From the NCBI GenBank assembly GCA_038207335.1, contig JBBQZX010000029.1, positions 14,861 through 78,860 on the forward strand: a stretch of DNA of 64,000 nt, read 5' to 3'. Below the pieces are notes generated by a model, which searched no databases, had not been told where the DNA came from, and saw only the letters and a program-made list of their open reading frames with translations. This stretch comes from Chthoniobacterales bacterium. Its GTDB lineage: Bacteria > Verrucomicrobiota > Verrucomicrobiia > Chthoniobacterales > Chthoniobacteraceae. Each line of letters begins with the position of its first letter. Position 1 is the first letter of the stretch. Positions 1 to 64,000 of the stretch are shown piece after piece. The translations under genes and the position numbers were made by a program.

Positions 1-342
<342 letters not shown>

Positions 343-343
<1 letters not shown>

Positions 344-1020
344 TACTTGTTCTTGTTCAGCAGCTCCCGCACATCCCCCACCGTCTTCAGCTCCCGCAGG
401 CTGCCGAATGTCTCCACCGTCGTCCCCGAATACGAAACCGTCTGCGCGCTCCGCCAGTCTCCCATCGTCTTTGGATCGACCGCAGTATTCATCTTATCGT
501 GCTCCTTCCCGAGATACTGCCGCCCGCCATCCGACAGCGAACGCACCGCGAGCCGGTCATGCGCCTCGCGCGCCTCGCTGGTCGCCGCAGTCTTTGTGTC
601 CGCCGATTTAGTCGCATTGGGAATTTCGTATTTCCCGCGGGACAGCCCGCTCTTCGTCGCGAATTTTTCCTTCTCCAGTCGTGCCACTTTCGACCCGGAA
701 AAATCGCGCGCATCGAATGGCTTCGTCGTAGTCTGGCGATCGGAATAAAACGTCTTCGTCCGCGCCGAATCCGTGTTGATCCCGCGCGCCCCCGCCACCG
801 AGTTACGTCCCGCATCATACGTCTTCGTATAATCCGGCACGAGCACCGACGCCCCACGCGCCGAGGCCACGTCGCCATAATCCAGAGCCCTCATCCGCGC
901 CGACTCCGTGACCCGGCTATTCTGCTCCGTCTCCGAAGCGACCTTTTTCCCGCCCATCGAAGCGCACCCCGCCAGCGCGCACGCGAGCGCGAGATATCCG
1001 AGGGAGAGGGAAAACTTCAC
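343..1020 (-). CDS. Hypothetical lipoprotein
   Basis: 225-aa ORF with signal peptide and lipobox LAGC. Confidence 0.75.
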
Positions 1021-1062
1021 GCGCGAGCAATGCCACGCACTCGCCTCACACGCAAGTCGATG

Positions 1063-3153
1063 CTACTGCGCTCCCGCCCGTTTCTCCCCGCGGCCCTTCC
1101 CGGCCGCCTTCGCATTCGACGCCGCCTCGGGAGTCGTCTCCGCCGCATCGGAAACATCACCCGCTACCGCCTTGTTTTTCCCTGCACCTTTAGACTTCTC
1201 GGGCCTTCCGGGCGCTTGCTTTTCGGTCGCGTGCGGAGTCTGCGCGACATCTCCGGCCGGCGCGACGAACCGCTTCAACATCGTCCGCTTCTTCCCCGCC
1301 GCATCCGCTGGCACCGCCTCGGCATTTTCCTCGACCGGCTCGGCGACCTTCGCCGGCTCGACCGCCTTCACCGGCTCCGGCGCAACCGGCGCTGCCTCAA
1401 CAGCTTGGGGTAGCGGCATTTCAGGCTTCTTGTCGCGAGACGCGCGCGGCTTTTCGCGCTCCTCCGCGACCGGCTCGGGATCGACGTTGGCAGGCTTGGC
1501 TTCGGGAGTTCCCGGCTGCAGCGGCGCGACTTTCTCCGACTGCGGCGCTGGCTTTTCGCGCTTTATTTCAGGCCGCTCCGCCTTTTGTTCCGGCTTCGAA
1601 AGCGCTTTCGGTTTCACCGCCGTGGGCTCTGGTGCCGGCGCGGGTTTTTGCGTCTTCGGCATCTCGCGTTCATCCAGTTTCTGCTGCTTCATCGCCTCTT
1701 TCGCCGCCGACTCCTCCGCTGCTTTTTGCGCGGCATCCGCTTTGCGCTCCGTTTTTGCAGCAGCTTCGTCGTGAGTTTTTTTAAGAGCGGCCGCCTTCCG
1801 CTCCGCATCCGCTTTTTCCTGCGCCGCATCGCGCGCCGCCTGCGCGCTCGCGGCCTCCGTCTTCGCAGCATCGCGCTTCATTTTCACAGCCGCTTCCGCC
1901 TCCGCTTGAACCGCAGCCTTCTGCGCCCCGTCGTCTTTGGGAGTCGCCGTGCCCGCGCCGCTGCGCTGCACCTGTTCAGTTACCCGCGCTTCGTCCGCCA
2001 GCTTTACCCGCGCCGCTTTCGGGTCGTTCACGCCGCTCCAGCCGTGCTCGATTTCCCCGGCCTTCACGCGCTCCTTCACGCGCGCCGGAGCAGTCGCCGC
2101 GCGCGCCGCCGAGACGATGACAGGAGCCGCGATGCGCAGCACTTTTCCACTCTCGACCGCCGGTCCCACCGCCGACCGGTCCGACACCCGCTCGACGCGC
2201 AACTGCTTCACCGGCACTCGGCTGCGTTGGTCGATCACCGTCAACTCCGGCCCCGCGTTGAAGATCACCTTTTTATTCTCCACCGTCTTGTAGCTGATGT
2301 TCGTCACGTTCACCGTGTTGTTCACGATCGTCCCATTCCGCTCCGGCTCCACCACGCGCCCGACGTAAGTCTGCTCGCCGAAATTCTCCACCGGCACGAA
2401 CGAGTAACTCGCCGGCCCGATGTCGTAATAGCTGTCCACCGCAGCCGTGAAGCCCGAGCCCGAGTGCGCATCCGGCGGCAGCGGCGCCCAACCCACGAAA
2501 CTGTCGCTACGCCGCCACGCGACCCACGCCGGCGCCCATTCCGACCCCGGCACCCAAACCCAGCCGATACGCTTCACGCGCGTCCAGCGTCCATAATGAT
2601 ACGTGGCCCAGCCGAACTTTTCATTCGACGCCCAAGTCCAGCCGTAGTCCGTCCACACCCAGCTCCCGTCTGTATAAGGCCGCCAGCCCGTCCGCTGCGC
2701 CTCGCGCGGCTGCCACACGTATCCGAAAGGGTCCAGCTCGATCCAGTCGCCCGCCGGGTCGAGGGCGTCGTAGAAAAAGTCGAGTTTCTGTGCCGTGCGC
2801 GCGTTCGCTGCGGCCTCGGATTTTGCACGCTCCGCCGCGGCCTTTTCATCCGCGCGCTGCTGATCCAGACGCCGCTCATCCGCCTTCAGCTTTGCCAGCC
2901 GCTCCGCATTCGCCGCGCGCTGCGCATCGGTAAGGTCGGCCTTTTCCAGCTCCAGCGAAGCCTGCTCCGCATCGAGCTGAGCCGTCCGCGCCGCCGCCTC
3001 CCGGTCGCTCGCGCGCTGCTCGAGATCGCGCAATTCCACCATGCGTTTTTCATCCGCCTCGCGCTGCGCCGCGCCCGTATCGGGAACCGGCGCGCGGTCA
3101 CAGGCTGCAGTGATGCCGAGTAGTAGCGCGAGAAAGAGACGGGAATATTTCAT
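1063..3153 (-). CDS. DUF6600-like Trp/Gly/Pro-rich domain lipoprotein with coiled coil and long Ala/Lys/Pro-rich tail
   Basis: Start MKYSRL at 3153 with ITAAC lipobox; motifs FYDALDPAGDW, WRPYTDGSWVWTDYGWTW, GWATYHYGRW, WAPAWVAWR. Confidence 0.75.
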   Translation of the reverse strand: MKYSRLFLALLLGITAACDRAPVPDTGAAQREADEKRMVELRDLEQRASDREAAARTAQLDAEQASLELEKADLTDAQRAANAERLAKLKADERRLDQQRADEKAAAERAKSEAAANARTAQKLDFFYDALDPAGDWIELDPFGYVWQPREAQRTGWRPYTDGSWVWTDYGWTWASNEKFGWATYHYGRWTRVKRIGWVWVPGSEWAPAWVAWRRSDSFVGWAPLPPDAHSGSGFTAAVDSYYDIGPASYSFVPVENFGEQTYVGRVVEPERNGTIVNNTVNVTNISYKTVENKKVIFNAGPELTVIDQRSRVPVKQLRVERVSDRSAVGPAVESGKVLRIAAPVIVSAARAATAPARVKERVKAGEIEHGWSGVNDPKAARVKLADEARVTEQVQRSGAGTATPKDDGAQKAAVQAEAEAAVKMKRDAAKTEAASAQAARDAAQEKADAERKAAALKKTHDEAAAKTERKADAAQKAAEESAAKEAMKQQKLDEREMPKTQKPAPAPEPTAVKPKALSKPEQKAERPEIKREKPAPQSEKVAPLQPGTPEAKPANVDPEPVAEEREKPRASRDKKPEMPLPQAVEAAPVAPEPVKAVEPAKVAEPVEENAEAVPADAAGKKRTMLKRFVAPAGDVAQTPHATEKQAPGRPEKSKGAGKNKAVAGDVSDAAETTPEAASNAKAAGKGRGEKRAGAQ

Positions 3154-3258
3154 AAAATAAGTGGTGCGTGAGACGGGAGAGCCGCGCCCGCATTCACGCG
3201 GCACACCGCGAACATTCAACATTGAACCGCGCGCGGCGAACTCCGAACTTGCACCGTA

Positions 3259-4164
3259 ATGGACAAGGACCTCGGCAACATCACCGAACAAATCCTGACC
3301 TCCTACAAAACAGGCGGCGGCATCAACAACATCGACGGCTCCAATCTGCCGTCGAAGCGCGCGCTCGCCGCGATCTGCGAAGACCTGCTCCAGCTCTTGT
3401 TTCCCGGCTTTCACGACCTCGAGCCGATCCACTCCAGCGACCTCTGGCGCGTCACCGGGCACCGCATTTATTCCATCGCCGATCGGTTGAAAATCGAGGT
3501 GTGCAAAAGCCTGCGCCTCCGCGAACCCGGATGCCCGGAGGCCACCGCCGAAAAAGTCCTCTGCTCCTTTCTGCGCGCAATTCCTGAAGTCCGCGAACTG
3601 CTCCGCACTGACGTCGAGGCCGCATTCCAAGGCGACCCGGCCGCCGCAAATTTCGACGAAGTCATCCTCGCGTATCCCTACGTGGAGGCGATCGCCATCC
3701 AGCGCACCGCCCACGTTTTATACGCGCTCGGCCTGCCGCTCATCCCGCGCATCATGACCGAGTGGGCGCACTCGCGCACCGGCATCGACATTCATCCCGG
3801 CGCGGAAATCGGCGCTTACTTTTTTATCGACCACGGCACCGGCGTCGTCATCGGCGAGACGTCGAAAATCGGAACTCACGTGAAGCTTTACCAAGGCGTC
3901 TCGCTCATCGCCCGCTCGCTCGCCGGCGGCCAGGCGCTGCGCGGCACGCGGCGGCACCCGACGGTGGAAGATCACGTCACCATCTACGCCGGCACCACGA
4001 TCATCGGCGGCGACACCGTCATCGGCGCCGGCAGCACCATCGGCGCGAGCGTCTTCCTCACCCACAGCGTCGCCCCGCGTTCCCTCGTTTTCTTCGAGGA
4101 AAAATCCCTTCAAATCCTCGACAAAGACAAGCGCGGCGAATTCGCGGGAGACTGGGAAATCTGA
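3259..4164 (+). CDS. cysE: Serine O-acetyltransferase
   Basis: GDPAA, TGIDIHPGAEIG, FFIDHGTGVVIGET, RHPT motifs. Confidence 0.93.
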   Translation: MDKDLGNITEQILTSYKTGGGINNIDGSNLPSKRALAAICEDLLQLLFPGFHDLEPIHSSDLWRVTGHRIYSIADRLKIEVCKSLRLREPGCPEATAEKVLCSFLRAIPEVRELLRTDVEAAFQGDPAAANFDEVILAYPYVEAIAIQRTAHVLYALGLPLIPRIMTEWAHSRTGIDIHPGAEIGAYFFIDHGTGVVIGETSKIGTHVKLYQGVSLIARSLAGGQALRGTRRHPTVEDHVTIYAGTTIIGGDTVIGAGSTIGASVFLTHSVAPRSLVFFEEKSLQILDKDKRGEFAGDWEI

Positions 4165-4319
4165 GAGTTTAGGAAGTGGGATTTAGGATTTAAAAGGTGG
4201 TGCGCCGAGCGTCTTCCTAGCGCCCGGCCCCGACATCGCTCCCTTCGTTCAACGCCGCACCCGCGTTTCTGCCAATCGCCTCTACCGACCCGTCCGATAT
4301 CCTAGACCCCACCTCGTAA

Positions 4320-5453
4320 ATGCCGCCCATCTACCTCGACTACAACGCCACGACGCCGCTCGCGCCGGAAGCGATGGACGCGATGTTGCCGTATCTCGAG
4401 CGACATTTCGGCAACCCATCGAGCATCCATTCCGCAGGTCGCGAAGCCCGCGCTGCGATCGACGAGTCGCGCGATCGAATCGCTCGCGTGCTCGGCGCAA
4501 AGTCCCACGAAATCATCTTCACCGGCGGAGGAACGGAGTCCGACAACCTCGCGATCATCGGCCTCGCGCGAAGCCGCGCGACGACCGGGAAACATCTGAT
4601 TACCAGCGTCGCCGAGCATCACGCGGTCTTGCACGCGTTCGATTTTTTGGAAAAGCGCGAAGGTTTCGGGGTCACGCGCCTGCCCGTCGATTCGCGGGGT
4701 CGCACCGATCTCGATCAACTCGCCGACGCCCTCACCCCGCGCACAACGCTCGTCTCGATCATGTCGGCAAACAACGAAACCGGCACCGTGCAGCCCGTCC
4801 GCGAAGCCGTCGCGCTGTGCCGCGAGCGCGGCGTGCTTTTCCACTGCGACGCGATCCAGTCATTCGGAAAAGAACCGCTCGCCGCACGCGACTTCGACGC
4901 CCTCTCCCTCGCTGCGCACAAATTCTACGGACCAAAAGGCGCGGGCGTTCTATACCTTGGCTCCGGCATCTCCATCGACTCGCTGCAGCACGGCGGCTCT
5001 CACGAAAATCAACGTCGCCCCGGCACCGAAAACGTCGCCGCAATCGCCGGCATGGCCGCCGCCGCGGAACTTGCGATCCACGACACCGAAAGCGAGAGCG
5101 CGCGGCAGGCATCGCTCCGCGATCGGCTCTGGCACGGCATCCGCAAGGCATTCCCCGCCGCGATCCTCAATGGCGACACCGAGCATCTGCTCGCGAATAC
5201 GCTCAACGTCAGCTTCGCCGGACTCGACGGCGAAAGCCTCCTCATCAACCTCGACCTCGCCGGCATCTGCGCCTCCAGCGGCTCGGCATGCATGGTCGGC
5301 TCCATCCTCCCGTCGCACGTTCTGCTCGCGATGGGAGTCGATCCCGCGCTCGCCGGCGCGACCGTCCGCTTCTCGATCGGAAAACCGACGACTGCCGAGG
5401 AAATCGAAACCGCAATCGCGCTCCTGCCCGAGATTTTCGCGCGCGGCGAATAG
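4320..5453 (+). CDS. iscS: Cysteine desulfurase (IscS/NifS family)
   Basis: YLDYNATTP, GNPSS, AHKFYGPKG (PLP lysine), SSGSAC catalytic cysteine. Confidence 0.92.
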   Translation: MPPIYLDYNATTPLAPEAMDAMLPYLERHFGNPSSIHSAGREARAAIDESRDRIARVLGAKSHEIIFTGGGTESDNLAIIGLARSRATTGKHLITSVAEHHAVLHAFDFLEKREGFGVTRLPVDSRGRTDLDQLADALTPRTTLVSIMSANNETGTVQPVREAVALCRERGVLFHCDAIQSFGKEPLAARDFDALSLAAHKFYGPKGAGVLYLGSGISIDSLQHGGSHENQRRPGTENVAAIAGMAAAAELAIHDTESESARQASLRDRLWHGIRKAFPAAILNGDTEHLLANTLNVSFAGLDGESLLINLDLAGICASSGSACMVGSILPSHVLLAMGVDPALAGATVRFSIGKPTTAEEIETAIALLPEIFARGE

Positions 5454-5541
5454 CAGACATTTTCAGAAAAGCGACACCGCAGCGCAAACGTCACAAAACC
5501 GGGATTTGATCCCGCGAGTTCCGAGCCGAACTTACGGCGTC

Positions 5542-6132
5542 ATGCAGCTCGATTTTTTTGGAAAACTTTCGTCCCGGCTCGCCGCCGCATTCGCGCCGCC
5601 GCGTCCGGCACGGAAGCCGCAACCGTCCGGCGACGCGAGCGAGCTCCAAACCCGCGCCCGTTCGCTGCTCAGAAAACTCGACTGCGCCCCGCTTTCCGAA
5701 AAAGTCGTGGTCCGCTGGAATGCGCGGATGCGCAGCACCGCCGGGATGGCTTACTCTACGAAGTCGCTCATCGTCCTGAATCCCCGCCTGCTCGATTTTC
5801 CTCCCCCTGAACTCGAGCGCACCCTGCTTCACGAACTCGCGCACCTGCTCGCCCACCAGCGCGCCGGCCGCCGTCGCATCACTGCACACGGCCCCGAGTG
5901 GCGGCAGGCGTGCGCTGAACTCGGCATCCCCGGCGAAAAGCGCTGCCACGACCTCCCGCTCCCTCGCCGCACCGTGACCCGCGCTCACCGCTACCAATGC
6001 CCCGCGTGCGGCGTGGAAGTCCGCCGTGTCCGCCCGATGAAGCGCAAATCCGCTTGCCTCGCCTGCTGCCGCAAGCATTCACGCGGCCACTACGACGAGC
6101 GGTTCCGTTTCTTGAAACTTCCCGGCGCTTAG
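5542..6132 (+). CDS. SprT-like zinc metalloprotease domain protein
   Basis: WNARMRSTAG, HELAH, HGPEW, C-terminal CxxC zinc ribbon; start MQLDFF at 5542. Confidence 0.88.
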   Translation: MQLDFFGKLSSRLAAAFAPPRPARKPQPSGDASELQTRARSLLRKLDCAPLSEKVVVRWNARMRSTAGMAYSTKSLIVLNPRLLDFPPPELERTLLHELAHLLAHQRAGRRRITAHGPEWRQACAELGIPGEKRCHDLPLPRRTVTRAHRYQCPACGVEVRRVRPMKRKSACLACCRKHSRGHYDERFRFLKLPGA

Positions 6133-6322
6133 GATTTGGGGGGTGGCGATTTCTAGCCACGCGGCGCGATTGCTGTCCTGTTTCGTCCGTTTCGCACGGT
6201 TTTTTCACAATCGAGAATGAGTGATCTAATCAAAAAAATCTCATCTGGAATGACCGGGCTTCTAGTGCTGGTGCCCCTTCGCGGTCGATGCGGACCGTGG
6301 GAGCGCAACTTTTTTTTGAGCT

Positions 6323-6338
6323 TGGCAAGCTCGCTGCT
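6323..6338 (+). promoter_or_regulatory. Sigma54 (-24/-12) promoter of the urea uptake/urease operon
   Basis: TGGCAAGCTCGCTGCT fits TGGCACG-N4-TTGCW with exact GG-N10-GC spacing, about 70 bp upstream of the first ATG of a nitrogen-scavenging operon. Confidence 0.7.
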
Positions 6339-6405
6339 TATGCCGCTCGCGCCATCAAGGCACCCAAAACCAAACCAAGAACCAAAACAGAACATCATTA
6401 TCCAC

Positions 6406-7290
6406 ATGACCAAAAACAGCATCGCAAAGTTCAGCGCGCTCATGGCCGGCGTCCTCATCATCCCGACCGTGAGTTGGGCAGGCACGATGTCCACGGGCAA
6501 AGAATCCAAGCCTGTCGTTGAGCAGGTGAAAGAGTCCTGCATTACGGGCGACCTCGGCGTGAACTTCGTCTCCGAGTACATCTCGCGCGGCGTCGTCCTC
6601 GAGAACCAAGGTGTGATTGCACAGCCCTACACCGACCTCTACTTCAAGCTCTACTCCGGCGACGGCTTCATCAATAAGATCAGCATCAACCTGGGCATCT
6701 GGAGTTCAATCCACAGCCACAAGCAGGGCGGCAACACCACGGCGCAGAACTGGTATGAGTTCGACTACACGCCCGGCATCTCGCTGACGTTCGCGAAGAA
6801 CTTCACCGCGACGCTGAGCTACTTCGAGTTCGACAGCCCGTCCGGCGCATTCGATCCCGCTCGCAGCATCAACCTTAATTTGGCCTACGACGACACGGAC
6901 TTGCTCGGCGCCTTTGCCTTGCACCCGCACGTCACCGTTCTTCGCGAAGTCGGCGGCATCGCCGGTCTCGCTGAGCATGGCTGGTATTTTGAAGGTGGCA
7001 TCGCTCCTTCCGTCCCGCTCGGCAAGTTCGCGACCCTGACCTTCCCGGTCACGGCTGGCTTCGGCGACGGGAAGTTCTACGCTGGCGATAACTTCGGCTA
7101 CGTCTCCGGCGGCGCGAACCTCGCGATTCCGCTCGGCTTCATGCCTTCCTGCCTCGGTTCGTGGACGTTCAGCGGCGGCTACACCTACACTTATCTCGCC
7201 AGCGACAACCTGCGCACCGCAGCGCTGGCGCAGGCGAATGGCGAGCGCAACCAGCACGTCTTCCAAGGCGGTCTGGCTGTCTCGTTCTAA
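6406..7290 (+). CDS. Outer-membrane beta-barrel protein (TorF/TIGR02001-like putative porin)
   Basis: Signal peptide, [14 protein letters not shown], alternating beta-strand pattern, C-terminal Phe; start MTKNS at 6406. Confidence 0.75.
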
Positions 7291-7313
7291 GTAAACTCAA
7301 AAGGTCTATGCGG

Positions 7314-7340
7314 CTCCGCCGGACACTTGGTCCGGCGGAG
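7314..7340 (+). other. Intergenic stem-loop (mRNA stabiliser or attenuator)
   Basis: CTCCGCCGGAC-acttg-GTCCGGCGGAG, a perfect 11-bp stem with no U-tract. Confidence 0.55.
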
Positions 7341-7472
7341 TTCGCGGGGTCCGGCGCGATCCCGAATGGCTTGTTACTCAGTCCTAGTGGCGCGGCTTCC
7401 CTTCCCACACCCGTCGCGCACGTTCTTTCTGTTTGCGTGTCTCCAAACCACCAATCCAACACCTACTCCTAC

Positions 7473-8777
7473 ATGAAACTTCGTACATTCCTCGGCACAA
7501 CGCTTCTCACGGGCGCTGCTATTCTTACCACCTCCATCGCGGCGCGCGCGGCGGACGATACCGTCAAAGTCGGCGTCCTTCACTCGCTCAGCGGCACGAT
7601 GGCTATCTCCGAGACTTCGCTCCGCGATGTCCTTCTCTTCACCTTCGACGAGATCAACAAGTCGGGCGGCGTGATGGGCAAGATGATCGAACCCGTCGTC
7701 GTCGATGGCGCTTCGAACTGGCCGCTCTTTGCCGAGAAGGCCAAGCAGCTCCTCGATCAAGACAAGGTCGCCGTGACCTTTGGCTGCTGGACGAGCGTGT
7801 CGCGCAAGTCGGTCCTTCCAGTCTATGAGGAAAAGAAGGGCCTGCTCTTCTACCCCGTCCAGTATGAGGGCGAGGAAATGTCCAAGAACATCTTCTACAC
7901 TGCCGAAGCAGTAGGTCAGCAAGCTACTCCGGCGGTGGACTACCTCCTGGCGCAGGGCAAGAAGAAATTCTACCTGCTCGGCAGCGACTACGTTTATCCG
8001 CAGACAACCAATCTCGTGCTTCTGGAGTACCTCTTGAGCAAAGGCGTGCCGATCGGGAACATCGGCGGCGGTTTCAAGAAGGATGAGTCTGACAAGATCA
8101 TCTCGGCGGGAAAATACACTCCTTTCGGCCACACCGATTACCAGCAGATCGTCGCGGAGATCAAACAATTCGCGGCGGGCGGAAAGGCTTGCGTCATCAA
8201 TACTCTGAACGGTGACACCAATGTTCCGTTCTTCAAGGAGTATGCGGCGGCTGGGCTTACTGCTGAGACTTGCCCGGTCTGCTCTTTCTCTATCTCGGAG
8301 GATGAGTTCCGCGGGTTGCCGGCGAAGCAGTTGGTCGGGCAGCTTGGCTGCTGGACTTACTTTGAGTCGATCAAGACGCCGGAGAACAAGAAATTCACCA
8401 CGAATTTCCTCAAGTGGGTGCAAGCTCCGAAGGTTACGGGCGCGCCTGACGCGGATGTGAGCAACATCGTGAAAGAAGGCCGCGTGACGTGCTCGCCGAT
8501 GGTGCTGAGCTATGACGGCGTCTATCTGTGGAAAGCCGCGGTGGAAAAGGCGAAGAGCTTTGACGTGGACAAGGTCACGGCGGCGCTGGAATCGGGCATT
8601 AGCTTCGACGGACCTGGCGGCAAGGTGACAACGCAGAAGAATCATCATCTCACGAAGAACGTCTATATCGGCGAGACCAAGGCCGATGGGCAGTTCAAGA
8701 TTCTCAAGAGCTACCCGAATGTCTTTGGCGAGCCGTTCCTCAAGGGCACGTTCAAGGCGAAGACGGCAGCGAAGTAA
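7473..8777 (+). CDS. urtA: Urea ABC transporter substrate-binding protein
   Basis: [48 protein letters not shown]; start MKLRTF at 7473. Confidence 0.95.
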
Positions 8778-8793
8778 GTTTCCTTGGTTTGGG

Positions 8794-8828
8794 AGGGGCG
8801 GGGCTTCGGCTCCGCCCCTTTCATTTTC
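8794..8828 (+). terminator. Intrinsic terminator-like hairpin after urtA
   Basis: AGGGGCGGGGC-TTCG-GCTCCGCCCCT followed by a T-rich tract; cUUCGg tetraloop. Confidence 0.65.
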
Positions 8829-8834
8829 CAAACT

Positions 8835-10553
8835 ATGACGCAAACATCGGCCAACAAATACCGGACCTCTGGCACGCGAGCGCTGCGCTGGCTGCTTGTG
8901 TCGATGATGTTCTTTGCGGGGGTCGCGGGTGCGGCGGAGGCGGGGCGCGGGGTGATTGCTAAGGCGATTGTTTTGGAGGACGCGGAGGCGCAGGCAAAGG
9001 CGGTGGAGTCGTTGGCGGGGAATACGGAGCCGGTTACGCGGGATTTGCTGACGGCTTGGAAGGAAGGGACGATCTACATTTACACGGCGCCGGATGGGGC
9101 GAAGTCGGCGGTGTTTCTGGGGAGCGATGCGGATGCGGAGGGGAATGTGGGGGTGACTTCGGTGGAGATGGGCGAGGTGTTGAAGGGGGTGCGGGTGGCG
9201 CGGACGGTTTTGGACTCGGCGGACACGGACTCGGGGGTGCGGCTGGCGATGAAGAAGGTGCTGGATGTTTTTGCGCTGTCGGCGAGCGATCCGGCGGAGC
9301 GGCTGCGGATGATCTCGGAGGTCGGATTGGCGCAGGATGAGACGGAGCTGGATGCGTTGCAGGCGCGGTTCAAGGTGGAGACGGTGGGCGATGTGCAGCG
9401 CGGGTTGCGGGAGGCGATCGCGCTCATCGAGCTGAAAAGCGAGGACGCGGGGGTGCGGGCGGCGGCGGCGGGGCGGCTGGGGGCGATGGGGTCGATCCCG
9501 AGCCGGGATGCGCTGACGGCGCTCTCCGCGGACGCGGTGCCGGAGGTGGCGGCGGCGGCAGTGGGGGCGCTGGCGGCGATAGAGCGGCATCTGAACTGGG
9601 TGAATTTCTACGGGACGCTTTTCCGCGGGCTGTCGCTGGGGAGCATTCTGCTGGTGGTGGCGATCGGGCTGGCGATTACCTTTGGGCTCATGGGGGTGAT
9701 CAATATGGCGCATGGGGAGCTCATCGCGGTGGGGGCTTACACGGCTTATCTCGTGCAGAATCTCTTTAGCACGGGGATCGAGCTTTCGCCCTTTGGGATG
9801 AAGATTTCGATTCCGGGCTTCGGCTACACGGGGTCGAATCTGGATACGTATTTCATTTTCGCGTTGCCGCTGAGTTTCCTTACGGCGGCGGCGGTGGGGA
9901 TTTTATTGGAGCGGACGGTGATCAGGTTTCTTTATCGGAGGCCGCTGGAATCGTTGCTGGCGACGTGGGGGGTGTCGCTGGTGTTGCAGCAGTTGTTCCG
10001 ACTGACTTTTGGGTCGAATAACGTGCAGGTGTATTCGCCGTCGTGGTTGTCGGGGAATTGGACGGTGTTCGACGTGATTCTGGGGTGGAATCGGTTGTTT
10101 GTTATCGCGTTTGCGGTAGCGATCATTGCGGGGACTTGGGGGCTTTTGACGAAGACGCCGCTGGGCTTGCTCATCCGCGCGGTGATGCAGAACAGGCAGA
10201 TGGCAGCGTGCATGGGGGTGCGGACGGAGCGGGTGAATATGATGACTTTTGGCTTCGGCAGCGGGCTGGCGGGGCTGGCGGGGGCATTCATTTCGCAGAT
10301 TGGAAATGTGGGGCCCGGCATGGGCCAAGAGCGAATCGTGGATTCGTTTATGACGGTGGTAGTCGGAGGCGTTGGGAGTATTGCAGGGACAGTCATCGCG
10401 GCGCTGGGGATCGGGGTGCTGGATCAGTCGTTGCAGCAGATTTTGCTAAACCCGGTGCTGGGGAAGATTTTGGTGCTGGGGGGGATCATCCTGTTCCTGC
10501 AGTGGCGGCCGGCGGGGCTCTTTGTGACAAAATCGAGGAGTCTGGAGGGATGA
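8835..10553 (+). CDS. urtB: Urea ABC transporter permease with N-terminal periplasmic HEAT-like extension
   Basis: GLSLGSILL, GLAITFGLMGVINMAHGE, RPLESLLATWG, DSFMTVVVGG. Confidence 0.93.
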   Translation: MTQTSANKYRTSGTRALRWLLVSMMFFAGVAGAAEAGRGVIAKAIVLEDAEAQAKAVESLAGNTEPVTRDLLTAWKEGTIYIYTAPDGAKSAVFLGSDADAEGNVGVTSVEMGEVLKGVRVARTVLDSADTDSGVRLAMKKVLDVFALSASDPAERLRMISEVGLAQDETELDALQARFKVETVGDVQRGLREAIALIELKSEDAGVRAAAAGRLGAMGSIPSRDALTALSADAVPEVAAAAVGALAAIERHLNWVNFYGTLFRGLSLGSILLVVAIGLAITFGLMGVINMAHGELIAVGAYTAYLVQNLFSTGIELSPFGMKISIPGFGYTGSNLDTYFIFALPLSFLTAAAVGILLERTVIRFLYRRPLESLLATWGVSLVLQQLFRLTFGSNNVQVYSPSWLSGNWTVFDVILGWNRLFVIAFAVAIIAGTWGLLTKTPLGLLIRAVMQNRQMAACMGVRTERVNMMTFGFGSGLAGLAGAFISQIGNVGPGMGQERIVDSFMTVVVGGVGSIAGTVIAALGIGVLDQSLQQILLNPVLGKILVLGGIILFLQWRPAGLFVTKSRSLEG

Positions 10554-10554
10554 T

Positions 10555-10960
10555 TAGGACTCCAACAGATTGCCAGAGGCATTTGGCAAGAACCGTGGTG
10601 GACCATTCGTCCGCCGCCGCGTGCCGCTCGGGCGATATTGCGGTCCTGGCGACCAGTGCCAAGGCCCGCGATGCGATTTTCAGGGTCTATGCGGCAGCTC
10701 TCGGGTCGCAGCGAAAGTTTCGTGGGGCTCCGCGTTTGTTTCGTGGGGCTCGGGGAGGCAGCGTAGCGCTCAGATTCTTTTGCGGAGACCTCAGATTCTC
10801 TTGCGGAGGTCTCGGGAACTTTAGCGGAGGTCTCAGATTCTTTCGCGGAGGTCTCGGGAACTCTTGCGGAGGTCTCAGATTCTCTCGCGGAGACGTCGGA
10901 ATCTCTTCCGTGGGTCAGGAATTTTCTCTGTGGGGGCCAGAAATGTTCCGCTCAGTTCTA
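10555..10960. mobile_element. Putative MITE-like insertion at the urtB/urtC junction
   Basis: (A)TGAT duplicated at 10550-10554 and 10960-10964; imperfect terminal IR TAGGACT/TAGAACT; removal restores an ATGA stop/start overlap with SD. Confidence 0.5.
10769..10936. repeat. 21-bp tandem repeat, about 8 units
   Basis: Units start at 10769, 10790, 10811, 10832, 10853, 10874, 10895, 10916, e.g. CTCAGATTCTCTTGCGGAGGT / CTCGGGAACTTTAGCGGAGGT, alternating in the middle. Confidence 0.9.
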
Positions 10961-12183
10961 TGATACCGTCGATTTTCAAGAAGGAGTGGGTGTGGGTGGC
11001 TGTGATGGCGCTTTTCGTGGTGGTGGTGCTGCCGGTGCTGAATGCGCAGGGGGTGATTTCGGATTTTCATCTGAATCTGTGGGGGAAGTATTTGTGCTAT
11101 GCGGTGCTGGCGGTGTCGGTGGATTTGCTGTGGGGTTATACGGGGCTGTTGTCGCTAGGGCAGGCGCTGTTTTTCTCGCTCGGTGGGTATATGCTGGGGA
11201 TGTATCTGATGCTGCTTTCGGGGCCGATGGGACAATACGCGCAGTCGGGGCAGAATCCGAAGGGGTTGCCGGATTTCATGGTGTTTCTGGGGCACACGTT
11301 TTTGCCGACGTTTTGGAAGCCGTTCTATTCGTTTGGCTTTTCGGCGTTGATGGTGGTGGCTGCGCCGGGGATTTTGGCGCTGGGGTTCGGGTATCTAGCT
11401 TTCCGGTCGCGGATCAAGGGCGTTTACTTTTCGATCCTGACTCAGGCGCTGACGTATGGGGCGATGTTGATGTTCTTTCAGAATAACCTGACGATGGGTG
11501 GCAATAACGGGTTCACCGATTTCCGGCTGATCTTGGGTGCGAATTTGAGGAGCGCGGCGACGCAGCGCTGGTTATTCGTGGCGTCGGCTGCGTTGCTGCT
11601 GGCGGTTTATCTCGGGTGCCGGTGGCTGACTCGGACGAAGTTTGGCCTAGTGCAGCGGGCGGTGCGGGATAGTGAGACGCGGGTGCTTTTCAGCGGGTAT
11701 GCGGCTGCGAATTATAAGCTGCTGGTCTTTGTGCTGGCGGCGATGATCGCGGGGCTGGGTGGGGCGCTTTTTGTGCCGCAGGTGGGGATCATCAATCCCA
11801 CGGAGATGTCGCCGGTGAATTCGCTGGAGGCGGTGGTGTGGTGCGCGGTGGGGGGGCGCGGGACGCTGGTGGGGCCGATCGTGGGGGCGATCGGGGTGAA
11901 TGCGCTGAAGTCGTGGGCGACGCGGGCTTACCCAGAGTATTGGCCGCTGATGATGGGGGGGATGTTTATCGTGATGGTGATTTTCGTTCCGGGGGGAGTG
12001 GTGCGGGTGCCGGGGCAGGCGCTGGCGTGGTGGCGGCGGTGGCGGAAGGAGGAGGATGCCGCGCCGCAGGATGGGGTGAAGGAGCAGATAGCGGATGATT
12101 TTACCCCCGTAGCTCCGCCGGTGCCAACGGATATGCGCGCGAGTGGGAAGACGGTGGAGTCACGGATGAAGGAGGGCGTGTAG
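10960..12183 (+). CDS. urtC: Urea ABC transporter permease
   Basis: GKYLCYA, DLLWGYTGLLSLGQ, LPDFM, FRSRIKGVYFSILTQA, GGNNGFTDF; start MIPSIF at 10960. Confidence 0.93.
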   Translation: MIPSIFKKEWVWVAVMALFVVVVLPVLNAQGVISDFHLNLWGKYLCYAVLAVSVDLLWGYTGLLSLGQALFFSLGGYMLGMYLMLLSGPMGQYAQSGQNPKGLPDFMVFLGHTFLPTFWKPFYSFGFSALMVVAAPGILALGFGYLAFRSRIKGVYFSILTQALTYGAMLMFFQNNLTMGGNNGFTDFRLILGANLRSAATQRWLFVASAALLLAVYLGCRWLTRTKFGLVQRAVRDSETRVLFSGYAAANYKLLVFVLAAMIAGLGGALFVPQVGIINPTEMSPVNSLEAVVWCAVGGRGTLVGPIVGAIGVNALKSWATRAYPEYWPLMMGGMFIVMVIFVPGGVVRVPGQALAWWRRWRKEEDAAPQDGVKEQIADDFTPVAPPVPTDMRASGKTVESRMKEGV

Positions 12184-12966
12184 ATGGAGACGGCGACTGC
12201 GAGTAAGCGGGGGTTTATCCTGGCGGCGGAGGGGGTGAATAAGGCTTTTGCGGGGTTTCAGGCGATTAAGGAGCTGTCGTTTTACATGGATGAGGGGGAG
12301 CTAAGGACGGTGATCGGGCCGAATGGGGCGGGGAAGACGACGTTTTTGGATCTCATCACGGGGCGGACGGTGCCGGATACGGGGACGATCGGCTTTGACG
12401 ACGGGGCGCATGAGCTGACGAAGATGAGTGAGTATGAGATTTACCGGCTGGGGATCGGGCGGAAATTCCAGACGCCGACGGTGTATGTGGATCATACGGT
12501 GTTTGAGAATTTGCTGATGTCGCTGAAGGGGTCGCGTGGGGTGTGGGCGTCGCTGTTCGCGAGGGTGACGAGCGCGCAGAAAGAGAGGATTTTCGATGTG
12601 CTGAAGACGATCAATCTAACGGAGAAGGCGCAGTGGAAGGCGGGGGCGCTGGCGCACGGACAGAAGCAGTGGTTGGAGATCGGGATGCTGTTGGCGCAGG
12701 ATGCGCGGCTGCTGCTGGTGGATGAGCCGGCGGCGGGGATGACGGATGAGGAGACGGCGCGGACGGGGGAGTTGCTGCTGTCGCTGGCGGGGAAGCACAG
12801 TATCATCGTGATCGAGCACGATATGGTGTTTGTGAGGCAGATCGCGGCGGGGCGCCGGGTGACGGTGCTGCATCAGGGCTCGGTGTTGTGCGAGGGGCCG
12901 GTGGATGCGGTGCAGAGCAATGAGAAGGTGATCGAGGTGTATCTGGGGAGGAGTAAGTCGCGATGA
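12184..12966 (+). CDS. urtD: Urea ABC transporter ATP-binding protein
   Basis: GPNGAGKT, GIGRKFQTP, HGQKQWLEIGM, VDEPAAGMT. Confidence 0.95.
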   Translation: METATASKRGFILAAEGVNKAFAGFQAIKELSFYMDEGELRTVIGPNGAGKTTFLDLITGRTVPDTGTIGFDDGAHELTKMSEYEIYRLGIGRKFQTPTVYVDHTVFENLLMSLKGSRGVWASLFARVTSAQKERIFDVLKTINLTEKAQWKAGALAHGQKQWLEIGMLLAQDARLLLVDEPAAGMTDEETARTGELLLSLAGKHSIIVIEHDMVFVRQIAAGRRVTVLHQGSVLCEGPVDAVQSNEKVIEVYLGRSKSR

Positions 12967-12984
12967 AGGAGGGGGCTTTTTAAT

Positions 12985-13680
12985 ATGCTGGAGATCAAGA
13001 ATCTACAGGTGGCTATCTCGGGCAGTCGCATCCTGCGCGGGGTGAATCTGACGGTGCCGGAGAAGAGTGTGGCGTGTCTGATGGGGCGCAATGGCGTGGG
13101 GAAGACGACGACGCTGAAGACGATCACGGGGCTGCTGAAGGCGGACACGGGATCGGTGGTGCTGGATGGGGTGGCGCTGACGGGGAAGTCGCCGGAGGTG
13201 CGCGCACGGGCGGGGATCGGGTATGTGCCGCAGGGGCGTGAGATTTTCCCGCACCTGACGGTGGAGGAGAATCTGAAGATCGGGGCGATGGCGCAGGGGA
13301 AACGGCTGAATGGGAACTTGGAGCGGATTTTCGAGCTGTTTCCGATTCTGAAGGAGTTCCTGCCGCGGAAGGGCGGGATGCTGTCGGGCGGGCAGCAGCA
13401 GCAACTGGCGATCGGGCGGGCGCTGCTGACGGAGCCGAAGGTGCTGATTTTGGACGAGCCGACGGAGGGGATTCAGCCGAATATCATCGATCAGATCGGG
13501 GACACGATCCGGGCGCTGCGGGCGGAAGGGAAGATGAGCATCCTGCTGGTGGAGCAGTATCTGGAGTTTGCGAAGGATCTGGCGGACGTGTTTTACATCA
13601 TGGATCGCGGGGCGGTGGTGTCGGAGGGGCCGATCGCGGCGCTGACGGATGCGGTGGTGAAAGCGCATCTGGTGGTGTGA
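12985..13680 (+). CDS. urtE: Urea ABC transporter ATP-binding protein
   Basis: GRNGVGKTT, YVPQGREIFP, LSGGQQQQLAI, LDEPTEGIQP. Confidence 0.95.
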   Translation: MLEIKNLQVAISGSRILRGVNLTVPEKSVACLMGRNGVGKTTTLKTITGLLKADTGSVVLDGVALTGKSPEVRARAGIGYVPQGREIFPHLTVEENLKIGAMAQGKRLNGNLERIFELFPILKEFLPRKGGMLSGGQQQQLAIGRALLTEPKVLILDEPTEGIQPNIIDQIGDTIRALRAEGKMSILLVEQYLEFAKDLADVFYIMDRGAVVSEGPIAALTDAVVKAHLVV

Positions 13681-13739
13681 AAATGCGTGCGCGAAAGTGG
13701 CGGGAAAGCTAGGGTGCGCCGCGCTCCAAATTGCCTTTT

Positions 13740-13937
13740 ATGAAACTGACACGACTCCTCTCCGCTCTGCTGCTGCTGCCCACTTTCGCCCACGCGCATC
13801 CGGGGCATTCGGCGTTCGATCTTCGCGCCGGAATGCCGCACGCGGGGCACTCGTTCGAGTGGACGTCGCTGCTGCTTTTTGTCGGGGTCGTGGGCGGCTG
13901 TCTCGGGGCGAGCTGGCTGGCGAATCGGCGGCGCTGA
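13740..13937 (+). CDS. Small His-containing membrane protein resembling the HupE/UreJ N-terminus
   Basis: 65 aa: signal peptide-AHAHPGH...AGMPHAGH, one TM helix, RRR; directly upstream of ureA. Confidence 0.6.
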   Translation: MKLTRLLSALLLLPTFAHAHPGHSAFDLRAGMPHAGHSFEWTSLLLFVGVVGGCLGASWLANRRR

Positions 13938-13949
13938 GGCTCCCGCGAG

Positions 13950-14252
13950 ATGCACCTTTCACCGCGCGAACAGGAGAAGCTTTTGGTAGTGGTGGCGGCG
14001 GATCTCGCGCGACGGCGGCAGGCGCGGGGGCTGAAGCTGAATTACCCGGAGACGGTGGCGATCATCACGGCGGAGATCATGGAAGGTGCGCGGGACGGGC
14101 GCGCGGTGGCGGAACTGATGAGCTACGGGACGACGATCCTGACGCGCGATCAGGTGATGGAAGGCGTGGCCGACATGATCCACGATGTGCAGGTGGAGGC
14201 GACATTCCCCGATGGGACGAAGCTCGTGACGGTGCATAATCCGGTCCGATGA
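13950..14252 (+). CDS. ureA: Urease gamma subunit
   Basis: [37 protein letters not shown]. Confidence 0.98.
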
Positions 14253-14560
14253 TCCCGGGCGAAATCATCCTCGGCACGGAGCCCGCGCATTTTGAGGCGA
14301 ATGCGGGACGGGAGACGCGCGTGCTGGAGGTGGCGAATACGGGCGACCGGCCGATTCAGGTCGGGAGTCACTTTCATTTTTTCGAGGTGAATGGGGCGCT
14401 GCGATTCGACCGCGCGCTGACTCGCGGCTTTCGGCTGAATATCGCGGCAGGCACGGCTGTGCGTTTTGAACCCGGAGATACGCGGGAGGTGGAAGTGGTG
14501 GCGCTGGCGGGGACGCGCGAAGTCTTCGGCCTCAACAATCTCGTCAACGGGAAGCTATGA
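14249..14560 (+). CDS. ureB: Urease beta subunit
   Basis: [33 protein letters not shown]. Confidence 0.98.
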
Positions 14561-16284
14561 GTCTTCGTCTTTCGCGGCGGCAGTATGCCGAGATGTTTGG
14601 GCCGACGGTTGGCGATCGTGTGCGACTCGCCGACACCGAGCTTTTCATCGAGGTCGAGCGCGACCTGATCGCGGAGGCGGGGGCTCGTGGAGACGAGGTG
14701 AAATTTGGCGGCGGAAAGGTGATCCGCGATGGCATGGGGCAGTCGCCGACGGCGACGGATGCGGAGTCGCTCGATCTTGTCATAACGAATGCGCTGATCC
14801 TCGATGCGGTTCAGGGCGTGTTGAAGGCGGACATTGGCGTGAAGCACGGGCGCATCGTGGCAATCGGGCACGCGGGGAATCCGGGGATTCAGCCGGGGAT
14901 CACACCCGGCATGACGATCGGCGCGGCGACGGAGGTGATAGCGGGCGAGGGGTGCATCGTGACAGCGGGTGGGATCGACACGCACATTCATTTCATCTGC
15001 CCGCAGCAAATCGAGCACGCGCTCGCAAGCGGCATCACGACGATGATCGGCGGCGGCACGGGGCCGGCGCATGGCACCTACGCAACGACTTGCACGCCGG
15101 GGATTTGGAACATTCACCGGATGCTCGAGGCCGCTGAGGAGTATCCGATGAATCTCGGCTTTCTCGGCAAAGGCAACTGCTCGACGCACGCGCCGCTGCG
15201 GGAGCAGGTGCTCGCGGGAGCTGTCGGGCTGAAGCTTCACGAGGATTGGGGCACGACGCCGGCGGCGATTTCGACGTGCCTCGACGTGGCGGATGAACTC
15301 GACGTGCAGGTCGCGATTCACACGGACACGCTGAACGAATCGGGCTTCGTCGAGGAGACGATCGCGGCGTTCAAGGGTCGCACGATCCACACATATCACA
15401 GCGAAGGCGCGGGCGGCGGACACGCGCCGGACATCATCCGCGTCTGCGGCGAGGCAAACGTGCTCCCGTCCTCCACGAACCCCACGCGGCCCTTCACAGT
15501 GAACACGATCGACGAGCATCTCGACATGCTGATGGTGTGCCATCACCTCGACTCGAAGATTCCCGAGGACGTGGCTTTTGCGGAATCGCGCATCCGCCCG
15601 GAGACGATCGCGGCGGAGGATTTGCTGCACGATCTCGGGGCGTTTTCGATGATGTCGAGCGACTCGCAGGCCATGGGACGCGTCGGGGAAGTGATCACGC
15701 GGACGTGGCAGACGGCGCACAAGATGAAGGTGCAGTTCGGCGTGCTCGAATGGACGCGGCCCGCCGATAATTTCCGCGCGCTGCGGTATGTCGCGAAATA
15801 CACGATCAACCCCGCGATCTCGCACGGCATCGCGCATGAAGTCGGGTCGATTGAGGTCGGAAAACTCGCCGATCTCGTGGTCTGGAAGCCTGCGTTTTTC
15901 GGGGTAAAGCCGGAGGTCATTTTGAAAGGCGGGCTCATCGCGATGGCGAACATGGGGGATCCGAATGCGAGCATTCCGACGCCGCAGCCGACGATGTACC
16001 GCCCGCAATTCGCGGCGCACGGGCGCGCGAAATATTCGACCAGCGTGACCTTCGTCAGCGACGCCGCTCTGCGCTCCGGTTCGCTGGATGCGCTGCATCT
16101 CTCGAAGCGACTCGTGGCTGTGAAAAACACGCGCAACATCTCGAAGCGCGACCTGCTCTGGAACGACGCGCTGCCGAAGATGGAAGTCGATCCCGAGACT
16201 TACACCGTCCGCGCAGACGGGCGCGAACTGACCTGCGAACCCGCGAGCGTGCTGCCGTTGGCGCAGCGCTACTTCCTGTTTTGA
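14557..16284 (+). CDS. ureC: Urease alpha subunit
   Basis: [42 protein letters not shown] nickel-site motifs. Confidence 0.99.
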
Positions 16285-16721
16285 TGCAGCTCATTCACGA
16301 CCACATCCACGGTTGGGATGAAGCGCTGCCGCGCGTTCTGCTACGCGCCGATCGCGGGACGCTGGCGAAGCGCCGCTGGCGCGCGACGGCGGAGGACGGC
16401 ACGGAGTTCGGGTTCGATCTCGAGCATCCGCTGGAAAATGGGGACGCGTTTTACGCTGCGGAAAACGCCGTCTATTTCGTCGAACAGAACCCGGAGGCGG
16501 TCCTCGAAATCGCGCTGGGCAGCGATGCGGCGGGCGCCGCGCGGCTCGGGTGGCTGGTGGGTAATTTGCACTTCCAAATCGCGATCGACGGCGCGGTCGT
16601 GCTCGTGGTGGACGATCCGGCGGTTCGGCAGTTACTCGAACGGGAGCACGTCGAGTTCGCAGGAAGCGAGCGGATTTTTGTTTCGCTCGGTGGCGGGCAT
16701 TCACACGGCCACGCACATTGA
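16284..16721 (+). CDS. ureE: Urease accessory protein UreE
   Basis: AARLGWLVGNLH motif, His-rich tail HSHGHAH; TGATG overlap with ureC. Confidence 0.88.
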   Translation: MQLIHDHIHGWDEALPRVLLRADRGTLAKRRWRATAEDGTEFGFDLEHPLENGDAFYAAENAVYFVEQNPEAVLEIALGSDAAGAARLGWLVGNLHFQIAIDGAVVLVVDDPAVRQLLEREHVEFAGSERIFVSLGGGHSHGHAH

Positions 16722-17410
16722 ACGCGGTCGAGTGGTTGCCGCTTCTGTTGCAGACGGCGGACCCGCTTTTCCCGACGGGTGCGTACGCACACTCGCTCGG
16801 ATTCGAGGAAATCGTGCGGCTCGGTGTCGTGCGCGACGAGCCGACGCTCCAAACGTTTTTGCTCACGCAAATCATCCCGGCCCAGCGGCAACAGGAACTC
16901 CCGTATTTGCGGTTCGCATTCGACGCAGCGGCGCGCGGCGATGTCGAAGAGTTGATCACGATCGACTGTGAAATCAGCGCGTGGAAACTCGCGCATGAAG
17001 CGCGGGAAGCCAGTTGCCAGCTTGGTTCGCGGCGCTTGCGGGCGTTGAGCGCTATTGGCGACGCGCCACTGCTCGCTCGGATTTCGGAGAGGATTCGAGC
17101 GGGCGAAATGCGCGGGCATCATCTCGTGATCTGCGGGGCGCAGGCCGCCTTGCAGAGCGTCCCGCTCGAAGCCGCGCTAGCGACTTATTTTTACCAGTCG
17201 CTCGCCGGGGTCTGCGCCGCTGCTCTGAAGCTGATCCGCATCGGGCAGGACGGCATTCAGCGCGCACTCGCTGCTGGGCTCGCGGCTGCGCCGCCGACGG
17301 TCGCCGCTTCCCTCGCCGTCGCGCGCGAAAACGCGGGGTGGTTCAACCCACTGCTCGAAATCGCCGCGATGCGCCACGAGCACGCGCACGAGAGGCTGTT
17401 CATTTCGTAG
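16718..17410 (+). CDS. ureF: Urease accessory protein UreF
   Basis: LQTADPLFPTGAYAHSLGFE, C-terminal HEHAHERLFIS; TTG start overlapping the ureE stop. Confidence 0.92.
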   Translation: MNAVEWLPLLLQTADPLFPTGAYAHSLGFEEIVRLGVVRDEPTLQTFLLTQIIPAQRQQELPYLRFAFDAAARGDVEELITIDCEISAWKLAHEAREASCQLGSRRLRALSAIGDAPLLARISERIRAGEMRGHHLVICGAQAALQSVPLEAALATYFYQSLAGVCAAALKLIRIGQDGIQRALAAGLAAAPPTVAASLAVARENAGWFNPLLEIAAMRHEHAHERLFIS

Positions 17411-17458
17411 CGAAAGTTCTTTGGCTTGTCGCGGCGTCAAGCCGGAGGCTTGCGCTAC
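17407..17458. repeat. GTAG-type REP-like palindrome between convergent ureF and argS
   Basis: GTAGCG...CGCTAC ends with internal CAAGCC/GGCTTG hairpin; the stop codons of both genes lie in the GTAG/CTAC ends. Confidence 0.55.
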
Positions 17459-19218
17459 ATCCGCTCCGGGACTTCGATTCCGAGCAGGTCGAGGCCACGC
17501 TGGAGCGTGCGCGCGGTCAGATCGCAGAGGGCGAGGCGCAAGGCGCGAACGGCGGGCTCGGCTTTCAAAACAGGGCAGGCCTCGAAGAAGCTGTGAAATG
17601 TGGAGGCGAGCTCGAAGAGGTAATTTGCGAGCAGGTTTGGACGGAAATCTTCGAGCACTTGCGGCAGCGTTTCGCCGAATGAGAACAGCTTTTTAGCCAG
17701 CGCGAGTTCTGCCTTTTCGGTGAATGCGAAATCGGAGTTCGTAGCGGCGGCGTTTCCTTCCAGCGCGCCTTTGCGGAAAATCGAGCGGATGCGGACGTAA
17801 CTGTAGAGCAGGTAAGGCGCGGTGTTGCCTTGCAGGCTCAGCATTTTGTCCCACGAAAAAACGTAGTCGCTCTGCCGATTTGGCAGCAGGTCGGCGTATT
17901 TCACCGAGCCGAGTCCGACGATCCGCGCGATCTCGCGCCGCTCGGATTCAGAGAGCTCGGGATTCTTCTCGTTGATGATTTTAAGCGCGCGCTCTTCCGC
18001 TTCGTCGAGCAGCCCCGCGAGCTTCACCGTATCGCCGCTCCGCGTTTTGAACGGCCTCCCGTCATCACCGAGAATCGATCCGAACCAGACGTGCGCGAGC
18101 CGTACGCTTGCGGCGAGCGCGGGCTGCCAGCGGGCGAAGATTGCGAAGACCTGCCGGAAATGGTGCTGCTGCCTCCCGTCGGTGACGTAGATGATTTCGT
18201 CGGGAGACCACCTTTCCATGCGGTAATCGAGCGTCGCGAGGTCGGTCGTGGTGTAGTTCGCGGCTCCGTCGCGCTTTTGCACCAGAGCGGGATTGGGTCG
18301 CCATCCGTCCTGGTCTTTGATCAAAAATGGGTCCTGCTCGGGCGGTAGCGTGTCGTCCGAAAAGACGCACAGCGCGCCTTCGCTCTCGCGAGCGATGCCA
18401 CGGTCGCACAGCTCTTGCACGACGGCTTTCAGTCGCGAATTGTAGAAACTTTCGCCCAGCGCCACGTCGAATTTGATCCCGAGCCGTCCGTAGATTTCGT
18501 CAAACTGCGCCTGCGAAAGCCGTTGCATTTCATTCCAGAGCGCAAGGTTTTCCGCGTCGCCGGATTGCAGCTTCACGAGTTCGCCGCGCGCCCGCTCGAG
18601 CGTGTCGGGATGCTCTTTGCACATCGCGCTGATGAGCTTGTAGATGCGCTCCATTTCCGCGAGGGGGTCGCGCGCGAGCAGGTCGGTGTCGAGGACGGTT
18701 TTCCAGCCGGTGAGCAGCATTCCGAATTGCGTGCCCCAGTCGCCGATGTGGTTGTCCCGCACGACTTCGTGGCCGAGGAACGCCGCGATGCGGGCGAGCG
18801 AATCGCCAAGGATCGTGGAGCGGATGTGGCCCACGTGCATCGGCTTGGCGACATTCGGCGAGCTGAAATCGACGACGATTTTGCGCGGCTTTTCCGGCGC
18901 GGGAACGCCGAGCTTCTCATCCGCGAGGAGTGGGGAAAATCGCGCCGAGAGGAATGCCGGAGTGACGCGAAAATTGATGAATCCAGCGCCTGCGATTTCG
19001 GGCGCGTCGCAAATATCGGACACGTCGATCTTCTCGATGATCTGCTGCGCGAGTTGGCGCGGATTGGCACGCTGCTGCTTGGCGAGGATCATGGCGACGT
19101 TCGTCTGGTAGTCGCCGAATCGGGCGTCGGTCGCGGGAGTGACTTGCGGCTCGATGTCGCCGAGTCCATCGGTCGCAGCGCGGACGCGGTATTGGATGAG
19201 AGATTGGATGGTTTCCAT
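17455..19218 (-). CDS. argS: Arginine--tRNA ligase
   Basis: FGDYQTN, VDFSSPNVAKPMHVGHIRST, NHIGDWGTQFG, FKTRSG, GNTAPYL; start METIQ at 19218. Confidence 0.97.
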   Translation of the reverse strand: METIQSLIQYRVRAATDGLGDIEPQVTPATDARFGDYQTNVAMILAKQQRANPRQLAQQIIEKIDVSDICDAPEIAGAGFINFRVTPAFLSARFSPLLADEKLGVPAPEKPRKIVVDFSSPNVAKPMHVGHIRSTILGDSLARIAAFLGHEVVRDNHIGDWGTQFGMLLTGWKTVLDTDLLARDPLAEMERIYKLISAMCKEHPDTLERARGELVKLQSGDAENLALWNEMQRLSQAQFDEIYGRLGIKFDVALGESFYNSRLKAVVQELCDRGIARESEGALCVFSDDTLPPEQDPFLIKDQDGWRPNPALVQKRDGAANYTTTDLATLDYRMERWSPDEIIYVTDGRQQHHFRQVFAIFARWQPALAASVRLAHVWFGSILGDDGRPFKTRSGDTVKLAGLLDEAEERALKIINEKNPELSESERREIARIVGLGSVKYADLLPNRQSDYVFSWDKMLSLQGNTAPYLLYSYVRIRSIFRKGALEGNAAATNSDFAFTEKAELALAKKLFSFGETLPQVLEDFRPNLLANYLFELASTFHSFFEACPVLKAEPAVRALRLALCDLTARTLQRGLDLLGIEVPERM

Positions 19219-19248
19219 TTTTAGAGAGGTGTCGCGAGGCGAATCCGG

Positions 19249-19300
19249 GTAGCGCACGCGTCCCGAGTACTGGTTTCGGCGTCCCGCCGGAACGAACTTT
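19249..19300 (+). repeat. GTAG-type REP-like element
   Basis: GTAGCGCACGCGTCCCGAGTAC...TTCGGCGTCCCGCCGGAA: two short imperfect hairpins, sharing GTAGCGCA with the 17407-17458 element. Confidence 0.4.
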
Positions 19301-19393
19301 ATGCCGCGTCCGTCAACTGAAGGTGCGTCGAAATCACGACGGTGAATGAATTACGCCGAGTCGGGATAAGCGCCCTCCCCGGAGCGGAGTGAC

Positions 19394-19858
19394 TCACGCT
19401 TTTCCCGTGCTCTCGAAAATCGCGAGGATTTCTGCGGCGGTGGCGGCGGTGGCGAGGCGATCGCGCACGGCGCGGTCGTTGAGGAATTTCGCGATTGCAG
19501 CGAGCGTACGAAGGTGCGTCTGGAATTGATCTTTCGGCACGACGAAAAGAACGATGAATCGCACGGGCGCGTTGTCGAGGGAGTCGAATTCGATGCCGGT
19601 CGCCGAGCGCCCGAAGGCTGCGACCACTTCATCCACGCGATCCGAAGAGGCGTGGGGGATCGCGATGCCGAGGCCGATGCCGGTGCTCATCGTCTCCTCG
19701 CGTTGGCGCAGCGCCGCGAGCACGACTTCACGATCGGCGGCTTTGATTTTCTCGCGCGAAACGAGCAGATCGACCAGCTCGACGATCGCATCCGTGCGTT
19801 CCGTCGCCTGCATTTCGGGGATGATCTGATCGACCGAAAGTAGGTTGCCGAGTGTCAT
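19394..19858 (-). CDS. PTS IIA domain protein (fructose/nitrogen type)
   Basis: RQREETMSTGIGLGIAIPHA phospho-His motif; start MTLGNL at 19858. Confidence 0.9.
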   Translation of the reverse strand: MTLGNLLSVDQIIPEMQATERTDAIVELVDLLVSREKIKAADREVVLAALRQREETMSTGIGLGIAIPHASSDRVDEVVAAFGRSATGIEFDSLDNAPVRFIVLFVVPKDQFQTHLRTLAAIAKFLNDRAVRDRLATAATAAEILAIFESTGKA

Positions 19859-19993
19859 TCGTGGATCGAGTGGCCGGGGGTCAAAGTCGGGCGAATGTAG
19901 CAACCGAACGAGAACTGCAAAGGGGAAAGTGCCCGTTGACGCCCCGCCAGTTTTGCTCTTCTCGCACGCGGAAGTTGCCGCCATTTTTCGCCG

Positions 19994-21427
19994 ATGAAAA
20001 TCGTCATGGCAGGCAGTGAAATGAAGCCCTTTGCGCGCACCGGCGGACTCGGCGACGTGCTTGATGCGCTGCCGGCGGAACTCGTGCGGCGCGGGCATGA
20101 GGTGAGCGTCGTGCTCCCGTGCTACCGCGGCTTGCGCGACGATCCGCGCCTCGGCGTGAAATCGACGGGGGTCCAGATCACGGTGCAGGTCGGCGCGAAG
20201 CGGCTCGATGCGGAGATCCTCGCAGGCGAAGCGCCGAACGGCGTGCAGGCTTTCCTCGTACGTCGGGATGAATATTTCGACCGCTCGGGGCTCTACGGTT
20301 CGGATGGGCGGGACTACGAGGACAACGCGGAACGATTCATTTACTTTTCAAAAGCCGTGATGGAGCTGGCGAGGCGGGTGACTCCGCCGCCGGAAATTTT
20401 GCATCTGCACGACTGGCAGACCGCGCTGGTTCCGGTGCTGGTGAAAGAGCGCGCACTTCCACTGAAGACGGTTTTGACGATCCATAATCTCGCGTATCAG
20501 GGCGCGTTTTGGGGGCTCGATTTCGGGCTCACGAATCTGCCGGGCGACTACTTCACGGAGCGCGGAGTCGAGTTTTACGGGAATGTGAACCTGCTCAAGG
20601 GAGGGATGCTTTTCGCCGATCAGGTCACGACGGTGAGCGAGCGGTATGCGCGCGAAATCCAGACGCCGGAATATGGCGCGGGGCTTGATGACGTGGTGCG
20701 GCAGTGCCGCGGAAAGCTGACGGGAATCATGAATGGCGAGGACGGCGATGCGTGGAATCCGGCGACCGACAAGGCGATCGCGAAGACCTACACGTCGAAA
20801 AATCTCGCCGGGAAAGCGGCTTGCCGCGCCGCGCTGCTGAAGGAACTCGGGCTCGATGCCGCGCCCGCGGGGCCGGTCTTTGCGATGGTGTCGCGGCTCG
20901 CGGAGCAGAAGGGCTTCGACTTGCTGCTGCCGATCCTGGACCGGCTGCTCGCAGACGATGTGAGGCTCGTGATTTTGGGCGAGGGCGACACGCGCTACGA
21001 GCGCGAGCTGATGATCGCGGCGAAGCGGCACGCGGGGCGGTTCGTGTTTCTCAAGTGGCTCGACGAAGCCCTCGCGCATCGCATCGAAGCCGGCGCAGAT
21101 GCGACGCTGATTCCATCGCATTTCGAGCCGTGCGGGCTGGGCGCGATGTATTCGCTGAAATACGGGACGCTCGCGGTGGCGCGCGCCACGGGCGGGCTTT
21201 TCGAGATCGTGCAGGATTACGATCCGAGCGAGGACAGCGGCAACGGGTTCCTCTTTTTCGATTACACGGCGGAGGCTTTTTACGACGCGATCACGCGGGC
21301 GAAGCGGCTCTTCAGGGATCGCGCGGAATGGGAGAAGCTGATGCGCCGGGCGATGGCGGCGGATTTTTCGTGGAGCAAAGCCGCGGCGCGTTACGAAGCG
21401 ATCTACGAACGCGCGCTCGCGTCGTAG
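19994..21427 (+). CDS. glgA: Glycogen synthase
   Basis: PFARTGGLGDV, HLHDWQTAL, TIHNLAYQG, SRLAEQKG, PSHFEPCGL. Confidence 0.95.
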   Translation: MKIVMAGSEMKPFARTGGLGDVLDALPAELVRRGHEVSVVLPCYRGLRDDPRLGVKSTGVQITVQVGAKRLDAEILAGEAPNGVQAFLVRRDEYFDRSGLYGSDGRDYEDNAERFIYFSKAVMELARRVTPPPEILHLHDWQTALVPVLVKERALPLKTVLTIHNLAYQGAFWGLDFGLTNLPGDYFTERGVEFYGNVNLLKGGMLFADQVTTVSERYAREIQTPEYGAGLDDVVRQCRGKLTGIMNGEDGDAWNPATDKAIAKTYTSKNLAGKAACRAALLKELGLDAAPAGPVFAMVSRLAEQKGFDLLLPILDRLLADDVRLVILGEGDTRYERELMIAAKRHAGRFVFLKWLDEALAHRIEAGADATLIPSHFEPCGLGAMYSLKYGTLAVARATGGLFEIVQDYDPSEDSGNGFLFFDYTAEAFYDAITRAKRLFRDRAEWEKLMRRAMAADFSWSKAAARYEAIYERALAS

Positions 21428-22038
21428 GCGGCATTTGTGGCGCGAATTCTCGCACTGACAAAAAGGCTGTCGCGCTGGAGGAAACGCCACGGGCGGTCGG
21501 CGGCTTTGCTGATGCCAATTCGAGTGTCAGTGGCGACCTCGACGTCTCGGAGGCGTGGGCGAAATCCGACCGCGCCGCCGGAGCAAAGATCGCGCTCGTG
21601 ATCCGTGCCGCGGATGCCGAGCGCCTGTGAAAGTTTCCCCGGCCCGGAGCAGAGCGCGCCGGGTTTTTCAGTGCCGCGACGCTGCTGCATGAGCTCGATG
21701 CCGCGTGTCGGCTCGAGCGCGCGGATGAGGATGATGCCGTCTTCGGGGCCGCCTTTCACGAGGACGTTGATGAGCCAGTGGACGCCGTAGTTCAGATACA
21801 CATACGCGGTGCCGGCCGGATGCTTTTCGACGAATGTGCGCGCGGAGGGGCGGTTGAATGTGTGGCACGCTTCGTCGCCGAAGACGGCGTAGGATTCGGT
21901 CTCGACGATGATTCCGGCGCAGGCGTTCCAGACGAGTTCGCAGCCGATGAGCGCGCGGGCGCAGTCGAGTGGATGCGTCTGGAAAAAGTCGCGCCCGAGA
22001 AATCCTACAGGCCGGTCGGGTGATCGATGAAAGCCCAC
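21403..22038 (-). CDS. mpg: DNA-3-methyladenine glycosylase (MPG family); start uncertain
   Basis: IVETESY, AYVYLNYGVHW, LIRALEP, LCSGPGKL, RIGIS, PWRF. Confidence 0.9.
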   Translation of the reverse strand: MGFHRSPDRPVGFLGRDFFQTHPLDCARALIGCELVWNACAGIIVETESYAVFGDEACHTFNRPSARTFVEKHPAGTAYVYLNYGVHWLINVLVKGGPEDGIILIRALEPTRGIELMQQRRGTEKPGALCSGPGKLSQALGIRGTDHERDLCSGGAVGFRPRLRDVEVATDTRIGISKAADRPWRFLQRDSLFVSARIRATNAAYDASARS

Positions 22039-22760
22039 GGCACACGAAACCGCTTGGAAAGATGCGCCGCCAGCGCTTTCACGCCGAATGTCTCGGTCGC
22101 GTAATGGCCAGCGTAGAAAAGATTCACGCCGACTTCCTCCGCGGCGGTGAACGAGTGGTGTGGGCCTTCGCCGGTGATGAATGTATCGACGCCCTCCGCA
22201 GCCGCGCGAGCGACCTCGGCTCCCGCGCCACCGGTGACGATGCCGATGCAGCGGGTTTTCAACGGCCCGCCTGGCGCGAGATGCGGTGAGCTTTCGAGCA
22301 CGGATTCGAGCCGCGCAGCGAGGTCGGCGAGCGGCAGTGAAACGTGAAATTTCAGCCCGATCGGCGCGCCTTTTTCCATGAAGAATGGCTCGCCACCCTT
22401 GAGCCCAAGTGCCTTCGCGAGCAGCACATTATTCCCGACGACCGGATGCAAATCGAGAGGGAGGTGCGCGCTGTAGATCGCCATGTCGTGGTCGAGTGCG
22501 GTTTTGATTTTGCGAAAAGGCGCGCCGACGAGCGGCTGCACGCCGCTCCAAAAGAGACCGTGATGAACGAGCAAGAGCGTGATCCCCTGCTCCACCGCGC
22601 GCGCGATCACCGTCTCGCACGCATCGACGGCCGCACCGATGCGCGCGACCGTGCCGGTGTTTTCGACTTGCAGGCCATTCCACGCGCCGGACCAATCGGC
22701 GACTTCGTTCGTCCGCAAATAGCGGTCACAGTATTCGACGATTGCGCGCAGTTCGGCCAT
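22005..22760 (-). CDS. Nif3-like dinuclear metal-centre protein (YbgI/DUF34)
   Basis: NGLQVE, VHHGLFW, HLPLDLHP, GHYATETFGV; start MAELRA at 22760. Confidence 0.92.
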   Translation of the reverse strand: MAELRAIVEYCDRYLRTNEVADWSGAWNGLQVENTGTVARIGAAVDACETVIARAVEQGITLLLVHHGLFWSGVQPLVGAPFRKIKTALDHDMAIYSAHLPLDLHPVVGNNVLLAKALGLKGGEPFFMEKGAPIGLKFHVSLPLADLAARLESVLESSPHLAPGGPLKTRCIGIVTGGAGAEVARAAAEGVDTFITGEGPHHSFTAAEEVGVNLFYAGHYATETFGVKALAAHLSKRFRVPWAFIDHPTGL

Positions 22761-22768
22761 CGGACGCG

Positions 22769-23311
22769 CTAGAATTTCGGGACGTTCGCGCCCGGCGCTT
22801 TGCTCATCTTTTTCTCGTAGGTCGCGACGGCGGGATTTTCGAGGACGAGAAAGATGTTGCCCGTTTTGAGCGCGGCGGTGGCGTGGTCGCTGCGCTCCCA
22901 CGCTTTCCCCGCGATCGCTCCGGCGATTGCTGCGCCGATGTCTTTTCCGATGTCGCCGGTGCGCGCGGGTTTTTGGTCGCGCCATTTCAGCTTGTTGCTT
23001 TCGGCATCGAGGATCGTCTTCGCCTGCGCATCGGTGATTTGCTTGATCGTGCCGCCTTCGGGAATTTGCGCGTACTCGATCCGGACGGCAGCGCCATTCA
23101 GGAAGGCGCATCGAATTCGCCAACCTTGAAAGTTGTAGGCGAGGTCTTTGACGCCCGCGACGAGCGGCTTTTCATCGTCGCGGATGAGCTCCGGAGCGGG
23201 CGCGCCATATCGCGCCTGGCTCTGCGCTTCCGTCTCGCCGAGGCGGGCGTGGGAGGATGCGGGGATGAGAAGAAGCGCGGCGGCCGCGATGATCGGGAGG
23301 TGTCTTTTCAT
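22769..23311 (-). CDS. Hypothetical secreted protein
   Basis: Signal peptide MKRHLPIIAAAALLLIPASSHA followed by RLGETEAQ; co-oriented with its neighbours. Confidence 0.7.
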   Translation of the reverse strand: MKRHLPIIAAAALLLIPASSHARLGETEAQSQARYGAPAPELIRDDEKPLVAGVKDLAYNFQGWRIRCAFLNGAAVRIEYAQIPEGGTIKQITDAQAKTILDAESNKLKWRDQKPARTGDIGKDIGAAIAGAIAGKAWERSDHATAALKTGNIFLVLENPAVATYEKKMSKAPGANVPKF

Positions 23312-23352
23312 GAGGGTTTGCAGGTAAAGACGGGCGTGGCGCTCGAAAGGTT

Positions 23353-23700
23353 TCAGTGAACGAGGCCGTTGGCAAAAAGGACCGCGCCGCACAGCGCGGA
23401 AAGGACGCCAAGCGTCATTGCCGTTTTGGCGTATCCGGCACCCCGGATTGGACTCCACGATGCGGTGATGCGCTTCATCGCCGTCGAGCCGAGCAACACG
23501 CCGACGATCGGCAAGCCGACGAGTACCACGCCGACCAAAGTGGCGGTCGCGAAGTAAGGCAGCGCCGAAGTGTATCGATGGATCGTGGTGCCCGGATGGT
23601 CTGCCAATTGCAGGAGTGGCAGCGACGTCAGCGGAGTCGTAAGAACGCTCCAAAGCAGCGCTGCGACAGCGGTTTTGGAGCGTGGGCGGAAGCGGTTCAA
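23353..23700 (-). CDS. Hypothetical membrane protein
   Basis: 115-aa ORF with three hydrophobic segments, TTG start, fills the gap in a minus-strand gene run. Confidence 0.5.
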   Translation of the reverse strand: MNRFRPRSKTAVAALLWSVLTTPLTSLPLLQLADHPGTTIHRYTSALPYFATATLVGVVLVGLPIVGVLLGSTAMKRITASWSPIRGAGYAKTAMTLGVLSALCGAVLFANGLVH

Positions 23701-23769
23701 AGGTGAAAGTCAGGTTTGCGTGCGAGCAGTCGCCGCGGTCGCGTTTTCAAAAATAAAAGCGCGGGCGGG

Positions 23770-24789
23770 TCACCACTGGATGACCGAGCTCGCCCAAGTG
23801 AGGCCGCCACCAAAGACGACGAGCAACACGTATTCACCGACTTGCATCCGGCCCGTGCGGTTCGCCTCGTCGAGCGCGATGGCGACTGCGGCGGCGCTCG
23901 TGTTTCCGAAGCGGTCGAGATTCACCATGAAGCGGTCGAGCGGCACGGACATGCGGTCGGCGATGGCTTCGATGATCCGCAGATTTGCCTGGTGCGGGAT
24001 GATACACGCGATGTCCTCGTATTTCAGACCGGACTGTTCGAGCACGGTATTCGCAGCGGTGAGCATCGCGTTCACGGCCTGCTTATACGTCTCCTTGCCG
24101 TTCATTTTGATCGTGTTCATCCGGTCGCCTGCATTCTCCGCAGTGACCGGAAAACGGCATCCTCCGCCGGGGATGTAAAGGATGTCCGCGAGGTCGCCAT
24201 TGCTTCCCATATTTGTGGCGATGACGCCGTGACCGCCCCGCCGATGCTGTAAAATAGCGGCGCCGGCGCCATCGCCGAAAAGCACGCAGGTGTTGCGATC
24301 TGTCCAATCGACGATGGAGGAGAGCTTATCCGCGCCGATGACGAGGATGGTGTTGTAGGTCTGCAAGGTGATGAATTGCTGCGCGATTTCGAGCGCGTAG
24401 AGAAAGCCGGAACAGGCCGCGCTCACGTCGAAACACGCGGCTTTTTTTGCACCGATTTTCGCCTGCACGAAACACGCGGTGCTCGGAAAAAACATATCGG
24501 GTGTGACGGTCGCAACGAGGATCAGGTCGATGTCGTCTGCAGTGATTCCCGCGTTCTCCATCGCGGCGAGCGCCGCCTTTGCTGCGAGGTCGCTCGTATG
24601 CTCGCCCTCGGCGGCGATGCGACGCTCTCGAATACCGGTGCGCGAAGTGATCCAGTCGTCGCTGGTCTCGACCAGTTTCTCGAGCTCGGCATTTGTGAGG
24701 ATGCGCTCGGGTAGGTAGCTGCCGGTCCCGATGATCGAGACGGTGCGTTTAGGAATGTGATGCCGCGTGCGCGGGTGAGGTCTTTTCAT
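23770..24789 (-). CDS. fabH: Beta-ketoacyl-ACP synthase III
   Basis: DVSAACSGF, LFGDGAGA, IPHQANLRII, GNTSAA, FGGGLTW. Confidence 0.96.
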   Translation of the reverse strand: MKRPHPRTRHHIPKRTVSIIGTGSYLPERILTNAELEKLVETSDDWITSRTGIRERRIAAEGEHTSDLAAKAALAAMENAGITADDIDLILVATVTPDMFFPSTACFVQAKIGAKKAACFDVSAACSGFLYALEIAQQFITLQTYNTILVIGADKLSSIVDWTDRNTCVLFGDGAGAAILQHRRGGHGVIATNMGSNGDLADILYIPGGGCRFPVTAENAGDRMNTIKMNGKETYKQAVNAMLTAANTVLEQSGLKYEDIACIIPHQANLRIIEAIADRMSVPLDRFMVNLDRFGNTSAAAVAIALDEANRTGRMQVGEYVLLVVFGGGLTWASSVIQW

Positions 24790-25786
24790 GAAAGCGCTGC
24801 ACTTCTTCGATGATGTGGGGATTGAGGTCGTGGCGGACGGTCTGGCACGCCATGCGGATCGCATTTTTGATCGCGAACGCCGAGGAGCCTCCGTGCGCGA
24901 TGATCGTCACTCCGTGCAGCCCGAGCAATGGCATCCCGCCGTATTCGTCGGCATTCGTGACTCGATGCACTGCGCGGAAAGCGGGCTTGCAAAGCATCGC
25001 GCCGGCTTTGCGAATCGGGTTTGCGAGCAGCTCGCGTTTGAGCAGGCGGAAGATGCTTTTGGCCAGCGCCTCACTCGTTTTTAAAAGCACGTTTCCGGTG
25101 AAGCCGTCAGTCACGACGACATCGACCGCGCCGCCGAAGATGTCGTGGCCCTCGACATTTCCGTGAAAATTCAGGCCGCTCTGGCGCAGAAGCATGTGCG
25201 CTTCGAGCGTCAGCTCGTTGCCCTTGAATTGCTCGCTGCCGTTCGAGATCAACCCCGCGCGCGGGTTCTTCCGCCCCAGCACATGCTCGCAGTATGCAAG
25301 CGCCATGATCGCGTTGTCCTCGATCTGGCCCGGCGTCGGGTCGGGATTCGCGCCCGCGTCGCAGAGGACGAAATACGATCCCGTCTCGGTCGGCATGTGC
25401 GCCGCGATGGCGGGCCGCTCGATGCCGGGGAGCGTGCGCAATTTGATCGTGCTCGCGGTCACCGCCGCGCCCGTGTGTCCCGCGCTCACGATCGCATCCG
25501 CGTCGCCGCTTTTCACCAAATCGACCGCCCGGCTGACGGACGAATCCTTCTTCTTTCGCACCGCATCGAGCCCGCTCTCGTGCATCTCGATGACCTGCGT
25601 CGAGTGGACGATCTCCACGCGCCGGTCGTTGCAGCCGATGCGCTTCAGCTCGCCCTCCAGTCGCGGCGTGTCGCCGGTCAGGATCAGCTTCGATATTTCC
25701 GCGTAATCGCGCAGCGCAAGTGCCGCGCCTTCGACGAGTTTTGCCGGGCCCTCGTCGTGGCCCATCGCATCGAGCGCGATTTTCAT
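24749..25786 (-). CDS. plsX: Phosphate acyltransferase PlsX
   Basis: MKIALDAMGHD, SAGHTGA, DAGAN, DGFTGNVLLKTSE. Confidence 0.96.
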   Translation of the reverse strand: MKIALDAMGHDEGPAKLVEGAALALRDYAEISKLILTGDTPRLEGELKRIGCNDRRVEIVHSTQVIEMHESGLDAVRKKKDSSVSRAVDLVKSGDADAIVSAGHTGAAVTASTIKLRTLPGIERPAIAAHMPTETGSYFVLCDAGANPDPTPGQIEDNAIMALAYCEHVLGRKNPRAGLISNGSEQFKGNELTLEAHMLLRQSGLNFHGNVEGHDIFGGAVDVVVTDGFTGNVLLKTSEALAKSIFRLLKRELLANPIRKAGAMLCKPAFRAVHRVTNADEYGGMPLLGLHGVTIIAHGGSSAFAIKNAIRMACQTVRHDLNPHIIEEVQRFHEKTSPAHAASHS

Positions 25787-25888
25787 CGGCGCATTCCGGT
25801 GGCGTGCAAAGCGGACTTCAAGCGCAAAAAAAATTCAGCCGCCACGCGCGGGGCGGGGCGGCTGAAAATAAACCGTCGGTCGGAAATT

Positions 25889-26071
25889 TTAAGCGCCGGC
25901 GATCGTAATCACCTGCCGGCCCTTGTAGTAGCCGCACGAACGGCACGCGGTGTGCGAGATCGTGCTGCTGCCGCATTGGCCGCATTTTGCGAGGACGGCG
26001 GCGTGCCAGCGGTTCGCGGCCTTGCGCGTGCGCAGGCGCATCTTTGAAGTTTTGCGTTTTGGAACTCCCAT
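25889..26071 (-). CDS. rpmF: 50S ribosomal protein L32
   Basis: MGVPKRKTSK, CxxC...HxxCxxCGYYKG; yceD-rpmF-plsX-fabH synteny. Confidence 0.96.
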   Translation of the reverse strand: MGVPKRKTSKMRLRTRKAANRWHAAVLAKCGQCGSSTISHTACRSCGYYKGRQVITIAGA

Positions 26072-26072
26072 A

Positions 26073-26537
26073 TCAGTTGCTTTTTTTCAGGTTTAATTGG
26101 TCGAGGGCTCCCCAGACTTCGCGCGCGTCGGAGCTGGTTTCGCTCTCGTCGCTTTGCAGGATCGGTGGGCCTTTGCAGTCCTTTTGCCCGTTCCAATCGC
26201 AGTGCGGATGGGCCGGAAGGGCGAGTAAGATGTCTTCCCTCGCCATCGGTGTCAAGTCCACCAATTCAGCGCCTGTCAGCTCCATCTGGCAGGCGAAATC
26301 ATCGATCTGCAGCGGGTATTCAAACGCCTCCAGACAGGCGACGCATTTCATGTCGAGATCGACCGCCAGCATCCCGGTGGCGAAAAGTCCGCCGCCGCTG
26401 AGACCGACATCCAGCGAGTAGCTGACCGGGCCTGCGGGCTCGACGAATTCCTGCGCCTTTAGGCCGAGAAAATCGGCGCTTTCCTCACCCTCGAAGTGCT
26501 TTCCCTCGTGAGGGATTTGATTGATGTGAACCTTCAT
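26073..26537 (-). CDS. yceD: YceD/DUF177 family protein
   Basis: CVACL, REDILLALP, C-terminal WGALDQL; position upstream of rpmF. Confidence 0.88.
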   Translation of the reverse strand: MKVHINQIPHEGKHFEGEESADFLGLKAQEFVEPAGPVSYSLDVGLSGGGLFATGMLAVDLDMKCVACLEAFEYPLQIDDFACQMELTGAELVDLTPMAREDILLALPAHPHCDWNGQKDCKGPPILQSDESETSSDAREVWGALDQLNLKKSN

Positions 26538-26638
26538 GTCTGTCTCCGGTTTGCGGTTTTTGAAAAGTGGACCTCCGCTCGGAAATCCACGAGCCCTCAG
26601 CATACTCGGCGGCCGGAATTTTTCAGCCGAAAAACTTT

Positions 26639-27115
26639 TTACGAGGCGAGTCTCCGCAGCGCAGTGACCGCGGCGGCGGGGACGAATGCCGCGACATCGC
26701 CGCCGAGGCGCGCGATCTCTTTCACGATGCGCGAGCTGAGGTAGCTGTATTCCTCTTTCGGCGTGAGGAAGATGGTTTCGATCGTCGGGTCGAGCTTCCG
26801 GTTCATCAGAGCCATTTGAAATTCGAACTCAAAATCCGACACCGCGCGCAATCCGCGAATGACCGCGCTGGCCTGCTGCTCGCGCGCAAATTCCACGAGC
26901 AATCCGGTGAAACTCACGACTCGGACATTCGGTGTCTGACCCACGGCGGCGTCGAGCAGCGCGACGCGCTCTTCCGGCGTGAAGAGGCTTTTCTTTTGGT
27001 CGTTGAAAGCGACGGCGACGATGACCTCGTCGAAAAGTTTCACCGCACGGTTGATCACGTCGAGGTGGCCATTCGTGACGGGGTCGAAGCTGCCGGGATA
27101 GATCGCGCGTCTCAC
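26639..27115 (-). CDS. coaD: Pantetheine-phosphate adenylyltransferase
   Basis: AIYPGSFDPVTNGHLD, IRGLRAVSDFEFE. Confidence 0.97.
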   Translation of the reverse strand: MRRAIYPGSFDPVTNGHLDVINRAVKLFDEVIVAVAFNDQKKSLFTPEERVALLDAAVGQTPNVRVVSFTGLLVEFAREQQASAVIRGLRAVSDFEFEFQMALMNRKLDPTIETIFLTPKEEYSYLSSRIVKEIARLGGDVAAFVPAAAVTALRRLAS

Positions 27116-27236
27116 GCCAAACAGAGTGGCCGAGCAGGAGCGTGCGAGGGAAGCGAGATGTGCGAAGGGGGAACGATGGAACTCCGCGCTCCTTGCCTCA
27201 CCACTCCGCGTGGATTAAACATCACGCCCATTTTTT

Positions 27237-28811
27237 ATGAGCACTCCGCAAGTCACGATCTACGACACAACCCTCCGCGATGGCACGCAGGGGACGGGGA
27301 TTTCGTTCAGTGTGGCGGATAAAATCCGGGTCGCGCAAAAGCTCGACGCGTTCGGAGTGCATTACATCGAGGGCGGTTTTCCCGGCTCGAATCCGAAGGA
27401 TGCCGAGTTTTTCGCGCAGGCAAAAAAGATGGTCTGGAAGAATGCGAAGATCACCTCATTTGGTGCCACGCGCCGCGGCAGCCTCGCGGTCGAAAATGAC
27501 CCGCAAGTAAAGCTGCTGCTCGATGCGGAGACGCCCGCAGTGACGATCGTCGGCAAGACCGCGCCGCTTCACGTCACGCAGGTTTTCCAGGTCACGCTCG
27601 AGGAGAATGTCGCGATGATTTCCGACACCGTCGCTTTTCTCAAAAAGCACGGGCGCGAGGTGCTCTACGATGCCGAGCATTTTTTCGACACGTTCAAAAG
27701 CGACCGCGAATACGCGATCCGCACGATCACCGCGGCGCGCGATGCGGGCGCGGACATGATCGTGCTGTGCGACACGAATGGCGGCGTGATGCCCGATGAA
27801 GTCGAGGCGATCACGCGCGAAGTCGTGGGCATGATCGGCATTGGCGTCGGCATCCACACGCACAACGACTCGGGCGTCGGCGTCGCGAATGCACTCGCCG
27901 GCGTGCGCGCGGGCGCGGTCCAAGTGCAGGGTACGATCAACGGCTACGGCGAGCGCGTGGGGAACTGCAACCTCGTCACCATCATGCCGAATCTGCAGCT
28001 CAAGCTCGGCATCCACGTCGTCCCCGACCTCACGAAATTGCGCGACCTTTCGCTCTTCATCGACGAACTCGCCAACGTGCCTCACGACATCCGCGCGCCC
28101 TTCGTCGGCGGTGCCGCGTTCACGCACAAGGGCGGGCAGCACGTCCACGCAGTGCAGAAATTTGCGAGCAGCTACGAGCACATCGACCCCGAGACGGTAG
28201 GCAACCAGCGCGTCACGGTCGTCTCGGACATGTCGGGCCAGAGCAACATCCTCGTGAAGGCGCGGGAGCTTGGATTTTCGCTTGAAAAAGGCGCGCCGGA
28301 AGTCGCGAAAATCCTCGCCGAAGTGAAGCGGCTCGAGAACGAAGGGTATGAATTCGAGGCGGCGGAAGGATCGCTCCATTTGCTTATCCGGCGCCTCCTC
28401 GAGCAGCACGTCCCGCTTTTCACGACTCGCGAATATCACTGCTCATTCCGCCGCTCCGGCGAGGCGCACTGGAACAAATGCGAGGCGACCGTGCAGCTCT
28501 GCGTCGGCGAGGAAAAGGAATACACCGTCGCGGCAGGCGACGGTCCGGTGAATGCCCTCGATGCCGCGCTGCGCAAGGCGCTCCGGCCGTTTTACCCCGC
28601 GATCGATTCCATCATCCTCGAGGATTTCAAGGTGCGGATCATCAACGGCCAGCACGGCACCGCCGCCCGCACCCGCGTGCTCATTACCTCCACCGACGGC
28701 GACGACACATGGGGCACCATCGGGGTCTCCGACAACATCATAGAGGCGAGTTGGCTCGCGCTCGTGGACAGCTTCGATTACAAGCTGCGCCGCAGCCGAG
28801 CCGAGGCCTAA
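27237..28811 (+). CDS. cimA: Citramalate synthase (LeuA-like, bacterial CimA type)
   Basis: YDTTLRDGTQ, YIEGGFPGSNPKD, YDAEHFFD, HTHNDSG, GYEFEAAEGS, GDGPVNALD. Confidence 0.9.
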   Translation: MSTPQVTIYDTTLRDGTQGTGISFSVADKIRVAQKLDAFGVHYIEGGFPGSNPKDAEFFAQAKKMVWKNAKITSFGATRRGSLAVENDPQVKLLLDAETPAVTIVGKTAPLHVTQVFQVTLEENVAMISDTVAFLKKHGREVLYDAEHFFDTFKSDREYAIRTITAARDAGADMIVLCDTNGGVMPDEVEAITREVVGMIGIGVGIHTHNDSGVGVANALAGVRAGAVQVQGTINGYGERVGNCNLVTIMPNLQLKLGIHVVPDLTKLRDLSLFIDELANVPHDIRAPFVGGAAFTHKGGQHVHAVQKFASSYEHIDPETVGNQRVTVVSDMSGQSNILVKARELGFSLEKGAPEVAKILAEVKRLENEGYEFEAAEGSLHLLIRRLLEQHVPLFTTREYHCSFRRSGEAHWNKCEATVQLCVGEEKEYTVAAGDGPVNALDAALRKALRPFYPAIDSIILEDFKVRIINGQHGTAARTRVLITSTDGDDTWGTIGVSDNIIEASWLALVDSFDYKLRRSRAEA

Positions 28812-28831
28812 CGCTCGCCCAGCGAGCACGA

Positions 28832-28868
28832 GAAGGGGCGGACCACCACTCGCGGCCCGCCCCTTTTC
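28832..28868. terminator. Bidirectional terminator-like hairpin
   Basis: GAAGGGGCGG...CCGCCCCTTTTC between convergent genes. Confidence 0.6.
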
Positions 28869-28885
28869 ACCGCCGACGGTTCCGC

Positions 28886-31800
28886 TTACGGCACATGCAC
28901 GGTCACCACAGCTTGCGAGCCATCGGTGAAGGTGGCGCGATAGATGACTTGGTTGGTGTTATTGCTGAAGCTCCGCGTGACGCCGGGCGAGCCGGAGACA
29001 CCGGTGAGCGCGGTGAACGTCTTTACTGTCTTGCCGCCGATAACGTCTCCTTCGCGGACGAGCAGGCGCAGCGCGCCGGCGCTGTCCACGGCCCAGATGC
29101 CTGCGTCATTTGTCTTGCTGACCCCGCCGGAGCCTTGGAGCAGCGTGGCGGTGAAGAGCGGCCCGCCTCTCCCGCCCCCCGAGATGGCGAGGCTGGCGAA
29201 AGTCTTCCACTTTACCCCAGCACCCGTCTCCGCGGGCTGGGACCCCTCCCGCGCGAGCAGCGTGAGCGTGCCGCCCGCCGGCCGCCACCAGAGCGTCGCG
29301 TCGTCGGAGGAAGTGACCACGCCGAGGCCCTTGATCGTCGCTGGGAAGGCCACCGCGCCCGTCGCCGGCGCGAGCACGGGGTCCTTGAACGCTCTGAAGG
29401 TCGCGCCCGTGATCCCCGTTACGCCCGTCACCCGCGCCACTGGTTCAAACGCGCCCCCAATCCCGAGGAAAATCCCCTTCGCATTCGCGCTTGTCACCCC
29501 GCCCACGCCACTCGTCAGCGTCGAGATCATCGCCGCATAAGTCGTGTCCGGCGCGGCCACCGGGCCGAAGCTCTTGAACGTCGCCGCCGGCAGCAGCGCC
29601 CCGCCGGTCACCTGGCCCGTCTGGGCGAAAGGCGTGAGCGACCCGCCCATCCCATCCACCAGCGCTTGCGTCCCATTGGCGAGCAGGACGAGAAACGCGG
29701 CGTTCCCCTCCGTGTGGGCGCGGCCCTGCCCCGGCGAACCCGACGTCGCCGCGAGCAACTTGAAGCTCCTCACTGTGGTCGATCCGAAGACCTGCCCCTC
29801 ACGGACCACCTGGCGCACTAAGTTGGTCGACACCTCGCCGTTGCTCGCGCTCGTCACCGCATAAGCCGCGCGGTTGTTCGCGCTCGTCACCAGTGGCGCC
29901 CCGCCTTGCAAGCTCGCCACATAGAGCACCTCGGCCCCTTGCAGCGACACGCTCGCAAAGCTCAGCAGCTTCGCGCCATCCGCCGCATCCGCGACCGCAC
30001 CCTTCTGCGCCACCATCGTCAGCGCGCCGCCCGCAAAGGCATTCGTCCACAGCCCCGTGTTGTTCGCCGAACTGATCCCCGGACCCGCAATCGTCGCGGC
30101 GAAAGCCAGCTGCCCAGTCGCATTCAGCACCGGGTCCTTGAACCCCGTGAACGTGACGCCCGCGCCCGCCGCCGGGTCGCCCACCTTCACCACCAGCATC
30201 GCCACCGCCTCCGAGCTCACGCCAAACAGCCCCGTGCCCGACTGCGCCGGAATCGCCCCGTTCTTGGGCGCCGTCCACTTGGCGAGGAAGGCCACCCCGC
30301 CCGTGTCATTGATCGACGGCACCCCAAAGGTCGTAAAGACCGCGCCCGCTGCGATCCGCGAATCCGTCCCCGCGCCCGGCACCTCCGCACCCTTTTGAAA
30401 GAGCACTGTCGTCTCCGGATTGAGCAACACCGTCCAGGCTCGCGTCGCCGGCCTCGCGTCCGCATTGCCCGCCGCATCCGTTGCGAAGACGCTAAACGTG
30501 GCGTCCCCTGCGCCAGCCCGTAGAACGTCACCTTCCCCGGGTTCGTCACCGGCGTCGCGCCATCCAACGAGTAGGTGAACGTCGCCGCCTCATCCGCGCT
30601 GTAGTAAAAAGATGCCTCCGCACTGTCCACCGTCCCGCTCGGTCCACTCGTGATCGTCGTCTCCGGCGCCACCGTATCCACCCTCCATGTATAACTTGCG
30701 GGGCTCGGGTCGGCCATGCCGCCGGCGCTCAGCGCGCGGACGCGGAGGGTGTGACTCCCATCCGCGAGCGGCGCAGTGCTGTAGGGCGAAGTCGCCGCCG
30801 CATATGCCCCCGCATCCACCTGCACCTCAAACGTTGCCCCCGCCTCATTCGACATGAACGCAAAGTCCCCGGTCGGGTCGTTTGTCGGGTTCGGCTCCGT
30901 CGTCGTCAGCGTCGTCTCCAGTGGCGTGGGGAAGACAAGGGAAAAAACTGCCACCGAGCCTTTGTCGTTCTGCGGGGAGTCGTCTCCGGGGATGCCGGCG
31001 ACGGCGGTGGTGCCATCCACCGCCACCGACCGGCCGAAACTGTCGCTGGCCGATGGGCCGGGATTGTTGAGCGTCGCCACCGGAACGGTCGGCGTCGCGC
31101 CAGCGAGGTCATACACGTAAGCAGTGCCGGAGTCGGTGGCGCCCGTGTCGTCCGAGGAAGCTCCCACCACCACCCGCGTGCCGGAGATCGCCACCGACAC
31201 GCCGAAAGCGTCGTCCGTCGCCGGGTCCGGGTTGTTCAGCGTCGCCACCGGAACGGTCGGCGTCGCGCTGGCGAGATCATACACGTAGGCGCTACCCGCC
31301 CTGGCGACGTTCGTGCTGTCATAGAGAGCCCCGACCACCACCCGCGGGCCGGAGATGGCCACTGAAAAGCCGAATAGGTCGCTCGACCCCGGGCTCGGGT
31401 TATGGAGCGTCGCCACCGGGACAGTCGGCGTCGCACTGCTCAGGTCATACACATAGGCGCTGCCCGCGGCGTCGGCACCCGCGTCGTCGAGGTAAGCCCC
31501 CACGACGATCCGAGTGCCATCCACCGCTACCGAATTGCCGAACTGGTCTTCCACCGTCGGCTCGGGATTATTGAGCGTCGCTACGGGAGTGGTGGGCGTT
31601 GCGCTCGCGAGGTCATAGACGTAGGCGCTACCCGCATTAAGGAGGCCGGTGTCGTCGTCGGGCGCACCCACCACCACGAGGGTGCCAGAGATTGCCACCG
31701 ACTGGCCGAAGAGGTCGGACAACGATGGGCTGGGATTATTGAGCGTCGCCACCGGAGTGGTCGGCGTCGCGCTGGCCAGGTCATACACGTACGCAATTCC

Positions 31801-33321
31801 GACGTCCTGCGGGCCGGTGTCGTCCCGGAGAGCCCCGACTACCACCCGGGTGCCGGAGATCCCTACCGAACACCCGAAGAAGTCGCCCGTCCCCGGGCTG
31901 GGATTGTGGAGCGTCGCCACGGGAGTGGTGGGCGTCGTACTGGCGAGATCATACACGTAGGCACTGCCCGCGTCCTGCGCGCCAGTGTCCTCCCGGGTAG
32001 CCCCCACCACCATCCGCGTGCCGGAGATCGCCACCGAGGTGCCGAAGAAGTCGGCCGCCGCCGGGCCGGGGTTGTTCAGCTTCGCCACCGCTGTGGTCGG
32101 CGCCGCGCCCGCGAGGTCGTAAACGTAAGCACTGCCCGCGTCGGTGGCACCCATGTCGTCCCTGGGAGCCCCCACCACCACCGATGTGCCGGAGATCGCC
32201 ACCGACACGCCAAAGCCGTTGCCCGCTGCTGGGCTGGGTTCGGTGAGCGTCGCGAACGGAGTGGTCGGCGTCGCGCTCACGACATCATACAGGTAGGCTC
32301 TGTCCGAGCCGTTCCCGTAACCTCCCACTAATGCCCGCGTCCCGGAGATCGCTACCGACTTGCCGAAGTTGTTGTTGAACCCCGGGCTGGGGTCCGTGAG
32401 TGTCGCCATCGGTGTCGTCGGGTTCGCCCCGGCGAGGTCATACACGTAGGCGGCGCCAGCGTAGAGGATCTGGGAAGCCCCGACGGCCACGCGGGTGCCG
32501 GAGATCGCTACCGAGAACCCGAAAGACTTGACGGTGGCCAAGCTGGGATTGGTGAGCGTCGCCACCGGCGTGGTGGGCGTCGCGCTGGCGAGGTCATACA
32601 CGTAGGCGCTGCCCGCGTTCGTAGCACCCGTATCGTCTTGAGAAGCCCCCACCACCACCCGGGTGCCGGAGATCGCCACCGAGTTGCCGAATTGGTCGTT
32701 CGCCGCCGGGCTGGGGTTGTTCAGCGTCGCCACTGGAGTGTTCGGCGTCGCGCCGGCGAGGTCATACACATAGGCGCTACCCGCGTTGGTGGCACCCGTG
32801 TAGTCCGAGGGAGCCCCAACCACCACCCGGGTACCGGAGATTGCCACCGACTGGCCAGAGACTCGGCGGGGAGTGGTGAGCGCCATCACGGGAATGGTGG
32901 GCGTCGTGCTGGCAAGGTCATACACGTAGGCGATCCCCACGAGATTGGTCCCCGGGACATCGTCGAAAGCCCCCACCACGACCCGCGGGCCGGAGATCGC
33001 CACTGAACTTCCGAATCCATCGTACCGCGCCGGGGTCGGGTTCGGCAGCAAGTGGAGCAGCGCCCCGGTCGTGGAGTCGAACACTTTGACCACGCCCGAG
33101 TCCTGCGCGAGCAGATCGTCACTCGGCGCGCCCGTCACTGTGAGGTTCCCATCAGTCGCCACCGCGGAGCCGAGCTGCGCGCCCGGCTGCATCCCCACCG
33201 GCGGGGCCGGGATATAGTGGGTCGGCGCGGGAGTCGCCTGCCCGAGGGCCGCGGGCGGCGTGCCGGGGAAACAGGCGGACAGCGCGAGTAAGGCGATCGG
33301 GAGGCGGATTGAGCGATTCAT
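28886..33321 (-). pseudogene. Large secreted FG-GAP-repeat protein (14 blades, 2 Ig-like domains, C-terminal NxxGxxAF repeat domain) with a 1-bp frameshift at ~30500
   Basis: Start MNRSIR at 33321; ~58-aa repeats FGxSVAISGTRVVVGAxxDD...AYVYDL; the Ig domain continues in another frame (TFSVFATDAAGNAD) into ORF 28886-30430 with PSINDTGGVAF and PVLNATGQLAF. Confidence 0.8.
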
Positions 33322-33849
33322 GGCGGGTGAGCAGGGGGCGGTGGGCGAGTCGGGGGAAATGAAGCGGTGCGAGCAACGCGGAGCATGCCGTAGACGGAAC
33401 GAGGAACCAGTGGCAAACCGAGGCAACCTCCTCCGCAACGTGGCTCATGGTCCGAGCCAAAGCTGAAGACGAGAATTCTGACGCCCCACAAAAAGTGCGC
33501 GCGAAGGGGAGCCGCGTCAACAGTTCGATCGTTTTGTGGAGCAGCGTCCGAGCGCGGTGGCTTACAAGCGCGGCGCCCACCGCTTGCGGCGTCCCGGCCG
33601 CGGAAACGGCGGATTCGCCGGGTCAAAGGTCGTCGGCACCGCTTTCACCTGATCGGGCAACGGTGCGGGCAGGCATTTTGATCGCATTCATCACCGGCAA
33701 TCTCACCGGCCAAAGCGCGGCGAGCGAGCCGACGAAGGTGCTGGTACCGCAGCGGGCGCCGGGGGGACGCGTGGCGGCCGGCGGTTTAGGTGGAGAGGCC
33801 GAGGTGCGGCTTGGAAGACTCAGGTTTTCGCCCGCGACCGCTTGGGTGT

Positions 33850-34662
33850 TCACTTCCCGAGCAGGAGGGGAAGCAGCAAAAGCAGGACGCCGGCAGCGAT
33901 GCGGTAGATTCCGAAGCCGGTGAAAGTGTGCGTTTGCACGTATCTCAACATCCATTTCACGGCGGCGAATGACACGATTGCGGCGACGCCTGCGGCAATG
34001 AGCGTCAGCGTCCAGTCGATGTGCGGGGCGTCGGGCGCGGGATGGTGGAACGCCTTGAAAATCTTGTATGCACCGGCCGCGAGGAGCGTCGGGATGCCGA
34101 CGAGAAAGGAGAATTCCGTGGCGATCACGCGATTTGTGCCGAGCAGCAGGGCGAACAAAATCGTCGCGCCAGAACGAGAGGTGCCGGGGAAAATCGCGGC
34201 GATGAGTTGCGCCACGGCGACCGCGATGACGACCGGCCAGGTGATCGAATCTCGCCGCGCATGATCGCCGAGCATTTTCTCCACGATAACGAACGCCACA
34301 CCACCGATGATGAGCGCCCACGCGACCGGGCCGACTTCCTCCGGCAGTTTGAAATGCAGCTTGTCGAGCACAAGGCCGCCGACACCGGTGATGCCAAAGG
34401 CTACGATGATTTTCGTGAGCATGTCGCGACTCGCCGGTTCATTCAGCCGCGAGAGCATCGCGAGCCGGCCGGAGAAAAGCGGGATGACAGCGAGCACCGC
34501 GCCGCACTGGATCACAATGTTGAAAAAGTCGCTGCGGAGAAAACTCGCGGGATCGATTTTCAACAGATGCTCGGCGATGAGCAGATGACCGGTGGAGGAA
34601 ACCGGGATGAACTCAGTGAGCCCCTCGACGACGCCGAGGATGAGAGCGAGCAGGAAAGACAT
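33850..34662 (-). CDS. uppP: Undecaprenyl-diphosphate phosphatase
   Basis: GVVEGLTEFIPVSSTGHL, PGTSRSGATI, EFSFL, FGIYRI. Confidence 0.95.
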   Translation of the reverse strand: MSFLLALILGVVEGLTEFIPVSSTGHLLIAEHLLKIDPASFLRSDFFNIVIQCGAVLAVIPLFSGRLAMLSRLNEPASRDMLTKIIVAFGITGVGGLVLDKLHFKLPEEVGPVAWALIIGGVAFVIVEKMLGDHARRDSITWPVVIAVAVAQLIAAIFPGTSRSGATILFALLLGTNRVIATEFSFLVGIPTLLAAGAYKIFKAFHHPAPDAPHIDWTLTLIAAGVAAIVSFAAVKWMLRYVQTHTFTGFGIYRIAAGVLLLLLPLLLGK

Positions 34663-34722
34663 CAGGGAGTATTTTGAATGCACGAGTCGCCGCGTGGCGA
34701 CCCATTCAAAATCAAAACTTCT

Positions 34723-35073
<351 letters not shown>

Positions 35074-35173
35074 CTATCGGGCGCGCGTGCTTTTGCAAGC
35101 ATTGAAGCGGGCTCCGGGGTCATTCGGTGTTTTTTGATGCGGCTGCCGGCGAACTGCGGCACGGTCTGCACGA

Positions 35174-35818
35174 ATGATTGCCACTTGGATTCGCCAAAAA
35201 GATGAGCCGCTGTTCGCCAGATTTTTCGAGCCGCATCCCGGCGTTCGCTGCGAAAACGCGCGCACCGCTCCGGTCGATCTCGCGGACGCGACCGGCCTGC
35301 TGGTGACCGGCGGCCCGGACATCTCCGCGGAGTTCCACAACGAGCCCGTCAGCGATCCCGCCCTCATCGAAGACCCGGAGCCGGAGCGCGACGCCTGGGA
35401 GTTTGCTGCGATCCGCGCGGCGCTCGATCGCGGCCTGCCGATCTTCTGCATTTGCAAAGGCGTGCAGGTGCTGAACGTCGCGCTCGGCGGCACGCTGCAC
35501 CTCGATATTCGCGGTCACGACCTGCCCGAGCTGAAGGACGGAAATCTACAGCCGCTGCGCTTCGACACGGGCGCGCGGCATCGCTTCGAAAAGGTGAACA
35601 GCTCCCACCACCAAGCGCTCGACCGGCTGGGCGATGGGCTGGAGATCGAGGCCTGGAGCGCATCGGACGACATCGTCGAGCAGGTGCGGCTCCGAAAATA
35701 TCCTTTCGCGCTCGGCGTCCAATACCACCCGGAACGCGATTGGATGTACGCGCCGCTCTTCGAGGAGTTCATCGCGCATTCTCAAAATGGACGTTCAACC
35801 GATCTCACCCGCACCTAA
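35174..35818 (+). CDS. Class I glutamine amidotransferase-like hydrolase (peptidase C26/PuuD family)
   Basis: TGGPDI, ICKGVQVLNVALGGTL, VNSSHHQA, GVQYHPE. Confidence 0.9.
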   Translation: MIATWIRQKDEPLFARFFEPHPGVRCENARTAPVDLADATGLLVTGGPDISAEFHNEPVSDPALIEDPEPERDAWEFAAIRAALDRGLPIFCICKGVQVLNVALGGTLHLDIRGHDLPELKDGNLQPLRFDTGARHRFEKVNSSHHQALDRLGDGLEIEAWSASDDIVEQVRLRKYPFALGVQYHPERDWMYAPLFEEFIAHSQNGRSTDLTRT

Positions 35819-36728
35819 TCACGACGCGCTCCCGCTCGATCTCACGATCCGATGCGGGCTCGAGCTCGTCTATGAAGCCACCGCGCCCACGCCCGCGATC
35901 CTTTTGCTGAGGCCGCGGCTCGAACCCTTCGAGTCCATCGAGAGAGAAGAATTCAGCGTCGAGCCAAAGCTGCCGTTGGTGGCATTCGAGGACTGGCACG
36001 GCAACATCGCGCAGCGCGTCGTGCTCCCGCCGGGGCGCACGACCATCCGCCACGACTCGTTCATCTCCGTCCCGAGCGTGCGCGAAAATGTCGGCATCCT
36101 CGACGAGCCGCACCCGATCGAGCAGGTGCCTTCCGAGCTGCTTCGCTACACGCTTCCCAGCCGGTATTGCGACTCCGACCGGCTCATGGATTTCGCGTAT
36201 CAGCAGTTCGGCCAGATCCCGCACGGGCTCCAGCGCGTGCAGGCGATTTGCGACTGGCTCCACAAAAACATCGAATACCGCTGGGGCTCCGGCAGCCCGC
36301 ACGTCACCGCGAGCGAAGTCATCGCTCAGCGCTACGGCGTCTGCCGCGACTTCGCCCACACGGCCATCGCGCTCTTCCGCTGCTTCAATCTCCCCGCGCG
36401 CTACATCACCGGCCACGTCCCCGACGTCGCATTCCAGGACCCCGGCACCGCCATGGACTTCCACGCTTACGCCCAAGTCTATATCGGCCACCGCTGGTGC
36501 ACCTTCGACGCGCGGTTCAATGTCGCGCGCATCGGGCGGATCAAAATCGCGTGCGGGCTCGACGCCGTCGATGGCGCCTTCTCCACGCTCTACGGCGCGG
36601 CGCGGCTCGCCTACTTCAGCGTCTGGTCCTACCAGATCGACCCCGCGGTGGTGAATCTCGGCGACCCTATCGACCTCGCAAAGCGCATGGACGGCACGCC
36701 CGAGCTGCGCTTCCCCGGTGTCCGGTAG
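35787..36728 (+). CDS. Transglutaminase-like family protein
   Basis: YTLPSRYCDSD, GVCRDFAH, MDFHAY, TFDAR (Cys-His-Asp triad). Confidence 0.9.
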   Translation: MDVQPISPAPNHDALPLDLTIRCGLELVYEATAPTPAILLLRPRLEPFESIEREEFSVEPKLPLVAFEDWHGNIAQRVVLPPGRTTIRHDSFISVPSVRENVGILDEPHPIEQVPSELLRYTLPSRYCDSDRLMDFAYQQFGQIPHGLQRVQAICDWLHKNIEYRWGSGSPHVTASEVIAQRYGVCRDFAHTAIALFRCFNLPARYITGHVPDVAFQDPGTAMDFHAYAQVYIGHRWCTFDARFNVARIGRIKIACGLDAVDGAFSTLYGAARLAYFSVWSYQIDPAVVNLGDPIDLAKRMDGTPELRFPGVR

Positions 36729-36733
36729 CGCCC

Positions 36734-37684
36734 CTACGCAAACGCCGCGCGCAGCATCTCGATGCCCTTCTGCACGCCAGTTTCCGCGGCCTCTTTCCCC
36801 TCCATCTCGAGCGATACGTATCCCGTGTAATTCGCCGCCCGCAACAGCCCGGCGATCCGCTTGTAATCAAGGTCCAGCGTGTACCACTCCCCTCCCCCCG
36901 GATAGGTCTTCGCCTGCACAAAGACCGTCTTCGGCGCGATCTTCTCCAGCTTCTCATACGGCTCCTCGAGAAAATTCCCCGTATCCATCAGCGCGCCCAC
37001 CCACGGCGACTTCACCCCATCTAGGATGCGCAACATCCCCTCCGGCGTATTCGAGAGCCCCCAGTGATTTTCCAGCGCCAGCATCACCCCCCGCGCCTCC
37101 GCCTTCTCCGCACACTTCGCGATCGATTCGATCGCCCACTTAAACCCATCGTCCACCGTAAACCCCGCGAGCACCGGTTCGATCCCCCGCGCCTTCATCA
37201 GATCGTCAAACCCCGCGATCGTCTTCCACCGCCCCGCATTCAGCCGGATGCACGGCACCCCCAGCGCATACGCGATCTCGATGCACTTCTCCGTATGCGC
37301 GATCCACTTGTGCCGCTCCGCCGGATTCGGCGACACGAAATCCTGATGGATCGAAAGGCACGCCAGATCCACCCCCGCGCGAAACGCGTGCCGCTTCAGC
37401 TTCATGCAATACGCGTGCGACGCCGCATCCAGCGCGGCCAGTTCCTCGATCCCCATCTGCCGGTGTAAAATATCGAGCCCCTGCACCCCGAGCGCCGCCG
37501 TCTTATCGATCACCGTCTCGATCGGCACCGCCGGTCCCCGGAAGTGCCAATACGAATACGTCGAAATCGCCAGCTTGATCGGCGACGCCACCGCAGCCGT
37601 CGGTGCCGCCACCACATCCGCTCCCCGAGCCATCGCCCCGCCGAGCCCAGCCATCGTCGTTGCGAGAAAAGCGCGCCGATTCAT
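36734..37684 (-). CDS. Tat-exported sugar phosphate isomerase/epimerase (xylose isomerase-like TIM barrel)
   Basis: MNRRAFL twin-arginine signal; LALENHWG, MDTGNF, VSLEMEG. Confidence 0.88.
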   Translation of the reverse strand: MNRRAFLATTMAGLGGAMARGADVVAAPTAAVASPIKLAISTYSYWHFRGPAVPIETVIDKTAALGVQGLDILHRQMGIEELAALDAASHAYCMKLKRHAFRAGVDLACLSIHQDFVSPNPAERHKWIAHTEKCIEIAYALGVPCIRLNAGRWKTIAGFDDLMKARGIEPVLAGFTVDDGFKWAIESIAKCAEKAEARGVMLALENHWGLSNTPEGMLRILDGVKSPWVGALMDTGNFLEEPYEKLEKIAPKTVFVQAKTYPGGGEWYTLDLDYKRIAGLLRAANYTGYVSLEMEGKEAAETGVQKGIEMLRAAFA

Positions 37685-38120
37685 CTCAGGAGAAAAAGTG
37701 AACACATCGAACGAGGTGGGAACATCATGCCGGGAGCGTAAGAATTGCCGGAAAAAAACCAATCACCAACAATGCTGTCTAGCGGATTTGAACCCCCGCT
37801 CAATTCGAAGTCAGAATGGGGTCGCCGCGCACGAATCGACGATAACTCGCCAACGGCGCGCTGCCTCCATTCCCCTGTGGAGGAAGCGCACCATCGCTTC
37901 CGTAGCTGGATCATCGGCAACACCATCGGCGTCGCCGTCGGAACATTGCCTGGCAGCACTCTGTAAACAAAATCCGCTCGCGACGGCTGCGGGCGCAGAT
38001 GCCGTCTTTCTTCCTCATCGAGTTGCTCCACGCCAGGAGCATCCATGCCACGAGTGGCATAGATACGCTACGGGATTTGAGTGAGGAGGCGGCCTTGCCG
38101 GGCGTGCTACAGGTATGCGG

Positions 38121-38326
38121 ATGCCCTTGGATCACGATCACGAGCCTATTTTCATCCGAACACCGAGCGTGGCCAATTGATTGCGGCCTTTCCGCTCTCA
38201 GGCCGCTTGGCAAACGTGCTAGAGGCAGCGAATGTACGGGTTCCCGGCGATCTCCACGGACGCTCGTTCGCCGAAAATGCGCGGGTTCGGAACTGCGGGC
38301 TGTTTTCTGCCGGGGAGGACCCGTGA
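38121..38326 (+). pseudogene. Frameshifted fragment with an RNA polymerase alpha-CTD-like domain
   Basis: MPLDHDHEPIFI[fs]NTERGQLIAAFPLSGRLANVLEAANVRVPGDLHGRSFAENARVRNCG resembles alpha-CTD LSVR..N.L...I..IGDL......L...N.G. Confidence 0.45.
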
Positions 38327-38442
38327 CACCTTCACTCCACCCAGCATCTCGCCGAGGGCATTTCCAGCTTTGGACGCGTGACAAACCGTGAAAAATCAGC
38401 CTCCGAACACTGTCTTGTGCCGGTTTTTGGGCTTCTCGAAAG

Positions 38443-38524
38443 TGCCGGGGAGGGGACTCGAACCCCTACTCCTTGCGGAACCAGATCCTAAGTCTGGCGC
38501 GTCTGCCAATTTCGCCACCCCGGC
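38443..38524 (-). tRNA. tRNA-Leu (anticodon TAG), CCA not encoded
   Basis: GCCGGGG acceptor stem, D-loop TTGGCAGACG, CCAGA-CT-TAG-GA-TCTGG anticodon arm, long variable arm, GGTTCGAGTCC T-arm. Confidence 0.97.
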
Positions 38525-38566
38525 TTCTCTGAAAATCTCCTCCTTTTCGGAGGTCAAAACGGTGTC

Positions 38567-38583
38567 TGTGCTAGAATTTGTGC
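38567..38583 (+). repeat. 17-bp direct repeat, copy 1 (TGTGCTAGAATTTGTGC)
   Basis: Identical to 52044-52060. Confidence 0.8.
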
Positions 38584-38833
38584 CTGAAGCAGCGGCGCAA
38601 AACGCATTGAAACGCAAAGCGGTGGTGCTCCGAAATCGGCTAAAAACTCAACACGACGCGCAGCTTATTCGCGTCGGCGATTCGCGCAATCGCCGAGTGT
38701 CGGAAATCTGCGCGTGCGAATGCCGTTTCTGCGTTTTCATCAGTGTCTGCGGGGCGCTGTATGTCGCGCCGATGGAGACGAGGCTTGGAGTGCCGAGCGT
38801 CGGCTGTATGATCGCGCCGATTGGATTGATGCC

Positions 38834-40000
38834 ATGAACGCTACCCGCCTCTCTGGACTCACTCTTCTCGTGGTGTGTGTGGGAGGGGCGGCTTGGTGGT
38901 GGTCGAGCGCGCGATTTGCTTCCCCAAAGTCACTCGTTTCCAGCGATTCACGGCAAACCGGTAATGGTGTGACGACCCCGCTCGCGGTGAAGGCAACGCC
39001 GGCATCCACCTCTGAGGCCAAGGCGACCCTCCTCGACGACTTCGTGGACCGGCTCAACGGCGCAAACGCTCCAGCCGCGAGCCGGGAAATCCTCACGGCA
39101 TTGCGGACTCTGCTCGATTCGCTTCCCCGAGAGGTTGCTTCGCACGAAGCGCTGGCATTTCTCGCCGGGCAAAAGGACGCCGGGACCAAGCTGGACGTCA
39201 CCGTCAAGCCCGGCGGTACGCTCGGGGATGCGTCGTCGCTGCGTGTCTTTTTGCTCGATTACCTCGGACAGATCGACCGGCCCGCCGCCGCTGTGCTGGG
39301 AAAGCAAATCCTCAGCACGCCTGACTCGCCGGATGAATGGGCGGTGAGTCTGCGGAATGTCGCGTGGGGCGATGATACGCCGGCCAATCTCGACTATCTC
39401 CGCGCGAAGGCCCGCGAAATGATTTCCAATCCAAAGTGGCGGCAGAATCCCTCCGCCGGCTTTTTGGAAGCGTTCGACGTCATCGTTCATGCGAAAGGAT
39501 TCAACCTCGTGCCACAACTGACCGAACTGGTGCGCGACAAGGAAAACCGCGCCGTGGGCCACGCGGCCTACCTCACGCTGGACCGGCTCACCATCGCCGA
39601 TCCTGCGGCGGCTCTCGCTCCGCTCGCCGCGCACCCGGAGTGGATGGAAGGCCGCGAACAGACGCGCGCCAATTTCTTTGCCCGCGCCGACGTAAACGAC
39701 CCGCGGCAAAAGGCACTGCTCGAAAGCTACCTCCTCGATCCGCACCGGTCCGCGCTGGAGTTGCAGACCTTCGCGGGGCTCTACCCGAATGCGAACTACA
39801 TGATTTCCAACAATCTGCTCTCCGAAACCTCCACGCCCACGAACACGGAACTGGCGGCGCGAGACCGGGCGGCGCTCGAGGTTTTGGATTCGTGGCTGAA
39901 TGATTCGCGTTTTGCCCGCCTTCTGCCTCAACTCGAAGCGACACGCGCAAGGCTGCAATCCTTCGTCCAGCAGGCGTCACCATTGAAATCGTCACCGTGA
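38834..40000 (+). CDS. Hypothetical N-terminally membrane-anchored alpha-helical (HEAT-like) protein
   Basis: TM segment ending AWWWSS, S/T/P linker, amphipathic helical body; start MNATRL at 38834. Confidence 0.75.
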   Translation: MNATRLSGLTLLVVCVGGAAWWWSSARFASPKSLVSSDSRQTGNGVTTPLAVKATPASTSEAKATLLDDFVDRLNGANAPAASREILTALRTLLDSLPREVASHEALAFLAGQKDAGTKLDVTVKPGGTLGDASSLRVFLLDYLGQIDRPAAAVLGKQILSTPDSPDEWAVSLRNVAWGDDTPANLDYLRAKAREMISNPKWRQNPSAGFLEAFDVIVHAKGFNLVPQLTELVRDKENRAVGHAAYLTLDRLTIADPAAALAPLAAHPEWMEGREQTRANFFARADVNDPRQKALLESYLLDPHRSALELQTFAGLYPNANYMISNNLLSETSTPTNTELAARDRAALEVLDSWLNDSRFARLLPQLEATRARLQSFVQQASPLKSSP

Positions 40001-40091
40001 TTCAATGGAGAAGGGCATTGCGAGGGCCTGATTGGGACCGGGTTTCCCTTTTGACTTCGCATCAATGTGTTCCATCTTCGCGCGGCTTCCC

Positions 40092-43000
40092 ATGAAGAAC
40101 TCGCGTCCTCCTTGCTCATTCTCTTGGGCTTTGATGGTCTTGATTGCGTCCGTCGTGACGCTGTTTCCTTCCCTCGTTCGAGCACAGTCTGTCCCCGCCA
40201 CACTGCCGAATCTTCGGCTCTCGAAAGCGGGCGCAGTAACAACGATGGTGGTGCAGGCCGACGGAAAGGTCATCATCGGGGGGCGGTTCACACTCGTGAA
40301 CGGCGAACCGCGCGCAGGTCTCGCTCGGCTGAATCGCGACGGCTCGCTGGACACGACTTTCGGCGTGGATCTGGATGTTTTTGGCGACGTCACTGCGCTC
40401 GTGATCGAGGGCGATCACCTCTACGTCGGCGGCCGCTTCGACTTCGTCGGACAGGTGCGCCGGAGCCATCTCGCGCGGCTGATTCTGTCGGAAGGAGGCC
40501 GGGTCGATCCGACATGGGATAATTCAGTAAATGGGAATAACGGCGTGGGCGCTCTCGCAATGGATGCGGGACATCTCTACGTCGGCGGGGATTTTACAAA
40601 AATCGGCGGGGTCGCGCGGCGGCATCTCGCGCGAATCTCCCTTGCCTCGGGCTTGGTCGATCATGGCTGGACGGCTGATGTGAGCCGGGGAGATCGCCTC
40701 GCCATCCCCGTGGCTTGTCTTCAAGTGGACGGTCCGTGGCTCTATGTGGGCGGTGTCTTCAACGCGATCGGTGGCAAAGTCCGCAAGAGCCTGGCCCGGG
40801 TTGCCCTTGCTGGAAAAGGAACGGTCGATGCCGGATGGCGCCTTGATGTCAGGGCAGAGCACATTTCCATCGCGGCCGTAAACGCAATCTCGGTGGAAGG
40901 AGCGACGGTCTTCATCAATGCGTACCTGCAGATCCGAGTGCCGGCCTCCCGGCCCGCTGGAACCTTGATCACACAGCCTCTCGTCAAATTCCAGACCGAC
41001 GCCCAAGGTCATCTTGTCCGGGTGCCGGAATGGGTGCCCCCCGATAACGTTGACGTTGGCCTTCGCTCTCTCGTCCGCGTCGGAAATACGCTGATTGTTC
41101 CTGGGAGGATCGGAGGCCAGCCGTTCAAGATCGACGTGGACAGCGGATTGGTGGATGCGGACTGGGTGCCGCGGATCAGCGGGTCCGTCGGGTTTGTCGC
41201 CGTGGACGGCGGGCAGGTTTATGCAGGCGGAAATTTCGAGACGGTGAATGGCTCGGTGCATCTCAGCGTGGCTCGGCTGCGAGGCGATAACGGGCGCGGC
41301 GATCCGACCTTCAACGCGCAAGCCGGGGACACGGGCGATGTGAAGGCGCTGGCCGAGCAGCCGGATGGGAAAATTCTCGTGGGCGGCGATTTCAGTTTTG
41401 TCGGCAACGTGCCGCGCCGGCACTTGCTGCGGCTCAATGGCGACGGTTCGCTCGACCCGCTTTGGAACCCCGACGTTTCCGGGGATGTGTCGACGATCGC
41501 GGTGGCGGGGGACTCGATTTTCATCGCTGGCACCTTCGATACCGTCGGCGGACAGCCCCGGCTGGCTCTGGCGAAATTGAGCGCCACTGGGAGCGACGAA
41601 CCCGATCCCGCGTGGCGTGCGGACTGCCTCGGGAATCCATCCACGACGGGGGTTTCTCCCGCGACGCCGAAGCAGATCGCGACGGATGGAATTCACCTCT
41701 ACGTCAGCGGCTACTTTGCCACCATCGGCGGTGTGCAGAGGTCCGGCCTCGCGCGCGTCTCGCTAACCGGCACCGGGGTAGTCGATCCGCTTTGGGCCCC
41801 AGTGCTGCCGTTCACCTCGCTGCAGTCCACCGCATACCCGGGCACCTTTGCGCTAGGTTCCGAGTCCCTCTTCATCGCCGCCAGCTATCCCGTGGATCCT
41901 GACAAAGTGCTGCGGAAGGTCAGCTTGCAAGGCACCGGCGCCGTGGACCCGCTTTGGAAGCCGAAGGTGGGCGTGCTCCCGGAGGGCTACAATGGACCGG
42001 TGTCGGCTCTGGCGCTGCAAGGCCAGGATCTCTTTGTCGGAGGATACTTTACCCAAATCGCCGGTAAGACTCGCAAAGGATTGGCAAAAATCTCAACCAT
42101 GGGAAGTGGCGTCGTGGATTCCGCTTGGGACGCGAAGCTCGGGCTCAGCGCAGGCTACTACCCGCCCTCACCGGAGATCACGACGCTCCGGGTCAATGGC
42201 GACGTGATCTATGCTGCGGGGTCGTTCGATCGCGTCGATGGCCAAGTCGTCCGCGATGTCATCGGGGTCGATGCGAGCACCGGTGCGCTGCGTCGCAGTT
42301 ACGGCTATTTCACTGCCTCCTTGCCGTCCACGCTCCTTCCCCGCGGAAACGATCTGCTCGTTGCCGGCCCTTTTATCAAGGAGGGGGACTTCTACCATCC
42401 TACCAAGAGCGGTCTCGTCCTCGCTCCAATCGCTCTCGCGCCGGTGCTCACGGGCGATGCGAACGACCCCTACACTTTCTACATCGCGCCGAATGCGGCG
42501 GATGGGTCGGAGGTCACGCACTTCCAGTTGCAGGTCGATGCGGTGCTCGGGGGGCAAATGTTTCTACCGGATGGGGTGACGCCGGTCCCCAGCGAGAGCT
42601 TCGTCACCCGGGAGCAGGGGCGGGCGGGGTTGAAGTTTGTGCCGGCGACGGGGTCGCAGGGGGCTGGGACAGTGGTCGCATTGGCGGGCGTGAATGCAAC
42701 GAGCGAAGGGCTCGGCTCGGAGTCGTCCACGCTGACGCTTTCCTCCACAATCAATGTCCCGATTTTCGAACTGAGCAGTGACCACTACTCGGTGCGCGAG
42801 CGGGATGGCGCTGTCGTCATCACCGTTCTGAATCGCAATGGCCTCGCGGGCCAAGTCGCCTACACTCTTACCGACCAGACAGCGCGCGCCGGAATCGACT
42901 TCGACGCGGCGGCAAGCAACGGCGTGCTCGATTTCACGGCGGGCCAGACCAGCCGGACGATCACCGTGCCGATCACGGACAACGGAATCGCGACCGGCGA

Positions 43001-46000
43001 CCGCGTCTTTCTCGTCACGCTCTCGTCCACGGCTGCAGCACCCAATCGTTTCGCCTCGAGGTCCCTCGTGGCGAATGGATCGAGCATCGCCGCAGCACCC
43101 GCCAGTCCGCCGCTCGGCATCGTGGGACTGCGCAGCGGTGCGGAGGTGGTGATCTTTGACAGCGACTTTGCCGGCGGACGCACGGGCTCATTGCTCGAAG
43201 TCGTCGCGCCCTCCCCAGCGCCTTCCGCTCTCGGCACGATCTCCCTCGCACTCAATCCGGCCACACCCGGCCAGTGGCGGCTCGTCGGCGATTTCGTGTG
43301 CCGCGAAAGTGGGGCGACGATGACCGGGCTGACGCGCGGAAACTTTGACATCGAGTTCCGCTCCGCGCTGGGATTTCGCGACGTGCCGCCCATCCCGGTC
43401 GCGCTGCAAAGCGGCACGCATTACTCTGAGGCGGTGGATTACGCGCCACTGAGCGCGCCGCCGCAGCCGGGTGATTTCACGGTCACGCTGCGGCCCAATT
43501 ATCTCGCCACCGCAAGCGACATCGCCCAACGCGCGCAGTGGCGGCGCGAGGGTGAAGCGACATGGCACGACAGCGGCGAAGTCGTCCCCGGCATCGACGA
43601 AGGGGTTTACACGATTGAGTTCAAGCACCTAGACGGCTTCGACGAGCCGACGCCGCTGCTCGCGGTCATCGGCGCGAACCAACTCAGCGCCGTCTCCGTC
43701 AACTACCGCCTCGCCGAAACCCAGTCCGGTGCCGCGCCCGCCGCGCTGACATTTGCCGAGACGACAAACCGGCCGTTTGAGTTTGGCGGGCAGGTCCAGA
43801 CGGGGCGCGGCTTTGGCTCGGGCTTTGTGGTCGATACGCGCACCGTGCTCACCGCCGCCCATGTGCTTTTCGACGACGAGGCCCTCGGCTACGTGCCCAC
43901 CGTGCGCTGGCTTTTTCAAAAAACGCGCGGCGAATTCGAACCGGAGCCTCTGACCCCGCGCGGGTGGTATGTCTTCGAGGGATACGCCGCGCAACGCCTC
44001 GGGGATCGCACAGACCGTGCTTTCGAGGCGAATGAGGCCTCGCCCGAGTCGCGTCATCTGGACGCCGCTGCGCTCTATTTTTTCACCGACACCCAGGCTC
44101 CCGGACGCGGCGGCTACGGCGGATTCCTGATCTCCGACACCGATGAAAATGAATGGCTCACCAGCGCCCGCGCGAAGCGGCTGTCGGGCTACCCGATGGA
44201 AGGCGTGGCGGAGGATGCTCGCGGCCGTATGCACGCCACCCCGGAGTTGAGCGGCGCGCTCAGTCGGGTCAATGGCCGGGTCTTCCGCACGAGCGAATAT
44301 CACGGGCTTGCCGGCATGAGCGGCGGCCCGCTGCTCGTCTCCGCGGACGATGCACAATTCTATCCCGCAGCAATTTTCCTCCACAGCGGGGGCGAGACGT
44401 TTGTCCGGGCGATCGATTCCGATGTTCTCGGCTTGATCAATCGTGCCCAAACGTCGGCGAGTAGCGGAGGCAACAGCGCCAGCGGCGGCATCACTGTCGT
44501 TTCACCGAATTTTACGACGACTCGCTTTGCCCCGTGCCAGCTTCGGGTTTTGCTTCGGACGCCCGGCGGAACGCCGATGCTTCAGGGGGGGTGGATTGTC
44601 GAAGGGCTGCGGAGCTATCAACCGACGGACACGACGGTCACCCTCAATGAACCCAAGCACTACATCGTCCGCTTTCTCCCGGTCGATGGCTTCGCGACTC
44701 CGCCTCCGATCGAAGTGGCGCTCGCGGATCATCAACTGACGACGCGCTCCACCATTTACCATGTCGGATACAAATACACCCTCACCAGTGCCGATCAGAA
44801 ACAGGGCACGGTCGGGCCGTCGCTTTACGAGCAAGCCGCCAACGCTACCGCGACCGCCCAACAAGGTGCCGTCGCCACTGTCTTCGCCCGTCCCAACAAA
44901 GACTACGCGTTTGACCATTGGACGGATGGTTCGGGCGCTACCGTGAGTTTCGCCGCTAAATATCAGTTCCCTGCGACGACGAATCGCACCCTCGTCGCAT
45001 ACTTTCAACCCGGACCATTTATACCCTATCGAGGAAGTTATGAGGGTCTGATCGGCTTGATCACAATGAACGGCCCTGGCACCAATCCGGATGGCGGCTT
45101 CACTCTGAATTTGGATGGAGGTGGTCGATACACCGGAATCGTCAAGCTTCAGGGAAAACGCTACGCAATCAAAGGACGGTTCAGCGAAAACGGGAGCGCG
45201 ACGTACGCTTTAAACACGACTCCTCCTCTCGTGGTGGAGTTAAAGATCGATCTCGAAAACGGGACAAACCAAATCAAGGTGATTTTCCGGGACGGTGACG
45301 CGGAGCTCGCGCAATCCAGTCTCAACTTGGCTACTCCTTTTGACGGAAAAACACCGCAGACGACCACGCCGCTGAAAGGCAGCTACACTTTCGCCATCCC
45401 CCACCGAGCGACCCAGGGAGTGCCGCAGGGCGATGGCTATGGAACAGTGGTAGTGGATGCGAAGGGACGCGCGCGCGCCGCAGGTAAACTCGGCGACGGA
45501 ACTGCCTTCGCGGCCGGCGCGCGGCTGGTGAGCAGATCGCAATTTTCCCTGTTCGCGCCCCTTTACGGGAAGCTCGGTGCCGTCGCAGGGTTATTCACGT
45601 TCGATGACGCTCCGCCCGGGAGTGATATTACAGCACCGTTCGCCTGGTCCCGCCCGACCTTACGCGACGGCACTCCGGCGCTCCAAACATCGCTCATCCT
45701 CTCCGGGTCGCGATACGCGTCGCCTGCGTTCGACTTTTCCGCTGCTACATTCTCTGTGTCTGGCGGTGCCCTTACTCCTCCTGTCCCTGTAAAATCGATC
45801 ACCCTCGATCCAGCAAAGAACCGCGGCAGCGGCGTGGCGGGGGATGGATTTTCCATCCGAGTAGCCCCTGCCACTGGTTTACTTTCCGGGAGTTTTCTCG
45901 ACCCGACGGGCAAGCCCCGTCCTTTCTTCGGAGCACTTCTGCAGAAATCGCGGACCGGGCAGGGCTTTTTCCGTGGCCCAGCGGGTCAATTAGGCTCCTT

Positions 46001-46022
46001 CGAACTGATTGCGATCCCGTAG
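40092..46022 (+). CDS. Giant secreted protein: delta-60-type propeller repeats, Calx-beta, trypsin-like serine protease, C-terminal beta-rich domain
   Basis: Signal peptide; 14 repeats of the QxDGK-I-GGxF type; Calx-beta (LDFTAGQTSRTITVPITDN); triad LTAAH, HLDAAA, GMSGGP. Confidence 0.85.
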   Translation: MKNSRPPCSFSWALMVLIASVVTLFPSLVRAQSVPATLPNLRLSKAGAVTTMVVQADGKVIIGGRFTLVNGEPRAGLARLNRDGSLDTTFGVDLDVFGDVTALVIEGDHLYVGGRFDFVGQVRRSHLARLILSEGGRVDPTWDNSVNGNNGVGALAMDAGHLYVGGDFTKIGGVARRHLARISLASGLVDHGWTADVSRGDRLAIPVACLQVDGPWLYVGGVFNAIGGKVRKSLARVALAGKGTVDAGWRLDVRAEHISIAAVNAISVEGATVFINAYLQIRVPASRPAGTLITQPLVKFQTDAQGHLVRVPEWVPPDNVDVGLRSLVRVGNTLIVPGRIGGQPFKIDVDSGLVDADWVPRISGSVGFVAVDGGQVYAGGNFETVNGSVHLSVARLRGDNGRGDPTFNAQAGDTGDVKALAEQPDGKILVGGDFSFVGNVPRRHLLRLNGDGSLDPLWNPDVSGDVSTIAVAGDSIFIAGTFDTVGGQPRLALAKLSATGSDEPDPAWRADCLGNPSTTGVSPATPKQIATDGIHLYVSGYFATIGGVQRSGLARVSLTGTGVVDPLWAPVLPFTSLQSTAYPGTFALGSESLFIAASYPVDPDKVLRKVSLQGTGAVDPLWKPKVGVLPEGYNGPVSALALQGQDLFVGGYFTQIAGKTRKGLAKISTMGSGVVDSAWDAKLGLSAGYYPPSPEITTLRVNGDVIYAAGSFDRVDGQVVRDVIGVDASTGALRRSYGYFTASLPSTLLPRGNDLLVAGPFIKEGDFYHPTKSGLVLAPIALAPVLTGDANDPYTFYIAPNAADGSEVTHFQLQVDAVLGGQMFLPDGVTPVPSESFVTREQGRAGLKFVPATGSQGAGTVVALAGVNATSEGLGSESSTLTLSSTINVPIFELSSDHYSVRERDGAVVITVLNRNGLAGQVAYTLTDQTARAGIDFDAAASNGVLDFTAGQTSRTITVPITDNGIATGDRVFLVTLSSTAAAPNRFASRSLVANGSSIAAAPASPPLGIVGLRSGAEVVIFDSDFAGGRTGSLLEVVAPSPAPSALGTISLALNPATPGQWRLVGDFVCRESGATMTGLTRGNFDIEFRSALGFRDVPPIPVALQSGTHYSEAVDYAPLSAPPQPGDFTVTLRPNYLATASDIAQRAQWRREGEATWHDSGEVVPGIDEGVYTIEFKHLDGFDEPTPLLAVIGANQLSAVSVNYRLAETQSGAAPAALTFAETTNRPFEFGGQVQTGRGFGSGFVVDTRTVLTAAHVLFDDEALGYVPTVRWLFQKTRGEFEPEPLTPRGWYVFEGYAAQRLGDRTDRAFEANEASPESRHLDAAALYFFTDTQAPGRGGYGGFLISDTDENEWLTSARAKRLSGYPMEGVAEDARGRMHATPELSGALSRVNGRVFRTSEYHGLAGMSGGPLLVSADDAQFYPAAIFLHSGGETFVRAIDSDVLGLINRAQTSASSGGNSASGGITVVSPNFTTTRFAPCQLRVLLRTPGGTPMLQGGWIVEGLRSYQPTDTTVTLNEPKHYIVRFLPVDGFATPPPIEVALADHQLTTRSTIYHVGYKYTLTSADQKQGTVGPSLYEQAANATATAQQGAVATVFARPNKDYAFDHWTDGSGATVSFAAKYQFPATTNRTLVAYFQPGPFIPYRGSYEGLIGLITMNGPGTNPDGGFTLNLDGGGRYTGIVKLQGKRYAIKGRFSENGSATYALNTTPPLVVELKIDLENGTNQIKVIFRDGDAELAQSSLNLATPFDGKTPQTTTPLKGSYTFAIPHRATQGVPQGDGYGTVVVDAKGRARAAGKLGDGTAFAAGARLVSRSQFSLFAPLYGKLGAVAGLFTFDDAPPGSDITAPFAWSRPTLRDGTPALQTSLILSGSRYASPAFDFSAATFSVSGGALTPPVPVKSITLDPAKNRGSGVAGDGFSIRVAPATGLLSGSFLDPTGKPRPFFGALLQKSRTGQGFFRGPAGQLGSFELIAIP

Positions 46023-46068
46023 CACGGAGCAGATCGTGGACACAATCCTTCGCCTCGACTCAACGCGA

Positions 46069-49000
46069 ATGACGCTCCCTTTCTCGCGCGCAGTGTGGTG
46101 CGTCGCGCTTCTGATGCTCTCGCCTTGCGCACATTCCCAGCAGGCGCCAGCGCAGTTTGCGGAGCTCGTGGAGAAGGAGGAGACGGTGGAGATGCAAAAG
46201 CCGGGCACGGCGTGGAAGGTGGCGGACAAGGGGGCGAAGCTGGCGATCAAGGACAAGCTGCGGACGGGGGAGTTCAGTCGCGCGGTGGTGCGGCTGCTCG
46301 ATCTGAATTTGCTGCGGGTCGACGAGCTTTCGACCATCGAGATTTCGGCGCCACTTTCACCGGGTGGAAAAGGCACCCTCGAGGTCAAACAGGGGGGCAC
46401 TTACTTTTTTAGTCGCGAGAAAGCGCAGGAGATGCAAATCCGCACACCGGCGGTGAATGGCGCGCTGCGCGGGACGGAATTTGCGCTGCGGGTGGCTGAG
46501 AACGGGCGGACGGTGCTGACGATGTTCGAGGGCGAGGTGGAATTGAGCAATCCGCAGGGGCGCGTGCTGCTGAAGAGCGGCGAGCAGGGCGATGTCGAGG
46601 TGGGAGGCGTGCCGCGCAAAACCGCCGTGATCGACGCGGTGAACATCATCCAGTGGTGTCTCTACTATCCTGGCGTGCTCGATCCGGCAGGACTTGGCTT
46701 GAGCGCTGGTGAGGAGCGCGAGCTGACTGCTTCGCTCGCCGCGTATCGCGCCGGTGACTTGCTCGGGGCGCTCGCGAAGCACCCGCACGCGCGTGTCGAT
46801 GGTTCGATGGGGGCTCGGCTTTACCGCGCCGCCGTTTTGCTCTCGGTCGGGCAGGTGGAAAAGGCGCGCGCCGCGATGGTCAGCGTGCCGCCAACACATC
46901 CCGGACGGCGCGCGCTGGAGGAAGTGATCGCTGCCGTGAAATTCCAGGAATGGCCGCGCGGCCCGGCCCCGCAAACAAGCAGCGAGTGGCTCGCGGAGTC
47001 GTACTATCAGCAATCGCGCAGTAGCCTCGAACCGGCGCTGGCCGCGGCGCGGAAAGCGGTGGAGCTGTCGCCGGAATTCGGCTTCGCGTGGACGCGGGTT
47101 GCGGAGCTGGAATTCTCTTTCGGCCGCACAGCACCTTCACTGAAAGCACTCGAGCGCGGGCTCGCGCTGGCGCCGCGAAATGCACAGGCGCACGCGCTGC
47201 GCGGGTTTTTGCGTAGCGCCCAAAATCGGATCGGTGCGGCCCGCGAGTCGTTCGACGAAGCCATTGCGCTCGATGGCGCGCTCGGAAATGCGTGGCTCGG
47301 GCGCGGGCTGACTTTCATCCGGCAAGGCTACGCGGACGCAGGCCGGCACGACCTGCAAACGGCGGCGGTGCTCGAGCCGAATCGCTCGATTTTGCGCAGC
47401 TATCTGGGCAAGGCATTCAGCCAGACGGGGAACGACGCGAAGGCGCGCAACGAGTTCGCGCGAGCGGAGGAACTCGACCCGAACGACCCGACGCCGTGGC
47501 TCTATTCGGCGATCCAAAACAAGCAGGAAAACCGCTACAATGCCGCGGTGCGGGACGTGGAGAAATCGATCGATCTCAACGACAACCGCCGCGTGTATCG
47601 CTCGCAGTTTCTGCTCGATCAGGATCGCGGCGTGCGCGGCACGAATCTCGCCGCGATCTATCTCAACGAAGGGATGCGCGATGTGAGCGTGCGCGAGGCG
47701 GTGCGCGCGGTGGACTCCGATTATTCGAGTGCGGCGGCGCATCTTTTTCTCGCGAACAGCTACGACGCGCTGCGCGATCCGACCCGCGTGCTGCTGCGCT
47801 ATGAGACGCCGTGGTTCAGCGAGCTGCTGCTGGCGAATCTGCTCGCGCCGGTGGGCGGGGGGCCGCTGTCGCAGTTCGTCTCGCAGCAGGAATACTCGAA
47901 GCTTTTCGAAGCCGACGGCTTCGGGATCAGTTCGGTGAGCGACTACTTTTCGACGGGCGAATTCCGAGAGACCGGCTCGCAATATGGCACGTTTGGAAAC
48001 CTCAGTTATGCGCTCGACGCAGAGTATCAATCCGACAATGGCCGGCGTCCGAACAGCGCGATTCAGCGGCTCGAAACGTACGCCACTTTCAAGCTCCAGA
48101 TCAGCCCGCAGGACACGGTTTTTTTCCAGACGAAATTCGAAGACCTGCATACCGGCGATGTGCTCCAGCGCTACGATGCGACCGGGCGCGGGCAGAGCGC
48201 CGCGGACCGCACGCTCGACTTCCGCGAGAAGCAGACTCCGGCGCTACTGCTGCTCGGACTGCATCACGAATGGAGCCCCGGCATTCACACGCTGTTGCTG
48301 TTCGGCCGACTGGCCAATGAGCAGGCGCTGACCGCGGACTCGACAAGTCAAACGATCGCGACTCGCGACAGCACTGGTCGAGTCTCCGCCGATTCGCTCG
48401 CAAAAGGGGGAGGCAGCGTGACTTACGGGGACGTGCTCGGCGCGCTTGAGCGCAACGCCGCGGGTCGAGGCAGTGTGCGGTCTTTCGGCGGTCTTCCGTT
48501 CGACTTCAGCTACCATCCGAAGTTCGAGACGTTCACGGGCGAGCTGAATCAAATCGTCACCGCCGGGCCAATGACGTTTATCGTCGGCGGGCGGTATCAA
48601 AGCGGCGAATTTCACACGAAGGATGAACTCCTCCATTCGCGCGATGTCACCGGCTTAAGACCGCGCGGGACTTCCCCGCGAGCACAACTCCGAGTCACCG
48701 CTGCGGGCGCCACGGTGCAAATACCAAAATCGGTGAGTCGCACCCAATTGTCACTCAACCGGGAATCGCTTTCTGAATTCTTCGGCGAGCCGCCGGCGAG
48801 CGACGATGTCACGGTCGATTTCCATCGTCTCAGCCTTTACGCCTACGACATCTGGCGGCTCGCGCCGTGGCTATCGTTCACGGCTGGCGTGGGCTTCGAC
48901 CAGATCGAATATCCCGAAAACTTCCGCAGCCCACCGGTCGATGATCGCACGACGGAGTTCGACCGAGTTTCGCCGAAGCTCGGCTTCATTCTCACGCCGT

Positions 49001-49812
49001 TGCGCGGGACGACAATCCGCGGTGCCTACACCGAGTCGATCGGCGGGGCGAGCTTCGATGAAAGCATCCGGCTCGAGCCAACACAAATCGCCGGCTTCAA
49101 TCAGTCGTATCGGACGCTCATTTCGGAATCGGTTGCCGGCTCCGTCGCCGCGCCGATTTACAAAAGCTACGGGTTGAGCCTGGAGCAGAAGCTCCGTTCG
49201 AGCACGTATCTAGGAGTCGAGCTTAACCGCGTGGAGCAGGATGTTGATCGCGTCGTGGGCGCGTTCGATTACTTTCCCGCGAACGAATCCAACGGATTCC
49301 CCGACGCGATCGTTCCCTCTTCGCTGCGCGAAAAACTCTCCTATTCCGAGGAGTCCGCGACCGCAACAATCAACCAGCTCGCGGGCGATTGCTGGGCTCT
49401 GGGCGCGCGATACCGCTACACGCGCTCGCATTTGCACGACGAGTTTCCCGGGCTGACGCGAGCGGTCTTTTCTAGAACGGAAACGACGACCGAGTCGCGG
49501 CTCCACGAACTCTCGCTTTACGCGCTCTACAATCATCCGAGCGGCATCTTTGCCCGCGCGGAGGCGAATTGGTTCAGCCAAGAAAACGACGTTCCGCCGA
49601 ACCCGGCGCAACCGAAAATCGACCCCATGCCGGGCGACGATTTCTGGCAGTTCAATGTCCTCGCGGGCGTCCGCTTTCACCGCAATCAGTGCGAGTTGAG
49701 CTGCGGCCTGTTAAACATCACCGGCGAGGATTATCACCTCAGTCCGTTGAACCCATACGTCGAGTTACCGCGCGATCGGACAGTGGTGGTGCACTGTAAA
49801 ATCAGCTTCTAA
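46069..49812 (+). CDS. Outer-membrane receptor: FecR domain + TPR repeats + TonB-dependent-receptor-like beta-barrel (NsrA-like)
   Basis: LRTGEFSRA, IRTPAVNGALRGTEF (FecR); TPRs including LDPNDPTPWLYSA; beta-strand C-terminal region ending KISF. Confidence 0.85.
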   Translation: MTLPFSRAVWCVALLMLSPCAHSQQAPAQFAELVEKEETVEMQKPGTAWKVADKGAKLAIKDKLRTGEFSRAVVRLLDLNLLRVDELSTIEISAPLSPGGKGTLEVKQGGTYFFSREKAQEMQIRTPAVNGALRGTEFALRVAENGRTVLTMFEGEVELSNPQGRVLLKSGEQGDVEVGGVPRKTAVIDAVNIIQWCLYYPGVLDPAGLGLSAGEERELTASLAAYRAGDLLGALAKHPHARVDGSMGARLYRAAVLLSVGQVEKARAAMVSVPPTHPGRRALEEVIAAVKFQEWPRGPAPQTSSEWLAESYYQQSRSSLEPALAAARKAVELSPEFGFAWTRVAELEFSFGRTAPSLKALERGLALAPRNAQAHALRGFLRSAQNRIGAARESFDEAIALDGALGNAWLGRGLTFIRQGYADAGRHDLQTAAVLEPNRSILRSYLGKAFSQTGNDAKARNEFARAEELDPNDPTPWLYSAIQNKQENRYNAAVRDVEKSIDLNDNRRVYRSQFLLDQDRGVRGTNLAAIYLNEGMRDVSVREAVRAVDSDYSSAAAHLFLANSYDALRDPTRVLLRYETPWFSELLLANLLAPVGGGPLSQFVSQQEYSKLFEADGFGISSVSDYFSTGEFRETGSQYGTFGNLSYALDAEYQSDNGRRPNSAIQRLETYATFKLQISPQDTVFFQTKFEDLHTGDVLQRYDATGRGQSAADRTLDFREKQTPALLLLGLHHEWSPGIHTLLLFGRLANEQALTADSTSQTIATRDSTGRVSADSLAKGGGSVTYGDVLGALERNAAGRGSVRSFGGLPFDFSYHPKFETFTGELNQIVTAGPMTFIVGGRYQSGEFHTKDELLHSRDVTGLRPRGTSPRAQLRVTAAGATVQIPKSVSRTQLSLNRESLSEFFGEPPASDDVTVDFHRLSLYAYDIWRLAPWLSFTAGVGFDQIEYPENFRSPPVDDRTTEFDRVSPKLGFILTPLRGTTIRGAYTESIGGASFDESIRLEPTQIAGFNQSYRTLISESVAGSVAAPIYKSYGLSLEQKLRSSTYLGVELNRVEQDVDRVVGAFDYFPANESNGFPDAIVPSSLREKLSYSEESATATINQLAGDCWALGARYRYTRSHLHDEFPGLTRAVFSRTETTTESRLHELSLYALYNHPSGIFARAEANWFSQENDVPPNPAQPKIDPMPGDDFWQFNVLAGVRFHRNQCELSCGLLNITGEDYHLSPLNPYVELPRDRTVVVHCKISF

Positions 49813-49819
49813 TTCGCGC

Positions 49820-51931
49820 GTGTCCCCTCCCCTCGCCGCCGTCGCACCCGCCCGCGCGAAACCCTCGAAGCCGCATCGCCGCTTGATCCGGGGGTTGCTG
49901 GCGGCGGCGGCCAGTGCCTTCGGGGCTGGCATTATCGGAGCGGTCGGCTGGGCGCTGGCGGATGCTTCACTCGCCGCCGGAACCTACGGCGAACGGGCGA
50001 AGCCGCGTCTCGGCTGGCTCGTCGGCTCGATCGGCGAAAGCTTCGCACGGTTGAGCTACGATTTGCCGTTCATCTTTCGTGGACGGGTGGAGCAGCCCGG
50101 TGCGTGTATCATTTACCTCGACGAATCTTCCGCTGCCGCGCTGGGACAAAACGAGGGCGTCTGGAATCGCTCACTCCACGCGCAGCTCGTCCGCAAACTG
50201 ACCGAAGAAGGAGCGCGCGCGATTTTCTTCGACCTCGTTTTTTCCAACGCCTGGCCCGAACCCAAAGTCGATGAGGACTTCGCGGTCGCAATCCGGGAAA
50301 ATGGGCATGTCTTCCTCGGAGGTGCGCTGGAACTCGACGACGGGATCGGAGCATTGCAGGAGCGCACGCTCGCTCCGGTTTCCATTCTGCGCCGTGCCGC
50401 CGCGGGCTGGGGACTGCTCGCATTTCGCCCGGTGGATGCCGACTACAGCGTGCGCCGGATTTACACTGGCTTGGACAATGTCCCGTCGGCGACATGGCGT
50501 GCCGCGATCAAGCTCGGCGCGCCGCTGATCGACTCGCCGGAGGAGCGCGCGAAGTGGCGCTGGATGAACTACTACGGACCGAACAAATCCTTTCTCAGTC
50601 TCAGCTACGACCGGGCGATCGCTCCAGACGGATCGCCCCCAAATTTTTTCCGCGACCGCATCGTTTTCATCGGCGGGCGGCCCACGCTCGGTGCCTTGGC
50701 GATGGGCCGAGACGAATTTCGGACGCCGTTCGGCTGGCTGAACGCTGAATTTTCGACCGGCGTGGAAGTGCACCTCACCACCCTGCTCAACCTGCTCCAC
50801 GGCGACTCTCTCACCCGGCTCGGTGCGGAACGTGAGCTGTGGCTGGTCCTGAGTTTCGGCGTCCTGCTCGGCGGCATCCTGCCTCTTTTCCGCCCGCACC
50901 TGGCCGCTGCTGCAGCCGTCCTCGCGGCCATCGGCATCGGCGCCGCCGCGTTCTGGCTTTTTCAAAAAGAGCACGTCTGGTTTGGCTGGTGCATCCCTGC
51001 ATTCGCCCAGACGCCGCTCGCGATCGGCTGGGCGGTGGGCACTCGATATTTCCTCGAGGAACGGCGGCGCACGGCGTTGCGCCAGGCGTTTTCGCACTAC
51101 CTCTCGCCGCAAATGGCCGACCGCATCGCCAACGCCGACTTCGATCTCCGGCCTGGAGGCGCCTTGGTCGAGGCGAGTGTGATGTTCACCGACCTCGAAG
51201 ATTTCACCGCACTCACCGAGCGGCTGAACGACCCGGAGCGACTCTCGGAAATCCTCACGCGATACTTCACCCAAACCACGAGTCACGTCCTCGAAAACGA
51301 TGGCACGATCATCAAATACTTCGGCGACGCCGTGCTCGCAGTCTGGGGTGCGCCGATCGCGGACAAAAACCACGTCCAAAAAGCGGCGCTCGCCGCGTGC
51401 CGGCTCCACGCCGCTTCCGGCATCGAAGTCGATGGGCGTGCGCTCAGGACGCGGGTCGGTCTCCACTCTGGGATGATGCTCGCTGGCAATCTCGGCTCCG
51501 CGCAACGCTTCGATTACTCCGTCATTGGCGACGCGGTGAATTTCGCCTCCCGGCTTGAGGGCCTGAACAAATACTTCGGGACGAACATCCTCATTTCAGA
51601 CGCCACTCGCCAACGTCTCGGGGACGCATTCCTCACCCGCTGCCTTGGTAAATTTAGAGTCGTGGGGAAGTCGGAGGCAATCGTAATTCACGAGCTTTTG
51701 GGTCCAGCAGAAACCTGCGGGCCTGCGCCCTGGCTGGAGCAGTTTGCGCGCGGCCTCGATGCGTTTCGGCTCAGCGAATTCGGTCTCTGCGAACAACTCA
51801 TGCAGCAGGTGATCGACTCGCGACAGGGTGCAGATGGGCCGGCATCATTTTACGTGAGCAAGATCGCGGAATTCCGTGAAGATGGCGTCCCTCTTGGCTG
51901 GGACGGGTCAATTCAATTCACATCGAAGTAA
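49820..51931 (+). CDS. CHASE2-domain class III adenylate cyclase
   Basis: CHASE2 (IIYLDE, IFFDLVF, GVEVH), 3 TM helices, FTDLEDFT, IIKYFGDAV, DYSVIGDAVNFASRLEG; Lys/Asp indicate ATP specificity. Confidence 0.92.
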   Translation: MSPPLAAVAPARAKPSKPHRRLIRGLLAAAASAFGAGIIGAVGWALADASLAAGTYGERAKPRLGWLVGSIGESFARLSYDLPFIFRGRVEQPGACIIYLDESSAAALGQNEGVWNRSLHAQLVRKLTEEGARAIFFDLVFSNAWPEPKVDEDFAVAIRENGHVFLGGALELDDGIGALQERTLAPVSILRRAAAGWGLLAFRPVDADYSVRRIYTGLDNVPSATWRAAIKLGAPLIDSPEERAKWRWMNYYGPNKSFLSLSYDRAIAPDGSPPNFFRDRIVFIGGRPTLGALAMGRDEFRTPFGWLNAEFSTGVEVHLTTLLNLLHGDSLTRLGAERELWLVLSFGVLLGGILPLFRPHLAAAAAVLAAIGIGAAAFWLFQKEHVWFGWCIPAFAQTPLAIGWAVGTRYFLEERRRTALRQAFSHYLSPQMADRIANADFDLRPGGALVEASVMFTDLEDFTALTERLNDPERLSEILTRYFTQTTSHVLENDGTIIKYFGDAVLAVWGAPIADKNHVQKAALAACRLHAASGIEVDGRALRTRVGLHSGMMLAGNLGSAQRFDYSVIGDAVNFASRLEGLNKYFGTNILISDATRQRLGDAFLTRCLGKFRVVGKSEAIVIHELLGPAETCGPAPWLEQFARGLDAFRLSEFGLCEQLMQQVIDSRQGADGPASFYVSKIAEFREDGVPLGWDGSIQFTSK

Positions 51932-52043
51932 CTCGTTCGCTCGGCCTGCCGCAAAACACGGTCCCGGGCGTCGGAATTTGCCTGTCAAAAGACTCGTTTC
52001 AAGCTTCCGGATGTTCCACCGCGAAGAATACCTGACTTCAAGG

Positions 52044-52060
52044 TGTGCTAGAATTTGTGC
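52044..52060 (+). repeat. 17-bp direct repeat, copy 2 (within a TGTGCTAGA-ATT-TGTGCTAGA tandem)
   Basis: Identical to 38567-38583. Confidence 0.8.
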
Positions 52061-52164
52061 TAGAGTGGGTGCTTTTCTGGCGGTCCTTCTGACCAGTAGC
52101 TTTGAGCGGTGAATCGCCCGGAGAGGCTGATAAACGCTTGAGAAGATGGAATTCCAAGCACGGC

Positions 52165-52492
52165 CAATTCTCTCGGCACTGCGGAGCCTGCTCGACGCGC
52201 TTCCAAGAGAGGTTGCTTCGCGCGAGGTCGGAAGACGGACGGGGTCGTCATCCACGAACTTCTCGCTACCGCGGCGGAGACGGTGTTGGAGCCTTGGCTC
52301 GAAAGTTTACGCGCGGGCTCGAGACATTCCGGCGCGCCAGCTCGACGAATGCGAACTGCAAATGCGCGAGACGATCTCGGCGCGCAGCAGCGTGGATGGA
52401 CTGGCAACATTCTATTTGGGAAAGCTGGAGATGTTGCGCCAAAAGGGCTGCCGCCTGATTGGACCGGCGCAATCGAATTCACCTCGAGCTAA
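52165..52492 (+). pseudogene. Chimeric relic: fragment of a 38834-gene paralog fused to a frameshifted cyclase 3' end
   Basis: ILSALRSLLDALPREVASRE vs ILTALRTLLDSLPREVASHE; then VVIHELL..PWLES(F)TRGLETFR..DGLATFY..LPPDWTGAIEFTSS* vs IVIHELL..PWLEQFARGLDAFR..DGPASFY..VPLGWDGSIQFTSK*. Confidence 0.85.
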
Positions 52493-52671
52493 GAACCGGC
52501 GAACCCGCACGTGCGGAATGTCGTGGCCCAAGCAATATCTCCTGATTCCGCAATCGCAATGCGTTCACTAAAACTGAGCTTCCGATCAGAGGCTGGGATC
52601 TGTCACGCCTTCGAAAATTAATCAAAAAAACCGCTGGACAACACGAAATGCGCTCTATATCCCGGACGGTC

Positions 52672-53220
52672 ATGAGATCAAGCGCGCGCCGGAAATATCT
52701 GATTCACTCGTTGACTTTGGCAGTGGTAGGTTTCCTCGGCGTCGGCCGGGCATTTGGCGGAGCGGATGAAGCATCCGATAAAGCCTTTCAAATGGCTGCA
52801 AAATACTCGGCAATGGGTTATTACGTGGCTCCCAGCAAGGAGGGGTGGACCGGATTCGGCGTCACACTCGAGTTCACCGTGCCCGTGAGCGCCGGTGTGG
52901 ACTACATCTTTATCCTCGGTGGCGACAAATACCTGCTCGATCCCGATGTGTGGATCGAGTCTGAATACGGCAACACGATCGTGAAAGATACCCGCAAATA
53001 CGATAACGGAATGTGCGGCGTGCGCTGGCGTTCCGACTACAATGGGACTGCGAATGTTGTCGTACACATCGCTCGCGCGACCAGTCGCTGCGCTTGGGCC
53101 GCTGTCATGGGCCGCAGAGGCACCGCGACAAACCGCGTTCCAAACGAGTTCGGAACCTCGACCCCTTCGGTCGCGATACCCACTCCCGGAAAGCCGGTTC
53201 AGGCCGTCGGTGGAGAATAA
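52672..53220 (+). CDS. Hypothetical secreted protein (PPC-like beta-sandwich)
   Basis: Signal peptide; VPVSAGVDYIFILGGD..DPDVWI..GNTIVKD pattern. Confidence 0.65.
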   Translation: MRSSARRKYLIHSLTLAVVGFLGVGRAFGGADEASDKAFQMAAKYSAMGYYVAPSKEGWTGFGVTLEFTVPVSAGVDYIFILGGDKYLLDPDVWIESEYGNTIVKDTRKYDNGMCGVRWRSDYNGTANVVVHIARATSRCAWAAVMGRRGTATNRVPNEFGTSTPSVAIPTPGKPVQAVGGE

Positions 53221-53249
53221 CGGCGATATTTCCTCAACACGGCATCGAT

Positions 53250-53495
53250 ATGAAAAAAGCTCTGACGGCTGCGGCCCTTTGCGTCGTTTGCATGACTGCT
53301 TGTAAGACCCGCACCGTGGTTTACACGACGCCCACGGCTCGCCCGGCACCTGCGACCGGGCCGACGCGGACGGTCACCAATACCGTGTATGTAGAATCCG
53401 AATCCGACCAACCGACTTCATTGCCGGGGCAGCCCCACAAAGTTTCGGACCCCGGATCTGCGGAAAATTTCCGCGCATCCGAGACCGAGCGCTAA
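53250..53495 (+). CDS. Small lipoprotein
   Basis: MKKALTAAALCVVCMTAC lipobox; T/P-rich. Confidence 0.65.
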   Translation: MKKALTAAALCVVCMTACKTRTVVYTTPTARPAPATGPTRTVTNTVYVESESDQPTSLPGQPHKVSDPGSAENFRASETER

Positions 53496-53521
53496 CTATC
53501 AACTTAACCATCAGCCACCTT

Positions 53522-53740
53522 ATGCGTAAACTATTGCTCATTCTCCCGCTTGCCATCGCCACGCTGCTGCCGGCTTGCACGACAAAAACCGAAGTAGTCG
53601 CCCTGCAACCGGTTTCAAAGCCCGCGCCGAAGCGAGTCGCCTCTTCGACGACGACGGTGCACGTTCATAAAACTGGCGCGCCGCGTCCCACCCCTTGGGC
53701 GACCGACGTGGTGAACGCTTACGACGAGAAGCGGGATTAA
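53522..53740 (+). CDS. Small lipoprotein
   Basis: MRKLLLILPLAIATLLPAC lipobox. Confidence 0.65.
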   Translation: MRKLLLILPLAIATLLPACTTKTEVVALQPVSKPAPKRVASSTTTVHVHKTGAPRPTPWATDVVNAYDEKRD

Positions 53741-53802
53741 AGGTCTTGATGAGGTAGAGCAAGGTTCTTGAATTTCGCGCGCCGGCATCCGGCCGCGCAG
53801 CA

Positions 53803-53836
53803 CGCAAGGCCCAAGGCATCCGGCTTGGGCCTTGCG
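53803..53836. terminator. Strong hairpin after the lipoprotein genes
   Basis: CGCAAGGCCCAAG / CTTGGGCCTTGCG 13-bp perfect stem; weak U-tract. Confidence 0.5.
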
Positions 53837-54237
53837 GCATTTACAAGCCAGACTCTTGTCTGGCATTCGAGAGTAGTTGCCAGCGTCCGGTGCCGAAAGG
53901 TCAAACCCGAGGTTAGCGGGAATTGCCAATCAAGGCGAACAATGGCGAAATGCGAGGCGAGATGACGGCGCTGCGGCCGCCTTTTTTGGAGCCGCGGTGC
54001 CTCCAAAAGTGCGACCGAGCGAGTCACGCTCCAGACGTTTTTTCCCTTTCGTATGGAAAGCCAATCGCAGGCGATCAAGTGATCGACAGTGCTCGCGAGA
54101 CCCGCGGCCTGAGCTAGCGCGGTAGATTTTTGGCCGTACTCAGTGGTGTCGTGCGGTGCGGCGATCGGTTCGGCGGTTGATTTTTACTCCCGCGTTTCCG
54201 AGTCCTCGACGCAGGACCATCCTTTGGCACTTCGCAG

Positions 54238-54411
54238 CTACATCCCAGCAACGCGCAATGCTTGCTCCACGATTTGCGGCTTGCTAACTAGTACCACGAG
54301 GAGTGTGGTGAGGGTCGCGAGGGTCGCGACCAGCTGAGGTCGCACTTCGAACCACGGGCGTTCGCTGTTCTGGGAGAACTGACGATTTCCGATTTCGATG
54401 TTGGTTGTCAT
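54238..54411 (-). CDS. Possible 57-aa single-TM protein
   Basis: MTTNIEIGNRQ...LVATLATLTTLLVVLVSK...AGM*; below the ORF-track cutoff. Confidence 0.3.
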   Translation of the reverse strand: MTTNIEIGNRQFSQNSERPWFEVRPQLVATLATLTTLLVVLVSKPQIVEQALRVAGM

Positions 54412-54509
54412 AACGGCCCTAAGCTACCCGCCGGACTCGATTTGAGCACGTTACGAGTCCGTGAAACGCGTGACATTTTCGTGACACAAAATGCTTCCGG
54501 AATCCGCGC

Positions 54510-54537
54510 TTGATTCACCCTTTTGCATTCCTACCCT
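54510..54537 (+). promoter_or_regulatory. Sigma70-like promoter giving a probable leaderless gcvP mRNA
   Basis: TTGATT-N16-TACCCT followed 6 nt later by ATG 54544; no SD. Confidence 0.45.
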
Positions 54538-54543
54538 CCTGCG

Positions 54544-57414
54544 ATGCACGACATCATCGCGAGGCCATCAGCCGCGAATTCCGCTTCAATTCTCGCTCCA
54601 ACCGACACTTTTCTCCGCCGCCATCTCGGGCCGAATGCGGACGAAATCGCGCAGATGCTCTCGGCGCTCGACAAACCGTCGCTCGACGCGCTGATCGATG
54701 CCGCGGTGCCGCGAAAAATCCGCAGTGCGCACCCGCTCCGGCTCCCGCCCGCGAGCGGCGAACACAGCGCCCTGGCTGATCTCCGGGTGATTGCTGCAAA
54801 AAACAAGGTCTTCAAAAACTATCTCGGGCAGGGCTACAGCGACTGCATCACGCCACCGGTGATCCAGCGGAACATATTGGAAAATCCGGGCTGGTACACT
54901 GCCTACACGCCGTATCAGGCGGAGATTTCGCAGGGACGCATGGAGGCGCTCATCAACTTCCAGCAGATGGTAATCGACCTCACCGGGCTCGACATCGCGA
55001 ACGCCTCGCTGCTCGACGAGGCGACCGCCGCCGCGGAGGCGATGCACATGGCGCAGCAGGTCTGCAAAGACGCGGATGCGAACGCGATTTTCGTCTCGCG
55101 ATTCTGCCACCCGCAAACCATCGCGGTCATTCATACGCGAGCCGAAGCGCTCGGGATCGAGGTCATCGTCGGCGAGGAGGGAGCGTTCGATTTTGGGAAA
55201 AAGGTGTTCGCCGTGCTGCTGCAATACCCCGACACGCTCGGCGCGATTCGCGACCACGCACCGTTCATCGAGCGGGCGCACGCGGCGGGCGCGCTGGCGA
55301 TCGTCGCGGCGGATATTCTCGCGCTCACGCTGCTACGGACGCCGGGCGAATTCGGCGCGGACATCGCGGTCGGATCGACGCAACGCTTCGGCGTGCCGCT
55401 CGGTTTCGGTGGGCCGCACGCGGCCTACATGGCGACGCGCGATGCGCTCAAACGCTTGATGCCCGGGCGATTAGTCGGCGTTTCAAAAGACTCGCACGGC
55501 AATGCCGCATATCGCCTTTCGCTGCAGACTCGCGAGCAGCACATCCGCCGCGACAAGGCGACCAGCAACATCTGCACGGCGCAAGTCCTCCTCGCGGTGA
55601 TGGCGTCGATGTACGCGGTCTATCACGGGCCGGACGGCTTGCAGAAGATCGCGCGGCGCGTTCACGCGGCGGCGGGGATTTTCGCGAGCGCGGTGTGTGC
55701 AAGCGGGCTCTCGATCCTCGGCGAAGAGTTCTTCGACACGGTGAGCGTTTCGTTCCGCGAACTCGCGCGGCGCGATGCGATTTTTAGCGCGGCAGCCGAG
55801 CGCGGCATCAATGTCCGCGCACTCGACCATAGCACGATCGTCGTCGCGCTCGACGAGACGCTCGACGAGTCTGCGCTGCGGGAGTTGATCGCGCTTTTCA
55901 CCGGAAGCGACGCGACGCCCGACGGCGATTATGAGCCGGGCATCAGCCAGCTCACAGGATTCGCGCGCACGTCGCCATTTCTCACGCACCCGGTTTTCAA
56001 CACGCACCACACCGAGACGGAGATGCTCCGCTACATCCGCCGGCTCGAGGCGAAGGATCTGTCGCTCACTACTTCGATGATCCCGCTGGGCTCCTGCACG
56101 ATGAAGCTGAACGCGACGAGCGAGATGCTCCCGGTGACGTGGCCGGAGTTTGGAAAGCTGCATCCTTTCGCACCGAAAACGCAGACCGCCGGATACGCGG
56201 ACATGTGCGCGCAGCTCGAAGGGTGGCTCGCGGAGATCACGGGATTTGCGGGCGTCTCGCTGGAGCCGAACGCAGGCTCGCAGGGCGAATACGCGGGGCT
56301 GCTGGTGATCCGAAAATTCCACGAAACGCGCGGCGAAGCGCATCGCAATGTCTGCCTCATCCCGACCTCCGCGCACGGCACGAATCCGGCCAGCGCGGTG
56401 ATGGCCGGCATGCGCGTCGTCACGGTCGCGTGTCTCACGGACGGCGACATCGACATGGCCGCCCTGACCGCGAAGGCCGATGAACACAAGGATCGGCTCG
56501 CAGCGCTCATGGTGACCTACCCGAGCACGCACGGCGTTTTCGAGGAGACGATCGTCGATATTTGCACGCTGATCCATGCGCGCGGCGGGCAGGTCTATAT
56601 GGACGGCGCGAACATGAACGCGCAGGTCGGGCTCACCTCGCCGGGACGGATCGGGGCGGATGTCTGCCACCTGAATTTGCACAAGACGTTTTGCATTCCG
56701 CATGGCGGAGGCGGTCCGGGAATGGGGCCGATCGGCGTGGCGGCGCATCTGGTGCCATTTCTCGGACGTGGAGAAAGTAAGATCGGCGCGGTGAGCGCGG
56801 CGCCGTTTGGGAGCGCGAGCATCCTCACGATCCCGTGGATGTATGTGCGGATGATGGGCGGCGATGGGCTCACGGAGGCGACGCGCGTGGCGATCTTGAA
56901 TGCGAACTACATCGCGCATCGGCTCGATCCGTTTTTCCCTGTGCTCTTCAAAGGACGCGGCGGATTCGTGGCGCACGAGTGCATCGTCGATTTGCGCGGC
57001 TTTCAAAAGACGACGGCGGAGGATGTGGCAAAGCGGCTCATGGACTACGGCTTTCACGCGCCGACGCTGAGCTGGCCGGTCGTCGGGACGCTCATGATCG
57101 AGCCGACGGAGAGCGAATCGAAAGACGAGCTCGACCGCTTTTGCGAAGCGATGATCGCGATCCACGCCGAGATGCTCGCCGTGGAAAATGGCGACACCGA
57201 CGTGACTGACAACGTCCTCAAAAACGCACCGCACACCGCGCGCTCCGTGACCGCGAGTGACTGGCCGCACGCCTACTCCCGCGAGCAAGCCGCCTACCCC
57301 GCGCCATGGCTTCGCGACCACAAATTCTGGCCCGCAATCGGCCGTATCGACAACGTCTTCGGCGACCGCAACCTCTTCTGTGCCTGCGTACCGGTGGAGT
57401 CCGCGGGCAGTTAG
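54544..57414 (+). CDS. gcvP: Glycine dehydrogenase (decarboxylating), P protein
   Basis: [54 protein letters not shown]. Confidence 0.97.
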
Positions 57415-59304
57415 CTATTCCACGCTGGAAACCGTTCGCGGGTCGGGGCCCCAGACGACTTCGTAGTAGCCGATCATCATCTCTTCGTTGCTCTGAAGTC
57501 CGAAGAAGACTTTCTTTGCGGGGTCGGGGTTGGCTTTGTTGGCGGGGCTGTTGTCGTAGGTGGCGATAGCTTTGAGCCGCGTGCCTTTTGGCAGGAGGCG
57601 GGGCTTATCGAGGACGTATTCGACTTGCCACTCGAAGTCCCATTTTGGCACGTCGAGAAGGACTTCGCTTTTGCCATCGGGGAACTCTGCGATGTAGCGG
57701 AAGGATTTGCCGCGGAGATGCATGTGGGGGCGCAGGGAGAGGAGGGTGGCGTCGCGCGGCATGACTTTGCTGGCGGTGACTTGGTAGTTCGCGTCGCCGG
57801 GCGGGATCTCGAATGCGACGGTGGCGAGGGAGCGGGAATCGACGGGCTCGGTGGGGGGCTCTTTTGCGAAGCGGAGGCCGAGGCGGGTCTTGGATTCGTG
57901 CGCAGTGCCGTCGGGGGTGTAGTGGATTTGCATGACGATGGTGGCGCCCGCGGGGAGGAGCTTGGCGCGACCGGGCGGGTAGATCATGCCGCGGCCGGCG
58001 GAGAGGGTGGTGGCGAAGCTGCCATTGAGGCCGCCGCCGCCGCCGACGTTCATGTCTTTTGTGATGTAAGGGAAGAAGCGGACGATCCACTTCAGGCGGT
58101 CTTCGGCTTTCACGCCATCGAGCAGGCTGAGGGGGTCGAAGTGCGGGGTCCACGGGCGGGTGGTGCCGGGCGCGGGAGGGGCGGCTTTTTCAGTGAAGAT
58201 GAGGACGTGGTGGACGATCTCGGGGGTGGTGGAGAGGATTTGTGTGGCCTCGACCCAGCGGTCTTCGGTGAGATTCGTGGGAATGCGGACGTAGCGGTAG
58301 GGGACTTGGCCCGCGGCGGGGATTTGCGCGGCGTCGGTTTCGAGGACGACGTCGGGGGTGCCGATCTCCCACTCGGTGCGCAAGGGAGGCGGGGGGAGCG
58401 CCTTTGCGAGATCGCCGGCCGGCATGCCGTCATCGATCCATGCGAGAACTTTTTTGAGGTCGTCGGGGCTGAGGGAGGGGTCGTTTGAAAAGTGGCCGTG
58501 CTCGGGGTTGGCGCTCCACGGCGGCATCCGGCGCTCTTCGACGACTTCATCGAGCATGCGCGCGCGGCGGCGGATGTCTTTATAGGTGACGAGCGCGAAT
58601 GGGGCGTTGCCGCCCTTTTGGTGGCAGTCGGTGCAGTGCGCGCGGAAGACTTTTTCCACGTCGCCGTAGAATTGCGGGCCGCCGTCTTTCTGAGCGACGG
58701 GCGCGTCGGGCGTCCACTCGAGCAGGCAACCCATGGGGTCGGTGGCGGCGAGGGCTACGGGCTTGTCCGCGAGCACGGCTTCGAGCGCGGCGCGGAGGTG
58801 CTCGGCTTTCGGCTCGTCTTTGCGAAATGTCCCGGTGCCGATGCCCGGCTCGCGGCGGTATCCGTATTGGTCATCGATCGCGCCGCGATAGGCCACGCGG
58901 CCCGCGCGATCGAGCACGACGACATCGGTGGTGCTGCGTGCGCCAGCGAGGCGTGCGAGGGTTCCCTTTGAATCGCAGATGAGCGGCACGTCGCCTTTCG
59001 CGGCAGCGCGCAGGGAATCTGGTGTGGCATCGGGGGTGGAGTCCACGAGCAGAAATGCGACGCCGCGGGAGGCGAACTCCGCGGCCATCGCGCGCAGCCG
59101 AGGCGCATAGACTTTCGCCATCGGGCAATCCGCAGCAGTCCACGCGAGCACGGTGACTGAGCCTTTTTCGAGCGTGTGACTTTTCCCCGAGACATCGACC
59201 AACTCAGGGACGGCGAGCGGCTCCGGGGATTCCGCGGAAAAGGCGGAGCTCGCGAACATCGCGGACAACGAAACGCACGAGATGAAGAGGCGGAGGTGAT
59301 TCAT
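57415..59304 (-). CDS. Secreted redoxin + c-type heme + copper type II monooxygenase-like fusion protein
   Basis: Signal peptide; DCP and YRGAIDDQY (redoxin); CTDCH; MPPW; IVHHV, PHMHLRG, EEMMIG; start MNHLRL at 59304. Confidence 0.82.
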   Translation of the reverse strand: MNHLRLFISCVSLSAMFASSAFSAESPEPLAVPELVDVSGKSHTLEKGSVTVLAWTAADCPMAKVYAPRLRAMAAEFASRGVAFLLVDSTPDATPDSLRAAAKGDVPLICDSKGTLARLAGARSTTDVVVLDRAGRVAYRGAIDDQYGYRREPGIGTGTFRKDEPKAEHLRAALEAVLADKPVALAATDPMGCLLEWTPDAPVAQKDGGPQFYGDVEKVFRAHCTDCHQKGGNAPFALVTYKDIRRRARMLDEVVEERRMPPWSANPEHGHFSNDPSLSPDDLKKVLAWIDDGMPAGDLAKALPPPPLRTEWEIGTPDVVLETDAAQIPAAGQVPYRYVRIPTNLTEDRWVEATQILSTTPEIVHHVLIFTEKAAPPAPGTTRPWTPHFDPLSLLDGVKAEDRLKWIVRFFPYITKDMNVGGGGGLNGSFATTLSAGRGMIYPPGRAKLLPAGATIVMQIHYTPDGTAHESKTRLGLRFAKEPPTEPVDSRSLATVAFEIPPGDANYQVTASKVMPRDATLLSLRPHMHLRGKSFRYIAEFPDGKSEVLLDVPKWDFEWQVEYVLDKPRLLPKGTRLKAIATYDNSPANKANPDPAKKVFFGLQSNEEMMIGYYEVVWGPDPRTVSSVE

Positions 59305-59517
59305 GTTTTCGCGGGGATCGGCTCGCAAGAGACGGTGGGCATGACGGCTGTGCAAGCCGCAACACGGCTCGGATGGCAGAATGCGTGGATTTTTCGCGAA
59401 GACGCGAAACTTTCTCGCAAGATTTCGCGCGGCTTGAGTATTCATCCATAGCCGATATTCTCCCAATCCCCGTCGCTCCCCCGCGACTCCCAAACCAACC
59501 CCGTCAGTCTCCCCGAT

Positions 59518-61320
59518 ATGAGCGAATCCACCGCCGCTACGGCTCCCGCCAGCGACTCCAAAATCACCACAATCCATGAAGCGGTGATCCGCATCGCGGG
59601 CAATTCGCAGGACGGCATCCAAGCCATCGGCGGCTTCCTCGCGCGGCTCGCTGGCCGCAGCGAGCAGGAGGTGATGACCTTCATGACGATCCCGTCCACG
59701 ATCTCGGGCGGGCCTTCGATTTTCCAAGTTCGCATCGGCTCCGGCGAGGTGCTCAGTGCGGGCGATGACTGCGACGTACTGCTCGCGTTTTACCAGCACA
59801 GCTACGAGGGGCATATCTCGTCGCTGAAAAAGGGCGGCATCGTGCTTTACGACAACGGCCATGTGCAGCCGAAGGGCGAGTGGCAGGACGAATATCATCA
59901 CGTCGGCGTGCCGATTTCCGGCGAGACGGTCGAGGCGGTCGGCGGCACCGGGCGCGAGAAAGGGAAGAATGTTTACGCGCTCGGGCTCATCGCGCGGATG
60001 TTCGATCTCAATAAGGTGAAGCTCGAAAAGCTGATCACCGAGCGCTTCGCCGGAAAAGACGCGTCGATCGCGGAGCTTGCTGTGACCTGCTTTCGCGCGG
60101 GCTACAGCCACCGCATCCAAGGGCTGCTCGAGTCGTTCCAATTCAATCCGGCGGAGGTCGGCGGTCAGGAAAAGGTCGTGATGAGCGGCAATGAGGCACT
60201 CGCTTACGGGATCATCGCGGCGGGCGTGCGCTTCGGCGCGGGCTATCCGATCACGCCGTGGAGCGACATTATGGAACTGCTGCGGCGCGAGCTGCCGAAA
60301 TACGGCGGGATGTTCATCCAGACGGAGGACGAAATCGCGGCGATCGCGATGGCGCTCGGCGGGAGTTACGGCGGACGCGTGGCGGTCACGGGATCGAGCG
60401 GGCCGGGGATTTCGCTAAAAACGGAGGCGATCGGCTGGGCGAGCATGGCTGAGATGCCGGTGGTCATCATCGACGTGCAGCGCGGCGGGCCATCGACCGG
60501 AATGCCGACGAATGTCGAGCAGAGCGACCTGAACATCGCGATAAATGGCGGGCACGGAGACAGCCCGCGCGTCGTGCTCGCGCCGTGCAGCGTGGAGGAT
60601 TGCTTTTACACAGCGATCGAGGCGGTGAATATCGCGCGCAAATACAGCACGCCGGTCTTCATCCTCAGCGATCAGGGCATCGCGAGCCGCATCGAGGCAT
60701 TCCCGGCACCCGACCTCGAGAAAATCTGCCAGGACATCTCGCCCGACCTCTCGCCCGTCGCCGACCACAAACCCTACGACCTCTCGGCACCCGACTTCAC
60801 CACGCGACACATCGCCCCCGGCACGCGCGTCGCTTCGGGGAAATATCCCGTCGTCACCGGGCTCGAGCACGACGAACTCGGGCACCCCACCGGCTCTGGG
60901 AAAACCCACACCGCCATGGTCGCCAAGCGCCGCAACAAGCTTCGCAAGCTCGCCGAGGAAATCCCCCTGCCCGAGGTCTTCGGCGCACCGGAGGGCCACG
61001 TGCTCCTCGTCGGCTGGGGCTCCTCGCGCGGACCGCTCGACGAGGCCGTGAAACAAGCCCGCGCACACGGCGAAGCCATCTCCTCGCTCCACCTCAAGCA
61101 CCTCAACCCACTGCCAAACGGCCTCGACAAAATCTTCAGCGGCTTCACCCACGTCATCGTCGTCGAGCTGAACGACGAAGGCATCTACGGCTACGGCCAG
61201 CTCGCCACACTCCTCCGCGCCCGCTACTGCGACCCCCGCATCCGCGGCGTCTGCAAGACCGACGGCCTCACCTGGAAAATCAAAGAAATCCTCCAGCGCA
61301 CCCTTTCGCTGATCAAGTAA
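59518..61320 (+). CDS. korA: 2-oxoacid:ferredoxin oxidoreductase alpha subunit
   Basis: GYPITP, EDEIAA, SSGPGISLK, DVQRGGPSTGMPT, VGWGS. Confidence 0.92.
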   Translation: MSESTAATAPASDSKITTIHEAVIRIAGNSQDGIQAIGGFLARLAGRSEQEVMTFMTIPSTISGGPSIFQVRIGSGEVLSAGDDCDVLLAFYQHSYEGHISSLKKGGIVLYDNGHVQPKGEWQDEYHHVGVPISGETVEAVGGTGREKGKNVYALGLIARMFDLNKVKLEKLITERFAGKDASIAELAVTCFRAGYSHRIQGLLESFQFNPAEVGGQEKVVMSGNEALAYGIIAAGVRFGAGYPITPWSDIMELLRRELPKYGGMFIQTEDEIAAIAMALGGSYGGRVAVTGSSGPGISLKTEAIGWASMAEMPVVIIDVQRGGPSTGMPTNVEQSDLNIAINGGHGDSPRVVLAPCSVEDCFYTAIEAVNIARKYSTPVFILSDQGIASRIEAFPAPDLEKICQDISPDLSPVADHKPYDLSAPDFTTRHIAPGTRVASGKYPVVTGLEHDELGHPTGSGKTHTAMVAKRRNKLRKLAEEIPLPEVFGAPEGHVLLVGWGSSRGPLDEAVKQARAHGEAISSLHLKHLNPLPNGLDKIFSGFTHVIVVELNDEGIYGYGQLATLLRARYCDPRIRGVCKTDGLTWKIKEILQRTLSLIK

Positions 61321-61344
61321 TCCGCCTCCCCTCCCTCGCCGCAT

Positions 61345-62289
61345 ATGAACACCCTCACCGCCCCCCTTCCCCGCACCACAGCTCCCGGCATCCCCGTCGC
61401 CGACCTCCTCGAGGCCGACCGCAAGGCCCTCACTAAAAAAGACACCGCCGCCGACCACCCGACGTGGTGCCCCGGCTGCGGCGACTTCTCCGTCCTCGCT
61501 CTCTACTACAAGCTCATCGAGAAGCGCAAAATCTGGCACGAGAACATCTGCACCGTCGCCGGCATCGGCTGCTCCTCGCGCTTCCCGTATTTCGTCCAGG
61601 CCCACGGCGTCCACTTCATCCACGGGCGCGCCCTCGCCTTTGCCAGCGGCGTTTCCCTCTCCCGGCCCGACCTCCACGTCTTCGTCTTCGGCGGCGATGG
61701 CGACGCCTTCTCCATCGGCGGCAACCACTTCACCCACACCGCGCGCCGCAACGTCAAAATGACCTACGTCGTCATGGACAACTTCGTCTATGGCCTCACC
61801 AAAAAGCAGACCTCGCCCACCTCACCCATCGGCTTCAAATCGAAAACCGACCCGTGGGGCTCCGCCGACCGCCCCATCAATCCCATCAAGCAGGCCCTCG
61901 CCGCCGGCGCCACATTCGTCGCCCGCAGCACGGCGACAAACATCCCTCATCTCCTGAAAACCATGGAAGCCGCGATGGATCACGACGGCTTCTCCTTCAT
62001 CGAGTGCCTCAGCGAGTGCATCGAATTCTATCCCGGCGCATTCGACGCCGCGACTCCGCGCAAAGGCGGCACATTCACCGAGATCCCCGCCGACCACGAC
62101 GCCACCGACGAACACGCCGCCTACAAGCTCGCCGACACCGATTTCCCCGGCTACTTCGGCACATTCCTCTCGGTGAAAAGGCCGACCAAAAACGACAACG
62201 AAGGCAAGATCATCGCCGACAGCCGGGTGAAAACCACTGGCCTCGCCGACTGGCAGATTTTGCAGAAAAGCTTCGACCGGATGAAGTAA
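61345..62289 (+). CDS. korB: 2-oxoacid:ferredoxin oxidoreductase beta subunit
   Basis: PTWCPGCGD, GIGCSSR, IHGRA, GGDGD...IGGNH TPP-binding motif. Confidence 0.92.
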   Translation: MNTLTAPLPRTTAPGIPVADLLEADRKALTKKDTAADHPTWCPGCGDFSVLALYYKLIEKRKIWHENICTVAGIGCSSRFPYFVQAHGVHFIHGRALAFASGVSLSRPDLHVFVFGGDGDAFSIGGNHFTHTARRNVKMTYVVMDNFVYGLTKKQTSPTSPIGFKSKTDPWGSADRPINPIKQALAAGATFVARSTATNIPHLLKTMEAAMDHDGFSFIECLSECIEFYPGAFDAATPRKGGTFTEIPADHDATDEHAAYKLADTDFPGYFGTFLSVKRPTKNDNEGKIIADSRVKTTGLADWQILQKSFDRMK

Positions 62290-62393
62290 CGGGCCGCTGC
62301 CTCACGGCACACCGCGCACGCAGTAGAACATCCCGCCCCCCCTCTCCACGGGCAGCGTCGAGTCCGCGAGCATCGAGCAAATACTACGCGGAG

Positions 62394-62450
62394 TTGTAGG
62401 GGGCGATCCTCGCCGCCCGCTCCCAGGCCGCTAAAATGGCCGCCCTACAA
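62394..62450. repeat. GTAG-type REP-like inverted doublet
   Basis: TTGTAGGG...CCCTACAA terminal inverted repeat with internal GGCG/CGCC hairpins. Confidence 0.5.
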
Positions 62451-62621
62451 ACGCACCCAGGACCCCTCTGTAAAAGCGCCCTTGACACCCCCTGGTCCAC
62501 CGCCAGCCTCGCCGCCCTCCCACATGATGCGGCATCTGGCAGACCCTCCTCGCGGTAAAAAGCGCGGCCTTCGGCTGTGCGCGCGCACGCTTTCCACCGC
62601 GTCGCAGCCGGCGGCCAGGCC

Positions 62622-62912
62622 ATGGCCTTGCCCTCCGCCGACGAAGTGCGCCTCGCCGCCTACGATCTCCTCACCGCCCTCAACCCCCAGACCAACGCCA
62701 AAGACGCCCTCATCAACGCCCAGCAGGCCCCCGACAACCTCCTCCCCGGCCCCACCGGCATCGAAAAGCTCATCCTCGACCTTTACAACGACGTCGAGAA
62801 CTACTACCGCGACTACCCCCCCGGCGCCCGCCGCGACCTCTGCCGCGCTTGGGGCCTCATCTACGACGAAGACGCCCACGAACCCATTCCCCCCACCCCG
62901 CCCACCCCATGA
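62622..62912 (+). CDS. Hypothetical protein, Pro-rich C-terminus
   Basis: 96-aa ORF MALPSADEV...PPTPPTP with C-ending codon bias like neighbouring korB. Confidence 0.55.
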   Translation: MALPSADEVRLAAYDLLTALNPQTNAKDALINAQQAPDNLLPGPTGIEKLILDLYNDVENYYRDYPPGARRDLCRAWGLIYDEDAHEPIPPTPPTP

Positions 62913-62944
62913 AGCCCCCCGGCCTCACCCCACCCGCCCAGATA

Positions 62945-62980
62945 GACGAAAGCATTTCGTCCAATTCAGAGTTAGGCGAC
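62945..62980 (+). other. attI-like integron recombination site
   Basis: GTTAGGC (GTTRRRY) at 62971, preceded by GACGAAA/TTTCGTC IR rather than by an attC stem. Confidence 0.45.
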
Positions 62981-63000
62981 TTACACGCGCTACCCGAGCA

Positions 63001-63267
63001 ATGAACACTCTCGCCGATGCAGTCATCGCAGCGATCACCTACATCAGCACTGCACAAGCGGACGATGATCGTGCAGATGACGACGTTCGTGCATTGGAGT
63101 CCCTCGCAGCCAAGCTGCATCATTGTTCCGCAGCCGAGCGTGATGCGCTTCGGACATCTCTACAGCGAGCCCGCGCCGAGGCGGAGTCATCTGCAAGCCC
63201 GCATCCCGACTTACTCGACAGCTTCCGCGCCATCGAGACAGACATCCTCGACGCCGAACTCACATGA
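63001..63267 (+). CDS. Gene-cassette ORF, acidic 88-aa hypothetical protein
   Basis: ATG 30 bp after GTTAGGC; stop 10 bp before attC. Confidence 0.75.
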   Translation: MNTLADAVIAAITYISTAQADDDRADDDVRALESLAAKLHHCSAAERDALRTSLQRARAEAESSASPHPDLLDSFRAIETDILDAELT

Positions 63268-63277
63268 CACCAACGTC

Positions 63278-63392
63278 GCCTAACCATGCGCTGCAGCGAA
63301 CTGCTCCGGGCGTCACGGCTCCTGCTCCCCGCAGACCCACCGCGCAGGAGCCGCGCCGCCCTCCGCAGTCGCTGAGCTTGGGGTCGTTATAC
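63278..63392 (+). mobile_element. attC site 1
   Basis: R'' GCCTAAC, L'' GCTGCAGCGAAC, CGGCTCCTGC/GCAGGAGCCG stem, L' GTCGCTGAGC, R' GTTATAC; GTCGCCTAAC complements the cassette start GTTAGGCGAC. Confidence 0.88.
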
Positions 63393-63771
63393 CCCTGGGC
63401 GCCGCCCTTCGGCTCACACGTCCCGTTATCCGCCCCCAGCTCCGCACCCCCGCCGCCCTCAATGAGGGCTAGCACCAGCTTGAGCATTTCCACGTCGCGG
63501 CGGCACTTCACTGCTATCCGGCCTTGCGTTGCGGACTCTTTGAGTCTGTCCGCTTTCGTCATCCGAGGTTCGTTCGCCGTGCTTGGGTGCATTTTTGCCG
63601 CAGCTTCCCATTCCGCATCCGTGCCGGTGCGATAGCCTTCTTCCATTTGCTCCCGCGCTCGCACTGACTTTTCAGCTTCCACGAGCTTGGCGCGCACCCA
63701 CACTATTGCTCCGCCCACTCCGCTCCGCGCCGCATCACTTGTGCGTCCGGCGCTCGGCTCTAATTCGCGGG

Positions 63772-63861
63772 GTATAACCATGCGCTGCTGCGAACCGCTC
63801 TGGACGGTCTCAGACATCGGCACGCGCCTCGTTCGCGGTCGCAGAGCTTAGATCGTTAAAT
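63772..63861 (+). mobile_element. attC site 2
   Basis: R'' GTATAAC, GCTGCTGCGAAC...GTCGCAGAGC, R' GTTAAAT; GGGGTATAAC complements the cassette start GTTATACCCC. Confidence 0.85.
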
Positions 63862-64000
63862 ACTCTCTTGATTGGCAAGTGATAAGTTAGGAGTTAAGGA
63901 GAGGAGCGGCATGGAAGAGGTGAGGGTTAAAGTCTTGATGATGATGGAGCATGCCCCAGATGGCGTGGAGGATGCGGCGCATGATGGCGATGATGGCGAC

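Follow-up and report, generated by a model that had tools for sequence, protein, structure and literature searches.

In Sinorhizobium meliloti, the outer membrane beta-barrel receptor NsrA works together with inner membrane CHASE2 cyclases, CyaK as well as CyaD1/D2 (PMC7529298, PMC13001267), the barrel being stated explicitly for NsrA (PMC7529298). The signal for this relay is a protein and is protease-sensitive, intact uL2 elicits an NsrA response, and, via Clr, the relay governs a regulon. NsrA contains FecR and TPR domains. Related clusters include a Campylobacterota cluster of CHASE2 cyclase, FecR, TPR and phosphodiesterase, and the Burkholderia BiofilmReg cluster with a LysM-FecR protein and a CHASE2 kinase (PMC9239204, PMC5192318). 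Membrane-anchored chaperones of the type II secretion system, Lif/LipH and Acinetobacter CpaB, are encoded beside the secreted enzyme (PMC13381987, PMC4713064). Lif proteins serve lipases as clients and bear the motif RXXFDY(F/C)L(S/T)A (PMC13381987). Finally, trypsin-like domains have been described as parts of biological conflict systems (Kaur et al., 2020, 2021).

The locus described here lies in the window, i.e. the whole stretch of 64,000 nucleotides that was analysed. Its four genes are referred to as H, P, R and C:

38834..40000, plus strand: H, 388 aa; N-terminal membrane helix (residues 3-26), Pro/Ala/Ser/Thr-rich linker, HEAT/ARM-like solenoid
40092..46022, plus strand: P, about 1976 aa from the likely ATG; signal peptide, multi-domain giant
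43737..44471, plus strand: trypsin-like catalytic domain inside P; triad codons His 43860, Asp 44061, Ser 44319
46069..49812, plus strand: R, 1247 aa; FecR-TPR-beta-barrel outer membrane receptor of NsrA type
49820..51931, plus strand: C, 703 aa; inner membrane CHASE2 class III cyclase (CHASE2 + Guanylate_cyc)
38442..38524, minus strand: tRNA-Leu, divergent from the cassette; not conserved as a neighbour
38567..38583, plus strand: first copy of a 17-bp repeat, containing TG-n-TAGAAT
52044..52060, plus strand: second copy of the 17-bp repeat, at the head of the relic
52156..52495, plus strand: relic of a second cassette copy; H fragment (to 52225), 4 bp, then the 3' end of a cyclase gene, with frameshifts

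An earlier note had reported four co-oriented genes beside a tRNA-Leu gene; all four are plus-strand ORFs whose coordinates match that report, and the tRNA gene is present.

The same note had assigned R and C to the NsrA-CyaK arrangement, and this assignment holds. R has a signal peptide, a FecR domain, TPRs and a C-terminal barrel (Pfam FecR, TPR and TonB_dep_Rec_b-barrel), and a gap of 7 bp separates its gene from the neighbouring one for a CHASE2 class III cyclase. S. fredii has an unannotated plasmid protein, itself encoded just before a CHASE2 cyclase, that aligns with R by profile over near full length (972 columns, probability 99.75), with only 23% identity. The matches of R are unannotated rhizobial plasmid proteins, with no S. 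meliloti record among the matches listed, and the two rhizobial plasmid loci examined, in contrast to the window, contain neither H nor P. Residues D458, K499, D503, S567, N574 and R578 of C are present, and we take their roles to fit an adenylate cyclase. By homology with the S. meliloti system, a relay from R to C very probably operates.

Unlike the CHASE2 partners in the NsrA-CyaK system, those at Verrucomicrobiota loci bear not only a cyclase, but alternatively a Ser/Thr kinase, a histidine kinase or a TIR domain, and the TIR variants keep the conserved Glu. The description of the locus as a cAMP signalling cassette therefore fits the window, which has a cyclase, but not the loci at large, where cAMP is just one of several CHASE2 outputs. 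The Campylobacterota and Burkholderia clusters, too, pair a FecR-domain protein with a CHASE2 sensor whose output varies, as excerpts of PMC9239204 and PMC5192318 show; unlike the window, those excerpts mention neither a dedicated protease nor an anchored helical partner. None of H, P and R had a match in PADLOC. It matched the cyclase domain of C to PycC models, only as a class III cyclase, and the TIR variants weakly to TIR models; the cassette does not correspond to the component set of any anti-phage system catalogued there.

H was described in the earlier note as a membrane-anchored helical protein, in agreement with its membrane helix and HEAT/ARM-like solenoid. A membrane helix was found in 49 of 56 H sequences and a lipobox in none of the 56, excluding a lipoprotein anchor. 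No Pfam or NCBIfam family matched H, which has 625 relatives at E 0.001 in a set of 8000 scored candidates; the H tree is a quick tree with long branches. Fold searches returned generic ARM/HEAT solenoids only (best Z 12.0, rmsd 5.5, 281 aligned), no specific known fold, and no Lif chain among the matches listed. Like the membrane-bound chaperones as a class (PMC4713064), H is encoded beside an enzyme and has one N-terminal membrane helix, and it shares with Lif/LipH and CpaB the flexible linker, the periplasmic domain and, in the case of H according to a model, the helical cradle that leaves the active site free. H nevertheless differs from the Lif proteins: it has no Pfam family and no lipase-chaperone match, the Lif motif is missing, with a different consensus around its DYL, the fold is HEAT/ARM-like, and the partner is a trypsin-like domain. 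CpaB has a metalloprotease client and an assigned SRPBCC domain, whereas the likely client of H is an S1 serine protease. Open-licence PMC and bioRxiv main texts yielded no description of H or of the four-gene unit; the large neighbourhood supplements of Kaur et al. could bear on this point. The R and C part of the cassette is an already known type of relay, and H constitutes an undescribed, chaperone-like family.

P comprises DUF5122 propeller repeats, Calx-beta and Flg_new_2 domains (Pfam search), further Ig domains that we label PEGA-like, the S1 trypsin-like domain, an N-x-x-G-G linker and a C-terminal domain of about 335 aa common to 9 other proteins of the same genome. The propeller domains are interchanged between loci. 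Although the Pfam search did not call the protease domain of the window's P itself, and homologues match Trypsin_2 or Trypsin mostly under the curated cut-off, the intact His-Asp-Ser triad claimed previously is borne out by the S1 motifs (TAAH / D / G-x-S-G-G), by column conservation (His in 26, Asp and Ser in all of 27 aligned sequences) and by the best PDB match of the family profile, Bacillus glutamyl endopeptidase 1p3c (E 8e-8). P shares with glutamyl endopeptidase-like S1 proteases the trypsin fold motifs and the triad. In contrast to the Bacillus enzyme, its catalytic domain is embedded in a giant multi-domain protein, and minimal family members show no pro-region past the signal peptide. 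In V8-type enzymes, a His gives Glu specificity; this residue is not seen at the matching column of the P family. The N-x-x-G-G pattern was counted in 26/31 versus 1/15 cases, counts that are descriptive only, because the pattern was defined post hoc from the alignment.

H and P form a near-obligate pair. Of 151 genomes sampled from the order, 28 matched the H profile and exactly these 28 also matched the P profile (2 of the 28 had contributed to the profiles), with 0 discordant genomes, and listed coordinates place the two genes within 2 kb of each other in 24 of the 28. A second H in the genome of the window (C4) follows a gene for a 246-aa trypsin-like protein with signal peptide. No H-P fusion was found among the longer proteins searched, which is weak evidence. 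Modelling of H with P, one of the checks that the earlier note had proposed, gave a complex with a score of 0.90 versus 0.25 for the best control, at least 81% of contacts shared between runs and a partner pLDDT of at least 90. Of 157 solved complexes, 116 attain the mark of this model, as do 2 of 215 mismatched pairs; both counts are only roughly valid with our own alignments. The catalytic residues H50, D117 and S203 are outside the modelled interface and thus spared; the interface extends to residues just ahead of the conserved N-x-x-G-G linker. In H, the columns at the interface show higher conservation than the remaining ones (0.70 versus 0.57, p 5e-4); on the protease side they do not (p 0.15).

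H is thus the predicted dedicated partner of P, binding away from the active site according to the model. The earlier suggestion that the two proteins belong to one module, with H as a possible chaperone, gains from these results: with co-occurrence in 28 of 28 genomes and the predicted binding, we consider a chaperone role of H for P probable. Strict co-occurrence and the predicted complex would also fit an immunity protein or a permanent tether, holding the protease inactive or retaining it in the periplasm, and the contact with residues just before the linker could be read in the same way. This alternative seems doubtful to us, since the catalytic residues lie outside the modelled interface, P has large extracellular-type domains, and a genome with 1 H and 5 scattered P genes (G481) suits a recycling chaperone better.

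The four genes had been proposed to form a four-part unit. Of the dereplicated H loci, 32 have at least 3 kb on each side; P was present in 19 of these, R in 17, C in 10, and all four in 9. These H-centred counts are biased to the window's clade, because they rest mainly on the top 80 of 231 metagenome matches. The nine complete loci show 9 arrangements and 8 core orders, none like the window's, and with order and orientation shuffled in this way, the genes need not share a single transcript. In the order sample, in a search with positive control, R was found in none of the other 25 H+P genomes, but in all 3 with the subtype that has an internal, Ig-flanked protease; a separate search without positive control found no R match in 10 H-positive genomes. 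Only the Ig-flanked internal protease subtype is R-linked, and as this link is largely confined to one clade, it does not represent many independent events. Conversely, 28 receptor loci examined within 20 kb had a CHASE2 gene in 21 cases, P in 2 and H in 1, and 17 of 21 receptor genomes had neither H nor P. H+P and R+C are therefore separate modules; in unbiased genome samples, each is found without the other more often than with it. The cassette combines the two, a composite that recurs within one Verrucomicrobiota lineage. Hence the four-part unit recurs, but it is not fixed, and the neighbourhood analysis that had been suggested shows H loci often with P and R, yet no R match in 25 of 28 H+P genomes.

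Could two functionally unrelated modules have clustered once by chance and then been co-inherited? Each is far more often alone in genome samples, and linked forms come mostly from one clade. We nevertheless regard this as very improbable: adjacency has outlasted at least 8 rearrangements of order and orientation as well as swaps of the CHASE2 output, and the nearest module gene is at most 700 nt away in 67 of the 69 H loci having any module gene. Distances of H and R are correlated (rho 0.70, n 28), those of H and C are not (rho 0.09, p 0.28), and the P-C correlation is not significant. Any physical or functional tie of P to R or C is putative.

As a tentative explanation of the whole, which we rate at somewhat below even odds, H would fold P, and exported P would trigger R and C by making the ligand. 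P would cross the inner membrane, likely via its signal peptide. Periplasm-tethered H likely cradles the protease domain off the active site and releases P in an export-competent form; several P genes could share a single H. The genome contains secretin genes. P is then likely displayed on the surface through its lineage-generic C-terminal domain, with the interchangeable propeller/Ig part presumably binding an outside target. The protease would cut this target or its own conserved N-x-x-G-G linker, the weakest step of the scheme. The barrel loops of R would read the product and signal through TPR and FecR to CHASE2, switching on cAMP synthesis.

Alternatively, the whole giant protein, the cell's own or a neighbour's, might be the ligand of R, as a contact or export-monitoring signal with incidental catalysis. 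NsrA does respond to uL2 in intact form. The triad is dead in L154, a locus with all four genes, the catalytic His being replaced by Gln; P, R and C are in cis and H is elsewhere in a genome of the same genus (G582); and giant secreted proteins without a protease domain adjoin R in at least 6 of the 28 receptor loci (L141, L142, L144, L145, L149, L160). Against this, which we judge rather unlikely, speak the intact triad in every other aligned P-family member long enough to show it, and the finding that P and the non-protease giants share no domain according to the Ig profile.

P could also be the output, R and C sensing an outside protein and cAMP or a kinase turning on the adhesin-protease, with H as its chaperone. 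Regulation of a regulon through Clr in S. meliloti, several cNMP-binding proteins encoded in the genome, and the frequent flanking of receptor loci by giant secreted proteins of unrelated make-up are in line with this possibility. It remains on the unlikely side, because R is linked only to the one protease subtype and no regulator gene was recurrent among the neighbours scanned.

Proteolytic ligand formation, our preferred reading, might serve surface surveillance, in which propellers recognize a target, the protease, matured by its chaperone, makes a peptide signal, and the NsrA-like R relays it over both membranes to a swappable output. We think this extension improbable. The targets could be predator, phage, competitor or host surfaces, and a TIR output could shut the cell down. 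The conflict systems of Kaur et al. likewise combine a constant core with variable propeller sensors and TIR, kinase or cyclase effectors; they differ in that FecR and CHASE are unmentioned in the 2020 text, and the sole CHASE2 mention in 2021 concerns a different system, EACC2-caspase.

For the unannotated H family, the evidence points to a function that can be tested, namely that of a membrane-anchored partner dedicated to one family of S1 proteases; in the literature consulted, helpers of this kind serve lipases and a single metalloprotease. What is known of the ligand and logic of FecR-barrel/CHASE2 relays comes from S. meliloti alone, and there the signal is a protein. A relay with a protease of its own lends itself to a direct test of whether the ligand arises by proteolysis. 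Output swaps including TIR suggest that such relays may do more than tune cAMP.

Downstream of the cassette, positions 52161-52225 are about 83% identical to H, and 52229-52495 align with frameshifts to the last ~90 cyclase codons (score 131 versus a maximum of 50 in 200 shuffles). This relic is a second copy that has decayed, its 5' end corresponding to H and its 3' end to C. It had been taken as evidence that the first and last genes travelled together; joint duplication fits, but transfer is not proven by it. The 17-bp repeat occurs at 38567 and 52044 and nowhere else in the genome. Its TG-n-TAGAAT may, in our reading, be an extended -10-like element, or alternatively an att-like arm site; a promoter scan gave no full sigma-70 site. 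With at most 2 mismatches, the repeat was found in only one other of 184 loci. The tRNA neighbourhood did not prove to be a general feature of the cassette, with a tRNA gene in only 6 of 60 loci. Because tRNA-Leu is on the minus strand at 38442-38524, the cassette is on its 5' side. We discarded a tRNA-associated island as a general feature on these two grounds, and also because GC resembles the flanks, the scan of the ORFs showed no integrase and the repeat is nearly absent from other loci. GC3 of the cassette is somewhat lower than that of the flanks (0.72-0.76 versus 0.77-0.84).

The four open reading frames of the earlier note, the adjoining tRNA-Leu and the 7-bp gap between the last two genes were all recovered as stated when the window was re-read. 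Among named relatives, MAGs of the Chthoniobacteraceae (Verrucomicrobiota) lie closest to the window. The genes encode, in order, an anchored helical protein (H, 38834-40000), a giant protease (P), a FecR-TPR-barrel receptor (R) and a CHASE2 protein (C). A domain scan matched P to DUF5122 repeats, Calx-beta and Flg_new_2, and two further domains were placed in it:

Window 43737-44471, plus strand: trypsin-like domain of P, from alignment
Window 45012-46022: unnamed C-terminal domain, the last ~335 aa of P

The His-Asp-Ser triad, which the first reading had called intact, is kept across an alignment of 27 rows (His in 26, Asp and Ser in all 27), and the top PDB match of the family profile is the glutamyl endopeptidase 1p3c. 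R matches FecR, TPR and barrel families. C joins CHASE2 to a class III cyclase domain in which all six residues typical of adenylate cyclases are present. The relic on the 3' side of the cassette is a second cassette, decayed and with an internal deletion; it retains the other copy of a 17-bp repeat, 65 bp from an H gene and a frameshifted cyclase-gene end. The C-terminal domain of P, a candidate lineage-specific sorting or anchoring domain, is common to 9 other proteins of the source genome, always at the C-terminus and mostly with signal-peptide-like starts; its Atlas clusters consist of unnamed Verrucomicrobiota proteins.

H and P almost never occur apart. In an evenly drawn sample of 151 Chthoniobacterales genomes, the H profile matches 28 and the P profile the identical 28, and the listed coordinates place the two genes at most 2 kb apart in 24 of these. 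A set of 32 genomes, picked for H or R plus G519 and the source genome and partly circular since some of them built the profiles, contained both genes in 14 cases, H only in one, P only in none and neither in 17. Distances in H and in P are correlated (rho 0.83, n=28, the relatives not being independent). On another contig, C4, the source genome holds a second H immediately 3' of a trypsin-like gene, and 20 kb of sequence there contains neither R nor C:

G000:C4:214578-216472 (= L030:8679-10573): minimal H-P pair, a 246-aa secreted trypsin-like protein (signal peptide), then the H paralogue

The chaperone hypothesis would be tested best on this pair. Nearby (G000:C4:219427-232148) is a run of several Ser/Thr kinase proteins that carry long repeats of a leucine-rich-like type, some of the proteins being apparently split. 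H can act in trans, as in genome G481, where a single H accompanies five dispersed P genes. Ig-flanked protease expansions, scattered and served by a distant H, were seen in G481 (5, L174-L178) and G574 (4, L191-L194). Elsewhere, H and two tandem proteases adjoin a cluster of 7 tRNA genes (L057:134-13422), and one H gene (L006) stems from a MAG titled Akkermansia muciniphila, a label that may be wrong.

Searches of Pfam, NCBIfam and PADLOC placed H in no family. Its AlphaFold model is confident (mean pLDDT 90) and comprises a membrane helix (3-26), a disordered linker and an alpha-solenoid; fold searches returned generic ARM/HEAT matches only, and its Atlas clusters are unnamed Verrucomicrobiota proteins, a minority of them with HEAT families. 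For H paired with the protease domain, the complex model has a score of 0.90, and the best control has 0.25. Of 157 solved complexes 116 attain the mark set by the tool, as do 2 of 215 mismatched pairs; these figures apply only roughly here. Contacts agreed by at least 81% across runs, with partner pLDDT of at least 90. In the predicted complex, a near-invariant H loop (319-327) packs on protease strand 83-91 (modelled chain numbering), and the catalytic residues lie outside the listed interface. In H, conservation is higher in the interface columns than in the remaining ones (p 5e-4); in the protease, the interface columns show no excess conservation over the rest (p 0.15). The complex model supports, at the level of prediction, binding of H to the protease domain. 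The anatomy of H matches membrane-anchored chaperones of secreted enzymes such as LipH and CpaB (PMC13381987, PMC4713064). H lacks the Lif motif and is a family separate from Lif. Computational support for an unnamed chaperone-like family is good, and H probably has a chaperone role.

R aligns over 972 columns (23% identity) with an unannotated S. fredii plasmid protein whose gene precedes a CHASE2 cyclase gene, and a Neorhizobium locus carries the same pair; H and P were not found near either. NsrA has FecR/TPR content and lies beside cyaK. The proposed likeness to the NsrA-CyaK relay of Sinorhizobium meliloti is supported by the rhizobial R homologue 5' of a CHASE2 cyclase. In S. meliloti, a protein signal raises cAMP via NsrA and CHASE2 cyclases (PMC7529298, PMC13001267), and FecR and CHASE2 clusters are known from other phyla (PMC9239204, PMC5192318). 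R and C make up a relay of a type already known, and signal transfer from R to C is very probable. Among 201 genomes of the class, R was found in 22. A CHASE2 gene was found in 21 of 28 fetched receptor loci, with cyclase (13), Ser/Thr kinase (4), histidine kinase (3) or TIR (1) outputs.

The two modules are joined in part of their range. We collected 97 H loci, a set biased toward the clade of the window (89 without near-duplicates); the 32 with at least 3 kb on each side contained P in 19, R in 17, C in 10, all four in 9 and none in 9. The four-gene unit claimed for the window recurs in 9 complete loci, in 9 arrangements, none window-like; L043 and L045 have a common core order. In samples free of this bias, R occurs in 6 of the 151 order genomes, 3 of which also have H and P, and P was found in just 2 of 28 receptor loci within the fetched stretch. 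One of these two, L150, runs on into a gene cluster that includes C, H and another P. R-linked proteases belong to one subtype, in which the catalytic domain is internal, has Ig-like domains on both sides and in most cases precedes an N-x-x-G-G linker (26 of 31, a pattern chosen post hoc); in genomes without R the catalytic domain is N-terminal. Within the order sample, R occurs in 3 of 3 genomes with the internal Ig-flanked subtype and in 0 of the other 25 genomes with H and P. In a tree of H made by a quick method, all R- or C-linked H except that of L154 fall within a 91-row clade, and linked and unlinked receptors are interspersed in the receptor tree. This pattern fits one joining, then losses or relocation.

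H and the four-gene unit were not described in the literature searched, which covered main texts (including PMC7529298, PMC13001267, PMC9239204, PMC5192318, PMC5498481, PMC4713064, PMC8195603, PMC7159879 and PMC13381987), and the earlier statement that no description was known stands within that literature. The cassette is real, recurring and, in this literature, undescribed; it is a variant of the NsrA-CyaK kind that carries the unnamed chaperone-like family H.

P would be matured in the periplasm by H, which may fold it, and exported to the surface, where its protease may generate a ligand whose signal R would relay to C. This draws on observed gene content, motifs, co-occurrence and rearrangements, and on predicted H-P binding; we infer the folding role, the export and the ligand making. 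This is the scheme we favour, though as a whole it is slightly less likely than not. L154 (L154:2403-11714, G494) is a complete four-gene locus whose protease has a dead triad, with Gln for the catalytic His, and no N-x-x-G-G linker; giants that are not proteases adjoin R in 6 or more of the 28 receptor loci; and neither H-C nor P-C distances correlate significantly. All three count against the scheme. Two alternatives are serious: P may be the output of R and C rather than their input, or the whole giant protein may be the receptor ligand. The relay may pair generally with a surface protein. In L141, L142, L144, L145, L149, L160, L163, L164, L167 and L189, R is flanked by large secreted proteins, of Ig/propeller make-up or unnamed, that lack a protease domain.

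Sensor and output ends vary. The passenger of P differs across loci (FG-GAP, SBBP, RCC1, NHL, LVIVD or DUF5122 repeats with Ig domains), and the 25 H loci that include a CHASE2 gene carry cyclase (14), kinase (4; 2 distinct, 2 scanned) or TIR (4; 3 domain-scanned, 1 by sequence) outputs, 3 being cut off. The CHASE2-TM-TIR proteins beside R are:

L088:4561-6219
L096:13181-14740
L106:6048-7679
L091:5385-7013
L166:9681-11243

A conserved Glu, which we take to be catalytic, is kept in 5 of 5 printed CHASE2-TIR tails. Our literature search found no description of the CHASE2-TIR combination. In keeping its core constant while sensor and output vary, the unit resembles bacterial conflict systems; the main texts of two papers on such systems do not describe it.

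Past the relic, window 52648-53741 (plus strand) holds three small ORFs: one of 190 aa without Pfam match and, read by eye, two short lipoprotein-like ones near 53250 and 53522. Window 28886-33438 (minus strand) encodes a 1073-aa FG-GAP/Kelch repeat protein and a DUF7453 protein.
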